Source: an uncultured cyanobacterium (GTDB lineage Bacteria; Cyanobacteriota; Cyanobacteriia; Cyanobacteriales; CAWCAG01). Taken from it: a DNA stretch of 64,000 nt. Within the stretch, counting starts at the first letter, position 1, and each line of letters begins with the position of its first letter. Where the stretch lies: assembly GCA_963793425.1 (NCBI GenBank), contig CAWCAG010000001.1, positions 352,001 to 416,000 of the forward strand. The letters are read 5' to 3'. This document shows, piece after piece, positions 1 to 64,000 of this stretch. The position numbers were made by a program, and so were the translations under genes. A model generated the notes under the pieces. That model saw only the letters and a program-made list of their open reading frames with translations. It was not told the origin of the DNA and made no database searches.

Positions 1-1
1 T

Positions 2-397
2 CGCCGTTTCTTGCTATCTGGATTATTAGCGATGGTAGGTTACGGCATGGGGTGGCTGTTATGGCAAGCAACGCCCTTAACCATGGGGGAACGGTTTCTG
101 GTCTTAGTTTCAGCAACAGCAGTTTCCCTAACCCTTGGTTTAGGCTTATCTAGCCATCGTCTGGCCCATATTTTTGTAGGAGGCTTAGGAAGTTGGACAA
201 TCCTGGCTAGTTGCGTCAAACTAGGCTTTTTACCTGTGGATGTATTGCAAGATATTCTTTCTTTTGCTGGCCCTTTATGGTTAGACTTTATTCAAAGTAT
301 AATTTTGTTTATTTTGTTGGTAATAAGTCTCGGTTTATCTCTAGGAGTAAGTCATTATTTATTAGTACCGATTTTGCGTCAGTTAGGTTGGAAGTAG
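2..397 (+). CDS. 3' part of a membrane protein (frame open from the window edge)
   Basis: Frame open from position 2; several hydrophobic helices; stop TAG at 395-397. Confidence 0.6.
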   Translation, partial: RRFLLSGLLAMVGYGMGWLLWQATPLTMGERFLVLVSATAVSLTLGLGLSSHRLAHIFVGGLGSWTILASCVKLGFLPVDVLQDILSFAGPLWLDFIQSIILFILLVISLGLSLGVSHYLLVPILRQLGWK

Positions 398-523
398 TTA
401 TCAAAGTGACGGAGAGATGGGGAGATGGGGAGCTGGGGGAGCTGGGGAGCTAAGGAGCTGGGGAGATAGAATAGTTAGCAACTAGCCATTAGCCATTAGC
501 AACTAGCCATAAGGACAAAATCT

Positions 524-1198
524 ATGTTAGTTCCCTTAACGCGGGAGAAATTTGAACAAATTGTTCCTCTTATTGCCACCGGCAGCCAGTATGCCAGTGT
601 TTTGGGCAAAGTGCGGGATATTTTAAGGAGAGTCCTAATTTCTGTAGTTGGGGTTCTCGTAGTTTGGTTATTAAGTACTTTTTTAGGAGACAATGTTGGC
701 GGGCTGAAGATTATTCTTGGTTCCATTGTCGGTTTATATTGGCTATGGTCGCCTGTTTATTGGGCTAGTAGACGTAACGCAGCTTATCGTAAATTCCCTT
801 ATAGTGGCTTCTGGCGTGGTCGTGTCACAGATGTTTTTGTCACTGATGAATTAATCGGCGAAGAAGAAACGGTCAATAATCGTGGAGAATTGGTGATTGT
901 TGAAAATCGAGAACGCAGAATTAACATAGAAGTAGCAGATCAAAGCGGTTTTAGAGAACTTATCCAAGCCCCTCTCAAACGCTTACATAAGGGTATTAAA
1001 CCGGGACAGATAGCCGAATTAGTGGTGTTGTCTAAACAGCCGGATTTGAGTCTTATAGCCGCTGTTACAGATGTTTACCTTCCTAATCTCAATCTTTGGG
1101 TTGGGGCCTATCCTTATTTACAAAGAAACGTTTTCGCCCAGGTTAGTAGTGAGTTGAGAGAAAATTACAACTATTCTTATTCTTCAAAGAGGAGATGA
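524..1198 (+). CDS. Conserved cyanobacterial two-TM hypothetical protein
   Basis: 224-aa ORF starting MLVPLTREKFEQIVP, two TM helices, AAGGA upstream. Confidence 0.75.
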   Translation: MLVPLTREKFEQIVPLIATGSQYASVLGKVRDILRRVLISVVGVLVVWLLSTFLGDNVGGLKIILGSIVGLYWLWSPVYWASRRNAAYRKFPYSGFWRGRVTDVFVTDELIGEEETVNNRGELVIVENRERRINIEVADQSGFRELIQAPLKRLHKGIKPGQIAELVVLSKQPDLSLIAAVTDVYLPNLNLWVGAYPYLQRNVFAQVSSELRENYNYSYSSKRR

Positions 1199-1385
1199 GA
1201 GCATTGAACATTTGACCGGAATCTTGCCAGACTTTTTGTGCGATCGCCGATGGATTTTCCAAGAAGCCAGGATGATTGACAACGGTGTAGAAAGTTCGCC
1301 CCATACCCATACCAAAGCCGAGGGCATCACCAATAGCTTGCCCAAAGATAATACCTTTAATCTGATCAGCTAGATGGTGATTCAT
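1143..1385 (-). pseudogene. ADP-ribosylglycohydrolase (DraG/ARH family) remnant
   Basis: N-terminal motif IKGIIFGQAIGDALG; only 80 aa, and the tail overlaps the convergent gene. Confidence 0.65.
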
Positions 1386-1415
1386 TTTCTGATTATGGGG
1401 AAGAGGAAAGCAAAA

Positions 1416-1700
1416 TCAGCGACGACGCTTCACTGCAATTCGGCGATCGCCTGGTTGTTTACGTAGCCAATTCAAAAACTTAATCATATCTGGGTGTTCG
1501 CTGAGTGTTTCCAGGCTATTTAATTCTAAAGCAAGTTGTTGATGAGTAAATAAAACGTGAATTTGGCGATGACAGGCGGGGCAGATTTCTACGGTTACCC
1601 CTGGGGAGAGTTTTTTGCGCCGAGTATATTGGCGAGGAATGAGATGATGAGTTGTTAATTTATAGCATTCTCGTAAACACAATTGGCATTGCATATCCAA
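1416..1700 (-). CDS. Small HNH endonuclease-family protein
   Basis: CxxC, HHLIP and CxxCHxxIH motifs. Confidence 0.8.
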   Translation of the reverse strand: MDMQCQLCLRECYKLTTHHLIPRQYTRRKKLSPGVTVEICPACHRQIHVLFTHQQLALELNSLETLSEHPDMIKFLNWLRKQPGDRRIAVKRRR

Positions 1701-1769
1701 AAGTTTAAGTTCATTTAGGTCAATGTAGGGCAGGTTAACCCAATTATTAATTTAACCTACCCTCAACTT

Positions 1770-2972
1770 TTAAGCGTCGTCCAAAGCAACAATACCAGGT
1801 AAAGTTTTACCCTCAAGTAACTCTAAACTTGCGCCACCACCAGTAGAAATGTGGCTCATTTTATCAGCAACACCAACCTTTTCTACTGCTGCTACGGAGT
1901 CACCACCACCAATAATGGTGATAACTTCTTTCTCTGTTAAATCGGCTAAGGAATTGGCGATCGCTTCTGTCCCTACAGCAAATTTATCAAATTCAAATAC
2001 TCCCATGGGGCCATTCCAAATTACGCACTTACAATCAGCAAGGGCTTCTTGGAAAGTTTTAATTGAATCAGGACCAATATCTAAACCCATCCAACCATCA
2101 GGTATATTTTCGGCACTAACGGTTTGAGATTCCGCATCAGGGGCGAAGTTATCAGCTACCACAACATCGGCAGGTAAAAGCAGGGCAACACCTTTTTCTT
2201 TGGCTTTCGCTTCCAAGGATTTAGCTAATTCCAGCTTATCTTCTTCTACCAAAGATTTACCAACATTCAAACCCCTAGCTTTATAAAAGGTGAAAATCAT
2301 GCCGCCACCAATTAGCAACTTGTCGCACTTATCCAACAAAGTTTCAATAACACCAATTTTACTAGATACTTTTGAACCGCCAATAATTGCCGCGAGGGGA
2401 CGTTTGGGGTTATCTACGGCGTTTTGTAGATAGTTGAGTTCTTTTTCAATTAAGTAACCTGCTACGCTGGGGCTAAGATAGTTGGTTACTCCTTCGGTGG
2501 AAGCATGGGCGCGGTGTGCCGTACCGAAAGCGTCGTTAACGTAAAGATCCGCATTAGCAGCTAACTTTTTGGCAAATTCAGGATCATTACTAGTTTCTTC
2601 GTTATAGAAACGGACATTTTCCAATAAAGCCACATCGCCGTTAACCATTTTGCTAACCGTAGTGGCGACAGAATCACCAATACAGTCATTACAAACAATT
2701 ACTTCTTTCTCCAATAACTCAGACAAACGCTTAGCCACCGGAGTTAAGCGTAATTCTTCTTTCACCTCACCCTTGGGACGACCCATATGACTAGATAAAA
2801 GTACTTTAGCCCCGTTTTCAACCAAATAATTAATGGTTGGTAAAGCGGCCCGAATGCGGGTATCGTCAGTAATCTTACCTGACTCTAGGGGGACATTAAA
2901 ATCCGCCCTTACTAAAACTCGTTTTCCTTTTAAATCAGCCTCTGTTAAATCAGCTACAGTTTTTTTTGCCAC
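1770..2972 (-). CDS. pgk: Phosphoglycerate kinase
   Basis: [26 protein letters not shown] and STGGGASLE motifs; GTG start with AGGAGG. Confidence 0.98.
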
Positions 2973-3119
2973 AGTTTATAACCTCCTGAACTCAAAAATT
3001 ATTACTTTTTTTTCTTTACTAAAGCATTAAATCAGCGTATCGCCGCTTGCTATTCTTCATTCCCTTGGAGTTTAAAGCTAAATCCATGATTCAATAAAAT
3101 AAATTAGGGAATTGCTCTT

Positions 3120-3572
3120 GTGCAGATTGTACCGGAGCGAGTGTACCGGAGGTTAGATAAAATGTTTAATATTGTCATTTTCCCCATTGACCAAACCAGA
3201 GAAAGTCGCGATGCGGCCGAAACTGTAGCCAATGTTGTTCAAACATATAACAGCAAGCTATATATTCTGTCTGTGGTGGAAAAACCGACTCCAGGAGAAG
3301 CAACTGAAGTTACTCCGATGAATTCAGCAGAAAACGTCGAAAAGTTACTTCAGGGGGCTAAAGCCATGTTTGCTCAAAAAGGTATTCAAGCTGAGGTGAT
3401 AGAAAAAGAAGGAGTTCCTGCTTTCGTTATTTGTGATGTGGCTGATGAATTAAAGGCGAATCTGATTGTGATGGGTTGCCGGGGTTTAGGCTTGACAGAA
3501 GAAGGTTTATCTGAAAGTGTGACTAACCGTGTGATTAATCTTTCTCCTTGTCCGGTTTTGATTGTACCTTGA
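3120..3572 (+). CDS. Universal stress protein (likely start ATG 3162)
   Basis: LIVMGCRG ... SVTNRVINLSPCPVLIVP; GGAGG before ATG 3162. Confidence 0.9.
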   Translation: MQIVPERVYRRLDKMFNIVIFPIDQTRESRDAAETVANVVQTYNSKLYILSVVEKPTPGEATEVTPMNSAENVEKLLQGAKAMFAQKGIQAEVIEKEGVPAFVICDVADELKANLIVMGCRGLGLTEEGLSESVTNRVINLSPCPVLIVP

Positions 3573-3619
3573 TGGGGAGATGGTGTGACTGACAAAACTT
3601 CTGGAATATGGGATTTCTT

Positions 3620-3689
3620 GTAGGTTGGGTTAGGCGTAAATAAACCTAGGGGGAAATCCAACAATCACCCTTGTTGCCGTAACCCAACG
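3620..3689 (+). repeat. REP-like GTAG hairpin
   Basis: GTAGGTTGGGTTA ... TAACCCAAC inverted repeat. Confidence 0.6.
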
Positions 3690-3699
3690 TTGTAGGAAA

Positions 3700-4056
3700 T
3701 TGGTAATGGGCATTTTAGTTGATACGAATATTTTACTTCTCTGGTTTGTAGGTGCTGTTAATCGTTCGCGCATCTCAAAGTTTAAACGGACAAAGCAATT
3801 TTTACCAGAAGATTATGATTTATTAGTACGAATTCTCTCGTATTTTTCAAAAATAGTAACAACTCCAAATATTTTGACAGAAGTTAATAGTTTAGCGAAT
3901 CAGCTTGGTCAACCCGAACGTTTTCAATGTTTTTCTAAGTTTGCCCAAGGAGTAGCTAAATTAGATGAATTTTATGTTGAGAGTCAAACAGCCGTTAGTG
4001 TTAAAAACTTTACCGAGTTTGGTCTAACTGATTGTGGAATTAAAGCAAGAAATTAA
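3700..4056 (+). pseudogene. PIN-domain protein, probably C-terminally truncated
   Basis: ILVDTNILLL, TTPNILTE and GLTD motifs; ends before the expected LTxD motif, with the stop supplied by a palindrome. Confidence 0.6.
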
Positions 4057-4125
4057 TTTCTTGACTCAAACAAAAAGTCCGTTTAAACGGACTTAACATA
4101 TTAGACAGAGAATTAATTCTCTGTC
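4046..4125. repeat. Three adjacent perfect palindromes (REP/MITE-like)
   Basis: CAAGAAATTAATTTCTTG 4046-4063, AAGTCCGTTTAAACGGACTT 4075-4094, GACAGAGAATTAATTCTCTGTC 4104-4125. Confidence 0.85.
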
Positions 4126-4440
4126 CGTCTATTGTCTGTTGTCTGTCTCTATGTGTCTCTTCTTTCCTAACAGTCTCATATCTTTGCTTCTAACGTCGGA
4201 ACAGAGAATAGAAAACGTGCTGCAACCAACTCAGAAAGCGGGATATTTGTTTAAGGCAGGCTTTGATAAAAATTGAGAAAGGATTATTCGGCTGCGAAAG
4301 GTTTTCAATAGCTTTATTTGCCATTTGGCTATACTCTTGATGACCTATAGCTTGAAAGAATTCTTGCGCCTTTACATAGGCTGCTTTAGCTTGGGATTTT
4401 TTGCCTAATTTAGCTAACGTATCACCATAGTTGTACCAAG

Positions 4441-5390
4441 AAATAGCTTCCCCACCGCGATTACCTATTTCCCTTTCTATCTCCAAAGACTGCTGCTGGA
4501 ATTCAATCGCTTGTTGGTATTGTCCTAGGGAATAGTAAGCATTGCCTAAATTGCCTAAAGAAATAGCTTCCCCACGGCGATCACCTATTTCCCTATCTAT
4601 CTCCAAAGACTGCTGATGGAAATCAATCGCTTGTTGGTATTGTCCTAGGGAATCGTAAGCATTGCCTAAACTTGCCTAAAGAAATAGCTTCCCCACCGCG
4701 ATCACCTATTTCCCTTTTTATCTCCAAAGACTGCTGATGGAAATCAATCGCTTGTTGGTATTGTCCTAGGGATTGGTAAGCATTGCCTAAATTGCCTAAA
4801 GAATTAGCTTCCCCACCGCGATCACCTATTTCCCTAGCTATCTCCAAAGACTGCTGATGGAAATCAATCGCTTGTTGGTATTGTCCTAGGGAATCGTAAG
4901 CATTGCCTAAACCGCCTAAAGAATTAGCTTCCCCACCGCGATTACCTATTTCTCTTTCTATCTCCAAAGACTGCTGATGGAAATCAATCGCTTGTTGGTA
5001 TTGTCCTAGGGAATCGTAAGCATTGCCTAAATTACCTAAAGAATTGCTTCCCCACCGCGATTACCTATTTCCCTGGCTATGTCCAAAGACTGCTGATGGA
5101 AATCTATAGCTTGTTGGTATTGTCCTAGGGATTGGTAAGCATTGCCTAAATTACCTAAAGAAATAGCTTCCCCACCGCGATTCCCTATTTCCCTGGCTAT
5201 CTCCAAAGTTGCTGATGGAAATCAATCGCTTGTTGGTATTGTCCTAGGGATTGGTAAGCATTGCCTAAATTGCCTAAAGAATTAGCTTCCCCACCGCGAT
5301 TACCTATTTCCCTGGCTATCTCCAAAGACTGCTGATGGAAATCAATCGCTTGTTGGTATTGTCCTAGGGAATCGTAAGCATTGCCTAAAC
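4441..5390 (-). repeat. About 8 near-identical 120-bp tandem repeats encoding 40-aa TPR units
   Basis: Units recur at about 4441, 4561, 4682, 4802, 4922, 5042, 5161 and 5280; consensus LGNLGNAYxSLGQYQQAIDFHQQSLEIxREIGxRGGEAxS. Confidence 0.95.
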
Positions 5391-6734
5391 TAGTCAAAGA
5401 AGCGCTCATATTGCCAATCTTGCTGACTATCTTCCGGCCAAGCTACTATTAATAGCCCATAATATTCCACTCGCACAGCAGAATAACCCCGTAAGGTAAG
5501 AAATTCATCACAGTGGCGCAAAACTTTAAAAGCAGCTTTGTATTCTTTTAACTCGAAGCGATGATAGAAAACTTCTAAATATGCTTCCACATCTGCTAAA
5601 GTTTGCCAAGGTTGAGGCTTAAACTGGTCAGAAAAATAACTAATTGCCTTTTCGATGCGCCGCAATCAGTAAACTTTCTTCGGTCTGCAAATGGAGATAT
5701 TGAGCAATTAAAGGTTGAATTGTATAGCCTGCTTCTGCTTCATTAAGGAGGGAACGATTAGCCAACTGTCGCAAAGCTTGCCGCACTGCCAGATCAGAAA
5801 TATTCTCCCCAGGCAACATGATTGCAGCATTTGCGCTATTGATAGCTACTCGATAGATACTGAGGTTAAGCAAAAATTCTCGCTGCTGGGGTGTTAGCCG
5901 TGATAGATGCTGCTGCAATAACCAAAATAGCTGCACATCTTCTTTGCCGCGATGGATTCCTGTAGCTTCTTCCCCCAAGGTGGTTAACTGCAACTTCCCA
6001 GCTTGACTAATCTTACCTTGATAATATGATCGCAAAAAGCTAGCGGCTAAACGTAAACTGAGGGGATGTCCATCTAGGCATTGCACTAAGTTAGCTTTCG
6101 CTTCTGGGGAACCGACAATACCCTCGGCGGTTAAAAACTTTGTTCCTTCTTCGGTGGAAAACCCTTTTAAAGTGGGCAACCAAGTTACAAATTCCTGCCA
6201 ACCGGGAGGCTTTTCTCTGGTGGTAACTAAGATAATGCTGTTGTTTCCTCTGGTTTGCCATTCCTGGAAAAACTGGCCATAATCGGGGTTACGCCATCCT
6301 CCCAATTCGTTTAATAAAGATTCGAGATTATCTAAAACTAAAAAGTAAGGCTGTTTGTTGAGGAAACTGAGGAAAAAGTTTCGCCTTTCTTGGGAAGTTT
6401 GGGGCAGATCCTGCGGAGTAAGTCCAGCCAGTTTAAACAGTGCTTCTTCGACAAAGAGGTCGAAACTAGGTGCAGAGGCAAAATCAACCCAAAGCTTATT
6501 AACAAACTTTTCTGTATACTCCCGGAAACAGTAGGCAGCTAATGAGGATTTACCTGCACCTCCTAAACCATGAATACCGATAAGATGATGGGAAAATGAG
6601 GAGAGATAATTTTGGAGAATTTCTAGCTCATTTTCCCGCCCTTGCCAATTGCTTAAGCGAGGTGGTTCGGAAATTAATCGGGAAGTTGGTGGGGTCTTCT
6701 GCTTCTGGGATTTTTCTACTATTTTGAGAAGATC

Positions 6735-6748
6735 CTGCGGCCCCGCAG
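6735..6748 (-). promoter_or_regulatory. GC-rich hairpin 4 nt downstream of the in-frame TGA (candidate recoding signal)
   Basis: Minus strand reads TTC TGA CTGA CTGCGG-GG-CCGCAG. Confidence 0.5.
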
Positions 6749-6752
6749 TCAG

Positions 6753-7160
6753 TCAGAAGTTAGCATCACCTTTGACTTCTTTAATTTCTACATTTTTATC
6801 TCCTAGCTGTACATTACTGTTATCCTGGGCGACAAAACGTACAGAGTTATCTTCTCGTTTGTCGTTGTAAATCTGATTATAAATAGGTCGAGCCAGATTA
6901 CTAATTTCTTCAGCAAAAGTGGAATCGCTTTCCATGGCTCCCTTTAAATAAGGTACAATCACCTCAACATTGGCAGAATTTTCTACCGTTGCGATCGCAC
7001 TTTCTGCTTCCGGGTTTCCCTGCAACTTTCCTTTAATCTTCTCCTGTAAAGTTTTTGCCTTGGCGATCGCACTTTCTGCCAGTTTACCGACTCCTAATTC
7101 CACCGCTGCACCAAAAGCAACTTCAGCAATTTTTTCTGCGGCCAAAAATTCCAATGTCAT
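6753..7160 (-). CDS. 135-aa helical protein (Bell/HeLo-like by resemblance) with an N/Q/V-rich C-terminal tail; in frame with the downstream NB-ARC
   Basis: Hydrophobic N-terminal helix; IKGKLQGNPEAESAI; MESDSTFAEEI; tail DNSVRFVAQDNSNVQLGDKNVEIKEVKGDANF. Confidence 0.75.
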   Translation of the reverse strand: MTLEFLAAEKIAEVAFGAAVELGVGKLAESAIAKAKTLQEKIKGKLQGNPEAESAIATVENSANVEVIVPYLKGAMESDSTFAEEISNLARPIYNQIYNDKREDNSVRFVAQDNSNVQLGDKNVEIKEVKGDANF

Positions 7161-7242
7161 CCATCTTGAGGGTAAGGTTTACATAAATCTTCGCACCCGT
7201 AAGATATATTTTCCCACATTTGTCAAGATTACACAAAATCAA

Positions 7243-7409
7243 TTGTAGGGTGGGAATTGCTTGCTAAAGCCATCAAGCAATTTACCAAAAAACCAAACAA
7301 GCAATGCCCAGCAATCTTCGTTATAAAGAACTTATTAATTTTAGATATGGTGGGCAAATATAGATTAATTTCTGATGCTTATATCTTATTAGTTTTGCCC
7401 ACCCTACAA
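7243..7409. repeat. Inverted REP doublet (REPIN-like)
   Basis: TTGTAGGGTGGG 7243-7254 / CCCACCCTACAA 7398-7409; each half forms its own hairpin. Confidence 0.75.
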
Positions 7410-7413
7410 AAGC

Positions 7414-7535
7414 TTACTCACCAACCCTTATCCCTATTTCTGAAAAATCCATAACTTTGGCTTGTCTTTTCCCACAGCAACAACCCCAATCTCTTGCATA
7501 CTGACCTCTTTCTACAAATCTTGTAAAACTTTTTG
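7414..7535 (-). mobile_element. C-terminal remnant of a REP-associated tyrosine transposase (RAYT)
   Basis: SFTRFVERGQYARDWGC ... GE* resembles RAYT C-termini; a GTAG REP follows directly. Confidence 0.5.
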
Positions 7536-8090
7536 TACCTGGTGATTGATTGGTTAATGTTAAGGCGAAACGTCCTTTGGCATCGGCTGTAACTGTGGCG
7601 ATGCTTTTGTTTAAGGGGCCGCGATTGTTTTCTGTTTCTAAAACCTGATAAATGTCAATTTGTGAACCAGGATCGGCTGTACCATCAAGATTTACTTTGC
7701 CCTCTAGAAGCAAAAATTCTTGACTTAACCATTGGGGAGTGTTAATCGCCCGGTTTCCTGTATCTAAACTACGGTTGCGAGAATCTCTTTGAGGGTTTGG
7801 CCCATCTCCCCTTTGATAATTTTGGCGGTTGGAACTATTCCGGGTAGTTAAGTTGATGCTGAGGCCTTCTAAAGCAGCAAAGTAATTATTTTGAATGAGG
7901 TTGCGGTTACTTTGGGGATAGGCAGCAACAACAACCCCAGGCCCAAGTTGACTGACAATACTATTATTAGTAACTTTGTGGTCATTGCCCATGAGGTAAA
8001 TAGCAGCACGTCTAAGGCGACGACCATTATATTTAATTTTGTTATCGCGAATGGTTACAGATATTGGTTTTTAATTAATATTCTTTTCAT
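7536..8090 (-). pseudogene. Internal fragment of a parallel beta-helix/Ig-like surface protein of the DUF11 cluster
   Basis: IRDNKIKYNGRRLRRAAIYLMGNDHKVTNNSI ... GTADPGSQIDIY; no signal peptide; fused to an unrelated tail. Confidence 0.6.
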
Positions 8091-8151
8091 AAATTGAACT
8101 ACCAATATTCAAAGTGCTATATTTTTCTTTACTCCCCATTTCTACATCTCC

Positions 8152-11100
8152 CTACCTCCCCACAGATTCTCCTTGCTGTTGTGGTGCAATGCTAGTTTGC
8201 CCAAAGCCGCCGAATAAATCATTAAGTTTGACAGTGAAAGTCACATAAGGGCCTCCGGCTGAACGGGAACCTGTGAAATCGCGATCGCTGACTTCCCCTA
8301 ATGAGTAACCCCCAGCGAGACGGAGGTTGGGGGTGAGGTAGTAACCGAGTTCTGCGGAAAAGGCGGTTTCTGTGTAACCAGCAGAGGGTTGAGTAATCCA
8401 TCTTGCTTCTCCTACGAGATCGAAGTTGTAGCCAAGGCGATAGGTTGCTCTGAGTTGTGCTAAGGAGACGGTGCTAGCGGCTACAAAGTCATTGGCTAAG
8501 TAGGTGGTGCTGGTGCGGAAGGCATACTTGCCGTAGAACTCCCAGCGCCAACTGGGGGCGTAAATAGCTTCGGCAGAGAAGAGATGTTCCTCCGAACCAG
8601 TGCCGCCACCAAAGAGGATGGTGTCAGGGATGGTGGCGGGGTTGCGACGATATTCGTATTTTAATAAAGCATTCCAAGTATCGTTATGGGGATCGCGGTA
8701 AGCTAAACCCAATTTTAGGTCGGTTGATGCTCCTAAATCAGCGAGGGTTGTGTTGGCAGAGTGAGCTTGACGAAAGTTGAATAAGGCGGAAATGCTAGGG
8801 CTGATTTTGCCTAATGCCGAAGCAGAAATAACGGTGTTGCTGCCTTGGGAGGAGGTGCGATGTTCAAATAAGGCGCTGGCTTTGAAACGAGGATCGTCGG
8901 TATATTCTAAACCAACACTGTAGCTATCTCCGTCGGTTACTCCTAATAAAGAACCATTTTCCCCTGTGGCAATGGTTTGATTGATGCCTTCTCCTACTAC
9001 ATTGGAGTTGAAGCTACCGAAAACCCTTTCATAAGTGAGGTTGAGTTTTAACCCAGGGGTGATGTCCCAACGATGTTGTAAACCGATGCCTCCTTGAGCG
9101 GTATAATTGTTGGCACTGCCCAGGACTGTATAACGACCAGTTAGGCGGGTGTTGTCGGTGAGATTATAATCTCCTTTAACCCCTAAGCTAGTGATAGATT
9201 GTCCGGCAAACTCTCCACTAGTGTAAAAGTTTTGCCCTAAAGTAACATTCACCCCCGGCACAACTCCCCAATCTAATTCAAAAGCGGTGCGATCGCCGCG
9301 AGAAGCGTTACTATTTCCTAAAATGGTAAGTTCATTGAGAGCTTTGAAGGTAAGATTATTAGTGAGGGGAACGGTGAGGCGCGATCGCAGTTGATGGGAT
9401 TCACCATTAAAATCAGGGTTGATTCTGTCTTCCCGGTTGCGATAAATCCAATCTAAATCAACGGTCGATGTACCCAGCTTTTGTTGAATACCTAAAGAGG
9501 CGGTGGTGAGGGAGTTATCAACAATGCTGTTAGACTCAAAACTATTGAATCCTCCTTCTAAATTAAAACCTTCCAAGACATCGCCAATGGGAGTAAGGGT
9601 TTGTCTGCGGATGCCTTGATTTTCTGTGTGGTCGTATTTGGCCCGCACCCTGGTACTTTCAGAAAGACGGGCTTCAACTTCTGCCCCGTAGCGAGTTTGC
9701 CCAGGAACAAAACTTACTGTCGCATTGTTAGCAAAGCCGCTATCGGTGGAACTATAATAGGCACGTCCTCGGAAACTTTCTCCTAGCTTACTTTCCAGTT
9801 GGAAGCGATAAGCTGAACCAGAAACAGAACCCAACTCCGGGGAAGTATTGTTGGAATGGGCATATTCACCAATAAAGCGAGAACCTTCTCCCAAGGAAAC
9901 TAGGAGATCCGTTCCATAGAGTTCAAAGTCGCGATCGCCTTGATCTTCTTTGAAATAAGTAGCCCCCAACCAGCTTTCGCTATTTAATCCTCTAGCAAAG
10001 TTGTAACGCAATCTGCCGCCATAAATATTGGTGTTGCTAGCATCTCCTTCATATTGATAGGTGGCAACAATCCGCCGGACTAAAACGTTTCCCTCTTCAT
10101 CAATATCAGTACGGAGTATGGGTTCGCGGAAGTTTACCGTCCCTCTATCATAATCAATTTCATAATCAGCCCCTAAAATTAAGCGTTCCCGTTGCAGAAC
10201 AATTCCGGGACGTTCTAATTCTTCCAATTCTAAATAAATATCTTCACTACCAGGGACAACTAGGCGTTGGGAAAGGAAGTAAATACCGCTTGTACCGTCA
10301 GGATTAAGGGTATCTCGTTGAAAACCTTCGACATTGTTGGCATAGAAGCCGCTAATTTGCAGATTGCCTAAATTAAAGTTGCCACTGAAGCCGTGGAATT
10401 GACGATTCAGGGCAGTGAAAAGTTGGGAATTAGTGGCAAACTCCTCTGTGTTATAGTCTCCCCACATAAAGTAGTCGGGGCTAGCATTGGGAATACCGGG
10501 GGAACGTTCTAAGCGTAGGTACAAACTATCTGTAGAGGGAGTTAGCACTTCGGAAGTGGAACTATCGCCATAAATTGAGTATTGATTTTCTGAGGTTTGG
10601 TACTCCCGAAAGATACGGTTGCGGCAATCGCAATCAAGATTTAAAGGACGTTGATTGTTATATGCCCCAGTGTATAACCATTCCCCAATTGTTCCTGTAG
10701 CAAAAACAGCCGTACTAAAATCCAATTCTGTGGAGTTGTCACCATCAGCAGGTAAAAAGTCTTTAAAGCTACCATGAAAATCTGTACCGCGAGATCCCCA
10801 CCGCAGGTTAATCACCCCAGAGATTAAACTAGGACGCAAGGATGTTTCTAATTGCAGTTGGGTATAAGCTTCTAATTCATTAGTTTGTGCTTTAATAGTA
10901 ACGGTTTGCGCCTTGGTGACGGAACGTAAATTAGTGGTAAAACGTCCTTCTAATACCTCCAACTGAAAGCCAGGTTGATCTGGTTTATAATCTGCTTCAA
11001 TAAACTCTCCGGCAGTGGAAGTTAAGGTAACAATACCATTCCAATTGGAGAGGTTGCCATTTTCATCTAATAATTGTCCCTGAACCGTAGCAGTGGAACG

Positions 11101-11745
11101 ACCGTTAGCTTGAATAGCAGTTTCTCTAGTATCAACAATAAGTTGGGTGGGTTGCCCCTTAACTTGTACTTCCACAGAAGCGGTTTCCGAGTTGGCAATG
11201 CTAGCAGTGATAGTGTTGTTGCCAGCCGTAAGGGGAACACCATACCAAGTTTGAGTAATAAGATTATTAATATTATCTGTTTCTGTACGTCCAATTAAGG
11301 AAGAATCTACAGCATTGCCATTGACTTTAAGTTCTACTTCTGTTCCTACTCTGTAGCGAAGAATGACTGTGGCAGCAGGGTTATCAAGGATACTGCCAAC
11401 GGTAGGAGAAATTATGGTTAGGGGAGATTGTTCAGTATTGAGAACAGTTTCTACATTTTCTGTTGTCTCTTCTGCCAAAGGAATAGTTGTTTCGTTTCCC
11501 TGCATCTCTTCTGTAGAAGAAACAGCTTCTACATTTCCTGTTGTCTCTTCTGTAAAAGGAATAGTTGTTTCATTTCCGGTTATCTCTTCTGTAACAACAA
11601 AAGTTCCTGTTCCCTGTTTCCCGTTTCCTGTTTCCTCTTGAACAAAAACATCCTGAGAAGCTTGGGCGATCGCAGGAAAGAAAACCAAATTCGCACCACC
11701 TGCGAGCGCGCCAATTATTTTTACTTTTTGTTTTCTTAATTTCAT
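8152..11745 (-). CDS. Large exported protein: Ig-like N-terminal domains plus a probable outer-membrane beta-barrel
   Basis: Signal peptide; long C-terminal run of amphipathic aromatic strands (LRATYRLGYNFDLVGE, ELGYYLTPNLRLAGGY). Confidence 0.75.
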   Translation of the reverse strand: MKLRKQKVKIIGALAGGANLVFFPAIAQASQDVFVQEETGNGKQGTGTFVVTEEITGNETTIPFTEETTGNVEAVSSTEEMQGNETTIPLAEETTENVETVLNTEQSPLTIISPTVGSILDNPAATVILRYRVGTEVELKVNGNAVDSSLIGRTETDNINNLITQTWYGVPLTAGNNTITASIANSETASVEVQVKGQPTQLIVDTRETAIQANGRSTATVQGQLLDENGNLSNWNGIVTLTSTAGEFIEADYKPDQPGFQLEVLEGRFTTNLRSVTKAQTVTIKAQTNELEAYTQLQLETSLRPSLISGVINLRWGSRGTDFHGSFKDFLPADGDNSTELDFSTAVFATGTIGEWLYTGAYNNQRPLNLDCDCRNRIFREYQTSENQYSIYGDSSTSEVLTPSTDSLYLRLERSPGIPNASPDYFMWGDYNTEEFATNSQLFTALNRQFHGFSGNFNLGNLQISGFYANNVEGFQRDTLNPDGTSGIYFLSQRLVVPGSEDIYLELEELERPGIVLQRERLILGADYEIDYDRGTVNFREPILRTDIDEEGNVLVRRIVATYQYEGDASNTNIYGGRLRYNFARGLNSESWLGATYFKEDQGDRDFELYGTDLLVSLGEGSRFIGEYAHSNNTSPELGSVSGSAYRFQLESKLGESFRGRAYYSSTDSGFANNATVSFVPGQTRYGAEVEARLSESTRVRAKYDHTENQGIRRQTLTPIGDVLEGFNLEGGFNSFESNSIVDNSLTTASLGIQQKLGTSTVDLDWIYRNREDRINPDFNGESHQLRSRLTVPLTNNLTFKALNELTILGNSNASRGDRTAFELDWGVVPGVNVTLGQNFYTSGEFAGQSITSLGVKGDYNLTDNTRLTGRYTVLGSANNYTAQGGIGLQHRWDITPGLKLNLTYERVFGSFNSNVVGEGINQTIATGENGSLLGVTDGDSYSVGLEYTDDPRFKASALFEHRTSSQGSNTVISASALGKISPSISALFNFRQAHSANTTLADLGASTDLKLGLAYRDPHNDTWNALLKYEYRRNPATIPDTILFGGGTGSEEHLFSAEAIYAPSWRWEFYGKYAFRTSTTYLANDFVAASTVSLAQLRATYRLGYNFDLVGEARWITQPSAGYTETAFSAELGYYLTPNLRLAGGYSLGEVSDRDFTGSRSAGGPYVTFTVKLNDLFGGFGQTSIAPQQQGESVGR

Positions 11746-11871
11746 AATCTAAAGTCCATTGGGAGACGGGGAGGGGGAAACGGGAAAGTAATAAGTAATA
11801 AGTAATAAGTTGGGAATTTACTATTTTTTACTCTCTTGCACGATTAGCAACTAGCAACTAGCAACTAGCCA

Positions 11872-13371
11872 TTAGTTAATTTCTTCTTGAAAAGTAGGTG
11901 TCACTGCAAAGTTCATCCTTGCCATGCCGCCGGGGGCGAGACGTACTAGCCTTGATTGGCTGTTGCGTTCGCTGAATTTGATATTTGGGGCGATGGTATA
12001 ACCAGGAAGACTAGTAAAATCTAGAGTTCCGGCATGATAACCAGCGTGTACCGAAGCAACGGAAAACAAACCATCGGCATCTGTTGTAATGCGGTTGCCG
12101 TCTTCCAACATAATTACCGCATTGGGAACTCCTGGTTCATTGTTTTGCTGTTCCCCATCAAAGTTTTTATCTACAAAAACTCGACCAATCAAAGTACCAC
12201 AGTCAGCGAGGATGCCGGGGTCAACCCGTAAGCGATGGTTGGTTGGGCCATCCTTAACCCGGAAGTCATTGTCACTACGTTGGGCATTAACAACCGCAGA
12301 ATTAATCCCGGAACCTCTCAAAGAATCGGGAGTTAACTGGGCGGCGTAAACAATATTTAGTACTTCTCCTGGAGGAATTGCTGCGCCTAGTTGCATTGTC
12401 ACCGAACTACTTTCTCCGGTGGTAGTAACCTCAACAGGTTGTCCCTGCAACTCTCCCTGCACAGAGTTCGGCAAAAACTTAAACCCAAGGGGCAAACGGT
12501 CATTAATAATTGCTCTATTTAAAGGTACATCTGACTTATTCCTGATACTAATGCGGTAAAGTATCGTATCTCCGGGTTCAGCCGTAGCGCGATCGCCAGT
12601 TTTAACAATATCAATTTGGTCAGCTTGGCACATTACTGTGTCAAACTGCAAAGCAAACAAAGTTAGTCCTTGTGCTTCTGCATTGAATACTTCCACCATT
12701 TGATCAGTAATTTGCGTTCCCCCTGATACAGAGATGGGTTGCCCATCCAAGGATGTAGCCCGGTAACGGACAATACTATTGTTACTACTGCCAACACTGC
12801 TAAGGATTTCAATTTTGATTCTGCGCTGGGTATAAATAGAATCAGTAGGAGGATTAATAACCAAAATATAAGTTTGACCAGGGTTTGTCTGCCCTTTAGC
12901 CGGATCAAAGAGGAAGTTGTATTGCCCTTGATTAATATTGTCAAGGGGAAAAGGATTGATATTTGTACTGTTAGGATTCCTTCCCCCAGGTACACCATTA
13001 TTTGGAGTGTCAGGAAACTCTGTCTGGCTTAAATTCACCAACCTACCTAATTCCGAACCTGTAGTATCTCCAGGGTTTGGTTCATAAAGTGCAACGGTAA
13101 AGCCACCATAATTATCAAGCACATTGCCGCCACAACCGAGAATGCGACCAAGAGGATCAACTAAAGACTCTGGCTTAGTACCTAAAGTTGTAGAAAAGCC
13201 TTGAAACTTAGTATCTGTGCTAGGGTCTTGGTATTCCACTTGGGCTTGGTTATTAATAGCTGCACGAATAGTCTCAGCAGAGGTTTGGGCCAACACAGAC
13301 ATTTGAGTTGAGATAACAGTCCCGATTGCTAATGCGGCAGTGATAGGTTTTGAGAAAGTAGAGATGTTCAC
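11872..13371 (-). CDS. DUF11 + SdrD-B-like exported protein
   Basis: Signal peptide; IDIVKTGDRATAEPGDTILYRISIRN ... INDRLPLGF; GRVFVDKNFDGEQQNNEPG. Confidence 0.85.
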   Translation of the reverse strand: MNISTFSKPITAALAIGTVISTQMSVLAQTSAETIRAAINNQAQVEYQDPSTDTKFQGFSTTLGTKPESLVDPLGRILGCGGNVLDNYGGFTVALYEPNPGDTTGSELGRLVNLSQTEFPDTPNNGVPGGRNPNSTNINPFPLDNINQGQYNFLFDPAKGQTNPGQTYILVINPPTDSIYTQRRIKIEILSSVGSSNNSIVRYRATSLDGQPISVSGGTQITDQMVEVFNAEAQGLTLFALQFDTVMCQADQIDIVKTGDRATAEPGDTILYRISIRNKSDVPLNRAIINDRLPLGFKFLPNSVQGELQGQPVEVTTTGESSSVTMQLGAAIPPGEVLNIVYAAQLTPDSLRGSGINSAVVNAQRSDNDFRVKDGPTNHRLRVDPGILADCGTLIGRVFVDKNFDGEQQNNEPGVPNAVIMLEDGNRITTDADGLFSVASVHAGYHAGTLDFTSLPGYTIAPNIKFSERNSQSRLVRLAPGGMARMNFAVTPTFQEEIN

Positions 13372-13453
13372 AGTTGGCGTTGGGGAGATGGGGGGCTGGA
13401 GAGATGGGGGGCTGGGGAGCTAGAACATTTGGCGACTAGCCACTAGCCACTAA

Positions 13454-13759
13454 CTAATGATCAGCCTTAACATCCCCGGAGTTTTCCCCACTAACCACAT
13501 AACGTAAAGTGTCTCCTGGTGCAACCTTAACCTTTCCCTCTAAAGCTTTCCAGCTAACTTGCTTGTCAGCATCCACAACTTTTTGTTCAGCTTCTAAAGT
13601 GAGTTTAACTTCCGGACGACGAATTGCTTCAACAAGCGCTTCTCCCATTTCCTGGAGTTGTGCCAACACTGGCTGCCCACTAATTAAGGGAACTGCACTA
13701 ACTAAAGCAAGCATTCCGAATCCAACTAACAAACGTTTTTTACTTAATAAAGCTTTCAC
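13454..13759 (-). pseudogene. Truncated paralog of the small DUF11-like protein at 20392-20949
   Basis: Aligns with the first half of 20392-20949 (RPEVKL ... PGDTLRYVVSGEN), then stops at a heptamer repeat tract. Confidence 0.7.
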
Positions 13760-13820
13760 GTATATAACTCCTAATGCAAACTTTCAAATGAACTATTAGC
13801 AACTAGCAACTAGCAATTAA

Positions 13821-16331
13821 CTAATTCACCCGACGACGGAAAATCAAGAACCCTTCTTTTTGTGGTTCCAAAAGTCCTGTCACCTTGTCTATGTATTTAG
13901 TGACATCGTTATTAACTGTGACACCGGATTGATCAATAGTTGAGGTGCTTGCTGGGCTGCCACTGAAATAGCTGATGTTGCCGCCGCGGGAGTCACTGGC
14001 TGAACCAACAATATTGCTAGTGTCGATTTCGCTATTATTGTCGTTGTCTAATGCCCAATTATTCGGAGCAGTTACACCATCTTCTGTAATCACAATGTTG
14101 TCGGCTTTCAGTGATACATTGCCACTACCTGCGGGAGGTTCAGAAATGTTTTTGTAGATAACTTTGTATTCAATAATGTTGCCCGAAGAAGGAGTTCTCA
14201 GTACATCCGCAACAGTACTATTAGGATCATTCCCATTAGCATCAGTAGGAGTGGAATTAAAATCACCTTGCCCAGCCTTAACTAGTTCCCCATCTCCTTG
14301 TAAGATACGGGAGAGTTTGGTTAACTTCAAATAACCAGTGTAAACCCGATCAATGGTTGTATTTTTATTCAGGACAGCACCTCCATTACTAATGGTTGCA
14401 GTTAAGGGTACGGGATAACCAGGCTCATTATCACCAGAGGCTGCATCCGTTGAAAGGGAGGTATTGTTAGGTAAGTCGATTTCTACACCGTAGTTAAATT
14501 GCTGGTTAGGAGCAACATTAGGAACAACAATGGGAGTACCTGTTGTCGTGAATGTATTATTAACTTGATCGTAAGTATAAGTTGCTGTAGCGCCAAGAGG
14601 ACTAATAATTGTTACTTTAGTACCGTTAGGTAAGTCGTTGGGGTTAGCTAGAGGTGAGGGTTCTATGGTTATATTTCCTTTGGTTTGCCCATTGTTAATA
14701 ATAGTATTCGTGAAGTTGACCGGCCCCGGATCATAGGTGCTTCCCGGAGTCGCTTTAGCAGAAGGTAAAATCGCTGATTTGTTGGTAAAATCATCATTGT
14801 TACTGTTAGGGCCGGTTGCACCAGGGGCATTGTCAGGGCCATTAAGCAAGTCGTAGACTTTGGCAATCCCCAAAGGTAGTATATTAGCTTCACCAGCAGT
14901 TCCTGTACCAGTGTTGTTGTTACCGGGGTCAGTACCTACAGTCCCTAACTCATCAGGTTGCCCGTCGCCGTTACCATCAGGTAAATAACCATCGGTAGCA
15001 GGGTCAAAAGCACCAGCAGTTTCATTGTAGTTGCTAGGAGTTTGGTCACCAGATTCATCAACTACAGGGACAGTTCCCGCCGAATCAGATGCACCAAAGA
15101 CTTGAGCAATATTAGCAATAGTAGCTGAATTGCCAGGAACATTGCTGGTAAGAACTTGGACACGGAAGGTTTGTACCGTTGTACCGGGACCAACAGAAGC
15201 TACAGAGTTGTTGTTGATGAAACCAACTCGTTTAACTGCACTAAAATTTCCCCCTGGCACTGTTGTTACCCACCGTGCCTTGGTTGCATCGTCGTAGGGA
15301 GTTGTTGCCGGATCATCAAGGGTATAAACAGCTGTCCAACCAGTAGGTGCAGTGGTAAGACCAGTTAGGACAGTACCCGCAGGAATCGCATCGGAAACGA
15401 GGATATGCTTCTCAGGCGTGCCATCAATATTGATATTACTCAAAGGTAGCAACGGAGCAGGAATAAAACCCCCAGTTGTCGGGTCGTTTTGTTCTACCCT
15501 AAACTTCAAATCATAGGTGATTCTGTCATCGGTGATAATAGAAGAGTCTCCTGGCAGATATTCTGACCTAGTTTTCTCGATAGTTACCAAAGGCTGGTTT
15601 TTAGCTGCATCTCCTACCTTAATTCCCTGAGTATCGCTAGCTTCCCGCACCCCGTTAGCAGGAGCGCCAGGTGTTTCACCAATCGTACCGTCAGCAGCAT
15701 CAACAGTGTAGACATCACCACCATTGGTAATAAAGTCTTGGTTTTGACTATTACCAGGAGTGTTACCTAACTGAACGTTGATGGTATCTCCTGATTGAGG
15801 ACTAGAATCAACGGTAATTGGTACTCGAACCAGAATAGAACCTCTTGGTGCTAGAGGAGTAGTATCTAAAGACCCGGCCGTAATCGCCTGCCAACCATTG
15901 CCATCATTGTAATTAACTTCTAAGCTACCACTAATAATACCTGGCCCTGTGAGGTTTGCAGTGTTAGGAATGCGGAACTTGGTTGTATCGTTACCAACGT
16001 TTGTAACTGTATATGTGTAGTAAAGTTCGTCATTTTTTGCGATGGGAGTGGTAGAGCCATCTTGCTTAGCAATACCTGATGCCTTCACAGTAATACCAGC
16101 AATCTCTGCAACTTCCACAGTCACTTTGTTGGACTTAGAAGTTAACTTCGCAGAAGGATCATTGGGGTCATTATAGGTTGCTGTTGCTGTGTTATCAATT
16201 TTCGTGCCAGCCGCCGTGTCTGGATCTGCAAGGGCTGGGAGAATGAGTTGCAAGTTACCACTGAGAATTAGTAGAGTACTTATAATGGGCAAGTAAGACT
16301 TGCGCGATTTAGTAGTGATGTTTTTAGCCAT
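13821..16331 (-). CDS. Exported multi-DUF11/Ig-fold protein (putative fibre subunit A)
   Basis: Signal peptide; TAAGTKIDNTATATY; YTVTNVGN; SDAIPAGT; GNIIEY; C-terminus FRRRVN. Confidence 0.85.
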   Translation of the reverse strand: MAKNITTKSRKSYLPIISTLLILSGNLQLILPALADPDTAAGTKIDNTATATYNDPNDPSAKLTSKSNKVTVEVAEIAGITVKASGIAKQDGSTTPIAKNDELYYTYTVTNVGNDTTKFRIPNTANLTGPGIISGSLEVNYNDGNGWQAITAGSLDTTPLAPRGSILVRVPITVDSSPQSGDTINVQLGNTPGNSQNQDFITNGGDVYTVDAADGTIGETPGAPANGVREASDTQGIKVGDAAKNQPLVTIEKTRSEYLPGDSSIITDDRITYDLKFRVEQNDPTTGGFIPAPLLPLSNINIDGTPEKHILVSDAIPAGTVLTGLTTAPTGWTAVYTLDDPATTPYDDATKARWVTTVPGGNFSAVKRVGFINNNSVASVGPGTTVQTFRVQVLTSNVPGNSATIANIAQVFGASDSAGTVPVVDESGDQTPSNYNETAGAFDPATDGYLPDGNGDGQPDELGTVGTDPGNNNTGTGTAGEANILPLGIAKVYDLLNGPDNAPGATGPNSNNDDFTNKSAILPSAKATPGSTYDPGPVNFTNTIINNGQTKGNITIEPSPLANPNDLPNGTKVTIISPLGATATYTYDQVNNTFTTTGTPIVVPNVAPNQQFNYGVEIDLPNNTSLSTDAASGDNEPGYPVPLTATISNGGAVLNKNTTIDRVYTGYLKLTKLSRILQGDGELVKAGQGDFNSTPTDANGNDPNSTVADVLRTPSSGNIIEYKVIYKNISEPPAGSGNVSLKADNIVITEDGVTAPNNWALDNDNNSEIDTSNIVGSASDSRGGNISYFSGSPASTSTIDQSGVTVNNDVTKYIDKVTGLLEPQKEGFLIFRRRVN

Positions 16332-16892
16332 ATTTGCCTTTCATTAAGAAAGATAAAATAGAAGTTTGTCGGTTTGATATTTTTCTTTGCTGAACTTATA
16401 TTCATTATTTGTTCTCAGTGTTTATGATGATGTGTGTTTAAACGTATACTTTGAATTTAGTTGGATACCTCACCCTTTTGCTCTGTAGTTTTGTAAGGTA
16501 AATGCCTTCACAGGAAAGTCATACCTGCAATCCTCAGAAAAAATCATTTCAGGAAAGAAAAATTTTGAGGCAACAAAAAATAGACTTTAAACAAACACAA
16601 AACAAACATTTTGGCTAACTTAGGGTTCATAAATAAGTACTTTTTGGTACGCTCACCTGCCTAAAGGAGTATTGAGGCTTGCATTTTTGGGGATCTTTAT
16701 CTCCCCATAGTTGAAAGTTTCTGAGATTATTCTTTCTTAAGGCTCAGGGTTTGTTGATATTTATTATGTTATCTTGTCAAGCTAGACCCCAATAATTTTT
16801 TTGATTTTAATAACAATTTCCCTTAACAAGAAACACAATTTAGTATTTTTGGGTCTTTCAATAATACGAGAATAATTTAGGTCAATATCCCC

Positions 16893-19800
16893 ATGAAACT
16901 ATACAGGCGGCATCTTTATTGGTTGTTGTTCCTGCTTTCCTTCACTGGAAATCTTTATAGCCAAAAAGCTGTCCAAGCTCAAGTAATAATACCTGCTAAT
17001 GACGGTACTGGTACGATTGTTACCCCAGAAGGGAATCGCCTTGATATTTCTGGCGGTACTCTAACTCCAGATGGAGCAAATCTTTTTCATAGTTGGCAAC
17101 AATTTGGCTTAAATGCAGGGCAAGTTGCTAACTTTATTTCTAACCCAGAAATTAGCAATATTCTAGGGCGAGTTGTGGGGGGAAATCCTTCGGTAATTGA
17201 TGGTTTGATTCAAATTAGTGGCGGCAACTCCAACTTATTTTTACTTAACCCCGCAGGAATTGTTTTTCTTAATAATGCTCAATTAAATGTTCCTGGAGAT
17301 TTTACAGCTACCACTGCTACAGGAATTGGTTTCGGTAATAATAATTGGTTTGATGCTTTTGGTGGCAATAACTACCAAAACTTGGTTGGTGATCCGACTC
17401 AATTTGCCTTTGATTTATCCCAACCAGGGGTAATAGTTAATGCAGGTAATTTAGCTGTAGCAACAGGAGAAAACTTAAGCTTATTAAGTGGCAGTATTTA
17501 TAACACCGGAAACCTCAGCGCCCCAGCCGGGAAAGTAACCTTAATGAGTGTCCCCGGAAGCAGTGTGGTGAGAATTAGCCAACCAGGAAACTTGTTAAGC
17601 TTAGAAGTCAAACCTCCTGGTAATACAGGATTTCGTGCTTTAGATTTACCTGCTTTGTTAACTGGATCTCTGCAAAATATTGATACGGGTTTAGAAATTA
17701 ATCAAGGAAAAGTACAACTGGTTTATTCTGGAGAAACCATTCCTACCCAACCAGGTACAACCATAGTTTCTGGCAACATAGATGTTTCCTCCCCTACTAA
17801 TCAAGGGGGCAATGTAGATATTTTGGGTTCCCGCGTCGGTATAGTGGGAGCAAATATTGATGCAGTGGGTAATCAGGGCGGCACAGTGAGGATTGGGGGA
17901 GATTACCAAGGCAAGGGCGGCATACCCAATGCTGATTTTATTTATATTGGTAGCAACTCCCTAATCAACGCCTCTGGAAGCAAAGGAGATGGGGGTAGGG
18001 TAATTGTTTGGGCAGATAAGACAACTAATTTCCAAGGTGACATTGTTGCTAAGGGAGGAATGAATGGAGGTGATGGGGGTTTTGTGGAAGTTTCTGGTAA
18101 GCAAAACCTTTGGTTTCGGGGGAAAGTAGATTTAAGCGCCCCCCAAGGAAAATTGGGAACCCTCTTATTAGATCCTGAAGATATCCTCATCATTAATAGT
18201 GGTGGTAATAATAGTGCTTTAGCCGATAATCAAATTCTTTTTAGCGATCGCCCCAATGAAACCTTCACTATTTCTGCTGCCACCCTTGAGAGTTTAAACG
18301 GTAACATTTTATTAGAAGCTACCGAAAATATTATCCTCGACTCCGCCCTCTCTTTAAAATTCGTTCCTGGGGGAGATATAACCTTTACAGCAGACTCTGA
18401 TGGCAATGGTAGTGGTGCTTTCACCATGGGTAGTAACCAATCCCTAACTACATCAGGAAGGGATCTAACTATCTCTGCTGCAACCATAGAAGCCGGGAAT
18501 ATTAATACATTGTCCGATTCTGGTAGTGGTGGTGCGGTGCTATTAAGCGCTAACCAAGGGAGATTAAAAGTAGGAGATATTAACACCGCCTCAACTGCCC
18601 CCTTAACTGCCAGTACCAAAGATGGCGGAGAAGTTAACTTAGAAGCAACTGCGGGGCAAATACAAGCCGGGAATATTGATACTTCTTCTACTTTTGGTAG
18701 AGGGGGGGCAGTGCAACTATCTACATCCAACATTGCTACCCTCAAAACCGTCAACACTCAGGGTAGGGAAGCCGGGGGCAACTTCACTAGTAATAGTCTC
18801 TTGCTACGGGTAACAGACACTTTTCTTAACAACAACAACATCACAGCTAGTATTTCCACTACTGCTTCTTCAGGTACAGGAGGATTGATCGATATCAATC
18901 ACCGTAGCGGCGAATATAACATTCCCTTCATTGTCGGCAAAGCGAATTTCAATGGTACTACCGGAGCGGTTACTAGCGGCGACTTTACCATTTTGCCCGA
19001 TCCCCAAAACTTCCCCTCTTCCTTTAACTCAGGTTCTGTTAACCTAACCACTCCTGAACCTGTGACTGCTTGCCCCCCAGAATGCGAAGAAAGCGAAGAA
19101 GAACAAAAAGTCGAATCCCTTGAACAAGTACCTGCTGTAACCATGGTAGGGCAAATAGAAAGCACTTATACCGAAGAGTTTACTGATTTTCTTGGTACTA
19201 CCGCCCCCCAACCAGTCAGCGTCGAAGAAACCATAGATACCTTGCGCGAAAGCCAAGAACTTACAGGCAAAAAATCAGTCGTTATCTATGCAGAGTTTGT
19301 TGATGATAACTTAGAAATTGCCTTAGTAAGTCCTAACAGACAACCCGTTAGGTACAAAATAGAAGGGGCAGAAAAAGAAAAAGTCATAGAAACCGTCCTC
19401 CAATTCAATCGCGCCCTTGCCAATGTACGCCGCCCTCAAGTTTATCTTCCTGCTTCCCAACAACTTTATGAGTGGATTATCGCCCCAGTTGCTCAAGAAT
19501 TAGCAGCGGAGGATGTGGATCACCTCAGTTTTGTTATGGATGCTGGCTTGCGTTCCTTGCCTCTAGCGGCTTTGCATAGCGGCAAAGGCTTCTTGATTGA
19601 GGAATACAGCGTTGGCTTATTACCAAGTATTTCTTTAACTAACTTTAACTATTTAGATAGCCAAGAACAACAAGTCCTCGCCATGGGGGCAGAACATTTC
19701 ACTCGGCAAATTTCTTTACCTGCCGTCCCTTTGGAGTTACAATCAATTGTTGGTAGCTTATGGTCTGGTAAGTCCTTTATCAATGAAGCTTTCACCTTAG

Positions 19801-20330
19801 AAAACCTCCAACAAGCTCGTGCTTCCCAATCCTTTGGTATCATTCACTTAGCTACTCATAGTAAGTTTCGCCCCGGCAAACCGAGTAACTCTTACATTCA
19901 GCTTTGGGATACTAAGCTAGGATTAGACGACTTACCTAAGCTAAGTTTAAACAGTCCCCCAGTAGATTTATTAGTACTTTCTGCTTGTGAAACTGCTGTA
20001 GGAAGTACCGAAGCAGAGTTAGGCTTTGCGGGCTTGACAGTGCAAGCTGGGGTTAACTCTGCCCTTGGTAGTCTTTGGGCTGTTAGCGATGAAGCAACTT
20101 TAGGACTCATGGGAGGTTTTTACGAACAACTAAGAGAATCTCCTAAAGCAGAAGCACTACGCCAAGCACAGTTAGGAATGCTGCAAGGGAAAGTTAAGTT
20201 GGAAGATGGCTATGTGGTTACAGGTTCGAGGAAGTTACCTTTACCTGCAAAGTTAAGAAAGTTAGGCAATCAAGACTTTTCTCATCCCTACTATTGGAGT
20301 GCTTTTACCATGATTGGTGATCCATGGTGA
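16893..20330 (+). CDS. Filamentous haemagglutinin TPS domain + beta-helix + CHAT protease domain protein
   Basis: NLFHSWQQF and NPAGIVF (TPS); [23 protein letters not shown] and HPYYWSAF (CHAT). Confidence 0.92.
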
Positions 20331-20391
20331 TGTTCATTGAACATTGAACATTTTTCCTAGGAGGATAATTCTTGATTGCCAGCTATTTATC

Positions 20392-20949
20392 CTACTTAAT
20401 TGAAACTTGGTAGGAAGCTTGTACCTGCTCCTGTGCTACTATAGCCTGTTCAAAGCTCCAACGAATGTGAGTATAGGACTCGGCAGGAGCTGGTTGCTCG
20501 ATGATTGTACCATTGTTATCTACTTGGATAGTTGGTTCTGTACTGAAAGTTGCACCGTTATCGATACTGTAGGTGATAGTAGCAACATTGCTACTATCTG
20601 CTGAATCTAAAACAAAGATAGTTTGTGTAGGAATAGGCTGGGTAATTACAAAGTCGTTTGCTGTAGCATCACCAGTATTTTCACCACTAACCGTGTAACG
20701 AAGAACATCCCCTGGTACAACCGTAGCTTCTCCTGCCAGTTCTTGCCAGTCAATTTGTTCATTTCCAGAACCATCAACTGTGATCATACGCTTAGCTGCA
20801 TCCAAGTCTAACTTAACTTCAGGGCGATTCAGAAGTTGGGCGATTTTGGTTCCTGCCTCGCGGATACTAGCCCGCACTGGTGAACTAGCTAAAACTGGAA
20901 CTGTAATAACAAGAGCGATTGCACTGAGACTAAGAACGAGACGTTTCAT
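20392..20949 (-). CDS. Small exported single-domain DUF11-like protein
   Basis: Signal peptide; PGDVLRYTVSGENTG; ITYSIDNG; YTHIRW. Confidence 0.85.
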   Translation of the reverse strand: MKRLVLSLSAIALVITVPVLASSPVRASIREAGTKIAQLLNRPEVKLDLDAAKRMITVDGSGNEQIDWQELAGEATVVPGDVLRYTVSGENTGDATANDFVITQPIPTQTIFVLDSADSSNVATITYSIDNGATFSTEPTIQVDNNGTIIEQPAPAESYTHIRWSFEQAIVAQEQVQASYQVSIK

Positions 20950-21041
20950 GATAAACCTCTATTATCTACAAATTAGTACTTTGAAAGAAAGTCGGCGAGA
21001 AAAATTTTTACTCGCCAATTGTGTCTGCTGTAACCAAGATT

Positions 21042-23504
21042 TTAATTAACCTTGCGTTGGAAGCTAAACTCACCCGATACACCAGGAGCAACATTGCTGA
21101 TTGTGTCTATATATTTAGTAATATCTACACCCACTGCATCTAAGACGCTACCACCACCAAGGTCAAAGTACGCAACAACACCGCCGTTATCATCGCTAGC
21201 TTGCCCAACAACATGGCTGGTATCAGTTTCGCCATTACTGTCGTTGTCTAAGGCCCAGTTGTTATCGATAGCTACATCAGCACCATCTTCAGTAATTATT
21301 ACTGTGCTGGCATTTAAGCCGATGTTTCCTACACCACCACCAGGGGTAGAGATATTGCTGTAGGTGACAGTATATTCAATGATATTACCCGGTGCAGGGG
21401 GGTTATCAGGATCGCTAACTATTGGGCCATCTCCTTGTAGAACTTGGAAAGTTTTTTCTAGTTTTAAATAACCAGTGTAAAGCCGATCAATCGTGGTGTT
21501 CTCTGCTTCAAAAGTTCCGTCACCATCGGTATCTAGTTTAGCAACAACTTGTACAGGGAAACCAAACTCTGTATCTCCAGTGTAATCCTCAATTGTGTCG
21601 GTAGAAAGAGGTGTGTTGGTAGGTAAATCAATTTCTACATTGTAGGCAACAGGAACATTTGGAAGTACTCCTTTTCCTGGACCACCGACAAGAGGCAGCG
21701 AGTTGTCAAAGACAATCGCTACGCCATTAGTGAGAGTAAAGGTTCCTGTGGCTTGAACATACTGGTAAGTGGCAGATTTAATTGGATTAGTAGGGTCAAG
21801 AATATCTGCTGCGGTTATAGTAACCACAGTTTGATCTGGCAGATCAAGGGGGTTAACTGGGGCAACAGGTTCTAGGGTAACATCAGCAGACTGGCCACTC
21901 TGATTGACAAAAGTGTTCACAAACGTTACGGGATCGGGGTCAATGGTAGAACCTGGTTTGGTGTATTTGATAATTGGTGTAGATTTGTTGGTAAAGTCGT
22001 CGTTACTGTCCGTTGGTCCAATGGCATCCACAACATCTTTGGGACCATTTAAAATATCTCCCACTGCAGGTAAGGCAATCTCGATAAAGTTTGCTTCACC
22101 ACCAGGACCATCACCAGTGTTGTCGTTGTTGGTATCAATACCAATACTAGCAGTTAAAGCTGCTAAATCCGTAGCATCAAGTAAGCCGGTATCAGTGATG
22201 GGGTCAAAAACATCTACAGTACCATTAGCAGGGTTGTAGTTATTCGGATTTTGGTCACCAGATTCATCATAAACAAGAATGTCAGGAACTCCGTCTGTAG
22301 CACCAAAAGCTTGGACGATGTTGGCTACATTTAAAGGTGAAGTTGCAGTGGCAATAACTCCTAACTGGAGAGAAAAACCGTTAACAGTTTGCCCTGGAGT
22401 AACAGTAGCTACTGTACTGTTGATGAAACCAACACGAGTTACAGGACCAGTCAAATCTCCTATATCTGTTCTCCAGTTGGCATCTACAGCAGCAGTAGCG
22501 ATGAAACTATCTGTGTAAACAGTTATCCAGCCGCTAGGGGCAACCGGCGTGCCTTGTAATTCTGTTCCTGCGGGAATAGCATCCGAGATGAGGATATGAG
22601 CCTTAACGACACCATCAACATTAATATCTATACCAGCCAGAGGTGCAGGGTTAAGCCCTATACCTGTTGGATCACTAGATTCAACCTGCAAACTAAGATC
22701 ATAGGTAAGAACATCGTCGATAATATTGAGAGGATCGCCCTTATCGTGGTTAGTTTGGGTTTTAAGGACTTTTGCTAGGGCTGTTGGTGAGGCTTCTACT
22801 GTTGCTTCTTGAAGAACACTGGTTTCGCTTTCACCATTAGCTGGGGCCGGAGTACTATCATCAATTGTTTGTAAGTCGCTACCATCACCAGCATCAACTA
22901 ATGACTGACTTGTACCATCGTTATTGGCTGCATTACCCAGTCGAACACCAATGGTTTCTCCGGAATTAGCGTTGCTGTCAACACTTACTGTCACCCTGAC
23001 TTTAATTGAGCCATCGGCAGCAATGGCAGTAGTCGTAGTTAGACCGTTCGCAGGAACTGACGTTTCAAACGTACCATCTCCATCTAAATCTACATCTACA
23101 GAGGTAATAGTACCAGGGCCTGTGATATTGATACTGTCCTGGTCGGGGATAAATAATTGCGTTGGATCATTACCAACGTTAGTAATGGTGTAGTCGTAAA
23201 AGATTTGATCATTCCGAGCAATTTTGCCACCATTATCATCAATTACACCAGCATTCGTTGCTGTAATACCAGAAACTTCTGCTACGGTGACGGTAATAGT
23301 ATCAGAAGTTGCATTGATGATATTAAGAGGATCGGTTAAATCAATATAAGTTGCAGTTGCAGTGTTTTTAATCTCTTGGCCAGCTTGAGTGTCAGCTAGA
23401 ACAGGAGAAATCAACCGAAAGTTACCGCTAACTATCAAAGCAGTAGTAAGGAAAATCCAATATAATCTGCTTGTCTTTCTGAAGGTTTGACGTGCCATAT
23501 TCAT
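21042..23504 (-). CDS. Exported multi-DUF11/Ig-fold protein (putative fibre subunit B), paralog of 13821-16331
   Basis: Shared motifs NTATATY, TNVGND, SDAIPAGT, DESGDQ, NDDFTNKS, NTTIDRxYTGYLKL, NNWALDND; C-terminus FQRKVN. Confidence 0.85.
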   Translation of the reverse strand: MNMARQTFRKTSRLYWIFLTTALIVSGNFRLISPVLADTQAGQEIKNTATATYIDLTDPLNIINATSDTITVTVAEVSGITATNAGVIDDNGGKIARNDQIFYDYTITNVGNDPTQLFIPDQDSINITGPGTITSVDVDLDGDGTFETSVPANGLTTTTAIAADGSIKVRVTVSVDSNANSGETIGVRLGNAANNDGTSQSLVDAGDGSDLQTIDDSTPAPANGESETSVLQEATVEASPTALAKVLKTQTNHDKGDPLNIIDDVLTYDLSLQVESSDPTGIGLNPAPLAGIDINVDGVVKAHILISDAIPAGTELQGTPVAPSGWITVYTDSFIATAAVDANWRTDIGDLTGPVTRVGFINSTVATVTPGQTVNGFSLQLGVIATATSPLNVANIVQAFGATDGVPDILVYDESGDQNPNNYNPANGTVDVFDPITDTGLLDATDLAALTASIGIDTNNDNTGDGPGGEANFIEIALPAVGDILNGPKDVVDAIGPTDSNDDFTNKSTPIIKYTKPGSTIDPDPVTFVNTFVNQSGQSADVTLEPVAPVNPLDLPDQTVVTITAADILDPTNPIKSATYQYVQATGTFTLTNGVAIVFDNSLPLVGGPGKGVLPNVPVAYNVEIDLPTNTPLSTDTIEDYTGDTEFGFPVQVVAKLDTDGDGTFEAENTTIDRLYTGYLKLEKTFQVLQGDGPIVSDPDNPPAPGNIIEYTVTYSNISTPGGGVGNIGLNASTVIITEDGADVAIDNNWALDNDSNGETDTSHVVGQASDDNGGVVAYFDLGGGSVLDAVGVDITKYIDTISNVAPGVSGEFSFQRKVN

Positions 23505-23568
23505 TCACTAGGAATAAGTTTGAATTAAATGCTGATGTATTGTCTTTAGGGAAGATAGGATGAGACTT

Positions 23569-23595
23569 ATAGCCTCATTTAGTTAATGAGGCTAT
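23569..23595. promoter_or_regulatory. Perfect 11-bp inverted repeat in the leader of subunit B
   Basis: ATAGCCTCATT-TAGTT-AATGAGGCTAT. Confidence 0.5.
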
Positions 23596-23953
23596 GTAGC
23601 AGATCCACAGTTTGTCTTTGTGATATTTTCAATTCAGTTTCTCAAGATTTGTTTTTCTCTAGACAACATTAAATTCATACTAATAAGCTGATGTGTGCGT
23701 TAATGTTGTTGCAATCTGTAAATATTCAAATCTATCTTTTGTTTAGGGGTTTATTTTCTCTTTCTCTGGAGCAAAATCCCTTACACAAGGATAAATAGAA
23801 GACTTTGCTAAAGTTGAGAATTCAAGAGAAAATATTTTCTGACAACCTGCATTAAGTAAACAAAACAAACAATAAGCAAACAGATAAATAAACAATGACT
23901 AACTTTATATTTGTCATTTTTAAAATGCTAAATGACATTTTAAATTTAACTTC

Positions 23954-25051
23954 TTACCCATGGGTGATAGGTAAAGAAAAGCGGAAGGTACTGCCTTCAC
24001 CTAACTCACTTTCTACCTCAATTTTGCCCCCTTGCAACTCTACTAAATGACGAGCGATCGCTAAACCAATTCCTGTACCTCCTGAATGGCGCGATCGCGA
24101 ACGATCTGCTCTCCAGAAGCGTTCAAAAACATGACTTAGGTTTTCTGGGGCAATTCCTGGCCCTGTATCAATTACAGCTATCCAAACATAACTATTGTCT
24201 GCCCAAGCACGAACGGTAATAGAGCCTTTTTCGGTGTAAAGTAAGGCATTACCAAGTAAGTTAACTAAAACCTGTTCTGTGCGGTCAATATCTGCTACAA
24301 TTGGCGGTAAATTTTCAGGACAATCTAACTGTAAAGTAGGGCCTTCTTCCCAGAGTTGATCGGCAAATCTTGCTACTAATGATTTCAACAAAGGTAACAG
24401 AGGCAAAGGTTTGAGGTCGATTGGTAAATAGCCTGCTTCCGCTTTAGATAGTTCCTGCAAGTCATTAACTAACCTCTCTAAGCGTTTTGTTTCTCGTACC
24501 AAACGCAGATATACTTCCGGGGATGATTCAATGCTGCCATCAGCTAATTCTTCTAAATAACCCCGTACCACCGTGAGAGGAGTACGCAATTCGTGGGTCA
24601 TATCCCCAATTAACTCCCGCCTCTGCTGTTCTACTCCTTCTAAACTATCAGCCATACGATTGAAGCTTTTACCCAATTGATTTAACTCCGGAATTTCTGT
24701 ATCTGGCATTCTTTCTTGTAAGTTACCTGCGGCTAGTTTCTGGGTTACTTCTTCCATTTGTTTTAGGGGTTGCATGATACGCCGAGAAATTAAGTAACTG
24801 AGTCCCCCTGCTGCCGTTGCACCCACAATAGCCGGCCAAATGATACTGCGATTCCAAGCAGCTTGAAAACCCCGAATTAAGAAGGTGCGGGAAGAACGAA
24901 CAGTAACAAAGCCTCTTCTTTCTAACTGTTCGAGTTGCAAGACAAATGTTTTGGGAGAAGCGAATTTAGAAACTAAGGTAAGACTACCAAAGCCGACTAC
25001 TATTACTAGTAGGTGCGAGAAGAATAAGCGTTTACCTAAGCCTAATGCCAT
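23954..25051 (-). CDS. Membrane HAMP sensor histidine kinase (BaeS-like)
   Basis: THELRTPL, NLLGNA, DTGPGI, GGTGIGL; 2 TM helices plus HAMP. Confidence 0.92.
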   Translation of the reverse strand: MALGLGKRLFFSHLLVIVVGFGSLTLVSKFASPKTFVLQLEQLERRGFVTVRSSRTFLIRGFQAAWNRSIIWPAIVGATAAGGLSYLISRRIMQPLKQMEEVTQKLAAGNLQERMPDTEIPELNQLGKSFNRMADSLEGVEQQRRELIGDMTHELRTPLTVVRGYLEELADGSIESSPEVYLRLVRETKRLERLVNDLQELSKAEAGYLPIDLKPLPLLPLLKSLVARFADQLWEEGPTLQLDCPENLPPIVADIDRTEQVLVNLLGNALLYTEKGSITVRAWADNSYVWIAVIDTGPGIAPENLSHVFERFWRADRSRSRHSGGTGIGLAIARHLVELQGGKIEVESELGEGSTFRFSLPITHG

Positions 25052-25165
25052 TTTTCATTTAACATTTAACATTGATCATTTATCAGTAGTTTGAGAAAGG
25101 AAGGTAAGGCAATTAGCAATTAGCCACTAGCCACTAGCCACTAGCCGTTAGCCGTTAGCAAAGTT

Positions 25166-26557
25166 TTAAAATTCTGCACTTAAAGGAGTACGAGGAAAAG
25201 GAATAACATCGCGGATATTATTCATCCCGGTCATAAACTGTACTAACCTTTCAAAGCCTAAGCCAAAACCAGCATGGGGAACTGTTCCGTAACGACGCAG
25301 ATCGAGATACCACCATAAATCTTCTGTGGGAAATTCTTGTTCTTTAATGCGTCTTTCTAAAACATCAAGACGTTCCTCCCGTTGTGAACCGCCGATAATT
25401 TCACCAATTTTGGGGGCTAAAACATCCATGGCAGCAACGGTTTTTTCATCGTCATTTAAACGCATATAAAAAGCCTTAATTCCCACAGGATAATCAGTGA
25501 CAATGGTAGGTTTTTTAAATAATTCTTCTGCTAAATAACGCTCATGTTCTGATTGTAAATCTATGCCCCACTCTACAGGATATTCAAACTTCCTTTCTGC
25601 TTTTTCTAAAAGTGAAATCGCCTCTGTATAAGTAATCTTAGCAAACTCACTATTAATAATATTATCTGCGGTGGCTAAAACAGTATCATCAATGCGTTTG
25701 TTGAAAAATTCCATATCTTCAGGACATTTTTCTAACACAAACTTAAACACATATTTAAGGAACTGTTCCGCTAAATCTCTGTCCCCTGCTAAATCACAAA
25801 AAGCCATTTCTGGTTCCACCATCCAAAACTCAGCTAAATGGCGGGAAGTATTGGAATTTTCTGCCCGAAAAGTGGGACCAAAAGTATAAACATCTTTAAA
25901 AGCCATCGCCATCACTTCCGCTTCTAATTGCCCACTGACGGTCAGATAAGCCTGCCGACCAAAAAAGTCTTGGCTAAAGTCTATTTCCCCATTATCGAGG
26001 CGGGGGACATCTTTTAAATTCAAACTCGTGACATTAAATAACTCCCCTGCCCCCTCACAATCACTCGCGGTTATAACCGGGGTATGAACCCAGAGAAAGT
26101 CCCTCGCTTGGAAAAATTGATGGATCGCCTCAGAACAAGCATTACGTACCCGAAAAACCGCTCCTAAAGTATTGGTACGCGCTCTTAAATGGCCAATAGT
26201 ACGCAAAAATTCAAAGGAATGACGCTTTTTTTGTAAAGGATAGGTTTCTACCTCCGCTTCTCCATAAACTTCTACCTTAGAAGCCTGTATTTCTACCCGC
26301 TGCCCTTTACCCGGAGAAGCAGCTAAAACCCCGGCAACTTCCACCGAAGCCCCTGTATTAAGCTGTTTAAGCAAGTCCTCATAATCTGGTAAATCAGGAT
26401 TAAGTACCACTTGAATACTTGCTAAGGAAGAACCATCATTAACTTCTATAAAAGCAAAATTTTTCAATTCCCGCTTAGTACGCACCCAACCCTGAATTGT
26501 GACCACATTATCAGGTTGCCCTTGGCGCAAGATTTCTCTAATCCTTTTTGTAACCAT
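25166..26557 (-). CDS. asnS: Asparagine-tRNA ligase
   Basis: [33 protein letters not shown]. Confidence 0.98.
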
Positions 26558-26777
26558 AGATTTTTCTTTTTATCGAACTCGCAGCTATATAGCAATATAG
26601 CAATGTTTGAGGGAGCAGGGAGTGGGGAGTGGGGAGTAAAGTTAGGGCTGGGTTGCCATTATGCTACTAATTCAACTTTGGAGTTAAACTCTTCTGCCAC
26701 GACTCTACAATAAAGGTTATTGTTGAAGCAGTCTGTATCCCTCCTACTCCCTACTCCCTACTCCCTGTACTTAATCA

Positions 26778-29700
26778 ATGATTGGAAAACTCAAACTGGG
26801 GACAAAATTTACCGTCTTGTTGCTACTGATTTTTCTGGGCGGTATGGTACTGAGTAGCGTAGCTTTGTCTGGGGCTATGCAAAGTCGGGCTGAGAATGAG
26901 GTGGTGGCTAAAGCAGAAATTCTCATGCAAACTATGAGTTCGGTGAGAAATTATACCAGTAATAATATTAAATACCTTCTTGATAAACATTTGAATTGGT
27001 CTTCTGAATTTGCCCCAGAAACTGTCCCTGCCTATTCTGCGAGGGAAGTTTTTGAAGATTTTCGCCACCAACCAGAATATAAAAATTTCCTTTATAAAGA
27101 AGCTACCCTCAATCCGACTAATCTTCGGGATCAAGCAGATGAGTTTGAGACACAATTAATTGAACAATTTAAGCAAGATCCGATTACCAAAGAAATTAAA
27201 GGCTATCGCCAAGGTTTAGCAGAAAAGTATTTCTTTATTGCTCGCCGCGTAAGTGTAGAACAGGAAAGTTGTCTTCAATGTCATAGTTTACCTCAACTTG
27301 CTCCGGAGCATATGCTCAAAACTTATGGTAACGAACATGGTTTTGGCTGGAAGTTAGGAGAAATTGTTGCAGCACAAACTATTTATGTTCCGGCTAGCCA
27401 AGTATTTGCCCAAGGTTCTAGATATTTAATCTTAGTTATTAGCATCTTTACGAGTATTTTTGCCTTAGCTATTCTTTTCATCAACTTATTATTAAATCGC
27501 ACTGTAGTTAAACCCCTCAAACAGTTAACCAGAATTGCTCAAAAAGCTACTAACCAAGAATCTGAACCTACCGATCTGTTGCAGAATCTGGCTATTTTAG
27601 GGGATGAACCAGGACAGTTAGCCAAAGCTTTTCAGGATATGAAGCAAGAGGTTAGTGCAAGGGAACAAAGACTAAAGCAAGCCCAAGCAGCCCTGCAAGG
27701 CAGTGAAGAGTATTTTCGTTCCTTAATTGAACAAGCTTCTGATATTATTGCTATTTTAAATAGCGATCGCACTATTCGTTACGTTAGCCCAGCTATTCAA
27801 ACCGCCTTGGGATACAAAGCTGAAGCTGTTATAGAACGAGATATTTTAGATTTTGTTCATCCTCAAGATGATAGAAGAATTAAAATATTTTTCCGTCTGA
27901 TTAAACACCGCCGAGATATTTCCGCCCCTGTAGAACTACGCATTAAACATCAGAATGGTTCTTGGCAAACCATAGAAGCTATTGGTCATAATCGTCTTGA
28001 CGATTCTATTGTTGGTGGTTTTGTGGTTAATGCTCGTAATATTACAGCCCGGAAGTTAACAGAAAAGCAACTCCAAAGAAGCGAAGCTTCTATTCGTTTA
28101 CTCCATGAAGTGACCACAAAACAAGAACTCAACTTTGAACAGCGTTTGCAACAGCTATTAATTATGGGTTGCCAGCAGTTTGGTTTAGAAGTAGGTATTC
28201 TTAGTGTCATTGAAGAAGATCATCATTTAGTTGCAGCCCTGCAAACCCCAGAAGCTTTTGCTCCGATCATTAAGTTAGGATCTGCATTTTCCTTAGTAGC
28301 AAAGAGTGATGACAAAGCCCCCCAGAAATTAAGTTTCAATAACACCAATCTTTTTCTCCAAGCTTACATGACAACTCAAGTGTTTATAGAGGAGGAACCC
28401 TACGGCAACCTCAGCTTTGCAAGTCTTACTCAACATAATGCTAGCTTCAACTCATCAGATGAAGAACTTCTTAACCTAATGGGACAGTGGCTGGGTAGTG
28501 AATTGCAACACCAGCACTCTGAATTTAAGTTAGCACAGGCAAGGGATGAAGCTTTAGCTGCTAACCGTTCTAAAAGCGAGTTTTTAGCGATTATGAGTCA
28601 TGAAATTCGTACCCCTATGAATGCTGTTATTGGTATGACAGGATTATTATTTCATACGGCTTTAACTCCTCAACAACAGGACTTTGTAGAAACAATCCGC
28701 AGTAGTGGCAATGCTTTATTAACCCTAATCAACGACATCCTCGACTTCTCTAAAATTGAAGCTGGCAGATTGGAGATGGAGGAACAACCTTTCTCCTTGC
28801 GTAGTTGCTTGGAAGAAGCCCTAGATTTAGTTGCCTCGGAAGCGGCAGCAAAAGGGTTAGAGTTGGCATATTTAATTGATAGCCACACCCCCAAAACCAT
28901 CATTGGTGATGTCACGCGGGTTAGACAGGTTTTAGTTAATCTTTTAGGCAATGCTGTCAAATTCACCAAAGCAGGGGAGATTGTTGTTTCTGTCGGCAGC
29001 AAAGCCCAAAACGACAATACCTACGAAATTCAATTTTCCGTTAAAGATACAGGCATTGGCATTCCCCAAGAAAGAATGAACCGCCTTTTCCAATCCTTCA
29101 GTCAAGTAGACTCCTCCACCACCCGTAAATATGGAGGTACAGGGTTAGGATTAGCTATCAGCAAGCTCCTCAGCGAAATGATGGGGGGAACAATGTGGGC
29201 GCAAAGCCAGGTAGGGTTTGGTTCTACTTTTCACTTTACTATTGCTGCCCAAGCTTCTTGGGAGTTAACAGAAAGAGAATCTAGCCAACTTTATCAACTA
29301 ACCGGTAAGCAGATTTTAATCATCGACCAAAACCTAACTAATCAGCAAATCCTCACTCGACAAACTCAATCTTGGGGAGTGGTAAGTCAGGGAGTAGAAT
29401 CAGGAACCCAAGCCTTAGATTGGCTCTGCCAGGGGCAAGAATGCGACTTAACTATAGTAGACATTGAAATCCTCCAGGAAGAAGGATTTGACCTGGTTAA
29501 AGCTATCCGCCAGCAATCTGGACAAGAAAATTTGCCCTTCGCGATCTTAACCCCTGAACATAGTCCGGAATTAAAAGAGCAAATTGAGGAGTTAGCATTA
29601 GTTACAGTCCTGAAAAAACCGGTACAACCTTCCCAACTTTACAATCTCCTCATCACAATTTTTGCCGAAAAACCGATCCGACTACAGCAAGGATTTATTA

Positions 29701-30503
29701 AAGGTGAAACCGAGGTTATTCCCCATGAAACTAAACCTTTACGTATTCTTCTAGCAGAAGACAATGTAGTTAACCAAAAAGTTGCTTTACTGATGCTAGG
29801 AGAATTAGGCTACCGTGCAGACTTAGCCGGGAATGGTTTAGAAGTTTTAGAAGCTTTGCATCGCCAAAACTATGATGTGATTTTGATGGATGTGCAAATG
29901 CCAGAAATGGATGGCTTGACAGCAGCAGAACATATTTGCCTACAATGGAATCCTCACTCTCGTCCCTACATCATTGCCATGACAGCCAATGCTATGCAAG
30001 GAGATCGGGAAAGATGTCTTCGGGCCGGCATGGATAATTATATCAGCAAACCTATAAGTTTAAAGGAGTTAACGAGAGCATTAAATGAATATAAGCCAGA
30101 AATAGCAAATGACTTAAAGTCAGATTTCCCCGAACAACAGCAACAAGACTCTACTTCTGTGTTAGATTTGCACATTTTTGCTTCCTTACGTCGTATGGCA
30201 GGGGCAAAGGCAGATCAGGTGATTGCTAATCTGATTGGTAACTATCTCGAAGATGCCCCGCAATATCTCCAACGTATGAACAAAGCTTTAGAGATAGCTG
30301 ATCCCCAAGAACTTCGTCAAGCCGTCCATTCCCTGCGTTCCTCCAGCGCCAATTTGGGGGCTGCGGCACTAGCTGAACTATGCAGGGAGGTAGAAAATAT
30401 TGCCCGTTCCGATACAATTCAAGGAGTTGCGGAAAAGCTTGTTGCCATAGAAGAGGAGTATGGCAAGGTTGAGGAGGCTTTGCATGAGGAAACTGGTCAA
30501 TGA
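26778..30503 (+). CDS. Hybrid sensor kinase: DUF3365/Tll0287-like heme-c domain, HAMP, PAS, GAF, HisKA, HATPase, 2 REC, Hpt
   Basis: KEATLNPTN and CLQCH; HPQD; MSHEIRTPMN; ILMDVQMP; HSLRSSS. Confidence 0.92.
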   Translation: MIGKLKLGTKFTVLLLLIFLGGMVLSSVALSGAMQSRAENEVVAKAEILMQTMSSVRNYTSNNIKYLLDKHLNWSSEFAPETVPAYSAREVFEDFRHQPEYKNFLYKEATLNPTNLRDQADEFETQLIEQFKQDPITKEIKGYRQGLAEKYFFIARRVSVEQESCLQCHSLPQLAPEHMLKTYGNEHGFGWKLGEIVAAQTIYVPASQVFAQGSRYLILVISIFTSIFALAILFINLLLNRTVVKPLKQLTRIAQKATNQESEPTDLLQNLAILGDEPGQLAKAFQDMKQEVSAREQRLKQAQAALQGSEEYFRSLIEQASDIIAILNSDRTIRYVSPAIQTALGYKAEAVIERDILDFVHPQDDRRIKIFFRLIKHRRDISAPVELRIKHQNGSWQTIEAIGHNRLDDSIVGGFVVNARNITARKLTEKQLQRSEASIRLLHEVTTKQELNFEQRLQQLLIMGCQQFGLEVGILSVIEEDHHLVAALQTPEAFAPIIKLGSAFSLVAKSDDKAPQKLSFNNTNLFLQAYMTTQVFIEEEPYGNLSFASLTQHNASFNSSDEELLNLMGQWLGSELQHQHSEFKLAQARDEALAANRSKSEFLAIMSHEIRTPMNAVIGMTGLLFHTALTPQQQDFVETIRSSGNALLTLINDILDFSKIEAGRLEMEEQPFSLRSCLEEALDLVASEAAAKGLELAYLIDSHTPKTIIGDVTRVRQVLVNLLGNAVKFTKAGEIVVSVGSKAQNDNTYEIQFSVKDTGIGIPQERMNRLFQSFSQVDSSTTRKYGGTGLGLAISKLLSEMMGGTMWAQSQVGFGSTFHFTIAAQASWELTERESSQLYQLTGKQILIIDQNLTNQQILTRQTQSWGVVSQGVESGTQALDWLCQGQECDLTIVDIEILQEEGFDLVKAIRQQSGQENLPFAILTPEHSPELKEQIEELALVTVLKKPVQPSQLYNLLITIFAEKPIRLQQGFIKGETEVIPHETKPLRILLAEDNVVNQKVALLMLGELGYRADLAGNGLEVLEALHRQNYDVILMDVQMPEMDGLTAAEHICLQWNPHSRPYIIAMTANAMQGDRERCLRAGMDNYISKPISLKELTRALNEYKPEIANDLKSDFPEQQQQDSTSVLDLHIFASLRRMAGAKADQVIANLIGNYLEDAPQYLQRMNKALEIADPQELRQAVHSLRSSSANLGAAALAELCREVENIARSDTIQGVAEKLVAIEEEYGKVEEALHEETGQ

Positions 30504-30581
30504 TGTCTACGACAACGGCAAGCCGAACAATAATGATTCAGTATAGCTCCCCAGTATGAGAATTGCTATTAAGATATAAAC

Positions 30582-31169
30582 TTGATGTTAAATCCAATAA
30601 TTATCTTTTGCCCTATGGTTCGCCGCAGCTTTCTTAGTGCCATTCTTGCCAGTTTCTTTGTCTTCTGTAATTTCTTTGTCTTAACGCCTCCTGCCGAGGC
30701 TTTAGGGGGGAAACAACCACTTCTTAACGAACCTGCCCCAGAATTCACTTTACCGACAAATACAGGAGATGGAGAAATTTCCCTCTCTGACTATCGCGGC
30801 AAATGGGTTGTCCTTTATTTTTATCCTAAAGACTTTACCGCAGGCTGTACCTTAGAAGCGCGACGCTTTCAAGAAGATTTAGCAGAATATATTAAAAGGG
30901 ATACTCAAATTCTGGGGGTAAGTGCTGATGATATCGACTCCCATGCTGAATTTTGCGACTCTGAAGGGTTGAAATTCCCTCTTTTAGCAGATACAGATGG
31001 TTCAGTTAGTAAAGCTTATGGTTCTTGGATGGGTTTTGTATCCCTGCGTCATACTTACTTAATTGATCCTCAAGGTATTTTACAGCAAACCTATCTCGGA
31101 GTCAGACCGGTTATTCATAGCAAAGAAGTTTTAGCCCGCCTTGATGAATTGCGTGGAGAATCTTCTTGA
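30582..31169 (+). CDS. Peroxiredoxin Q/BCP (likely start ATG 30615)
   Basis: YFYPKDFTAGCT motif; N-terminal export-type leader. Confidence 0.9.
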   Translation: MMLNPIIIFCPMVRRSFLSAILASFFVFCNFFVLTPPAEALGGKQPLLNEPAPEFTLPTNTGDGEISLSDYRGKWVVLYFYPKDFTAGCTLEARRFQEDLAEYIKRDTQILGVSADDIDSHAEFCDSEGLKFPLLADTDGSVSKAYGSWMGFVSLRHTYLIDPQGILQQTYLGVRPVIHSKEVLARLDELRGESS

Positions 31170-31229
31170 ATTAATGGGCAATGTTTCAGGAAATAGGATA
31201 ATCTATCGAGGTCTAATCTTAAGAAGTAT

Positions 31230-32630
31230 ATGAGTGCGTCAGAAAACTATCGCCTTGAGAAAGATTCTATGGGAGAACGCCAAATTCCCCAAGAAGCTTA
31301 TTATGGCATCCAAACTTTACGGGCTAAAGAAAATTTCCCGATTAGCGGTATTAAACCCTTACCTACCTACGTTGATGCTTGCGTACTAATTAAAAAAGCT
31401 ACGGCGATCGCTAACGGAGAGTTGAAGTGTATACCCGCTGATATTAGTCAAGCTATTGTCCAAGCGGCAGATGAAGTATTAAAAGGTCAGTTTCGGGAAC
31501 AGTTTATTGTTGATGTTTATCAAGCTGGTGCAGGTACTTCTCACCATATGAACATCAACGAAGTCTTGGCTAACCGTGCTTTGGAAATATTAGGGGAGGA
31601 GAAAGGGAATTACCAAAGAGTTAGCCCCAATGATCATGTTAATTATGGTCAGTCTACCAATGATGTTATTCCTACTGCTATTCGTATTGGTTCCCTATTA
31701 GCTTTGGAACATTCCCTCTATCCTGCCTTAGAAAGTGCGATCGCCACTTTAGAAGCTAAAGCTGAAGAGTTCCAAGAAATTGTCAAATCAGGCAGGACTC
31801 ATTTGCAAGATGCTGTACCAGTGCGTTTAGGGGAAGGATTCCGGGCCTGGTTTCATATTCTTAGGGATCATCAAAAACGCATCAAGCTTGCGGCGGAAGA
31901 TTTATTTATCTTAGGTTTAGGGGGAAGTGCTGCGGGGACAGGTATGAATACCCATCCTCAATATCGCTTTCGGGTAGCAGAAATCCTCACAGAATTAACC
32001 GCCCAACCCTTAAAAAGCGCACCTCATTTAATGGCTGCGATGCAAAGTATGGCTCCTTTTGTCAATGTTTCTGGTAGTTTACGCAACTTGGCTCAAGATT
32101 TGGTGAAAATTTCCCATGACTTACGCCTCATGGATTCTGGCCCTAACACTGGTTTTAAGGAAATTCAACTTCCTCCTGTACAACCAGGCTCTTCGATTAT
32201 GCCAGGTAAATACAATCCTGTCATGGCGGAGATGACTTCTATGGTTTGTTTCCAAGTTATGGGTTACGACACCGCTATTACTTTTGCTGCCCAGGCAGGA
32301 CAATTGGAGTTAAATGTGATGATGCCCCTCATTGCCTATGACTTAATCCACAGCATCGAAATTCTTGGCAACACCGTCGCTGCCTTAACTAAAAGCTGTT
32401 TGCAAGGTATAACAGCAAGGGGCGATCGCTGTAGCAATTATGCCGAAAGTAGTTTAGCTTTAGTGACGGCACTCAACCCTCACATTGGCTATCTCAACGC
32501 TGCTTCTGTGGCTAAGGAGTCATTAGAAACAGGTAAATCTTTAAGGCAAATAGTTTTAGCAAGGGAATTAATGACAGAAGCGCAATTAGCAGATGTTTTA
32601 GATTTAGAGGCAATGAGCAAGCTGAGATAA
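31230..32630 (+). CDS. aspA: Aspartate ammonia-lyase / class II fumarase family
   Basis: GRTHLQDA, GSSIMPGKYNP, QAGAGTS. Confidence 0.8.
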   Translation: MSASENYRLEKDSMGERQIPQEAYYGIQTLRAKENFPISGIKPLPTYVDACVLIKKATAIANGELKCIPADISQAIVQAADEVLKGQFREQFIVDVYQAGAGTSHHMNINEVLANRALEILGEEKGNYQRVSPNDHVNYGQSTNDVIPTAIRIGSLLALEHSLYPALESAIATLEAKAEEFQEIVKSGRTHLQDAVPVRLGEGFRAWFHILRDHQKRIKLAAEDLFILGLGGSAAGTGMNTHPQYRFRVAEILTELTAQPLKSAPHLMAAMQSMAPFVNVSGSLRNLAQDLVKISHDLRLMDSGPNTGFKEIQLPPVQPGSSIMPGKYNPVMAEMTSMVCFQVMGYDTAITFAAQAGQLELNVMMPLIAYDLIHSIEILGNTVAALTKSCLQGITARGDRCSNYAESSLALVTALNPHIGYLNAASVAKESLETGKSLRQIVLARELMTEAQLADVLDLEAMSKLR

Positions 32631-32818
32631 TTAAAGTTGAGTAACTTATACTTTGGCAAATTCTGGCTCTTTCTCAGTTGCTAATTATTCTATCTCCCTA
32701 ATTCCCTAGCTCCCTAGCAAAAAAAACTACACTCGTAAGAACGGGGAGATGGGGTGACTGGGTAATCTGATACCCTAAATAAGGGTCAACTCTCAAAACA
32801 GTTTGAAAAGCAACACAA

Positions 32819-33058
32819 ATGAGCAAAAACACTTTCGATAGCCAACTTGCTTTTGAAGAAAGAGCAGAAAAAATTGGTAAACAAGCCTTAAAGTTAGGCT
32901 TAATTCCTAGCTTTTCTATTCGCTATTTTCCTGATAGCTGGGAGTTTTATCTTCCGGAAAAAGGTCAAACTGAATCCACTGCTTTGACTCCAGAAGAAGC
33001 GTATCTTAAGTTGAAAAAAATGGTTGAACAGTCTGGGGCAGAATTAAGTAATAAGTAA
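32819..33058 (+). CDS. Small hypothetical protein
   Basis: 79-aa ATG ORF filling an otherwise empty interval. Confidence 0.6.
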   Translation: MSKNTFDSQLAFEERAEKIGKQALKLGLIPSFSIRYFPDSWEFYLPEKGQTESTALTPEEAYLKLKKMVEQSGAELSNK

Positions 33059-33103
33059 TTTCAGACTATTACTTATTGCCAGAGTACCTTTTGATTTTTT
33101 AAC

Positions 33104-33535
33104 TTGCTAGAGAACAGTATCAATATGGCTTTTCGATATACATATACTAGGTTAAACGTATCTGATTACCAAGCTTGCAAAGCTTTTTATCATGATGTGA
33201 TGGGCTGGGAAGTTATCTATAGTGATGATCAAGAAGAATATGCTGAATTCGCCACAGGGCAAACCAAGATAACTATTTTTAATCGCCAGAAATTAAAAGA
33301 ATTTCTTGGTAACGATGAGACGACAACCTACGATCCTCACTATGCTGGTGTTGCCCTGACTTTTGAGGTAAATAACTTAGATGAAACCATTAAACAACTC
33401 AAAGCCCAAGGGGTAAAACTTATTAACAATCCTTGGAATTATCCTGACAGAGGTTTTATTTCTGCCTGTTTTCGAGATCCTGATGGTAATTTAATTGAGT
33501 TGCAACAATCAATTTTTCAGCAACCTACGGCTTGA
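33104..33535 (+). CDS. VOC/glyoxalase family protein
   Basis: FYHDVMG; FRDPDGNLIEL. Confidence 0.9.
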   Translation: MLENSINMAFRYTYTRLNVSDYQACKAFYHDVMGWEVIYSDDQEEYAEFATGQTKITIFNRQKLKEFLGNDETTTYDPHYAGVALTFEVNNLDETIKQLKAQGVKLINNPWNYPDRGFISACFRDPDGNLIELQQSIFQQPTA

Positions 33536-33614
33536 GGGAGATGGGGAGGTTTGTTGTCAAACCAATAGCGAGTTTTTAAAAACCAAAGCAGGTTTTTATA
33601 ATAAAGGAGAAGCA

Positions 33615-34406
33615 TTAACCGCCTTCAATCGCCTCTTGAATTGCTAGGGGAACCCGGTTGAGGAAGTCGTAGCCTGTTTTTGCTTCTAGTTGATCAACGC
33701 TTACTTGATAATTTTCCCAGTCTGGGCTAGTGTTGACGCGGTTGGTAACATCAACAGCAATCACTCTGGTATTTTCTGAGATACCATTTAAGCCTGTTCC
33801 TGGTTCATCTAAGACAACGATTACTTTCCAAGTATAGGTGGGTACGGTTATTTGTTTGTCGGGGCCAATTTTTTCCCTCTCCCCATAAACTCCAGCGACA
33901 ATGTAAAGTTCTTTACCTTCTTCTACTAAGTCTCGACAGTATTCTTCTAACTCTCGCCATGCACCCCGATTGTTATTTGGGGTTTGGGGTATGATGTTGG
34001 TCATTAAAAAAGTGGCCGAGTTATCTTCTACGGTATCCCTTCTATCCGCAGAAGGGGTAAGATGACCACGATCATAGCCACTTCCCGGATAATCGCCTGC
34101 TCTGACCTGATACCATTCTGCTGGTAAGGTAGCATCAGGGCGAAAATCATTTTGCCTTTCTACATTACCTAACCAACTTTGGTTAAGCTGCCAAGCAACC
34201 CAATTAGGGGTTGCCCGTTCTTGGTTATAAGATAGGGCATATTGGGGCTTTTCCATTAAATAATTATTTGGCTCTAACCCGGCGTTACTAGGATTGCCTA
34301 ATAATAAGTGAGGACTGGTTGGTGTCTCGAAGTCTAAAAGAAAATCGCAGCCAGTTTGGAGGAAGATTAAAATAGTTGCGATCGCAATAGTTAGTTGTTT
34401 TGGCAC
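33615..34406 (-). CDS. DNA/RNA non-specific endonuclease (NucA-like), probable lipoprotein
   Basis: YDRGHL, TFLMTNIIPQ; LQTGC lipobox-like motif. Confidence 0.9.
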   Translation of the reverse strand: MPKQLTIAIATILIFLQTGCDFLLDFETPTSPHLLLGNPSNAGLEPNNYLMEKPQYALSYNQERATPNWVAWQLNQSWLGNVERQNDFRPDATLPAEWYQVRAGDYPGSGYDRGHLTPSADRRDTVEDNSATFLMTNIIPQTPNNNRGAWRELEEYCRDLVEEGKELYIVAGVYGEREKIGPDKQITVPTYTWKVIVVLDEPGTGLNGISENTRVIAVDVTNRVNTSPDWENYQVSVDQLEAKTGYDFLNRVPLAIQEAIEGG

Positions 34407-34471
34407 AATTTATAGTTTTGCTAATAGCTAATAGCTAACGGCTAATGGTGATTAGAATTTTAGGGTGGAAT

Positions 34472-35512
34472 TTAGGAAGCTAAAAACTTTGCTAATGCTT
34501 CTACTTTTAACCAAGCTTCACCGCTATCAAGGATATCATTGGCTAATTCAATGCCTTGTTGATAGTCTCCCCAAGGCACAGCATCGGCAACTTGTAAAGC
34601 TAAGGAAGTATTTAAGGCGACAACATCTTGTTGTGCCTTTGTACCTTTACCTTGCAAAACATTAGTGAGAATAGTCGTATTTTCTGCGATGTCACCGCCT
34701 TGTAAGGCTGTTGTGGGGGCGTAAGCTAAGCCTAGTTCTTTGGGGTTGATACTACTGATTTTTGTCTTTCCTTGGGCAACTAGGGCTAAATCCGTAGCCT
34801 CTGCTAATCCGGCTTCGTCTAATTTTTCCCTACCATGCAAAACAATGGCTTTGGGTATACCTAATTGGTTTAAGGCTTCTGCCATCGGAGTTAAAAATTG
34901 AGGATCAAAAACCCCAATTACTTGTCCTGTAGGGCTTAAGGGATTGACCAAAGGCCCAAGGAGGTTGAATACTGTTCTAACTTTGAGGGTACGACGCAAA
35001 GAAGCAACACTTTTCATGGCAGGATGCCAACCGGGGGCGAAAAGGAAGGTGATACCGACTTCTTGTAGGGCAGCTTGTACTTTTGCAGTAGGGGCAGTAA
35101 GATTAATGCCTAACGCTTCTAAGACATCAGCCGAACCAACTTTGCTAGAAGCGGAACGATTGCCATGTTTGGCTACCGCAACCCCAGCAGCAGCAGAAAC
35201 AAAGGCTACTGCTGTGGAAATATTAAAAGTTGATGCCCCGTCCCCTCCTGTACCGCAAGTATCGATGACAGGTTGGTTATGTTGGGGGGTTTCTTGTTGT
35301 AAAGATTGAGATTTTAAGACTTTAGCCATGCCCACGAGTTCCGCCGCAGATACACCTTTGGCTTGGAGGGCTACTAAAATTGCCCCAGAAAGGACAGGGG
35401 GGATTTTTTCTTGTAACCAACTTTCCATAAGGACAGAGGATTGGTCTTGAGAAAGAGATTCTTGATCTAATAATTGTTGTAGCAATTCAGACCAAATAAT
35501 ATCATTTATCAT
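34472..35512 (-). CDS. trpD: Anthranilate phosphoribosyltransferase
   Basis: [28 protein letters not shown]. Confidence 0.97.
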
Positions 35513-35604
35513 TTATCATTTATCATTAAACATTTATCATTTATCATTAAACATTAAACATTGAACATTTACCAAAAATAATCTAGACAACTAGCCACTA
35601 GCAA

Positions 35605-38361
35605 TTAGCTATTAACCTTTAACTTAATCTTTTCAGCATATAAACTCTGCAATCTTTCCAACTTCGCATTAGTTAAAAACAATAAATCTCCTTTACCTAA
35701 TAAATAAGCTGCTTCTTTTTGTTTGCCTCCTAAAATGATTTCTGAGTCGGCTTCGCTAGCGGTACGCAAAGCAATTCTGCCTGGTAAATTGGAACGGATA
35801 ATGGGGGTGACAACACTCGCTTCTGGGCGTTGGGTGGCAATGATTAAATGAATACCAGCCGCCCTTGCCATTGCCCCTAAACGCTTGATACTCTGTTCTA
35901 AGATTTTGCGCGTTTCTTTTTCTACCATGAAGTCTGCATATTCATCAAAGATGCAAATGATGGGAGGTTCTGGTTTTTTTTGCTGTTGTGCTAGGTGTTG
36001 GTTATAGGCAGTTAAGTTGGGGCAAGAGTTGAGTTCAAAAAGTTGGTAACGACGTTCCATTTCTACTACTAATTTTTCCATTAGTTCAATGGCGCGATCG
36101 CTATCTTTAACTACCGGGGAAAGTAGCCAGGGCATTTTTTCAAATTCCGGGAAAGTAACTCGTTTTGGATCTACTAAAGCAATTTTTAATTGGTTGGGGG
36201 GATGGCGATTTAAAAGACTGAGTAGTAATGCCCGCAAAAACTCACTTTTTCCGCTACCTGTTGTTCCTCCTACCAAGAAATGGCAAGTATTAGAGTCAGC
36301 TAAGTTGGCTTCTATTAATTGGTTATTTAAGTTGATACCAATAGCAATTTTTACTGGGGCGGTGGCGGGAAGAATTTCTGGTTGAATATAAGTTTCAAAG
36401 TTGGCAGTTTGGCGTTTGGGGCGGGGTAAATCAACGCTAACATAGCCAGCTTGCGGAGTGATTAAGGGAGGATTGTTGATGCCCAATTGTACTTGCAGGT
36501 CATCTGCTAATCTTAATAAGGAACTAACTTTAACTCCTAAGTTAGGTTTGATTTTAACTCTAATGAAAGCTGGCCCTAAAGCCGCCCCTAAGTATTCGAC
36601 GTTGAGTTTGAAAGATTGTAAAATTGCTACTAGTTGTTCACCAATTTTATCGGCTTCTTTGGTTGATTGTGGTTCGGTATTTGTGTTAGTTTCCTCAACT
36701 GGTTTTGCTGTAGTTGTTGGCTCATTTTTAGGAATTACTTGTGGGGCGATAATTGGCTCAGTTTGAGGTGTTGTTTGGGTTTCAGGAATATTAACTTCTA
36801 CAGTAGGTTGAGATTCTGTAATTGGTGTTTTTGCTTCAGTTAGATTAGTAGGAAGAGTTGATTCTTGTGTAGGAGCAACTTTGGGTTTAGTAATGGAATT
36901 AGCAGTAGTAGATTTTCCTTCAATTAAAGGAGGATTGGGGAAGAAAGTTCGACACTTTTGTTGTTGCGGACAAAGGGGACAAAGTAACTCTGGTTGAGAT
37001 GTGGCAGGCGGTGGATTTGGTTGAGATTGTTGCCAGTTTAACCACTGTTGTATTTGTTGGAGTTTTTCGGGAATAAGTTGATGAATGGTTGCTTCTAATT
37101 GTTCCCAGGTTAAAGTTAGTTCTTGCCAATCAGGTAAGACAGTATAAACTGCGGAATCTATAGGAACTCCCACCCTATTTTTGAGCATATAACCATAGAG
37201 GGCAACTTGTGCCAATTGAGCAGATTTATCCGGGCTATGGTAGGTTTTATAATCTACGACACAAAGCCGATGTTGAGAAAAGTCATAAACTAAACTATCA
37301 AATCTGCCTTTAATTAATTGTTCTTCACCGTTGCTTAAAAGAAATTTGTAATGAATATCTAATTCTTGGGCAATGAAAGTTTTACTAATAACTTCTTCGG
37401 CAGAGCAAAAGCTACGGTTAGTAACGAGTAATTCAGCCCAACGTGCAATTAAATTTTGTAATCCTTGCCAAATTGTATATAGAGGCTGTGCTTTAGCCGG
37501 ATCAACTCTAATAGCATTTTGTAAATAGGGAAAGAATGCTAATTCATATAATAATTCTTGCATTTTCTGCGCTACTTCTGTGGCGTTTAGTTGTTGGGGA
37601 GTAGCTATTAGTAGTTGTTGGAATTGAGTTTCTTTTTGAATGGAGTTAACAAAGCGATCAGATAGTTGATGAAATATTTTCCCGATGCCAGGAGATTTAT
37701 TAGGAGGTACGAACATCGTTTTCCCGCCGTACTTCTGACCGAGATAAAAAAGACGAGGACATTCAAAAGCTAAACAAACTTTAGTGACACTGAGGGGAGG
37801 AAGAGCTTTTTTGATAATATTCCTAAGAGTTGGTTTTAGCAAGTAATTATGTAATTGTGCTAAATAAACGACATCCATTTGAGCATAGTTTAATTGTGTC
37901 GCCGTTAAAGGACGCTTGCCCCAGTCACTCCCTTGAGGCTCTATATCGGCTGCGGGAAAGTTACATAATTCTGTAGCTAGGGTTTTAAGTTTTAAGTTAG
38001 TTACTCCTGGTAATAAGTGGCGATTACTTTTAGCTAATTTTAAAGTACAAGTAATATTCTTGGCTTTATTTTTGCCTAAAAATCTTAAATCGTAAGCCGC
38101 GTTATGAAAAACTTTTTCTATCTGCGGATTAACCATGATTTGGCTAATAAAATAGTTAATTAAATCCGGTGTTTGTAAAATATCTAAAACATAAGCCTTT
38201 TCTCCCGTAACATCTTTAGCATCAACTAAAGCTTGAATTAAAGAAAGTCGAGGGTTTTTAGTTCGCCAGTCAGCAACTTCTGTATCTAACCACAGCACTT
38301 TTGCTTGGGTTAGTTTATTCATCGTTTGCCAAATGGCTTGAGAGTCAGTTAAGTAAGGCAT
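35605..38361 (-). CDS. Fusion of a DEDDy 3'-5' exonuclease, a RecB/Cas4-like PD-(D/E)XK nuclease and an FtsK/SpoIIIE motor
   Basis: LDTE / HNAAYD / YAQMD; ECPR ... GRFD ... DYKT ... QVALY ... CPLCPQQQKC; GTTGSGKS, IFDEYAD, ATQRP. Confidence 0.9.
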   Translation of the reverse strand: MPYLTDSQAIWQTMNKLTQAKVLWLDTEVADWRTKNPRLSLIQALVDAKDVTGEKAYVLDILQTPDLINYFISQIMVNPQIEKVFHNAAYDLRFLGKNKAKNITCTLKLAKSNRHLLPGVTNLKLKTLATELCNFPAADIEPQGSDWGKRPLTATQLNYAQMDVVYLAQLHNYLLKPTLRNIIKKALPPLSVTKVCLAFECPRLFYLGQKYGGKTMFVPPNKSPGIGKIFHQLSDRFVNSIQKETQFQQLLIATPQQLNATEVAQKMQELLYELAFFPYLQNAIRVDPAKAQPLYTIWQGLQNLIARWAELLVTNRSFCSAEEVISKTFIAQELDIHYKFLLSNGEEQLIKGRFDSLVYDFSQHRLCVVDYKTYHSPDKSAQLAQVALYGYMLKNRVGVPIDSAVYTVLPDWQELTLTWEQLEATIHQLIPEKLQQIQQWLNWQQSQPNPPPATSQPELLCPLCPQQQKCRTFFPNPPLIEGKSTTANSITKPKVAPTQESTLPTNLTEAKTPITESQPTVEVNIPETQTTPQTEPIIAPQVIPKNEPTTTAKPVEETNTNTEPQSTKEADKIGEQLVAILQSFKLNVEYLGAALGPAFIRVKIKPNLGVKVSSLLRLADDLQVQLGINNPPLITPQAGYVSVDLPRPKRQTANFETYIQPEILPATAPVKIAIGINLNNQLIEANLADSNTCHFLVGGTTGSGKSEFLRALLLSLLNRHPPNQLKIALVDPKRVTFPEFEKMPWLLSPVVKDSDRAIELMEKLVVEMERRYQLFELNSCPNLTAYNQHLAQQQKKPEPPIICIFDEYADFMVEKETRKILEQSIKRLGAMARAAGIHLIIATQRPEASVVTPIIRSNLPGRIALRTASEADSEIILGGKQKEAAYLLGKGDLLFLTNAKLERLQSLYAEKIKLKVNS

Positions 38362-38370
38362 TACTTTTAT

Positions 38371-40440
38371 TTATCTTTGAGGAACCCAACAAATTAGTAG
38401 TGCTTCCGGCTTTGCACTAGGGTCAAGAATTTTAAGCTTCTGTTCTTGACAAAGTTCTTCGATAGCTATTTCTAATTCATCAAGACTCGCTTCGGGAAAC
38501 TGGACGTTAGCATTCTCAAGTAAGGTGGGTTTACCCATAAGTTGTTGGCTCATCATTAAGTTCAAGAAAATCTCTTTGATTCTGTCAGATGGCGGTGTTG
38601 TCACTACAACTTTTTCTAAAAGTCTTTGCAACAACTGACAATTTTCCAAAACTTTCGTTTGTGTAACTAAATTTTCTAATTCTATTAAATCAGGAGTTTC
38701 ATCACCAACAACTAATTCTCCTGAACGAGCAGCATTAACCAAACTATGATAAGTTGCCAGATAGCAAACAGATTCTTGATTAGGTTTGTGATGTTGGTGA
38801 TGGGAATCAATGAAAATCTGTTTATAGAGTTGATAACCTTTATTATTTGCTGTTCCCAACTTGTTGTCGCGAATTAAAAAGAGAGATTGGCATTGTTTGT
38901 CTTTGAGAGCTTTTTTACAAGCCTTCATCAAATAAGAAAAGCTTGATAAGTTAGCATCTTCGCTCCAAACTACTCCTATTTCAATGCCATTCTCTTTAGC
39001 AAATTTAAAAGAATAACTACTGTACTTTCCCGTTAAAAGCTTTGTTTCAATGTTAGTAACCTGCGAAGCAGCTAAAGCTTCTTGTAGCATTTTGACTAGC
39101 TCTGGCGAGGAGAATTGCGATACCTTAGTTACTTGCTTTTGAATTTTATTAAATTCTTTTTGCCAAATTAGCTTAAATAAAGCGAGATGTTTATCCTTCT
39201 CGTTGCTAGAGTTACTATCACCCCTAACTTGCTTATCTTTGCCAACCTTGTTGTTCTTAGCAACTTGGTTATCATCACTAACCTGATTGCCACTACCAAT
39301 TAAATCGTTACTACCAATTAATTTCTCTTTCAGTTCATTTTTATAATTTTGATATAACTGACTTCCCAACTTCAAAGCCAAACGAGGATTCGTTTTACCA
39401 CGAAGATGTTTCTCTTCTAGTATTTTCCTGCTTAAAGGGAATAAGGGAGATTTAGGCGGAGAATCAAGTTGTTGATGCAGAGGGTAAAGTCGGCTGCACC
39501 AAAGTGCTTCGGCTTGGTCTAAATTAATTAGTTTGAGAGTTAATGTGGCTACAATTCTTGCTCGATCTGCTGCTTGAACATATTGGCTATGTTGCCGCCA
39601 GGTATCTTTAACCAAACTAATAATAATTAGAAAGTTTTTAAGATACTGATTATGAATAGTTGAATTAGCGCTGAATAAAGATTGTAAATCTATAAAACCG
39701 TCGCTACCAAGAGGAATATTATCTAAGTTGTCAAAGCAAAGAACTATCGGTTGGGTATCCTGAGCAATCCTACCAAAGTTATCAACAATTTTCTGGGCGG
39801 CTTCTTCATTATCGATACTATATTTAACCCCAATTCTTTTTTTATCTTCATCATCTAAATCATCTCCTTTCAACCAATCGCAACACAGAGGATATAACTC
39901 TGGTTGAGTCAGGTTGTAGAGAACAGTAAAAAACTCCTTAGACTTGTAAATACCAATAGGGTAAGCTGAGCGTAAATTATTAACAAAAAGTTGACGTTCC
40001 CCAAGCAACTTAGTAACAACTTTTTGTTCTTTCCCTTGCAATAAACCTTTTAACCAAAGTAAAAGTTGCGACTCTGCCTGATTTTCTGGTTTATACATCA
40101 AGCTATCAACTAAATAGCGCAATGTATGCCGCCAAATATAGTTGCCATCAGGCCAAGGGCCAATATAAGCAAAAAAAGCTTTAGTATTAAATCGCTTTTT
40201 AACTCTCCCTAATAAATAGCTTTTACCCGTGCCAGAATCCCCAATTAGAAGTAAACTGCGACTACGACCATCTTTACCTACTAAATCAAGGTATCTTTCT
40301 ATCTCAGTAATCAATTCTCGATGAATAGAATCAACAACTAACTCTTGCTTTTGTTCTTCTTTCCAAAAGTTACCTGGTGTTAAAGTTATGGCATCAAAAG
40401 GATTAGCTTCTTGGGCAATAAGCTGATCTATAGGAGTCAT
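38371..40440 (-). CDS. P-loop ATPase (RcaG-like by position)
   Basis: GDSGTGKS Walker A, VLCFDNLD Walker B; operonic spacing of 9 bp and 29 bp to neighbours. Confidence 0.85.
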   Translation of the reverse strand: MTPIDQLIAQEANPFDAITLTPGNFWKEEQKQELVVDSIHRELITEIERYLDLVGKDGRSRSLLLIGDSGTGKSYLLGRVKKRFNTKAFFAYIGPWPDGNYIWRHTLRYLVDSLMYKPENQAESQLLLWLKGLLQGKEQKVVTKLLGERQLFVNNLRSAYPIGIYKSKEFFTVLYNLTQPELYPLCCDWLKGDDLDDEDKKRIGVKYSIDNEEAAQKIVDNFGRIAQDTQPIVLCFDNLDNIPLGSDGFIDLQSLFSANSTIHNQYLKNFLIIISLVKDTWRQHSQYVQAADRARIVATLTLKLINLDQAEALWCSRLYPLHQQLDSPPKSPLFPLSRKILEEKHLRGKTNPRLALKLGSQLYQNYKNELKEKLIGSNDLIGSGNQVSDDNQVAKNNKVGKDKQVRGDSNSSNEKDKHLALFKLIWQKEFNKIQKQVTKVSQFSSPELVKMLQEALAASQVTNIETKLLTGKYSSYSFKFAKENGIEIGVVWSEDANLSSFSYLMKACKKALKDKQCQSLFLIRDNKLGTANNKGYQLYKQIFIDSHHQHHKPNQESVCYLATYHSLVNAARSGELVVGDETPDLIELENLVTQTKVLENCQLLQRLLEKVVVTTPPSDRIKEIFLNLMMSQQLMGKPTLLENANVQFPEASLDELEIAIEELCQEQKLKILDPSAKPEALLICWVPQR

Positions 40441-40469
40441 AGGAAGAAAAAAATTAGTTTACTGGAAAT

Positions 40470-41723
40470 CTAGCTAACAGAGATAAAAAATAGAGGCCCG
40501 CCAATATCTTGAGGAATACCAGCACTCAGCTCTGTAGAGTTATAAACTCTCGTTTCCTGCAATGCTCCTAACTCAATACGATCATCATTTTCTAAGCGAT
40601 AAAGAGCTTGATCTAACTCTTCCCTAGAAAGGGGCGGTTGAAACTTATCTCGCAGGTAAAAAATTGGTAAATAATTATCCAAACTCATTTTATGATCTAA
40701 ATCTTTAATCGCTTGGAAAATCTCTTCATCTGTAGGTTTACTCTCTTCAACTTCTACTCTCTTTTCTGCAACTTCTTGCAACGAGAAGAAATGTTGATTA
40801 ACCTTCTCTAAACAATCTTTTCCTTGAGGAGTTAGCCAAACTTTTGCCCCTGTTCGCTTAACCTTCATCTCCGCCGTAACTAAACCTTTATCCAAGAAAT
40901 CTTGCAAAATCTTGTCTCTTACTGCGGCTTTAGGACTTTTAATTTCACTAGGTTTCGTTTTGCCTGTTTTAGCAATTTTTTCTAATACTTTAAACTCTTT
41001 TTCTGAAATTGGTGGTTTATTCCCTTGAGAGTTTAGTAAATCACTTCCCGGAGGAGCAACTTCTACAGTGGTGATATTTTTTTCTATCTCTGCGGTAACT
41101 AAACCTTTATCCAAAAAGTCTCTTAAAATCTCATCCCTCTCCGCTGCTTTAAGGCTTTTTTTATCAATCTTGAAATTAATCTTGCTCGGCTTCGTATTAC
41201 CTTTTTTAGCAACTTGCTCTAATACCTTAAACTCTTTCTCTGCTAGTGATAATTCCTTCGTTTCCAACTCCAACAAAGCAGTACCAGGAGGAGCAATTTC
41301 TACAGTGATAATATTTAGTTCCATCTCTGCTGAAACTAAATTCTTCTCCAAAAGAACTTGTAGAATTTTATCTCTCACCGCCGCCTTAAACTTTTTAGTT
41401 GTCAGGTCGCTTAACTTAGCCTTACCCTTTTTACCAATCTTTTCTAATACTTCCAACTCCTTAGCTGAAATCGGTAATTGCTTGGCTTCCAAATTCAGTA
41501 AAGCATTTCCTGGAGGGGCAATTTCTACAGTATCAATCTCACGACTAAAATCGACTATCCCCTTTTCCCTTAACTTCTGACAAATTTCGTCCCTTTGTTT
41601 GCTGTCAAGTTTGTTTTGTTTACTCTTGGACTTAGTTAAAAAAGAACTAAGAGATGCTTCTTGGTTAGAACAAGAAGCCAACTCTAACAAAAACTTCAGT
41701 TCAGCAAAATTCTTTGCATCCAT
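40470..41723 (-). CDS. RcaD-like winged-helix protein with three internal ~75-aa repeats
   Basis: ELKFLL N-terminus; three TVE(I/V)APPG repeats; C-terminus NYLPIFYLR ... LSREELDQALYRL ... GIPQDIGGPLFF. Confidence 0.7.
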   Translation of the reverse strand: MDAKNFAELKFLLELASCSNQEASLSSFLTKSKSKQNKLDSKQRDEICQKLREKGIVDFSREIDTVEIAPPGNALLNLEAKQLPISAKELEVLEKIGKKGKAKLSDLTTKKFKAAVRDKILQVLLEKNLVSAEMELNIITVEIAPPGTALLELETKELSLAEKEFKVLEQVAKKGNTKPSKINFKIDKKSLKAAERDEILRDFLDKGLVTAEIEKNITTVEVAPPGSDLLNSQGNKPPISEKEFKVLEKIAKTGKTKPSEIKSPKAAVRDKILQDFLDKGLVTAEMKVKRTGAKVWLTPQGKDCLEKVNQHFFSLQEVAEKRVEVEESKPTDEEIFQAIKDLDHKMSLDNYLPIFYLRDKFQPPLSREELDQALYRLENDDRIELGALQETRVYNSTELSAGIPQDIGGPLFFISVS

Positions 41724-41801
41724 AAGATGAGCGTCGCCTTACTTATATAGCTACAAGTTAATTTAACCTGATTTATGTGAAAAAGATAGGGGACGGGGTT
41801 G

Positions 41802-41841
41802 AGTAATAAGTAATAAGTAATAAGTAATAAGTAATAAGTAA
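41802..41841. repeat. Heptamer short tandem repeat (AGTAATA)n
   Basis: About 5.5 direct copies; the same motif occurs at 11787-11810. Confidence 0.9.
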
Positions 41842-42176
41842 AACCATTACTTAATCTACTTTGTTATCAGATGTTCGTAATTTACACAACTTCATCTTTA
41901 TAAATGTCAAGGGGGAAAATTTCCTCAAAAGAACGCATTTGCGTAGTTTAATGGTAGAATTGAAAAAATCACGCTGCTCTCAGTATGTCTAAAACCAAAA
42001 CGCAGTCTCTACAACGTCGATATATCCTTACCTTAGTTAGTATTTAGCTCTAAAACCAAGCGACTAGAAGCAATTTGAAAATCTAATTTTGAGACTAAGT
42101 TGAAAAGTTTTTTTGACGAAAAATACTATACATGATATAGGGATAGAAAAGATACCAAAAGCTTTACTTAGCAAAT

Positions 42177-42629
42177 ATGCTTATGAATTTAGAAGTTTCA
42201 TCTTCTGATAACTTTCTCATCACCCCTGAACCTTTATCCCTTGAGCAAGTCTACCAATTAGCAGATGATCCAGGAAATGGGGCTGTTGTGCTAATGAGTG
42301 GCATGGTACGTAATAAAACCGAAAACCGTTCCGTTGCCTACCTCGACTATCAAGCTTACGAACCGATGGCATTGCAAGTATTTGAGCAAATCGCCAAGGA
42401 AATTCACCAGAAATGGCCAGAAGTTAAACGAGTAGTCATTCACCATCGCATCGGTAAACTAAAAATTGGCGAAATCAGCGTCTTAATCGCCATCGGTTCC
42501 CCCCATAGAGCAGCAGCATTTGCCGCTTGCAGCTATGGCATTGATACCTTGAAATATAATGCGCCAGTTTGGAAAAAAGAATATTGGCAGGATGGTTCTT
42601 CTACCTGGGTTGTACCAAATCCGGCTTAG
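42177..42629 (+). CDS. moaE: Molybdopterin synthase catalytic subunit
   Basis: GAVVLMSGMVRN, HRIGKL, APVWKKE. Confidence 0.95.
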   Translation: MLMNLEVSSSDNFLITPEPLSLEQVYQLADDPGNGAVVLMSGMVRNKTENRSVAYLDYQAYEPMALQVFEQIAKEIHQKWPEVKRVVIHHRIGKLKIGEISVLIAIGSPHRAAAFAACSYGIDTLKYNAPVWKKEYWQDGSSTWVVPNPA

Positions 42630-42851
42630 CTGCACAGATTTTTTGTAGAGAAGTTGACGTACCTCAATGCCCATATAATCACTTTCTGGAGCAAGTGAAC
42701 AACGCCTGGGAAAATTTTCTAGAGTCAACATAATCTCGTAACATCCTCTCACCCAGGAATAAGCTCTTTGGGGAGAATCTTCCTTGAGCCAAAGAAAAAT
42801 TCTTTCGATATCTGCCACAGCAGTAGGAGAGATTTCAATCTGGTAGACCAT
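42630..42851 (-). pseudogene. RelE/ParE toxin, apparently truncated; frame runs on to 42483 antisense to moaE
   Basis: IEISPTAVADIERI ... LENFPRRCSLAPE ... EVRQLLY, after which the frame reads into the antisense of moaE. Confidence 0.65.
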
Positions 42852-43122
42852 GCTTATCCTTAAACTGTTGAAAAGCCTCCTTCAAAGGAAGACCTTCTCC
42901 TTGCTCAAACTCCTCAATACTTTTGCGGATACCTGCAATAGACTCAAGCAACTCAAGACGCTCCATTAGTTGCTGATAGCTATGAGCATCTTGAACAACC
43001 GCAGCAGCTTTACCGTTGACAGTAAGAACCATAGGAGACTTAGTTTCTTTGAGCTTGACGAGGAAGGCTTTAGCACCTCGCTGAAATTCAGAAAGAGGAT
43101 AAATATCACGAAGATTAAGCAT
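42835..43122 (-). CDS. Phd/YefM family antitoxin
   Basis: PLSEFQR; PMVLTVNGKAAAVV; overlaps the toxin start. Confidence 0.9.
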   Translation of the reverse strand: MLNLRDIYPLSEFQRGAKAFLVKLKETKSPMVLTVNGKAAAVVQDAHSYQQLMERLELLESIAGIRKSIEEFEQGEGLPLKEAFQQFKDKHGLPD

Positions 43123-43299
43123 AATATTATCAAAAAATAATCTAATAATTTGATGCTAACAGTTAGAAATTCTTTTGTCTAACTCAATTGGTTGTCCCTG
43201 AACAACTGAATAAATCCGGCGATCGCATCTTATTTGTATTAACGTGAACTACCAAACGAGAAATTTGGCTATGATGAAGTTGAATCAGCTAAATCGGTA

Positions 43300-43599
43300 A
43301 TGACAGAAAACAAGAAAACAGTAATGGTTTGCCAACATTGTTCTTGCCTTGAGAAGGGTTCAGCAGAGGTTTTGGCTGCTTTTCAAGCGGCTGACTTGCC
43401 AGAAGAAGTTGAGATAGTTGCTTCTGATTGTCAGGGACAATGTAGTGTTAGCCCGACGGTAAGAATCCTGCCAGAAGAAACTTGGTATTGTCGAGTCAAA
43501 CCAGAAGATGTCCCCTTGATTATCGAAGAAAATCTCCGCAAAAACCAGCGAGTGCAATCTAAACTAAACCCCAGCATCCATAGACGCTTCCACTTCTAA
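43300..43599 (+). CDS. Thioredoxin-like [2Fe-2S] ferredoxin
   Basis: VCQHCSC ... CQGQC ... WYCRV. Confidence 0.85.
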   Translation: MTENKKTVMVCQHCSCLEKGSAEVLAAFQAADLPEEVEIVASDCQGQCSVSPTVRILPEETWYCRVKPEDVPLIIEENLRKNQRVQSKLNPSIHRRFHF

Positions 43600-43614
43600 C
43601 CATTAGCTAGCAAA

Positions 43615-44442
43615 TTAAAGAATTTTTTCCAAACCATAAACCAAAGACTTCAGTTGAGTAACTTTGCGAATGGATAACAAAACTCCGGGCATATAACAGG
43701 AACGGTTGGAGGTATCGTGGCGGAGGGTGTAAATTTGCCCTGGCGCACCAAAAATCACCTCTTGGTGAGCAATTAAACCTGGTAAGCGGACGCTATGAAT
43801 GCGGATATTATCATCAGCAACACTGCCCCTTGCCCCTGGTAACTTCTCGCTTTCTTCCACTTCAGGAGAATTGTAAGTTTTACCTAAACCCGATAACATT
43901 TGCGCTGTCTTAATCGCTGTACCACTGGGGGCATCTGCTTTTTGGTTGTGGTGTAATTCAATAATTTCTACGTGATCAAAATATTGAGAAGCTTGAATGG
44001 CCGCTTGTTGTAACAACACCATACCAATAGCAAAATTGGGAATAATTAAGGCCCCGGTACTAGCTTTTTCCGCAAACTCTGCTAACTCTTGAATTTGCTT
44101 CTCACTTAAACCTGTTGTCCCCACCACCGGACGAACTCCATAGGCGATCGCAGACCTAACGTTCTCATAAACCCCATCAGGATGAGTGAAATCTACCATT
44201 ACCCCCTGGACTTTTTCTTGGGTAGCTAATACCAAAATACTTTGTAAATCATTAACAATCGGTACTTCTAACTCCCCGCACCCAGCCACTTCTCCCACAT
44301 CTTGTCCTTGAACATGGGAGTTTCTATCCACAGCCCCCAGCAGCATCATATCTTCTGCTTCGGAAACAGCCCGAACAACTTCGCGCCCCATTTTGCCCGC
44401 TGCACCGTTGATAACTACAGGAATAGGAGATTCATTAGCCAT
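43615..44442 (-). CDS. dapB: 4-hydroxy-tetrahydrodipicolinate reductase
   Basis: [22 protein letters not shown]. Confidence 0.97.
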
Positions 44443-44627
44443 AATTAAAATAAATATTTGAGCTTAACTTCGTAGAGTTTTAAGCTTACCAAAAGAGGTA
44501 GTCGGTAATCCACAAGATAATTTGCTTAACTAGAGTTTAAACTAGCCACAAACCATCCTACCAATTGCCAACTACCTCGCTTGTTTCATCCAGAAAGGAT
44601 TAAGAGAAGCTGTTCAGTTCAGTTTTT

Positions 44628-45383
44628 TTAAGAACGGCGATAGGGTACTTTATCAAGGCTGATATTCATCGCAGAAACCCTGGGCATATTACCAGCCTTG
44701 GGGTTAATATTGCGTGCCATATCCAAAAATTGATTAGGAGAACCCGCCACAGCCTTCTTATCTTGGGGAGTGAAGGTACGCACTTCGTTTTGCCAGATAA
44801 TTTGGGGGAAACCCAACTTGGCACGATAGTAATCATCGTAGCGAGGAGATTTGATATTAAAAGGTCGTTCGCCCTCTTCACGGCCAGGAAGTATCCGACG
44901 GCGTTGGAAAGGAACGGTATCATAGCCAAAGTTCTCTAAATACTCATCGCTATCTAGAAGCTGATCAACCAATCCCTTAATCCCTTTAGTAGCAACTACA
45001 ATAGACCAAGCAATTTTCTCTCGCTCATTGTAGGGTTCACGTCCCAAAACTTTTTGGATACAGTGTTCTACAAAACGGTAGTTGCTGTTCTTCTCATAGA
45101 AGCTATTTCTGTAGGTTTCAGAAAGTAACAGTCCGCGAATGAAATCCCGTACTGTAATCTGACCATTACGAAGTTGTGACTCTAGAACAGACTCGCGGTC
45201 TGCTTTAAAAGCATGGAAGAATATTTGACGATAAGCTGCTTCAATTAGCTCATCCATCGCTACAGAAGAAAGTATATCTTCTGTAGAATAAATCTTCGGC
45301 TGTTCGTCACCTGGAACCAGATATCCAGCCACACGCTGATTTTGGCTTTTGGGCGCGTATTCTAAAAGTGGAATAGCCACCAA
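44628..45383 (-). CDS. cpcG: Phycobilisome rod-core linker CpcG
   Basis: [41 protein letters not shown]. Confidence 0.95.
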
Positions 45384-45566
45384 TTAACCTCCAAAATATA
45401 AGTAAAAGTTTGCAAAGTTTAATCCCAATCATAAGCTAGGAAGGGACTCTCTATAGATTGAGTGACTAATCACAATCTTGATTCTTGAATTAACTTCATT
45501 TATCTTTACCTTTCTTCACCTAAAACTAGTAGTTAGTGGCTCTTTTTCTGAGCAAGTTGTTCTTCC

Positions 45567-46157
45567 TTACCAAGTCCTTAAAACATAAGCTGTGTCTTCG
45601 GGAAGGTCCTTAGTTTCAGAAGATTCATCTTCTTCAGCTTCTGTACGCACTTCTATACAGAAAGTAGCTGTGTTGAAACCACCAAATCTTTTCACTGTGC
45701 TGGTTCGCATCCGAATATCAGGACTAGCAAACCAAAAACGCTCAATAATGCTCATGGTTTCATATTCTGTAACCAAAACTAATCCCTCTTCATCATCCAT
45801 CTCATAATGTCCTGCCACGGGAACAATTTCGGCATAACCTCTTTCTCGTAGCAGTTTCCCTTTACGAGGGTTATCTGGTTCAGGTACAAGGGCAAACACA
45901 GTAGTTCCTTCATGACTTTCATCTTCTTTATCCCAAGCCATAGAACCATTCCAGCTTACAAAAGCTCCCCCTACTGTCAAGCTAGGATCTGTGTCGTGCA
46001 TCTGACAAATTTCTGCAACTTTAGGATCAGCTTTGTTTAAATACTCCACACGAATATCTGAATCCCCCGTTTCAGCACGTCTGAAGGGTAAATGATGAGT
46101 AGTACGTTGAGATTTCCATTTGCCAGCACTCTGCTGAAAAAATTCTTTAGCGTCCAT
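45567..46157 (-). CDS. cpcS: Phycobiliprotein lyase, CpcS/CpeS type
   Basis: FFQQSAGKWKSQRTTHHL, LRERGYAE, ERFWF. Confidence 0.9.
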   Translation of the reverse strand: MDAKEFFQQSAGKWKSQRTTHHLPFRRAETGDSDIRVEYLNKADPKVAEICQMHDTDPSLTVGGAFVSWNGSMAWDKEDESHEGTTVFALVPEPDNPRKGKLLRERGYAEIVPVAGHYEMDDEEGLVLVTEYETMSIIERFWFASPDIRMRTSTVKRFGGFNTATFCIEVRTEAEEDESSETKDLPEDTAYVLRTW

Positions 46158-46415
46158 ATGCGACTCTCCAATTTATCTCAGGTAATTTTCTTATTTTGTT
46201 CTTATTTTGACAGAGTTGAGCAATTCAGATTAAGGTTTTTGTAAAATTTTGTTACTTAAATTAGTTATCGCTTGACATGGTAGACATCTTGTAGTTGAGG
46301 TGTTAAGCTTTAGAAAATGTAGAAATACTTATTCAACCTCAAAAAAATAATGCTCAAAGGAGCAACAAGCCCTAAATATCGCTAAAGCTCACCTCACCTA
46401 TTCAGGAGTGAACCT

Positions 46416-46583
46416 ATGGAAACATCAGGACAATTAACTTTGGAGCAGCAATTCAAATTGCAAGTTTTCCGAGATCAAGTTAAAGGTTTAACCCAGGAGC
46501 AAGCACAAGAATATTTGTTAGAAGTTCTACGTCAAATGATGGTGAAAGACAATCTTTTCAAGAATCTTCTCAGGAACTCTTGA
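46416..46583 (+). CDS. nblA: Phycobilisome degradation protein NblA (55 aa, absent from the ORF track)
   Basis: METSGQLTLEQQFKLQVFRDQVKGLTQEQAQEYLLEVLRQMMVKDNLFKNLLRNS*; AGGAG at 46404-46408. Confidence 0.93.
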   Translation: METSGQLTLEQQFKLQVFRDQVKGLTQEQAQEYLLEVLRQMMVKDNLFKNLLRNS

Positions 46584-46609
46584 AATCTCAATAGGAGCAG
46601 CACATTTCC

Positions 46610-46641
46610 AAGGGCGTAACTGAACAGAGGTTGCGCCTCTT
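46610..46641. terminator. Hairpin between the convergent nblA and 46664-46873 genes
   Basis: AAGGGCGTAAC ... GTTGCGCCTCTT imperfect stem. Confidence 0.4.
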
Positions 46642-46663
46642 GTGGTTTTTCTACCTTCTTTAG

Positions 46664-46873
46664 CTAAAACATTTCTGAAACATCTCTAATTAAAGGTATG
46701 CGATCGCGAACATAAGCATATAAAGATTCACTTTCTTGAGGCTCAAGATATCTTTCTTGCTGAATCTGTTGAATAATCCAATTAACTAAATCTGTATCAC
46801 TGTGTTTGATGAGAATGCTAGGAGGAGCAACCTCAACAATAGACCAAAGCTGACGTAACAACGCAGTATTCAT
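46664..46873 (-). CDS. Small hypothetical protein
   Basis: 69 aa, LRQLWSIVE ... RIPLIRD; GGAG upstream. Confidence 0.75.
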   Translation of the reverse strand: MNTALLRQLWSIVEVAPPSILIKHSDTDLVNWIIQQIQQERYLEPQESESLYAYVRDRIPLIRDVSEMF

Positions 46874-47176
46874 TTGTAGCTCCGCATATCTGCTTAACTT
46901 TTCTCGAAAGTTAATCTTTTCTTTAGATTCATGTATACAATTCTACCCTTTGTTTCCTAACTGAGCAACAAAAGAACAGGGAATAGTATTTTTACTCATA
47001 ACTTACTAGTTATGATTCCTTAGTTCTTAATCGTAAGGGAACACTTTTTTATTTAGTTACGTTTTTATTTTCAAACCGTCATAAAAATTCAGGAATCTTT
47101 CTTGCTTGTGTTGAATACTAACTTTAGAATGACCGAACATGAATAGAAAAACATTCCGAGTAATTATTTTTCCACC

Positions 47177-47542
47177 ATGAGTAATTTATCAAAATCCTTC
47201 GCCCTAGCCACAGCGCTTTCTCTAGCTGCGATCGCAGTCAGTGCTACTGAAGCTATGGCTGTTTATTGTGCCAAAATAGAAGTAGCCAGAGGCCCTCTCA
47301 ATGTCCGTTCTGGTCCAGGGACAGCTTTTCGGGATGTTGGCAATATCCCCAAAGATAGCATTGTACGAGTAGAAGAAAGAAACAACGTACCGACTAATGA
47401 TCCTAACTGGAAGTGGTTGCGTATCTCCATGTACGAAACCTTAGCAGGGAACGCTGTTAGCTCTCCAGGTTGGATATCTTCTGATTTTGTCGGTCCCGGT
47501 TTTGCTTGCCAGTCTCCCTTGGCTAGGAAAATGGGGAGTTAG
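47177..47542 (+). CDS. Exported bacterial SH3-domain protein
   Basis: Signal peptide; LNVRSGPGT ... GWISSDF. Confidence 0.85.
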   Translation: MSNLSKSFALATALSLAAIAVSATEAMAVYCAKIEVARGPLNVRSGPGTAFRDVGNIPKDSIVRVEERNNVPTNDPNWKWLRISMYETLAGNAVSSPGWISSDFVGPGFACQSPLARKMGS

Positions 47543-47640
47543 GAAAATGGGGAGCTGGGGAGCTAGACTGTCCGGCTTTGCCCTTGTCGTAGACATCATT
47601 GTTCGGCTTGCCGTTGCCGTTAGGCATCATTGACTAGCAA

Positions 47641-48702
47641 TTAGCCAAAAGAAAAAACCCTTAAACCAGCTTCAACAACAGAAACATCTACCTTTGAACC
47701 CACAGGTAACACCTTACCAACAGTAGTACGGGCGCTAATTCTTTTTCCGGAGGGAGTTTGTAAGTCGTAGCGATGTTCTCGCCCTAAAAATTGGCGATCG
47801 CAGATTAACAAACTCCCTGTTTCTTTTGGTATTAACTGCAAATCTTCTTGGCGAATCATCAATTCACCTTGTTCAAAGTATTGATCTCCTCCACAAAGAA
47901 AATCACCAATTTCTGTATGCCAAAAATCTCCTTGGCGTTCCGCAAGCATAAAATTAGCTTGGGTAACAAACTCCGCCACAAAACGAGTAGCAGGTTCTTG
48001 ATATACTTCTTCAGGAGTTCCCTGCTGTTCTAAGCGCCCATTTTGCATCACCACTAAGCGATCAGAAATAGACAATGCTTCCTCTTGATCATGGGTAACA
48101 AAAATTGCTGATGTACCAGCCGCTTTAATAATCTCTCGCAGTTCTTGACGTAGGCGAAGGCGAACTTGTAAATCTAAGTTAGAAAGAGGTTCATCTAATA
48201 ATACTAAGGTAGGATGGGGAGCTAAAGCCCTCGCTAAAGCAACTCTTTGTTGCTGCCCTCCGGATAATTCATGGGGATAACGCTTTTCCAAACCTTCTAA
48301 ACCCACCAAACTCAGCACTTCTCCTACTCGCTTTCTGCTGTCTTTGCTTAAGCTATTACCAGAATGACTTAAACCGAAAGCAATATTTTTCCCTACATTC
48401 AAATGGGGGAAAAGAGCGTAATCTTGGAAAACCATACCTACATCTCGCTTTTCTGGGGAAACCCATTGTCCTTTCCCGGCAACGGTTTGTCCTGCGAGAG
48501 TAACTATGCCAGTTTGAGGCTCTTCAAATCCAGCGACAATGCGTAATAAGGTTGTTTTACCGCAACCGGAAGGGCCTAAAAAAGTTAACAAGTCCCCCTC
48601 TTGTAAACTCAAAGTTACCTTATCTACAGCAGGAGAATTAGAGCGAGGAAAGTATTTAGTAACTTTCTCTAAGTGCAAAATTACAGGTGCAGTCATTGCC
48701 AT
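47641..48702 (-). CDS. futC: Fe3+ ABC transporter ATP-binding subunit
   Basis: GPSGCGKT, FQDYALFPH, LSGGQQQR; divergent from an Fe3+ permease. Confidence 0.85.
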   Translation of the reverse strand: MAMTAPVILHLEKVTKYFPRSNSPAVDKVTLSLQEGDLLTFLGPSGCGKTTLLRIVAGFEEPQTGIVTLAGQTVAGKGQWVSPEKRDVGMVFQDYALFPHLNVGKNIAFGLSHSGNSLSKDSRKRVGEVLSLVGLEGLEKRYPHELSGGQQQRVALARALAPHPTLVLLDEPLSNLDLQVRLRLRQELREIIKAAGTSAIFVTHDQEEALSISDRLVVMQNGRLEQQGTPEEVYQEPATRFVAEFVTQANFMLAERQGDFWHTEIGDFLCGGDQYFEQGELMIRQEDLQLIPKETGSLLICDRQFLGREHRYDLQTPSGKRISARTTVGKVLPVGSKVDVSVVEAGLRVFSFG

Positions 48703-48914
48703 ATTCTAAACAAAAAAAGCCATCAATTTTGGGGAACAGAAGAAATGCACTTGTCTGACCTGATGAAAATTAAGTGACAATAACTAAGTGATAATAATTA
48801 GTTTTGCTGAAAATGTCACTCTTTCTCTAGCACTCTATCAATTTTTGTAGTAAAGTGTTTCTTGAGATTAATTCCTAATTAGAACTTTTACCTTACTTTG
48901 GAGCTTAAGTCAAA

Positions 48915-50600
48915 GTGTCTTCATTTTCCTTGGCAAAATCATTATCCCCAAAAGCTTTTTTTCCCAAGGTTTTACAAGGCTGGACTGTCTTTGTGACTGG
49001 CATCGCTTTACTAATTGCCACCCCGATTATTTTTGTCTTAAGCAGTATATTCTCTGATGCCAGAGAAATCTGGACTCACTTAGCCACCACAGTTTTATCA
49101 GGTTATATTCTCAACTCCTTAAGCTTAATGTTAGGAGTAGGAGTAGGAGTTTTACTAATTGGGGTTAGCACGGCTTGGTTAGTGACAGCTTGTCGCTTTC
49201 CTGGTAGTAAAATATTTGAGTGGGCATTATTACTGCCTTTAGCCATACCTGCGTACCTGCTGGCTTATACCTATACAGAATTACTCGACTATTATGGCCC
49301 AGTGCAGACATGGTTGAGGAATGCTTTTGGTTGGCAAAGCATCCAAGAATATTGGTTTCCTCCAGTTCGTTCTTTGGGGGGAGCAATTATCATGTTGTTT
49401 TTGGTTTTATATCCCTACGTTTATTTAATTGCTAGAGTTGCCTTCCTAGAACAATCAGTCCGTACCTTAGAAGCTTCCCGTAGCCTGGGCAGAGGCCCTT
49501 GGCGTAGTTTTTTCACCGTCGCCTTACCCTTAGCTAGACCTGCTATTATGGGAGGATTAGCTTTAGCATTAATGGAAACATTAGGAGACTTCGGCACGGT
49601 AGATTACTTCGGTGTCACCACCTTCACCACCGGTATCTATCGTACCTGGTTAGGTATGGGTGAACCTGTCGCAGCCGCGCAATTAGCGGCTTTTTTAATG
49701 CTGTTTGTTCTCACCCTCATTGTTTCAGAAAGGTGGTTTCGTCGGCAGGCACGGTATTATGATTTGGGTCATGCTTATGAATCTGGCGATCCCTATCAAT
49801 TAAAAGGAATGCGTAGCCTGGTAGCGGGGTTAACTTGCTTGTTGCCTGTAACCCTCGGTTTTCTACTTCCGGCCGGGTTACTATTAAAAATGACCTGGGA
49901 AAACGCTGCCGAAACCCTTGATCAAGACTTTTGGCAATTAGCTTTTCATAGCTTCGTCCTCGCCACCCTGACTGCGGCAGTTGCTGTCATAGTTGCGTTG
50001 ATTATCGCCTATGGTCATAGACTTAACCGTAACTTAACCATGAACTCAGCAGTCCGCATTGCTTCTATGGGTTACGCTATTCCTGGATCTGTGATTGCGG
50101 TGGGGGTAGTTATTCCCTTAGCGCAGTTTGATAATTGGTTAGATAGCCGCATGGAAACTATCTTTGGCATCTCCACAGGCTTATTATTAACAGGGACAAT
50201 TATTGCTTTAATCTTTGCCTATTTAGTGCGTTTCCTCGCTGTTTCTTTCAACACCGTAGAATCGAGCTTAACCAAGATTAAACCCAGTTTAGACGATGCT
50301 GCCCGGAGTTTGGGTCATAGTCCTAGTAGCACTTTGGTTAAAGTTCATGCCCCATTAATGTTAGGGGGAATGTTAACAGCAGTGATGTTGGTGTTTGTGG
50401 ATGTGATGAAGGAGTTACCAGCAACTTTATTAATGCGTCCTTTTAATTTTGATACCCTAGCAGTGCAAGTATATCAATATGCTTCTGATGAAAGATTAAT
50501 AGAAGCATCTGCACCAGCTTTAGCTATTGTTTTAGTAGGAATTATTCCGGTAATTTTCTTAAGTATGAGAATTGCTAAATCTCGTAGTGGGTGGCAGTAA
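48915..50600 (+). CDS. futB: Fe3+ ABC transporter permease
   Basis: Two permease halves; METLGDFG, MKELPAT, YASDERL. Confidence 0.9.
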   Translation: MSSFSLAKSLSPKAFFPKVLQGWTVFVTGIALLIATPIIFVLSSIFSDAREIWTHLATTVLSGYILNSLSLMLGVGVGVLLIGVSTAWLVTACRFPGSKIFEWALLLPLAIPAYLLAYTYTELLDYYGPVQTWLRNAFGWQSIQEYWFPPVRSLGGAIIMLFLVLYPYVYLIARVAFLEQSVRTLEASRSLGRGPWRSFFTVALPLARPAIMGGLALALMETLGDFGTVDYFGVTTFTTGIYRTWLGMGEPVAAAQLAAFLMLFVLTLIVSERWFRRQARYYDLGHAYESGDPYQLKGMRSLVAGLTCLLPVTLGFLLPAGLLLKMTWENAAETLDQDFWQLAFHSFVLATLTAAVAVIVALIIAYGHRLNRNLTMNSAVRIASMGYAIPGSVIAVGVVIPLAQFDNWLDSRMETIFGISTGLLLTGTIIALIFAYLVRFLAVSFNTVESSLTKIKPSLDDAARSLGHSPSSTLVKVHAPLMLGGMLTAVMLVFVDVMKELPATLLMRPFNFDTLAVQVYQYASDERLIEASAPALAIVLVGIIPVIFLSMRIAKSRSGWQ

Positions 50601-50731
50601 GTAGTTATCCGTTAAGCTAAAAAAATGATTACAGATGAAAAAGTAAAAATTTTACTTTTGCAAACTCCTATAATTAATTAAGTTGGCTATCATAAAATAA
50701 ATTAAAACTTTTGTACTAACTACTTCTCCTG

Positions 50732-53700
50732 ATGGCTGACTACAAATGGAAAAGGTTTTGGTGTCCACGGGATGGCAAAATCAACTTAGGAGATGACGGT
50801 TATCTCTACGATCTAGATTCAGCCTCCTATAGGTATCACGAAAATGCTTATCTGGTTACTTTCCAAGAAATAGCTGATGTACCTTGTTTAGTTTTGTTAG
50901 GAGAACCAGGTATTGGTAAATCTAGAGTCTTAGACGAGGCGCATACTCAAACAACAAACTCATCTCTTCATTTTGAATTAGGAGAGTACGGTTCAGATAC
51001 AGAATTATGTAACGACATTTTCAAACATGAAGTAGTTCAAAATTGGCAAGAAGGAACCAACAAACTAGAACTTTTTATTGATAGTTTAGACGAAGGTCTT
51101 TTATCTATACCAGTATTAACAAGAATTTTAAAGCGAAAACTCGAAAACTTACCTTGTAGTCGCTTAAAGTTAAGAATCACTTGTAGAACGGCTGATTGGC
51201 CTAATTCTTTAGAAGAAAAACTTAAGGAACTATGGGGCAAGGATGAGGTAAAAGTCTATGAGTTAGCACCTTTGCGACGCATAGATGTTGTTGAAGCAGC
51301 TAACACAAATCAAATAGATGCAGATGCTTTCTTGCAAGAGATATACGCAAAGAATGCCGTACCCTTAGCCTTCAAACCAATTACTCTAAAGTTTTTGCTT
51401 GATCTTTGTAAACAAGGGCAACAACTTCCGTCAACTCAGAAGGAATTATACGAAAAAGGTTGTCTTTGGCTTTGTGAAGAACATAACCGTGATCGCCTAG
51501 AGGCTGGTCACAAGGGTAAGTTTAAGGCAGAAGAAAGAATACGAATAGCTGGTAGAATTGCTGCTGTAACTTTGTTTGCTAGAAAAGCTGCTGTTCGTAC
51601 AAATATAGATGATGTTGGAGAAAGTAGTATACAAGTCCGTGAGTTGTATGGTAAAGAAAAATTCACTGATTCTGAACTATTAATTACTGAAGAAGCTATA
51701 GAAGAAGTTTTTTCTATTACTCAGCTATTTCGTAGTGCAAACGGGATGGCTTTTGTTCACCAAACATACAGTGAATTTTTAGCAGCTTGGTATTTAAATG
51801 AGCATAACGTACCTTTAACACAACTCAAAAGCTTGTTTTTCTCCCCAGGAGATTCTGAAAATAAGCTAATTCCTCAACTTCATGAAACTGCTGCTTGGTT
51901 AGCAAGTATGAAGCGTGACTTTTTAGAAGAAGTAATGAAATCAGATCCGGATGTTCTTTTAAAAAGTGACGTTACTACAGAAGATAGTGTTCGAGAAGCT
52001 ATTGTAGAAAATTTGTTATGCTTACTCGAAGATAAAAAACTATTTAATAAAGACTTAAATTATAGAAAATATGAAAGATTAAAACATGGACAACTAGCAT
52101 CTCAACTACGTCCTTATGTCAAAGATTATAGGGAAAATAATAATGTCAGGTACGAAGCTATTTGTATTGCTGAGATTTGTAAGCTACAAGAACTTCAAGA
52201 AGATTTAGTAAATTTAGTATTAAATTCATCAGAACCAATATATCTTCGCTCTAATGCAGCTTGTGCATTAAGCTCAATTGGAGATAGAGAAACCAAAATG
52301 AAGTTGAAAGGTTTAGCTTTTAACGAACTCGAAGAAGATGAACATGAGAGCATAAAGGGCTGGTGCTGGTCAGCAATTTGGCCAGACACAATCACCGCAG
52401 CAGAGCTTTTTGAAAATTTATCTGTACCGAAAATAAATCATAACTATCCCAGCATATACGAAGTATTCCTTGAGCGTAAGTTAGCAGAACATCTCCAAAA
52501 AGATGACATTTTGTTGGCGCTTAATTGGCTAGAGGAGGAAGGTTTTCATCATAAATTTAGAGGGGCAGCAAGTTCAATAATCATAAAAGCTTGGGAATAT
52601 TTGAATGAGCTAGGTGTATTGACTAGTTTTGCAAAAATAGCAGCCAAAAGATGGCAAGAAAGTCGGGATATTGTAATAGGAAGGTATGAAAATCAGCTTA
52701 GGAACTTAATTTTTAAAGATGCGCCAAAACGTCGTTCTTTGATTGAAAAAGTAGTCAAGTTTATAGCTCAAGAAAATGAATATTCAAAGCATAAAGTATC
52801 TTATTTGAAGACGAAAATAACTTTAGAAACAGATGAAATTATTAATATTACTGAGTCTAATGAAATTTTCAAGGAGAGATTTTCTAATTATTTGGGTTCA
52901 GTTGATATTGATTCTGAATCTGCTAAGAAGCAAAAAGCATCATACGAAGAAATGCTAAGCAAGTCTGGCTATGAAGATAATATTAATTTCCTTAAGTTGC
53001 CTTCTCAAGAAAAGATTAGGTTACTGTTGAATAAAATAGAGTCAGGTGAAATTTTGTTATGGCGTAGCCTTATCGAAGAAATAAATAATAAGGAAGATGG
53101 TCAGCTAGAAAACTTATCACAACAAGTAGATATAACCTCTTTTCCAAACGGACAAAAAATAGACGATATTACTCAAAAAAGAATTGTACAAGCTGCAAAG
53201 AAATTTACATCACGTTTCAGTCCAAGTCTTTGGAGATTCTACAATTATTTGCTAAATGTCGAAGTTTTGTTATGTTTTTTGAAAAAGCTTAGCAAGAATA
53301 TTAAAACTAGTTATTACTTAATTAGAGAAATAAACAAACTCCTTAGTGTTGATTTAACTTCTTATCGTTATAAAATATATTTATTAGAGCAATTAGACTA
53401 CACAACTATAAAACTAATTCTTAGAGAAGAGTCAAGTATTGTCAAACAACGAACTAGAAAGATATGGCGTAAATGGGAATCAGCTTTTTCATCTTGCTTG
53501 CCGAATCAAAGTGATAATTGCGAAATAGATACAAAGCAAATTAACTTAGAATTAGAGGATATCAATAATCGCATCTTTGAAACATTAGATTTTAAAACTG
53601 CACAACATATATCTGCAAGCAGCTACAGATTTATAATTAATAAGATTGACTCTATTTGGAATGACAATATAGCAGACTTACTTCTTTCTCTAGCAGCTTA

Positions 53701-54913
53701 TCAAGATACTAAACCTGAAATTGTAGAGCAATTGCTGACAAAATTGCTAAGACACGAGTTTAGCAAAGCTGAAGATTTTGCCAAGTCATTAATAAAAGAT
53801 GAATATGATATTAATAGTCAAGACTATCAAAAGTCTATTATTGCTGCTAAGGAGTTGATTAAACGTACAAAAGATGGATGGTCATTGATTCGTCCTAAGA
53901 TAGAGAAAAATATTAATTGGGGAAGAGAAGTCATTGGAAAAGTTGCCATATTTGAAGGTTTTTCGGCTAATTTGAAGTTGAATGAAGTACAACTAGCAGA
54001 TTTTTATATTTGGCTTGTTCATCAATATCCTCATCATGAAGATCCTGGATATAAAAAAGTTGATACCGAATGTAGCTCAAGAGCAACTAAAGTACTAAGA
54101 GATAGCATTTTAGAACAACTTAAGCAATACGGTACATATAAAGCCTGCAAACAAATTCAACGAATTTCCCAAGAATTGCCTCAAATGAAAGGGTTTTACA
54201 AAGTTCATTTAACAGCCCAAGAAATAACCCGCCGCAAAAGTTGGAAACCTCTTCAACTTTCTGAAATACTCAAGCTTATCAGCGACTCAAATAAACGCAT
54301 TATTCAAGACGGCAATCAATTACTTGATGTATTAATTGAATCATTAGAAAACTTACAAACAAACCTCAAAGGAGAAACGCCTATGGCAAAATTCCTCTGG
54401 AATGAAGTTGACAAAAAAGTCTATAAACCAAAAGATGAAAATGATTTATCTGACTACATCAAAAATCACCTTGACAAAGACTTTAGTTTGCAACATCAAG
54501 GTATTTTTATTAATAGAGAAGTAGAAATAAGAAGAGGGGGTACGGGAGGATTACCTGGAGAACGAACAGACCTTCATGTTGATGCTATTATACGAGATCT
54601 TGATGGAAATATTACCGACCAAATAACAGTTATTATCGAAGTAAAAGGATGTTGGCATCCAGATTTAAACGATGCAATGAAAGATCAGCTCGTTAATCGC
54701 TATCTCAAAGACAACACTTGTCAGCATGGTTTATATTTAGTTGGTTGGTTTAATTGTCAGCAATGGGATAAAGACGATTATAGAAAACGACAAGCCCCCA
54801 AAATTCCTGTTGAACAAGCAAAAACAGAATTTAACGAACAAGCAGAAGGACTATCATCATCTAATACGGGTATGCAAATCAAAGCTTTTGTTCTCGATAC
54901 GGCACTTCACTAA
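50732..54913 (+). CDS. NACHT/STAND NTPase with helical repeats and a C-terminal PD-(D/E)XK nuclease-like domain
   Basis: GEPGIGKS, FIDSLDE, ITCR, FVHQTYSEFLAA; C-terminal ENDLSD ... NREVE ... RTDL ... IIEVKG. Confidence 0.85.
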   Translation: MADYKWKRFWCPRDGKINLGDDGYLYDLDSASYRYHENAYLVTFQEIADVPCLVLLGEPGIGKSRVLDEAHTQTTNSSLHFELGEYGSDTELCNDIFKHEVVQNWQEGTNKLELFIDSLDEGLLSIPVLTRILKRKLENLPCSRLKLRITCRTADWPNSLEEKLKELWGKDEVKVYELAPLRRIDVVEAANTNQIDADAFLQEIYAKNAVPLAFKPITLKFLLDLCKQGQQLPSTQKELYEKGCLWLCEEHNRDRLEAGHKGKFKAEERIRIAGRIAAVTLFARKAAVRTNIDDVGESSIQVRELYGKEKFTDSELLITEEAIEEVFSITQLFRSANGMAFVHQTYSEFLAAWYLNEHNVPLTQLKSLFFSPGDSENKLIPQLHETAAWLASMKRDFLEEVMKSDPDVLLKSDVTTEDSVREAIVENLLCLLEDKKLFNKDLNYRKYERLKHGQLASQLRPYVKDYRENNNVRYEAICIAEICKLQELQEDLVNLVLNSSEPIYLRSNAACALSSIGDRETKMKLKGLAFNELEEDEHESIKGWCWSAIWPDTITAAELFENLSVPKINHNYPSIYEVFLERKLAEHLQKDDILLALNWLEEEGFHHKFRGAASSIIIKAWEYLNELGVLTSFAKIAAKRWQESRDIVIGRYENQLRNLIFKDAPKRRSLIEKVVKFIAQENEYSKHKVSYLKTKITLETDEIINITESNEIFKERFSNYLGSVDIDSESAKKQKASYEEMLSKSGYEDNINFLKLPSQEKIRLLLNKIESGEILLWRSLIEEINNKEDGQLENLSQQVDITSFPNGQKIDDITQKRIVQAAKKFTSRFSPSLWRFYNYLLNVEVLLCFLKKLSKNIKTSYYLIREINKLLSVDLTSYRYKIYLLEQLDYTTIKLILREESSIVKQRTRKIWRKWESAFSSCLPNQSDNCEIDTKQINLELEDINNRIFETLDFKTAQHISASSYRFIINKIDSIWNDNIADLLLSLAAYQDTKPEIVEQLLTKLLRHEFSKAEDFAKSLIKDEYDINSQDYQKSIIAAKELIKRTKDGWSLIRPKIEKNINWGREVIGKVAIFEGFSANLKLNEVQLADFYIWLVHQYPHHEDPGYKKVDTECSSRATKVLRDSILEQLKQYGTYKACKQIQRISQELPQMKGFYKVHLTAQEITRRKSWKPLQLSEILKLISDSNKRIIQDGNQLLDVLIESLENLQTNLKGETPMAKFLWNEVDKKVYKPKDENDLSDYIKNHLDKDFSLQHQGIFINREVEIRRGGTGGLPGERTDLHVDAIIRDLDGNITDQITVIIEVKGCWHPDLNDAMKDQLVNRYLKDNTCQHGLYLVGWFNCQQWDKDDYRKRQAPKIPVEQAKTEFNEQAEGLSSSNTGMQIKAFVLDTALH

Positions 54914-55012
54914 AAGCTTCACAATAACAATTCTAGAAATTACTGCTACAAAGTTAGCAATAAGGCGATCGCATTTCCTCAACAAAACTCTGTAGCCTTT
55001 AAATTTGAATAT

Positions 55013-57085
55013 TTACAATACCTCTTTCCGTTCCAAATGAACCATAATTTCTTTGCGATCGCGCCACGCTTTTCTTAACTCTCCCCGTAGGTACAAAGGA
55101 AGTTGATCTCCTAAGTGAGGTGAATTAGGTTGAGTGGCATTGCCATAGGTGTTAAGTACCTTCGCTTTCACCTCATCACCAAACTCAATAGCAGCAATGT
55201 AGGAGTCGCCCCCAAAGGTACGAAAGCCCTTTTCTGGCATAGGTACAGTATACAGGACTCGGAAGCTGCCTAAAATCCCCAAAGCCCCCGATGCAGGTAA
55301 ATTGTATTTATCGTAGGTTAAGCGTACAACTTCTCCCCAAGGTACATCTACCGAACCATAAAGAAACTTCATTGTATCGGCAACAATTTCTAAGGTTTGC
55401 ACAGCTTGTTGCAAGTCTGCTAAACCTTTCGGAGTGGTTAAAGGGGCGCTTGCTTGCCAGGGTGTAGCGAAGAAGTTGCCCTGTTGTATAGCCACAGCCC
55501 ACAAACTGAATAATACAGCCCCACGACTATCTGCTTGTACCTGCCTATCCCAAGCTGCCAAAACCTCTGCGGCTTCTTGTCCCAATTCGTTACCTAATTC
55601 CCTCGCCGCGGGAATTAATTCATCCAGAAGGCGGTCAGCTAATTCTAAGCGAGAAGAAAACTTGAGGGCGACGAGTTCCTCAAAACTCATGCTAGTATTT
55701 TCTTGCAACATCCGAATAGAACGTTGGGTACGAAAAATTTCTCCGGCTTGACCTAATGAAGGAGGTGCTAAATAGGCGGGATAATTTTCTGGGTTTAAGA
55801 GTTGGGGAAAAGTGGCTAACCAGGGCGGATCATTAGTATTTTGTAACCAACCACTAGGAGGATTAACTAAGCGGGGCAAGTCTTCGTAGGGATGGTACTT
55901 TGTCCACAGGGTTGCAGCCGTATCTCCAGGTATTGTCTTGCTCCAGTAACGCCAGTCTCCTTGTTCTCTTTGTGGGACTTGGGCATTAAATAAATAAAAG
56001 ATTTCTCCGGCTTTGTCAGCGTAGAGGATATTAAACAAAGGCAATTGCAAAGATTGAAGTGCTGCTTCAAACTGTTGCAGATTTTGGGCTTTGGCCATCG
56101 CCCAAAACTGATCTAAAATGTAGGGGCGATCTAAACCGACAACCCTTAAAGCTTGGGCTTTGTTGTTTTGTTGGGCAACAACGGGGCCGTGAAGAGAATT
56201 AAGAATGGTTAATTCTTCTGATTCAAAGCTACCATCCTCTTGCTTGATTTTAATAGTTTGACTTTCTTTCGTAAAGGGCTGCACTTCCCCATCCCAGACA
56301 TAACCTCCTTCAGCTAAAGTCAAATCATAAACATCTGCCCCATCAAAAGTATTAACCGTTGTTGTCCAACCTAAATGATCATTAAAAGCGATCGCTAAAC
56401 CCGGCATTCCCACCAAAGCAACTCCATAAGCATCTAAATCCGCTGCAACCAAATGTGCTTCATACCAAAGATAAAAATCTGACCAAGGTAAGTGGGGATT
56501 AGCCAACAACATGGCATTACCGTTATTGGTGTGGGAAGGTGCGATCGCCCAACCATTGGAACCTAAAGCCGCAACTTCCTGGGGATTGGTAACAAAGTGG
56601 AAATTGACAACCCTTTGGATATGGGCCAGAATATCAACACTATTAATAGGCAGGACTTGTTTAAATTCTGTTGTGATCGCCTCTGGATATTCTTGGCAAT
56701 ATTCATTAATCCCAGCCGCAAAAGCTTTAAGGTTGCGTTGCATTTGCGGCGTTTGTTGTTCATACCATTGTTGCGCCCTAGCAGGAATGCCAACAGTCCT
56801 CACATAACGGTCTGAATCGAGGTAATCCTCCCCCCAATATTGCGCCCCTTTCCCCCTGGCTTGCCCATATAAGCGCAGAATCAAATCACCATGGCTAGTA
56901 GCTTGGGCGCGACCAAAAGCTTGGAACAAGCCCTCACTATCCTGGCTATAAATATGGGGTACACCCCAAGTATCCCAGAGAATTTCTGTTTGGTTCATGC
57001 TGAGTAGAGGAAGTTTAATTCCCAGGAAAATAACGAAAGTAAAGCTCAACACTAGTAAGAAAATTTGAGTCAGTTTACTTTTCAT
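55013..57085 (-). CDS. Ntn-hydrolase acylase (penicillin/AHL acylase, peptidase S45)
   Basis: WDTWGVPHI, GSNGWAI, LLANPHL. Confidence 0.9.
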   Translation of the reverse strand: MKSKLTQIFLLVLSFTFVIFLGIKLPLLSMNQTEILWDTWGVPHIYSQDSEGLFQAFGRAQATSHGDLILRLYGQARGKGAQYWGEDYLDSDRYVRTVGIPARAQQWYEQQTPQMQRNLKAFAAGINEYCQEYPEAITTEFKQVLPINSVDILAHIQRVVNFHFVTNPQEVAALGSNGWAIAPSHTNNGNAMLLANPHLPWSDFYLWYEAHLVAADLDAYGVALVGMPGLAIAFNDHLGWTTTVNTFDGADVYDLTLAEGGYVWDGEVQPFTKESQTIKIKQEDGSFESEELTILNSLHGPVVAQQNNKAQALRVVGLDRPYILDQFWAMAKAQNLQQFEAALQSLQLPLFNILYADKAGEIFYLFNAQVPQREQGDWRYWSKTIPGDTAATLWTKYHPYEDLPRLVNPPSGWLQNTNDPPWLATFPQLLNPENYPAYLAPPSLGQAGEIFRTQRSIRMLQENTSMSFEELVALKFSSRLELADRLLDELIPAARELGNELGQEAAEVLAAWDRQVQADSRGAVLFSLWAVAIQQGNFFATPWQASAPLTTPKGLADLQQAVQTLEIVADTMKFLYGSVDVPWGEVVRLTYDKYNLPASGALGILGSFRVLYTVPMPEKGFRTFGGDSYIAAIEFGDEVKAKVLNTYGNATQPNSPHLGDQLPLYLRGELRKAWRDRKEIMVHLERKEVL

Positions 57086-57161
57086 ACCAAATCTGATTAT
57101 TCTATCTTCTCTGGAAAACTAAACATAATTACTAGCGTGACCTAGCTGAAATTGTGTATTC

Positions 57162-57219
57162 GGGCGGGTTTATTTAGTTTAAGGTTAATCTCATAATTTG
57201 ACTTAAAACCCGCCCCTAC
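57162..57219 (-). repeat. REP-like GTAG hairpin
   Basis: Minus strand GTAGGGGCGGGTTT ... AAACCCGCCC. Confidence 0.65.
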
Positions 57220-57228
57220 TAGGCAATT

Positions 57229-58380
57229 TTACTCTTCTAGCAAAGAAAGATTCGCACCCTGATAATAATGGCTTAAAATTTGCTCGTATGGAACTCCTTG
57301 TTGAGCTAAATTTCTTGCTCCCCATTGGCTAAGCCCGACACCATGACCAAAACCTCGCCCGGAAACTTGGAAGCCATCCCCAGTAACAGAAATGCTAAAT
57401 AGGGTGCTGCGTAAATCTAAAACCTTGCGTAATTGCGCTCCGCTAACTTCTTTTGTGCCGCTGCTACCTACCGCTTTCATGGTGACGATGCGTCCTTGGG
57501 GAGTAACTTTAACCGGAGTGATGGAACTGATTGTTCCTACCCCACCAACAAGTTGACTCATTTGTCCCCGACTAAAATTCTTTGTCCATTGGTAAACAGG
57601 GGCATCATTATCATAATCCACCACTCCCCGCAGATAAGGTAAAGGATTTGACCAAATATCTTCAACATTCTCCGTATGCCCCCCAGAAGAAGCATGGAAA
57701 ACAGCTAAAATGGGTTCCCCATTATAAGTGAGGACTTGGTTTCTCGTCGCATCAACAGCTTGTACAGTGGTGTTAGTCTCGCTATTCAAACCCTTATAAA
57801 CTTGAGTTGCTGTGGTAGTGTCCAAATCGTAGAGACTGCTATTAGATTTAGCACTTTTATGAAGGGCATAGGTACGGGCAGACACAGCTTGAGATTTTAA
57901 AGCTTCTTGGGGCCAACTGGCATACATTTCTGCCCCAACCACACTATAAAGATAATCTTCAATATCAACATGGTTGATGACTGTAAGTCCTTTACCGTTG
58001 GGTACTAATTGAGTGTCGCCACGATACCAGCGATCACCAATCCACACAGTACCATCTCCGGTTGGTTCAATCCAAATCTGCCCAGCTTGATATCCTTCTA
58101 ACTGAACTCCATTACCCCCAGAAACAGCCGTAACAGAGTTCATTGGGCCAATCTGACCAATTTGCTGTCCAGCCTCATTCTTAATCACAGCAGAGGTGGA
58201 ACTACCAACATTTAACTGATTAACTCCATCCTTAATTGCTACTCGCAATTCAAAGGCAGCTTGGGCTGGCCCCACCAAAACAATCCAAATTAAAAATGAT
58301 AGCCACCAATGACGGCTTCCTAAAAGGAGTAATTGCTTGAGTAAAGAAGTAAAAGAAACGGAAGAACCTTGGGATGTCAT
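57229..58380 (-). CDS. SpoIID/LytB domain protein
   Basis: YLYSVVGAEM, ALKSQAVSARTY, GRGFGHGVGLSQWGA. Confidence 0.93.
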   Translation of the reverse strand: MTSQGSSVSFTSLLKQLLLLGSRHWWLSFLIWIVLVGPAQAAFELRVAIKDGVNQLNVGSSTSAVIKNEAGQQIGQIGPMNSVTAVSGGNGVQLEGYQAGQIWIEPTGDGTVWIGDRWYRGDTQLVPNGKGLTVINHVDIEDYLYSVVGAEMYASWPQEALKSQAVSARTYALHKSAKSNSSLYDLDTTTATQVYKGLNSETNTTVQAVDATRNQVLTYNGEPILAVFHASSGGHTENVEDIWSNPLPYLRGVVDYDNDAPVYQWTKNFSRGQMSQLVGGVGTISSITPVKVTPQGRIVTMKAVGSSGTKEVSGAQLRKVLDLRSTLFSISVTGDGFQVSGRGFGHGVGLSQWGARNLAQQGVPYEQILSHYYQGANLSLLEE

Positions 58381-58709
58381 TATCTTGAATATCTCCTTGA
58401 GAGGATTTGATGTTTAATTTCGCTTAGTTAATGGTTTAATCTGGAAAAAGTTATCTCAATGATACTTTTTTCTTTGTGAAGTGAATATTCCAAATTAATG
58501 GTTGATTCGTCATGTATCCTGAGTCAGAGTTTTCTGACAATTCCTAAATAATGTCAAGAATTTCACCGATGCTAAAAGATGTAGATAGCTTTCAGAAAGA
58601 TAGTGTTCCCCAACCTCAGAGAAAAGTCAAGGGTATATTTCAGCCCTTGATTAGCTTTTTAAAGATAATAGAATTAAATTAAAGATTCAATTAAGTTTTT
58701 GATAATACT

Positions 58710-59648
58710 GTGGAAATCACCTTCTTGGGAACTAGCTCAGGAGTACCGACGCGATCGCGCAATGTTTCTAGCGTAGCAGTGCGCCTTCCCCAAAGAGCAG
58801 AAGTTTGGTTATTTGATTGTGGAGAAGGAACTCAACATCAGCTACTTAAAAGCGATCTCAAGACATCCCAAATTCGCCGCATTTTTGTCACTCATATGCA
58901 CGGGGATCATATTTTTGGTTTGATGGGGTTAATTGCTAGTTGCGGTTTAGCCGGAAATGCTCAACCGATTGATGTTTATGGTCCGGCTGGCTTAAAAGAA
59001 TATATTTTGGGTTGCTCCAAATACTCTTATACAGACTTTTCTCGGCGGGTTAAGGTTCATCAGGTACAACCCGGAATAGTTTTTGAAGATCAAGAATTTA
59101 CCATAAGCTGTCTCAAACTCAAGCATAGAGTTCCCGCCTATGGCTATCGCTTAACAGAAAAAGATAGGCCGGGAAGATTTAACCTCAAAAAAGCTCAGGA
59201 ATTAGGCATTCCCCCCGGCCCAATTTATGGTCAACTGAAAAAAGGTCAAACTGTTACTTTAGAAGATGGACGGGAAATTAAAGGAAGCCAGTTGTGCGAT
59301 CCCCCGGAAACTGGCCGCAAAGTGGTTTATTGTACCGACACGGTTTTTTGCGAAGCTGCTATAGAATTAGCCCAAGATGCTGATGTTTTGATCCACGAAG
59401 CAACTTTCGCTCACCAAGATGCCCCCTTAGCTTTTGAAAGAATGCACTCAACCTCGACAATGGCGGCTCAGGTGGCTTTAACTGCGGGAGTACAACAATT
59501 ACTTATGACCCATTTTAGCCCTCGCTATGCCCCAGGAAACGCTGTTGATTTAAAAGATCTGCGCCAAGAAGCCCAAGCAATTTTTCCTAAAACCAAATTA
59601 GCTTACGATTTCTTTTCCTACGAAGTTCCCAGAAGAAGGAAGGCATGA
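58710..59648 (+). CDS. rnz: Ribonuclease Z
   Basis: FLGTSSGVP, DCGEGTQ, THMHGDH, HEATF, HFSPRY. Confidence 0.96.
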   Translation: MEITFLGTSSGVPTRSRNVSSVAVRLPQRAEVWLFDCGEGTQHQLLKSDLKTSQIRRIFVTHMHGDHIFGLMGLIASCGLAGNAQPIDVYGPAGLKEYILGCSKYSYTDFSRRVKVHQVQPGIVFEDQEFTISCLKLKHRVPAYGYRLTEKDRPGRFNLKKAQELGIPPGPIYGQLKKGQTVTLEDGREIKGSQLCDPPETGRKVVYCTDTVFCEAAIELAQDADVLIHEATFAHQDAPLAFERMHSTSTMAAQVALTAGVQQLLMTHFSPRYAPGNAVDLKDLRQEAQAIFPKTKLAYDFFSYEVPRRRKA

Positions 59649-59665
59649 GAATCATACCATTTACC

Positions 59666-60481
59666 CTAAAGATTTTTGAGATCCTTGGCTACTTCTTTGA
59701 GGGAATCCATTTTGCGGTAGCGTGCTTCCACTAACATATGAACGCTATAGGAAAACAAACCACAAGCTACCAAAACTAACATAACCTGACCAAAGGGTTG
59801 TTGAGCAAGAACCCTCAGCGCCCCATCTAAACCACGAGCTTCTTGGGGGTCAAAACGCCAAGCAGCGCGTATTAAGAAAAAACCGACTAAGCTAAATACT
59901 ACACCCCTAGCGGCCATACCGAATTTTCCTATAGTCAGAAATATTTTAGCTAAAGTATTTTCTACTTCTTGGAAATCATGGCGATTTTTACTTCCTAGGT
60001 TAAAGGAATACTGAAAATAGGAACACCCTACACCAATAACAGCGAATCCAGCTAAACCAACTAGCCATCTACCATAGGGAAGTGCCAACAACTTCGCTGT
60101 CCAGTCTGACATTGAAGCGGTATCTTCATTAAAGTCGAGAATAATTTTAGCAGCAGAGAAAGATAAGCCTAAATAGCTTAAACCGCTTAAACCATAACCT
60201 AAACGTACTAAAATGCGTTGGAAGCTTTTTTGAGAGCCATCAGGATCAGCGATCGCCTGGACAAAACGCCAAAAAGCGTAACTGATTAAACCCATAGTAA
60301 TAATGCTTAAAAGCAGTCTACCAAATGGTTGGACGGAAATCACCTGAAGCGCCCCTAATGTATCTGTTTCAATTTCCAAATCATTGCTAGCTAAAATAAG
60401 CTGCAACACCAAGACACTGAGCATTAAATAGACAACACCTTTCGTTAAATAACCGAATTGAGCAAGCTTTTTAATCCACAA
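59666..60481 (-). CDS. DUF1206 family membrane protein
   Basis: GYLTKGVVY, QPFG, ARGVVF, GLDGAL repeats. Confidence 0.8.
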   Translation of the reverse strand: MWIKKLAQFGYLTKGVVYLMLSVLVLQLILASNDLEIETDTLGALQVISVQPFGRLLLSIITMGLISYAFWRFVQAIADPDGSQKSFQRILVRLGYGLSGLSYLGLSFSAAKIILDFNEDTASMSDWTAKLLALPYGRWLVGLAGFAVIGVGCSYFQYSFNLGSKNRHDFQEVENTLAKIFLTIGKFGMAARGVVFSLVGFFLIRAAWRFDPQEARGLDGALRVLAQQPFGQVMLVLVACGLFSYSVHMLVEARYRKMDSLKEVAKDLKNL

Positions 60482-60549
60482 TGTTAAGACAATCTCCTTA
60501 AGCTGAAAGATAGCACTTTTTTTTCAAGAACAAGGAACATCCTAAACTT

Positions 60550-61794
60550 GTGAACACTTATATTCTTAATCTTCTGGTAATTGGCTTACTCTTACTAGTT
60601 GTTACTCTCGGTTCAGACTGGATTTCTTCCCGTTTGCCCCTTTCTTTTGCTCTTATCTATCTTGTCGTTGGCATCGGCTTAGGCCCTTATGGGTTTGGGT
60701 TAATCGAATTACGACCTGATACAGAGTTTATTGAGAGATTAGCAGAATTTGTGGTTATTATCTCAGTTTTTGGCTGCGGACTGAAAATGAATCGCCCTCT
60801 TAAATTTCAGGATTGGCAAACCACCGCCAGATTAATCGGTTTTTTATTGCCCCTTTCGATATTAGCGGTCGCTGCTTCTGGTCATTGGTTACTTGGTTTA
60901 GGCTGGGGAAGCGCTATTCTTTTAGGGGCAATTTTAGCTCCTACAGACCCTGTATTGGCTTCAGAGGTACAATTAGGGGAAGTTAAAGATAAAGATGAGT
61001 TACGCTTCGGTTTAACCTCAGAAGGGGGCTTCAATGATTCTTTGGCTTTTCCCTTTGTTTATTTCGGCCTGTACGCCATTAAAGATAATAACTGGGAAAA
61101 TTGGTTGCGACAATGGCTAATTATCGATTTAATTTGGGCAATTATAGCAGCTTTAGTTATGGGTATTGTGGTTGCCAAAAGCGTGATCTGGATTGATGAG
61201 AGATTTCAACGCTTTCATCCTATTAATGAGATGATGGAAGATTTTATCGCTTTGAGTACAGTTTTACTCACCTATTCCCTAACCGAGTTAGTGAATGGTT
61301 ACGGATTTTTAGCTGTCTTTGTGGCAGGATTTGTAGTCCAAAGAAAATACTATGCTAACCAAAAAAAGCGCCTTGCTCAGTTAGAGTTTATTGAACAAAT
61401 CGAGAAGCTTCTAGAAGTTGCGACAATTTTACTTCTTGGTTCTTTATTACTTGTGGAACCGATACTTAAATACGGTACTCAAGGTTTATTAGTGGCAGGC
61501 TTATTAATTTTCTTGATTCGCCCTATAGGAGTATTACTAAGCTTTCTTGGTTCAAATTTGCCGACAAAAACTCATCTATTGTTCGGCTGGTTTGGTATTC
61601 GTGGAATTGGTTCTCTATATTATCTTACTTATGCTATGGGGCAAGGTTTAGAAGGAGAAGTAGCTGAACAATTAGCTTGGATTACTTATATTGTGGTGGT
61701 TAGTTCAGTGATTCTACACGGTATTAGTGCTACGCCGTTGATGAGTTGGTATGAGAAGAAGGGAGTGGGGGGAGATGGGGAGATGGGGAGCTAG
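60550..61794 (+). CDS. CPA1/NhaP cation:proton antiporter
   Basis: APTDPVLA, EGGFND, GWFGIRGIGS. Confidence 0.9.
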   Translation: MNTYILNLLVIGLLLLVVTLGSDWISSRLPLSFALIYLVVGIGLGPYGFGLIELRPDTEFIERLAEFVVIISVFGCGLKMNRPLKFQDWQTTARLIGFLLPLSILAVAASGHWLLGLGWGSAILLGAILAPTDPVLASEVQLGEVKDKDELRFGLTSEGGFNDSLAFPFVYFGLYAIKDNNWENWLRQWLIIDLIWAIIAALVMGIVVAKSVIWIDERFQRFHPINEMMEDFIALSTVLLTYSLTELVNGYGFLAVFVAGFVVQRKYYANQKKRLAQLEFIEQIEKLLEVATILLLGSLLLVEPILKYGTQGLLVAGLLIFLIRPIGVLLSFLGSNLPTKTHLLFGWFGIRGIGSLYYLTYAMGQGLEGEVAEQLAWITYIVVVSSVILHGISATPLMSWYEKKGVGGDGEMGS

Positions 61795-61817
61795 GGAGCT
61801 AGGGAGGATGTCAACTC

Positions 61818-62927
61818 CTATCGCTCTAGGTTGCGAGGATCTAAAGCATCTCGCAAGCCATCTCCTAATAAGTTAAAGGCTAACACTGTGGTAATAATCA
61901 AAACTGCTGGGGGCCAAATTAACCAAGGTTGTAAGACCAAAATTGAGGCATTGGTTGATAAAGAAAGCATATTACCCCAACTAGGATCTGGTTGCTGAAT
62001 ACCTAAGCCGATTAAGCTTAAAACCGACTCAGCAATGATAAATCCTGGTATAGCTAATGTCGAAGCAGTAATAATATAAGTAGCAGTTTGGGGCAAGACA
62101 TGACGCATAATAATATAAAAAGGGTTTGCTCCAATCACCTTCGCCGCATCCACAAACTCCCGCTCTTTTATAGATAAAACCTGTCCCCTGATTACCCTTG
62201 CCAACCCTGCCCAGCTAATAAAGGAAGTAATTAAAATAATTAGTAGAAAGCGTTGGGCGCTAGTTAAGCCAGGAGGTAATACCGCTGCTAAAGCTATCAG
62301 AAGATAAATGCTAGGAATGGTCATCAGCACCTCCACTAGGCGCATAAGAAAGGCATCTACCCAACCACCAAAATAGCCAGAAATTCCCCCAATGAGAATA
62401 CCCAAAGGGAAGTAGATGATAATCCCTATTAAACCAATACTCAAGCTGATTCTGCCACCAAAAAGCAAGCGACTAAATTGATCTCGCCCTTGTTCATCAG
62501 TACCAAGAATATTTATTTTACCTTCTCCAACAGTCCCAAAGAGGTGAATATTGCCAGGAATGCCTGGGAATATTGTCACTTCGTTGAATACGGGGGGCAA
62601 GGTGAGCTTTAAGAAGCGATAAGACCAACCTTTGGTAAATAATCGAATTGGAGAAGGCTGATTCCTGTTAACTTCTAACTTGCGATCGCCTGTTTCTAAG
62701 CTAGTGGGGCCTTGAGTAATCGGATAAACATGAGGCCCAATAAATTTTCCTTCTTGGTTGCGCCAATAAATTTCTGTTGGTGGCAGCAAAGAGCCATCTT
62801 TTTGGGAAGCATAGGGGTCGTAAGGAACAACAAAATCAGCAGCAATCACAACTAAGTAAAAAACTAGCAGTAATAATGCTCCTAAACGTGCTAAAGGATT
62901 ATTTTTTAGTTTCCGCCACCAATTCAT
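61818..62927 (-). CDS. Peptide ABC transporter permease (DppC/OppC type)
   Basis: LGTDEQGRD, ARVIRGQ, FNLLGDGLRDALDP. Confidence 0.92.
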   Translation of the reverse strand: MNWWRKLKNNPLARLGALLLLVFYLVVIAADFVVPYDPYASQKDGSLLPPTEIYWRNQEGKFIGPHVYPITQGPTSLETGDRKLEVNRNQPSPIRLFTKGWSYRFLKLTLPPVFNEVTIFPGIPGNIHLFGTVGEGKINILGTDEQGRDQFSRLLFGGRISLSIGLIGIIIYFPLGILIGGISGYFGGWVDAFLMRLVEVLMTIPSIYLLIALAAVLPPGLTSAQRFLLIILITSFISWAGLARVIRGQVLSIKEREFVDAAKVIGANPFYIIMRHVLPQTATYIITASTLAIPGFIIAESVLSLIGLGIQQPDPSWGNMLSLSTNASILVLQPWLIWPPAVLIITTVLAFNLLGDGLRDALDPRNLER

Positions 62928-62973
62928 ATTCAGTTGTTACTTCTTAGTTATTAGTTGTTCCCCAAACCTCTTT

Positions 62974-63849
62974 TTAAGCATAGGCCCTTTCTGCCCTTCT
63001 CCTTTGTTCTTCCTGACTCTTTTCATGTTCAACAACAAAGACATTGGAGTAAAGATTTGCTGTAATCTGTTTGCCTTGTTGGGTTAAAGACAAATAGTTT
63101 AAGGCATCTTGAATATAAGGATAAACGGCATTCCAATAAAAAGAGGGATACCCTTGACGTAAATCATCAGGATGCTTGTATCCTAGAGCTTTGTTGGCTC
63201 CTGTTTCTTCAAACTCGTAGAATAAAGCACTAATTTTTTTGAGGTAACGTGGATCGCTAAGTTGACCAATTAAATCAGCAGCGCGAATCAAACCCGCATA
63301 ATGAACTGTATCCCGATGATCGTCTTTATCAGGAACAGGGAAACGGGTTAATTCAATGCTACGCTTAATAAACTCAGAATCAATCAGTTTGTGGCCACCA
63401 AAACGCTCGTCGATAAATAGTTTACCCCGATCAACATGATAAGGAGTTAGACTAGCATCGGAAGCACCAGGGGGTAAATGAATCATTTCTCCATCTCTCC
63501 CTGTGGCATAGAGCCTTTCTAGTTCGCGATCTTGGCGGCAGACACCTTTGACATAACCAATATCGTGGCAAGCTAGGGAAATAATAAAGTGAAGCCAATC
63601 TTCTACTGTTACTCCCCCTTCTCGGATATGTTTACCCCGTAAGACTTCTTGCCCCACGAGAGTAACTAAAATGGAGTGTTCCACATTATGATAGAGAGCA
63701 TCGCTATTGGCAATGTTTTCCATTGCCATACTGCCCGCCCAAGCAATAATATCTTCGTAGTCATTGTGTAGCGCCCCGTAAGTGCGGTGATAGCCCTTGC
63801 GGAGTTTAGCAACAAATTCGTCTATAAGTATTTCGGTGGCGTTAAACAT
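62974..63849 (-). CDS. HD-domain metalloprotein (Npun_R2479-like)
   Basis: YHNVEH, HDIGY, ADLIGQ. Confidence 0.85.
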   Translation of the reverse strand: MFNATEILIDEFVAKLRKGYHRTYGALHNDYEDIIAWAGSMAMENIANSDALYHNVEHSILVTLVGQEVLRGKHIREGGVTVEDWLHFIISLACHDIGYVKGVCRQDRELERLYATGRDGEMIHLPPGASDASLTPYHVDRGKLFIDERFGGHKLIDSEFIKRSIELTRFPVPDKDDHRDTVHYAGLIRAADLIGQLSDPRYLKKISALFYEFEETGANKALGYKHPDDLRQGYPSFYWNAVYPYIQDALNYLSLTQQGKQITANLYSNVFVVEHEKSQEEQRRRAERAYA

Positions 63850-64000
63850 CCTTGGTACTCACTTGTACTGATAGTCGTAAAATGGGATTTCTCTAATTTC
63901 GACTGGAAAGCTTGGTAGCTTTTGGGGCTAATCGATATGCTAAAACACTAAGGGTTGATTTTAGTACAGTGCTAAAATTAAATTGTTTAAATCATAGGAT

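Follow-up and report, generated by a model that had tools for sequence, protein, structure and literature searches.

On the minus strand of the window (the whole stretch of cyanobacterial DNA analysed here, 64,000 nucleotides), a small effector ORF ends in a TGA codon, behind which the same frame runs on into an NB-ARC-TPR receptor. The best reading of this arrangement, and in our judgement a probable one, is programmed readthrough of the stop, which would supply much free effector together with a little effector-tag-receptor fusion. The stop, the frame, the stop context and a downstream hairpin are conserved among related loci, the signalling motif is present in a single copy, and coding constraint acts on both sides of the stop. 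Judged from these relatives, the in-frame stop is a feature of the family rather than a private mutation. The sequence-only reading had already proposed leaky UGA readthrough giving an effector and an effector-NLR fusion; conservation of the stop, of its type and context, and of coding on either side lends that proposal support.

The geometry drawn up in that reading was confirmed, coordinates included: a 135-aa ORF, its TGA at 6755-6753, and a same-frame continuation whose first 149 codons hold no ATG, GTG or TTG, leaving both Walker motifs 5′ of any canonical start (Table 1). The effector end reads AAC TTC TGA CTG ACT GCG GGG CCG CAG, and in the window sequence the post-stop frame is open as far as a TAG at 5640-5642. 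Besides the NB-ARC match, the post-stop frame carries a Pfam match to AAA_16 (E 2.1e-9). The consensus scan that placed a terminator-like site 3′ of the receptor found none on the minus strand between effector and receptor.

Table 1 Features of the effector-receptor locus in window coordinates
Feature	Coordinates	Strand	Basis
Whole unit: effector ORF, in-frame TGA and NB-ARC-TPR receptor frame	4190..7160	-	Three-frame translation
Effector ORF, 135 codons, ATG at 7160	6756..7160 (6753..7160 including stop)	-	Translation
Effector helical domain, residues 8-102	6855..7139	-	AF2 model
Effector disordered tail with amyloid-type signalling motif (...QDNSNVQLGDKNVEIKEVKGDANF)	6756..6854	-	pLDDT, alignment
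In-frame TGA stop	6753..6755	-	Sequence
CTG codon immediately 3′ of TGA, +4 base C	6750..6752	-	Sequence
Local palindrome CTGCGG GG CCGCAG, 4 nt past stop	6735..6748	-	Sequence, folding
35-codon linker from stop to start of NB-ARC module (WQGR)	6648..6752	-	Translation
NB-ARC NTPase module	6030..6635	-	Pfam PF00931, E 4.3e-8, post-stop-frame residues 40-241
Walker A GLGGAGKS	6546..6569	-	Translation
Walker B region FLVLDNLES	6318..6344	-	Translation
First canonical in-frame start past stop, TTG, 3′ of both Walker motifs	6303..6305	-	
Helical spacer and ~10 TPR units	4193..5640	-	Three frames in window
Receptor-frame stop TAG	4190..4192	-	
Terminator-like hairpin and T-run, 3′ of receptor	4075..4094	-	Consensus scan only

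The layout at this locus exceeds chance. The genome has 61 sites where 300 or more open in-frame codons follow an ORF of 100 aa or longer, and at no other of them is the first canonical start more than 72 codons past the stop. Stop usage in the genome is 52.5% TAA, 26.3% TAG and 21.2% TGA, and a C at position +4 is rare, following 9% of the TGA stops. Poole et al. are said to have found in 1995 that UGA-C is the weakest termination signal in E. coli. The TGA at 6753-6755 recurs in contigs of two public runs, X1 (record 8, with one listed difference, at 7116) and X2 (record 15, with no difference), which come from a single study and are possibly the assembly's own source. The runs listed as containing the locus included no RNA run.

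As the window reads, five single-base indels, near 5655, 5406, 5207, 5043 and 4674, divide the spacer and TPR part of the receptor among three frames. These frameshifts would favour the fallback of the sequence-only reading, namely that the TGA arose by nonsense mutation in this copy alone, in a fused gene undergoing decay, and that the receptor is a pseudogene. The indels are present in the window sequence, but they are no argument for decay, because the contigs of the public runs lack all five: the contigs differ from the window by an indel at each of these places. Applying the five contig indels produces 135 aa, the TGA and 853 aa in one frame, and YQQAI[DE]F[HQ]QQ units, eight by count, are found in the receptor. 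With the frameshifts absent from the public contigs, the receptor is probably intact. A pseudogene would also agree with the sister species, in which the effector gene is reduced to a fragment (87% identity across 55 aa, then broken), and with a different, clearly decayed locus in the same genome. It is contradicted by a stop at the same boundary in at least 50 relatives, and by the rarity of true fusions, 2 of the 150 best representatives. We therefore consider decay very unlikely, the stop being common to relatives and the frameshifts missing from the public contigs.

The relatives were collected with a profile built from the small protein alone, so that the frame of the following sequence played no part in their selection; the survey set comprised the 90 ORFs behind the best 91 profile matches, all from one cyanobacterial order. 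A Walker A motif lay within 130 codons in frame 0, without a further stop, behind 50 of the 90 effector-type ORFs, which belong to 46 genomes and 14 families of that order and are mutually related, so that the survey counts overstate independence. In 18 more of the 90 the motif lay in one of the two remaining frames, and in 1 it was in frame but with stops; 21 ORFs had no such Walker A, and 7 of these likewise run on in frame. Stop choice differs between the groups: the 50 in-frame loci use TGA (38), TAG (11) and TAA (1, at a locus with its own ATG 5 codons on), whereas the remaining 40 ORFs use TAA (20), TAG (11) and TGA (9). The +4 base is C at 43/50 in-frame loci vs 12/40 of the others. (The 54-locus group used for the context logo was chosen partly by context.) A junction-spanning query returned 33 spanning matches, every one with exactly one in-frame stop (28 TGA, 5 TAG).

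Coding past the stop is apparent from two kinds of evidence: i) across 12 close, independent pairs, the stretch from the stop to the first canonical start differs 24/15/45 times at the three codon positions (p = 2e-4), and ii) the receptor frames of the relatives are open for at least 500 codons with a third-position excess. The corresponding comparison 5′ of the stop was disregarded, since it used an ungapped alignment that indels in the tail spoil. Among these relatives, then, the in-frame TGA or TAG, the C behind it and its position at the domain boundary recur in many genomes, with coding sequence on both sides.

The third-position excess past the stop would also fit translation that starts from the first post-stop codon, and this leads to a rival account in which two separate proteins are made: ribosomes terminate and immediately restart on a non-canonical codon near the stop, CTG in the window. 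A receptor made in this way would carry neither effector nor motif, and the common frame would be a mere by-product of the abutment of stop and start. The window and 23 of the 50 in-frame loci do have CTG after the stop, coding constraint does begin immediately past it, and Bell/BASS/NLR pairs are, according to the available part of a preprint, usually tightly coupled or overlapping (Dyrka et al. 2020, 10.1101/2020.01.06.895854). At the remaining loci, by contrast, the codon after the stop is CTA (10), CTC, CTT, CCC, CCG, CAG or ATA among others, and most of the codons that occur in this position are unable to serve as starts. Restarting would not disfavour TAA, yet TAA closes 1 of the 50 ORFs as against 52% genome-wide; it would leave the receptor without the motif that is always present at the N-terminus in two-gene relatives; and it offers no cause for a hairpin 8 nt past the stop. 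We regard restarting as unlikely, while giving it more weight than any other rival.

Canonical starts ahead of the NTPase bear on the same question. No ATG, GTG or TTG lies at least 20 codons ahead of Walker A at 23 of the 50 in-frame loci, and at 10 of the 50, the window among them, there is none whatever ahead of it. Homologs with a start 5′ of Walker A do exist: in several of the loci closest to the window's, a possible start lies 25-48 codons 5′ of the motif (ATG in L036/38/39/40, GTG in L051-53, TTG in L034), from which their receptor could initiate by itself. Such starts are among the findings that the sequence-only reading had listed against readthrough, and they apply to those relatives but not to the window.

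A conserved RNA structure accompanies the stop in part of the family. Across 34 loci RNAalifold predicted a 5-bp hairpin 8 nt 3′ of the stop; 95.9% of cells were paired vs 81.2% in shuffles, and 29 double changes were counted vs 8.3 in shuffles, values that none of 500 shuffles reached in either case, while slid controls attained 43% at most. A 5′-arm substitution that is synonymous is accompanied by a 3′-arm substitution that alters the amino acid. This covarying hairpin belongs to the main subgroup, which is distinct from that of the window, and the alignment of the window's own subgroup yields no common hairpin. The CTGCGG-GG-CCGCAG hairpin to which the sequence-only reading drew attention is thus present as sequence but is not a conserved element, the covarying hairpin being found elsewhere and starting 8 nt past the stop. 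The window palindrome at 6735-6748 is predicted to form a 4-5 bp stem that is not conserved among relatives, and a 71-nt stretch around it folds no better than shuffles (z +0.29). Single-sequence folding of six junctions likewise gave no gain over shuffles (z -0.8 to +0.7). A 5-bp stem is weak, and we saw no evidence that such stems increase readthrough in bacteria.

Members of the window's subgroup conserve a heptamer, CTGGTAG, which falls in different reading frames; by eye, and in some loci only, it may pair with the last codons so as to place the stop in a loop.

The junction itself is modular, joining at least two effector families on the 5′ side to several NTPase types on the 3′ side. 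Of 151 genomes sampled from the order, 27 have it, and a model of stop plus hairpin also finds it behind other effector families (13 of 30 upstream ORFs fall outside the profile) and in two genomes from outside the order. Modularity of this kind, like the conservation of CTGGTAG in differing frames, could point to some other nucleic-acid signal. The junction might fix the ratio of effector to receptor mRNA as a site of RNA processing or stability, or it might be a joint at which effector modules are swapped by recombination; the receptor would then be translated by some other route. Such a signal leaves the strict frame, the avoidance of TAA and the absent start codons unexplained, and the covarying stem is short with no T-run after it; we hold this account to be distinctly improbable.

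A hairpin a few nucleotides past a UGA within a coding frame also calls to mind bacterial selenocysteine insertion (SECIS), and a dedicated decoder, be it selenocysteine insertion or a suppressor tRNA, could take the place of leaky near-cognate reading. Aragorn found 50 tRNAs in the genome, none of them with anticodon TCA, CTA or TTA and none a tRNA-Sec, and the anticodon stem of tRNA-Trp is an ordinary one of 5 bp. Unlike at selenocysteine sites, TAG is interchangeable with TGA here (11 of the 50 loci have it at the same junction), the 15 junction loci searched gave no Rfam match, and the site lies in a linker, at a non-catalytic position. A dedicated decoder is accordingly the least probable of the accounts weighed here and can be given hardly any credence.

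The effector itself could be assigned to no named family: it matched nothing in Pfam or NCBIfam, and a search of PDB sequences was also empty. Its relatives occur in 136 of 401 genomes of the cyanobacterial order, almost always with an open frame 130-190 aa long. The AF2 model (61 sequences; mean pLDDT 70) predicts five helices within residues 8-102, the first of them hydrophobic and Gly/Ala-rich, followed by a tail at residues 102-135 with pLDDT <50 that is predicted to be disordered. Fold searches with this model returned nothing at E <= 1e-3 from Foldseek and, with VIA, generic helical bundles at a best Z of 5.7; in the ESM Atlas the effector met unnamed cyanobacterial clusters alone, one with 24% PF20701. 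Bell effectors are characterised by a hydrophobic N-terminal helix and a helical domain of ~100 residues, and for the present effector a Bell identity is putative. An N-terminal M-E-P-type helix recurs among the relatives of this effector.

It is the tail that connects the effector to its receptor. In two-gene relatives the motif of the effector tail is repeated at the N-terminus of the receptor (L101, L085, L114, L111/L117, L093, L119, L049/72/73), and the window's effector tail aligns both to the tails and to the receptor N-termini of such relatives ending in ...VNF. The in-frame class, the window included, has a single copy of the motif, 5′ of the stop, and the repeat at the receptor N-terminus is absent. 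These findings bear out the earlier idea that readthrough would keep adaptor motifs matched. The predicted read-through product is collinear with two-gene receptors, with the stop directly following the single motif, and the window's linker is collinear with the linker past their N-terminal motif. On this alignment, the in-frame class would gain a receptor motif solely via readthrough.

The two-gene relatives of this locus have exactly the published Bell/BASS/NLR design, with matched motifs. As far as the available part of the Dyrka et al. preprint describes them, the Bell/BASS/NLR pairs of filamentous bacteria likewise combine a small helical effector, a C-terminal amyloid-type motif and a collinear NB-ARC/NACHT-TPR/WD receptor; an adjoining collinear NB-ARC/NACHT receptor with TPR/WD repeats, a hallmark of such pairs, is found here too. 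Unlike in those pairs, the receptor has neither a motif copy nor a start of its own, and a conserved TGA or TAG follows the single motif. Experiments on Bab/Agp, as reported in the available part of another preprint (10.1101/2024.11.07.622273), support a role in abortive infection for a Bell-type effector with a ~20-residue amyloid motif. That system shares the M-E-P-type N-terminal helix with the relatives of our effector but, from the same text, has a non-NLR receptor, two separate genes and two motif copies, unlike this locus. The accessible text of the Bab/Agp preprint nowhere mentions stop codons or readthrough, and that of Dyrka et al. (10.1101/2020.01.06.895854) does not contain the words stop codon, readthrough, in-frame or frameshift. 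A search of the openly accessible literature, bioRxiv supplements excepted, turned up no description of readthrough or of an in-frame stop at bacterial Bell/NLR loci.

All-in-one proteins show that the fused form is viable. A search for longer, fused homologous proteins gave none at E <= 1e-5, which is weak evidence, and the profile search did find true stop-less fusions, P0092 and P0122, among its 150 best representatives. Both combine NB-ARC and TPR_12 with the effector domain and motif region seen here, which is the composition expected of the read-through product. Unlike this locus they have no stop, so that their genes make no free effector pool. A further protein, P0064, has a W at the exact TGA position of its relatives and may represent a TGA that the gene caller took as Trp; it was left out of the evidence.

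Readthrough with an abundant short product and a rare extension is familiar from phage Q-beta, whose coat/A1 pair arises at a UGA, and in MuLV readthrough an RNA structure lies ~8 nt downstream of the stop. The MuLV gag-pol junction (UAG; PMC4178896, from the part of the article available) likewise has a leaky in-frame stop, with the short protein made in abundance and the fusion only rarely. In contrast to these viral cases, the present one is a predicted site at an immune locus on a bacterial chromosome, with a 5-bp hairpin and no pseudoknot. Among the sequence signs of recoding, the family shows a conserved in-frame stop, zero-frame coding past it and stop codons of the leaky type in weak context.

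Taking programmed readthrough as the preferred reading, we infer a course of events that extends from readthrough, its level and the tRNA used to amyloid templating and a defence function. The locus would be a single transcription unit encoding a variant Bell-like/amyloid-motif/NLR cell-death system, with a leaky stop between effector and receptor. At the UGA most ribosomes would terminate and release the free 135-aa effector, consisting of the helical domain and the amyloid-type tail. A minor fraction would decode the UGA by a near-cognate tRNA, most likely tRNA-Trp since no suppressor tRNA is present, and would produce a 989-residue effector-motif-NB-ARC-TPR protein. With neither a canonical start nor its own motif, the receptor would have readthrough as its only route to a templating motif. 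The TPR part may then sense a trigger and the NB-ARC part oligomerise, whereupon the motifs, brought together in a cluster, would seed the pool of free effector; the seeded effector would damage the membrane, and the infected cell would die.

The stop could conceivably do more than set a ratio and act as a regulated immune switch, a proposition that we rate as a long shot. A healthy cell would then make the harmless free effector alone, and weakened termination would raise the level of the fusion and thereby arm or fire the death response. Candidate triggers are phage suppressor tRNAs, TAG- or TGA-recoding phages, an attack on release factors and general translation stress, and the hairpin would set the threshold. 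The use of TGA and TAG, stops that phages recode, rather than TAA fits such a switch; simple leakiness fits it equally well.

If programmed readthrough is correct, these loci would add an uncommon example, located in an innate-immune receptor, of stop-codon readthrough that is programmed and structure-assisted in genes of the bacterial chromosome. Readthrough would account for the way a single gene can supply a large pool of effector but only a few receptor molecules, and for the lasting identity of the amyloid tag between receptor and effector, since the same codons would encode both. The published screen for amyloid-signalling pairs demanded, according to the available part of its text, the motif on both annotated proteins (10.1101/2020.01.06.895854), and because of this it could not have detected the in-frame class. 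Annotation would, by the same reading, truncate or miss many cyanobacterial NLR genes.

In the post-stop frame Pfam matches NB-ARC (PF00931, E 4.3e-8) and AAA_16 (E 2.1e-9), and the NB-ARC signature and both Walker motifs all precede its first ATG, GTG or TTG; the stop, open frame, absent starts and Walker motifs described in the sequence-only reading proved correct in all details. The junction is unusual within its own genome: an ORF of 100 aa or more runs into an in-frame stretch of 300 or more open codons at 61 sites, and only at the window locus is the first canonical start more than 72 codons past the stop. TGA accounts for 21% of this genome's stops, and C follows just 9% of TGA. Some 95 nt past the receptor stop comes a terminator-like hairpin and T-run. 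Since the flanking genes are housekeeping or surface-protein-like, the locus is not in a defence island.

Features of the window locus, its surroundings and related loci of the genus
Feature	Position	Strand	Remark
Effector ORF, 135 codons	ATG 7160 to TGA 6755-6753	minus	ends AAC TTC TGA
Post-stop frame	open as far as TAG 5640-5642	minus	begins CTG ACT GCG GGG CCG CAG
Palindrome	6735-6748		4 nt from stop
Walker A, GLGGAGKS	6546-6569	minus	
Walker B, FLVLDNLES	6318-6344	minus	
First canonical start behind stop	TTG 6303-6305		149 codons downstream
Indel places, window versus public contigs	5655 or 5649; 5405-5407; 5207; 5043/5044; 4674		
Terminator-like hairpin and T-run	4075-4094	minus	
pgk	1773-2972		housekeeping
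Usp	3120-3569		housekeeping
Surface-protein-like region	8155-13371		
L129, same genome, contig C9	stop at plus coordinate 53553-53555	minus	apparently intact
L064/L128, same genome	C9:340692-341700	plus	decayed, same design
L031, sister species	C4:281341-281505		effector-gene fragment only

A nonsense mutation in a decaying gene had been considered plausible from the downstream indels; beyond 5640, five single-base indels scatter the TPR part over three frames. Four public runs from one sediment-metagenome study carry the stretch as contigs, and at all five places these depart from the window by an indel, those at 5043/5044 and 4674 each in one run only; the window's indels therefore do not speak for decay. 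Applying the five indels by script opens one continuous frame: 135 aa, the TGA, then 853 aa up to TAG 4190-4192. The TGA is covered by contigs of two runs (X1 and X2) and shows no difference there. All of these runs are contigs, not reads, and may themselves have supplied the assembly, so their evidence is not independent proof. The five frameshifts resemble assembly errors or private variants, which the stop does not, and decay of the gene is, in our estimate, highly improbable. The assembly may carry indel errors in the repeat-rich receptor gene, and possibly elsewhere too.

A covariance model of stop and hairpin (below) also finds two further loci of this design in the same genome, one apparently intact and one decayed. 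The apparently intact locus, L129, has an effector of 156 aa beginning MEPIIPTL, which was not among the first profile's top matches; its junction, TGA CTG AAC TCG CCT GGG GAA CAG G, forms the hairpin conserved among relatives (below), and the in-frame continuation, LNSPGEQ...GMGGVGKT, is open for at least 478 codons. At L064/L128, duplication of ~70 nt with the tail motif has shifted the frame before the TGA CTA GAG TCG CC junction, and the NACHT-type receptor frame ends after 128 codons. In the sister species of the genus, the effector fragment is 87% identical over 55 aa and then out of frame, with no receptor behind it.

The effector matched no Pfam or NCBIfam family. A profile built from eight relatives detected related proteins in 136 of the 401 genomes sampled from the order, with few exceptions as open frames of 130-190 aa, and an exhaustive profile search returned 658 library proteins at E <= 1e-3, the best 150 of which were mostly 130-155 aa long. 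An AlphaFold2 model (61 sequences, mean pLDDT 70) places five helices at residues 8-102, followed by a disordered tail (102-135); fold searches with this model matched generic helical bundles only. The telling evidence lies in the gene neighbourhood (below). We call the domain Bell-like.

The stops of relatives were surveyed in the top 91 matches of the effector-only profile, a query that is blind to downstream frame; three rows (one fusion running off its locus, two 5' fragments) were dropped and 90 ORFs remained. In these mutually related loci, whose counts overstate independence, Walker A follows within 130 codons in frame 0 with no further stop in 50, in another frame in 18 and in frame with stops in one, and is absent within 130 codons in 21, seven of which still continue in frame (three with a variant P-loop, three with a non-NLR frame of 129-137 aa, one decayed). 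By our mapping, the in-frame class spans 46 genomes and 14 families. Its stops are TGA (38), TAG (11) and TAA (one, at a locus with its own ATG five codons on), as against TAA 20, TAG 11 and TGA 9 in the other 40 ORFs; C follows the stop at 43/50 in-frame loci versus 12/40 others. The next codon is CTG at 23 and CTA at 10 of the 50, with CTC, CTT, CCC, CCG, CAG, ATA and others making up the rest. Among stop signals in E. coli, UGA-C terminates most weakly. Across 54 junctions, the codon before the stop is strongly biased to N-A-Y (A second in 38, T or C third in 49), a bias that could belong to the termination context or simply mirror tails rich in His, Asp, Asn and Tyr. At L055, L089 and L096 the same TGA CTG junction precedes an in-frame open frame of 129-137 aa (LQPSNQGAKFKPNLDSFGGL...) with no NTPase, which may be another partner type for a leaky stop.

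A junction-spanning query told the same story of recurrence at the domain boundary that the sequence-only reading had proposed looking for in homologs. The query, the 386-aa library protein P0064, has Trp exactly at the relatives' TGA (...NNLPKD W LNSSERDRTKLTPP), which reflects either genuine TGG or a TGA translated as Trp by the gene caller. Among 150 listed matches, 33 span the junction, all with exactly one in-frame stop (28 TGA, 5 TAG) and none stop-less. Dedicated recoding of the stop is unlikely, with only a slight probability in our view: TAG serves as well as TGA, the genome's 50 tRNAs include no suppressor and no tRNA-Sec, and its tRNA-Trp is ordinary.

For the frame directly behind the stop, 12 close pairs were compared from the stop to the first canonical start, all independent in that no locus served twice. 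Differences at codon positions 1, 2 and 3 numbered 24, 15 and 45 (chi-square p = 2e-4), with 28 synonymous and 45 non-synonymous codon changes; receptor frames showed third-position excess in 11 pairs, and in 22 of 30 loci they met no stop before the fetched DNA ended (at least 513 codons). The frame behind the stop is thus translated, even where there is no start codon. At 23 of the 50 in-frame loci no ATG, GTG or TTG stands 20 or more codons ahead of Walker A, and 10 have none whatever. Absence of an upstream start holds for the window and not for several nearest relatives, where an ATG, GTG or TTG lies 25-48 codons before Walker A and the receptor might begin.

In two-gene relatives, the protein encoded next, in most cases an NB-ARC or NACHT receptor, carries the effector tail again at its N-terminus, as in L101 (YNNYGRDQFNVENMQGN in the tail and MNRQYDNRGRDQFNFENVHGN in the next protein), L085 (NYGGTNYQTKTGQDNTNFLGGEHHH and MSQSNYGGTNFQTQTGKDNTNFLGGEHRH), L114, L111/L117, L093, L119 and L049/L072/L073. 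This arrangement is the Bell-domain/BASS/NLR design published by Dyrka et al. (10.1101/2020.01.06.895854), and 10.1101/2024.11.07.622273 shows a related effector acting in antiphage abortive infection. The in-frame class has a single motif with the stop directly behind, and its predicted read-through product is collinear with two-gene receptors from their own methionine, sharing the order motif, linker, FVGR.ELE.LH or HWQGR helix and Walker A; the window's ...QDNSNVQLGDKNVEIKEVKGDANF-stop-LTAGPQDLLKIVEKSQKQ...SNWQGR aligns with a two-gene M...NDQSKVTQIAHLEAGVVNF-SVEQKELVELLEARSK...AHWQGR. L057 and L072 carry near-identical receptors in the two different designs. Were ribosomes instead to restart on a non-canonical codon behind the stop, the receptor would lack the motif present in all two-gene receptors, and both the avoidance of TAA and the many non-start codons behind the stop would be left unexplained; we consider restart unlikely. 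Programmed readthrough of the stop is the probable reading of these sequence patterns.

RNAalifold, unaided, predicted a 5-bp stem after an 8-nt spacer past the stop in 34 junctions of the largest subgroup. Pairing reaches 95.9% of cells versus 81.2% in column shuffles, and 29 cells are changed on both stem sides versus 8.3 (0/500 shuffles reach either value); sliding the partner by 1-3 columns leaves at most 43%. Pair types switch (C-G, U-A, G-C), and where the 5' arm has a synonymous third-position change the 3' arm changes its amino acid (Arg, Gln, Pro), a pattern suggesting that the RNA and not the protein is constrained. This stem occurs behind both TGA and TAG, and none of 15 junction loci gave an Rfam match. 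The covariance model of stop and hairpin located 37 sites, spread over 27 of the order's 151 sampled genomes, and two genomes outside it with the full design; all 30 loci examined have the stop at the expected position between an upstream frame and an in-frame downstream frame, stop type being circular here as the model was trained on the stop, and in 13 the upstream protein lies outside the effector profile. The window's subgroup yields no common stem: the GC hairpin of the sequence-only reading exists as a palindrome, yet it is not the conserved hairpin, and the surrounding sequence is no more stable when folded than its shuffles (z +0.29). A heptamer, CTGGTAG, is conserved in this subgroup within the first 15 nt past the stop (L036, L051-L053, L074, L076, L099, L102 and L112), although its codon phase differs between loci (CTG GTA G.. 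versus.CT GGT AG.); by eye, it could pair in some loci with the last effector codons, the stop in the loop, as in CUACCA-C UGA CUA C-UGGUAG (L099). Viral readthrough structures sit ~8 nt from the stop, and we know of no evidence that short 5-bp stems promote readthrough in bacteria; another RNA-level role of the junction is quite improbable.

Both components are known already, the Bell/BASS/NLR system and, from viruses, programmed readthrough. Searches of openly accessible articles found no combination of the two, nor did word look-ups in 10.1101/2020.01.06.895854 and 10.1101/2024.11.07.622273. True fusions (P0092, P0122) exist and are rare; the fused protein is therefore viable, yet the stop is kept. 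Judged by comparison of these relatives, the stop is a feature of the family.

Follow-up and report, generated by a model that had tools for sequence, protein, structure and literature searches.

A cyanobacterial gene cluster that probably encodes a donor-strand surface fibre built on a naturally split isopeptide domain

On balance we favour the reading that a gene cluster in the window (the whole 64,000-nucleotide stretch from an uncultured cyanobacterium that was analysed here) encodes a surface fibre in which a CnaA-like isopeptide domain is split between neighbouring subunits and completed by donor strands, in short a probable donor-strand 'exchange-and-lock' fibre of diderm bacteria. The features of the cluster are listed in Table 1. 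All of the motifs quoted in the original prediction were found in P0001 to P0004, on the minus strand, at the positions that it had given.

Table 1. Features of the cluster, with positions in the window.
Feature	Positions	Strand	Composition
192-aa remnant	7414-7992	-	C-terminal part of a beta-helix protein
P0001, 1197-aa outer-membrane protein	8152-11745	-	signal peptide, acidic repeats, Ig-like (invasin D3-like) region, ~880-residue beta-barrel region
P0002, 499-aa donor-only root/anchor subunit	11872-13371	-	N-terminal strand, conserved N domain, DUF11, SdrD_B-like C-terminal domain
P0002 N-terminal donor strand	13231-13257	-	Asn41
101-aa truncated paralogue of the 185-aa gene	13454-13759	-	first half only
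P0003, 836-aa major subunit (donor + acceptor)	13821-16331	-	signal peptide, hairpin, D1, D2 (DUF7925), linker, D3, incomplete D4
P0003 acceptor domain D4	13824-14369	-	residues 655-836; Lys672, Glu721, Asp751
P0003 complete internal DUF7925 domain	15027-15590	-	residues 248-435; K253/D314/N407 triad
P0003 donor hairpin	16110-16208	-	residues 42-74; invariant Asn47
TPS+CHAT gene, unrelated	16893-20330	+	sits between the P0003 and P0004 genes
P0126, 185-aa DUF11-like protein, acceptor-only	20392-20949	-	Lys53 kept, Gln104, no Asn strand
P0004, 820-aa paralogous major subunit	21042-23504	-	hairpin 23283-23381, acceptor domain 21045-21509

The two major subunits, P0003 and P0004, are 43% identical and have the hairpin and the acceptor domain in common. 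In P0003 the hairpin follows directly on the predicted signal-peptidase site (between ALA and DPD) and comprises two strands, with Asn47; in the monomer structure predicted by AlphaFold2 (mean pLDDT 76.7, pTM 0.54) strands lie at residues 44-47, 50-55, 58-66 and 70-73 of this region. The original prediction had assigned the internal domains of the cluster to DUF11, which proved right for P0002 (PF01345, 33.6 bits against a cut-off of 24.6) but not for P0003 and P0004, whose internal domain is DUF7925 (PF25546; 195.3 and 203.5 bits, respectively, with a Pfam cut-off of 26.5). Neither of these two nor the 185-aa protein passes the DUF11 threshold, the last falling just below it at 24.4 bits while passing TIGR01451 (34.3 bits versus 24). 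DUF7925 is a CnaA-like family for which an isopeptide and its triad have been predicted, the triad of Q8YS00 being given as Lys264/Asp326/Asn415 (PMC12617251). D4 has no Pfam match of its own, to DUF11 not even at an E value of 10, and it ends after the fifth-strand motif (...RRVN in P0003, ...RKVN in P0004), which precedes the Asn strand of complete domains.

Conservation was assessed in 121 homologues of P0003, in all of which each residue of the internal triad was present. Asn47 and Lys672 were likewise found in 121/121, Glu721 in 120 and Asp751 in 119, and the chain ended in Asn in 119/121; most of these homologues are from Nostoc relatives and are phylogenetically clustered, so the counts overstate independence. 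The hairpin is the best-conserved segment of the major subunit. The terminal motifs are real and far beyond chance: the donor pattern was seen near the N-terminus of 5 of the 5400 ORFs of the genome (four in the two loci plus one small ORF) and the acceptor ending in 6 (four that were anticipated, a fortuitous one in P0002 and one in a small ORF), with 1 and 0 occurrences, respectively, in shuffled ORFs.

The original prediction had taken the C-terminal domain and the N-terminal strand motif to be halves of one domain, and cis-complete versions in two large proteins bear this out. The D4-like domains of P0401 (Runella defluvii, 2910 aa; 45% identical) and P0400 (Synechocystis sp. LKSZ1, 2704 aa; 50% identical) have endings that continue in cis into the hairpin, as FQRKVNQAASGQAISNTVTATYEDPN and FQRKVNEPSETLTLSNNANATYEDQN, respectively; for comparison, the chain of P0003 stops at ...RRVN and its mature N-terminus is DPDTAAGTKIDNTATATYNDPN. 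Because these single chains carry the hairpin right behind the D4-like domain, we conclude from the sequence comparison that D4 and the N-terminal hairpin together form a single domain, which is divided at the loop ahead of the Asn strand.

The two halves also occur apart. Donor-only anchors are represented by the P0002 family and by the 317-aa anchor of locus L068, and acceptor-only proteins by the 185-aa family, by two L068 adhesins of 826 and 804 aa, and by the product of a fifth gene, present in 34 of 67 loci, that ends in ...RFRxKVK. In four of the six barrel loci that do not contain DUF7925, a short donor anchor and a barrel accompany one or two proteins with the acceptor ending; of these six display-type loci, one is cut, one is without an adjoining adhesin and one has an atypical ending. 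A distant metagenome locus, L070, codes for an acceptor-only protein of 584 aa, a 185-aa-like protein of 167 aa, a dual protein of 603 aa and a giant barrel protein of 2041 aa that bears a donor, so that all four classes recur there. Where donor-only anchors are paired with acceptor-only adhesins, as in other loci, one of them in this genome, complementation is possible in trans only.

A potential explanation that would not need a fibre is that the hairpin of a major subunit enters its own D4, giving a covalently closed monomer, with pairing in trans confined to adhesin-anchor couples; on this view the 836-aa and 820-aa chains would make up no fibre but would be stabilised proteins of the cell surface, possibly released from it. 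The cis-complete homologues tell that the hairpin belongs with D4 and are silent on which chain donates it, the flexible D2-D3 linker of P0003 (~55 residues, 436-495, rich in Gly, Asp and Asn, with a pLDDT of about 50) could permit such a fold-back, and a 'closed', self-directed donor strand appears in TafA models in the tafi paper (PMC11821415). However, a closed monomer would leave no free end for the anchor and barrel that are always encoded alongside, partners that only donate or only accept, encoded in the same locus and in sister loci, require trans pairing, and the hairpin runs into D1 with no intervening linker, as in tandem domains. We therefore consider self-closure unlikely and prefer head-to-tail pairing of the major subunits.

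For the preferred fibre we infer trans pairing of the major subunit, a covalent bond, an order of assembly, a role for the 185-aa protein and passage by way of the barrel, as follows. P0003 and P0004 would be exported by Sec, with D4, the last domain of each, lacking its two final strands. Both strands, along with the bond-forming Asn, would be supplied by the following subunit from its mature N-terminus and would insert into D4; this would place Asn47 beside Lys672 and Asp751, so that an autocatalytic Lys-Asn isopeptide could lock the joint. The donor-only P0002 would fill the last D4 and end the chain, with P0001, the giant barrel, serving as its root or as the channel through which it is threaded, and the far end could be capped by acceptor-only proteins, namely large adhesins encoded by genes 3' of the barrel gene elsewhere and at the second locus here. 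The 185-aa protein, acceptor-only and without the catalytic acid (Gln104 stands at the catalytic Asp position, and its 167-aa counterpart in L070 has Asn there), most likely holds donor hairpins reversibly, which would prevent premature self-closure; it is a candidate non-covalent cap or chaperone for them.

Would such a joint be locked? Trans pairing in which Lys, Asp and Asn serve for packing only, with no isopeptide formed, is in our judgement quite unlikely. It is consistent with a survey that predicts an isopeptide for no more than 109 of its 154 DUF7925 domains (supplement to PMC12617251) and with the finding that BsaA oligomers are SDS-stable even when the bond is missing (PMC11580942). 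Against it, Lys672, Asp751 and Asn47 are as strictly kept as the internal triad, and the 185-aa protein, the expected reversible binder, has specifically lost the acid while retaining the Lys.

The link between the anchor and the barrel was seen both in gene order and in fusions. A neighbourhood survey of the kind proposed with the original prediction covered 67 loci, in which the major subunit is followed by the 185-aa gene, the anchor and then the barrel; the 185-aa gene is present at every locus, the anchor at 66 and the barrel at 62, with the missing genes cut by contig ends. At 56/64 loci the end of the anchor gene shares 4 nt with the beginning of the barrel gene, and in other phyla anchor and barrel are a single polypeptide. 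When 23 long barrel relatives were chosen by length, DUF11 lay ahead of the barrel in 20 and was absent from three; 16 of these 20 giants had SdrD_B and five had OmpA, SPOR or SLH. A donor motif followed the signal peptide in 17/20, as against 0.4 per 20 in shuffles, and the N-terminus of the other three was not readable. The barrel family was present in 20/20 DUF7925-bearing genomes among the 201 sampled. In the P0002 family N41, Y47, K257, D291 and N357 are invariant (25/25), with K257/D291/N357 forming the triad of its complete DUF11 domain. The proposal that the 499-aa protein is a base or adaptor is supported: it is donor-only and tied to the barrel by the overlap and the fusions.

The predicted structure of P0001 is almost all beta, with 47 strands, which supports its assignment as a very large beta-rich outer-membrane protein. 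It had been called usher-like, and that part of the original prediction holds by analogy only. FimD was top of the VIA list in the fold comparison (Z 15.2, rmsd 11.1 Å, 354 residues aligned), level with porins at Z about 14, and in Foldseek SlpA, LptD and SprA came ahead of FimD with every TM at or below 0.28; the model of P0001 does not favour ushers over other barrels. No Pfam match to the usher family PF00577 was found in P0001 or elsewhere in the genome, which is 98.6% complete, whereas the E. coli control was positive. Publicly, members of the barrel family are named 'TonB-dependent receptor' or 'Ig-like domain-containing protein'. We rejected the former name for P0001, in which no plug or TonB_dep_Rec domain was matched in Pfam or NCBIfam and to which BtuB and similar proteins were generic barrel matches only.

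These public names, and a barrel model that fits many barrels alike, including porins, would suit the view that there is no complementation at all, the subunits being ordinary multi-Ig adhesins or S-layer-like proteins with quirky termini and the barrel a porin or receptor that merely shares the operon. We regard this as very unlikely, given that the Pfam match to a plug or TonB receptor is absent, that, across phyla, the gene for the barrel is either coupled to that of a DUF11 protein with a donor motif or fused with it, that the split domain has cis-complete versions and that the donor and acceptor classes recur at distant loci.

The proposed donor-strand fibre would resemble chaperone-usher pili (type 1 and P pili, with FimH, FimG/F/A and FimI, FimC, FimD and the PapH terminator) in its incomplete Ig-like subunits, each completed by the N-terminal donor of the next, in its acceptor-only tip adhesin, donor-only terminator or anchor and outer-membrane barrel within the operon, and in a uniform polarity, with every N-terminus distal and every C-terminus proximal. 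It differs in that the donor is a two-strand CnaA-like hairpin with an isopeptide Asn, the subunits are four-domain rods of ~840 aa, the ~880-residue barrel region is fused to the root subunit in other phyla and the candidate chaperone is of the acceptor and not the donor type; besides the usher, the PapD-like chaperone family (PF00345) had no match in the 98.6% complete genome, with positive controls in E. coli and D. radiodurans. Sortase-assembled Gram-positive pili likewise have multi-domain pilins with internal isopeptides and covalent head-to-tail joints (predicted here), but the present host is a diderm, no sortase (PF04203) was found in its 98.6% complete genome and no LPXTG motif in the subunits, which end in ...RRVN or ...RKVN, and joining would be autocatalytic, through the completed fold, and not enzymatic. 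In SpyTag/SpyCatcher, an engineered split of a CnaB isopeptide domain, a strand with one reactive residue comes from the other chain and is locked covalently; that split is man-made, CnaB-type and single-stranded, whereas the one described here is seemingly natural, CnaA-like, head-to-tail and within an assembly system.

A mechanistic precedent is BsaA of Clostridium perfringens (TasA family), for which 'donor-strand exchange and lock' has been described: the N-terminal strand enters the neighbour, an Asn/acid/Lys triad spread over two chains forms an intermolecular isopeptide, and mutation of the triad abolished oligomers (PMC11580942). The resemblance is in mechanism only, BsaA being a Gram-positive TasA-fold matrix protein that donates a single strand and comes with neither an outer-membrane barrel nor an anchor subunit nor classes of adhesin; the cluster proteins gave no Pfam match to the TasA family, and BsaA is unrelated to them by sequence, with an N-E-K triad versus K-D-N here. 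The archaeal thread filament Saci_0406 combines donor-strand complementation with a proposed covalent inter-subunit isopeptide and no chaperone-usher genes (PMC9715654), but there Asp24 is linked through its N-terminal amine to Asn57 of subunit n+2, and the subunit is a small single-head protein of a monoderm archaeon and not a CnaA-like split domain. Also comparable are the CLIPPER (DUF11, PF01345; PDB 9IFR) and DUF7925 (PF25546) domains; P0002, P0003 and P0004 have internal domains of these families, complete with the Lys/Asp/Asn triad, and the split D4 shows the motifs in the same order. The survey of these domains covers intrachain bonds only, in fibrillar-adhesin stalks (PMC12617251); here one copy of the domain is split between termini, so the predicted bond would join chains.

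We found no paper in the literature describing such a split-domain surface-fibre system. It is an evenly balanced possibility that the cluster belongs to a widespread, so far undescribed class of diderm fibre and adhesin-display systems, in which a naturally split isopeptide domain lets modular chains click covalently, a donor-only root (separate in cyanobacteria, fused in other phyla) sits on a giant barrel of roughly 36-38 long strands that is maybe a conduit for folded subunits, and a decoy acceptor without the catalytic acid acts as chaperone. If so, the decoy would be a pilus chaperone of a novel type, one that protects donor strands instead of grooves.

The locus in the window is rearranged in part. 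The fifth (adhesin) gene is absent from it, the 185-aa gene next to P0003 is truncated, its 101-aa copy occupying the slot that the 185-aa gene holds in other genomes, and a 126-nt gap separates P0002 from P0001 where an overlap is usual. This partial rearrangement had not figured in the earlier reading of the DNA, nor had the second locus in the same genome, the acceptor-only 185-aa protein or the acceptor-only adhesins. The beta-helix gene is reduced to a remnant: the full-length protein is 545-570 aa long and its gene lies 3' of the barrel gene in 8 of the 67 loci, and the 192-aa ORF is probably a truncated gene in this genome.

All of the motifs quoted in the original prediction, namely the Lys, Asp and Asn of the internal DUF11 domains, the orphan last-strand motif behind the signal peptide of both large paralogues and the C-terminal domain that stops before that strand, are present in the sequence, and the underlying observation is confirmed. 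Across 121 homologues of the major subunit, Asn47 in the N-terminal hairpin and Lys672 are found in 121/121, Glu721 in 120/121 and Asp751 in 119/121, and each residue of the internal triad K253/D314/N407 is likewise present in 121/121. Asn41, Tyr47 and the internal triad K257/D291/N357 are kept without exception in the family of the anchor P0002 (25/25). The hairpin is the best-conserved segment of the major subunit, with a mean top-residue frequency of 0.91 and 55% of its columns at or above 0.95. When the 5400 ORFs of the genome were searched for a donor pattern (N-terminal strand or hairpin with Asn) and an acceptor pattern (domain with Lys and acid, lacking the Asn strand), the matches were nearly confined to two loci, and the same two patterns gave 1 and 0 matches in shuffled ORFs.

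Signal-peptide-like starts were seen on all five proteins, P0001 to P0004 and the 185-aa protein. Family searches assigned the major-subunit paralogues P0003 and P0004 to DUF7925 and P0002 to DUF11 together with an SdrD_B-like domain; the 185-aa protein matched DUF11 at a borderline level and TIGR01451 clearly, and the giant outer-membrane barrel protein P0001 gave a weak invasin-D3-like Ig match and no other family. According to an isopeptide survey (PMC12617251), DUF11 has already been named 'CLIPPER', with a solved Lys-Asp-Asn bond (9IFR), and DUF7925 is a new predicted isopeptide family whose seed is a Nostoc PCC 7120 protein. The internal-domain share of our finding is therefore already known.

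Coordinates of the features described here (positions in the window, except for the second locus)
Feature	Length	Position	Strand
P0004, major subunit	820 aa	21042-23504	minus
185-aa gene	185 aa	20392-20949	minus
P0003, major subunit	836 aa	13821-16331	minus
Truncated copy of the 185-aa gene	101 aa	13454-13759	minus
P0002, anchor	499 aa	11872-13371	minus
P0001, barrel protein, after P0002	1197 aa	8152-11745	minus
Beta-helix gene remnant	192 codons	7414-7992	minus
TPS+CHAT gene	1145 aa	16893-20330	plus
Kinase and tRNA synthetase region		23954-30503	
Low-GC three-gene block		35605-41723	minus
ORF in the lowest-GC stretch	1393 aa	50732-54913	plus
Second locus, same genome (L068)		G000:C5:1235501-1249500	

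The key new result of our analysis is a split domain. The incomplete acceptor domain at the C-terminus of the major subunit (D4, residues 650-836) was searched against longer proteins and gave two matches: P0400 from Synechocystis sp. LKSZ1 (2704 aa, nuclease family), with a D4-like domain 50% identical to D4, and P0401 from Runella defluvii (2910 aa, T9SS-tailed), whose D4-like domain is 45% identical. Neither domain stops at ...QRKVN, and nine residues later the hairpin with which the major subunit begins follows in the same chain (FQRKVNQAASGQAISNTVTATYEDPN and FQRKVNEPSETLTLSNNANATYEDQN). P0003 has the C-terminus FLIFRRRVN and its mature N-terminus begins DPDTAAGTKIDNTATATYNDPN. As P0400 and P0401 carry both parts in one chain, D4 and the hairpin together make up one domain. 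It is well supported by these sequence comparisons that in the major subunit this domain would have been divided at the loop leading into the Asn strand, with its last two strands relocated to the N-terminus. We also considered a special chemistry for the C-terminal Asn, which is the last residue in 119/121 major-subunit homologues; this idea was dropped, because the Asn is kept in the cis-complete domains too and is thus an ordinary structural residue. As a side observation, the D3-D4-hairpin module serves as an internal stalk piece both in the Synechocystis protein, an ExeM/NucH-type nuclease, and in the T9SS-sorted protein of Runella (Bacteroidota), with 45-50% identity, an occurrence that suggests module exchange between phyla.

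In the AlphaFold2 model of P0003 (mean pLDDT 76.7) the last element is a strand at 826-835, and the hairpin strands lie at 44-47, 50-55, 58-66 and 70-73. Alignment with hhalign against complete DUF11/DUF7925 domains gave the same weak score whether D4 was used by itself or combined with the hairpin, with the reversed hairpin or with any of three control segments. Pfam searches at E 10 with D4, D3, the N-terminal 215 aa and the 45-aa hairpin returned nothing relevant, and Foldseek with the P0003 model found only generic multi-Ig adhesins, integrin legs, pilin fusions and AgI/II C-domains (TM ≤ 0.25). PDB sequence searches gave no match for P0001, A1 and A2, and only a weak match to 9IFR (E 0.0028) for the P0002 family.

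The cis-complete domains of P0400 and P0401 show the unity of the domain, not which chain gives the hairpin. A major subunit could be complemented by its own hairpin; such a closed subunit would leave no free end for the anchor and the barrel, which are always co-encoded. From a comparison of donor and acceptor classes we infer instead that the hairpin would come from another chain. Donor-only proteins are P0002 and its family, and the 317-aa anchor of L068, which has a donor-like strand at its start and no incomplete domain. The acceptor-only proteins comprise the 826-aa and 804-aa adhesins of L068 (headed by DUF6923, with DUF11 domains and a terminus resembling D4, ...RVEIN / ...RVKVN), the product of a fifth gene directly 3' of the barrel gene in 34/67 loci (800-1160 aa, SdrD_B repeats, end ...RFRxKVK) and, as a third group, the 185-aa family. 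L068 also encodes a 1226-aa barrel paralogue (48% identical) and a 570-aa beta-helix (NosD-like) protein, and it is without any dual subunit, that is one with both donor and acceptor; the halves there can therefore pair only between chains. Six further cyanobacterial loci with the barrel and without DUF7925 were examined, and four were laid out as L068, one ended at a contig edge and one had a fused anchor-barrel gene without an adjacent adhesin. In L070, a distant metagenome locus, all four classes stand in a row: an acceptor-only protein (584 aa), a protein of 167 aa that is related to the 185-aa one (35% identity, E 1e-18), a dual subunit (603 aa) and a donor-bearing giant barrel protein (2041 aa).

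The 499-aa protein had been predicted to be the base or adaptor of the fibre, and its tie to the barrel is supported. The anchor stop and the first start of the barrel ORF overlap by 4 nt in 56/64 loci (in the window there is a 126-nt gap instead of the overlap). When a profile of the barrel part was searched against representatives, 2773 clusters matched at E ≤ 0.001, and 935 still did at E ≤ 1e-30. From the matches 23 were chosen by length, and 20 of these have DUF11 ahead of the barrel, in the domain order P0002 then P0001. The other three, which lack DUF11, are closely related cyanobacterial proteins. Of the 20 giants, 16 also carry SdrD_B and five carry the peptidoglycan-binding OmpA, SPOR or SLH. 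A donor motif with Asn follows the signal peptide in 17/20 (16 by the loose pattern and one by the strict pattern only, with seven strict in all), compared with 0.4 per 20 in shuffles. Gene coupling and the fused donor-DUF11-barrel chains together identify P0002 as the barrel's root subunit. In the chains that have a peptidoglycan-binding domain, its place between root and barrel suggests that the chain would enter the barrel lumen from the cell exterior and reach the periplasm.

Residues 300-1197 of P0001 were modelled with a mean pLDDT of 69.1 and a pTM of 0.58. Apart from three short helices the model is nearly all beta, with 47 strands, 37 of them of at least nine residues. At the head of its list Foldseek put very large barrels, the largest known, in the order Deinococcus SlpA, LptD and SprA (the T9SS translocon), then FimD, all at TM ≤ 0.28, and VIA placed FimD first (Z 15.2, rmsd 11.1 A, 354 aligned), level with ordinary porins at Z about 14. 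We conclude that the barrel fold, as modelled, is generic. The term usher-like of the original prediction therefore holds as a functional analogy only, and no specific kinship to ushers was seen. P0001 gave no match to the Pfam usher, plug or TonB-receptor families, so its public name 'TonB-dependent receptor' is unsupported; usher, PapD_N and sortase families were not found in the genome (98.6% complete). In the ESM Atlas the homologues P0129 and P0011 led to nothing beyond automatic names and the families to which they belong.

The 185-aa gene is present in 67/67 loci, always after the major-subunit gene. Its product aligns to the DUF11 domain of P0002 (93% probability) with Gln104 at the catalytic Asp291, retains Lys53 and has no Asn strand, its last strand corresponding to that of D4; in the L070 counterpart the acid position is Asn. 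An acceptor without the bond-catalysing residue fits a reversible cap, which would guard donor hairpins in the periplasm and block unproductive self-closure. Alternatively, the protein may act as a non-covalent tip.

These comparisons are most economically explained by covalent polymerisation in trans onto a root subunit bound to the barrel, an explanation that we hold to be moderately probable. Known parallels are chaperone-usher pili, the BsaA 'exchange and lock' (PMC11580942) and archaeal threads (PMC9715654). The proposed system would be a donor-strand fibre of a new type, and in the literature searched no description of a split-domain fibre/barrel system was found, including the accessible part of a 2026 Chem Rev review. 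DUF7925 occurs in 20/201 sampled genomes of the phylum and the barrel family in 31/201, including all 20. The barrel orthologue of Anabaena PCC 7120, All3289 (1289 aa), is described as an atypical OmpA-like outer-membrane protein (PMC9705863), the only mention found in the literature searched, and the putative DUF7925 gene all3292 appears in a list of predicted FurC sites (PMC10406281), with nothing further.

If this explanation is true, diderms have a further route to surface fibres and adhesin display beside the chaperone-usher, type IV, type V, curli and autotransporter routes, and one that would be widespread, given the 2773 barrel clusters; the family was seen here in cyanobacteria and in other bacteria. 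Nature would then have its own equivalent of SpyTag/SpyCatcher chemistry, from which orthogonal "click" pairs for covalent protein coupling could be drawn. The system would also give a function to DUF7925 proteins, many DUF11 proteins and outer-membrane proteins mislabelled as TonB-dependent receptors (e.g. All3289). In cyanobacteria it would be a candidate for contacts in adhesion, aggregation, mats or symbiosis, and strains of Nostoc and Anabaena that grow in culture make it open to direct testing.

The cluster in the window is a rearranged copy. It has two subunit paralogues that are 43% identical, and the 185-aa gene occurs in it once intact and once truncated; the fifth, post-barrel adhesin gene is absent at this locus. 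The cluster may be functional, with adhesins supplied by L068. A scan for promoters and terminators found no more sites than in shuffles. At some loci (L001, L068, L071) the barrel gene is followed by a gene for a secreted protein with a right-handed beta-helix (545-570 aa, Beta_helix/NosD with a Big_6-like end); in the window only the last 192 codons of that gene are left. Between the two subunit genes lies a gene with a filamentous-haemagglutinin-type TPS domain and a C-terminal CHAT protease domain; it has about ten paralogues in the genome and is found at 0/67 related loci, and is therefore not part of the system.

Elsewhere in the window, a HAMP histidine kinase (365 aa) adjoins the cluster, and a hybrid kinase of 1241 aa that bears a Tll0287-like sensor domain comes after the gene for an asparaginyl-type class II tRNA synthetase; in other loci no tie to the fibre genes was seen. 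The three-gene block (GC 35-39%) encodes a 918-aa protein with 3'-5' exonuclease, PD-(D/E)XK nuclease and FtsK/SpoIIIE ATPase domains, a 689-aa AAA_16 ATPase and a 417-aa protein without a family, and looks like a mobile or defence-type module. Finally, the 1393-aa ORF, which has no Pfam match at E 1e-5, falls where the GC content of the window is at its lowest (31.6% at 52-54 kb).
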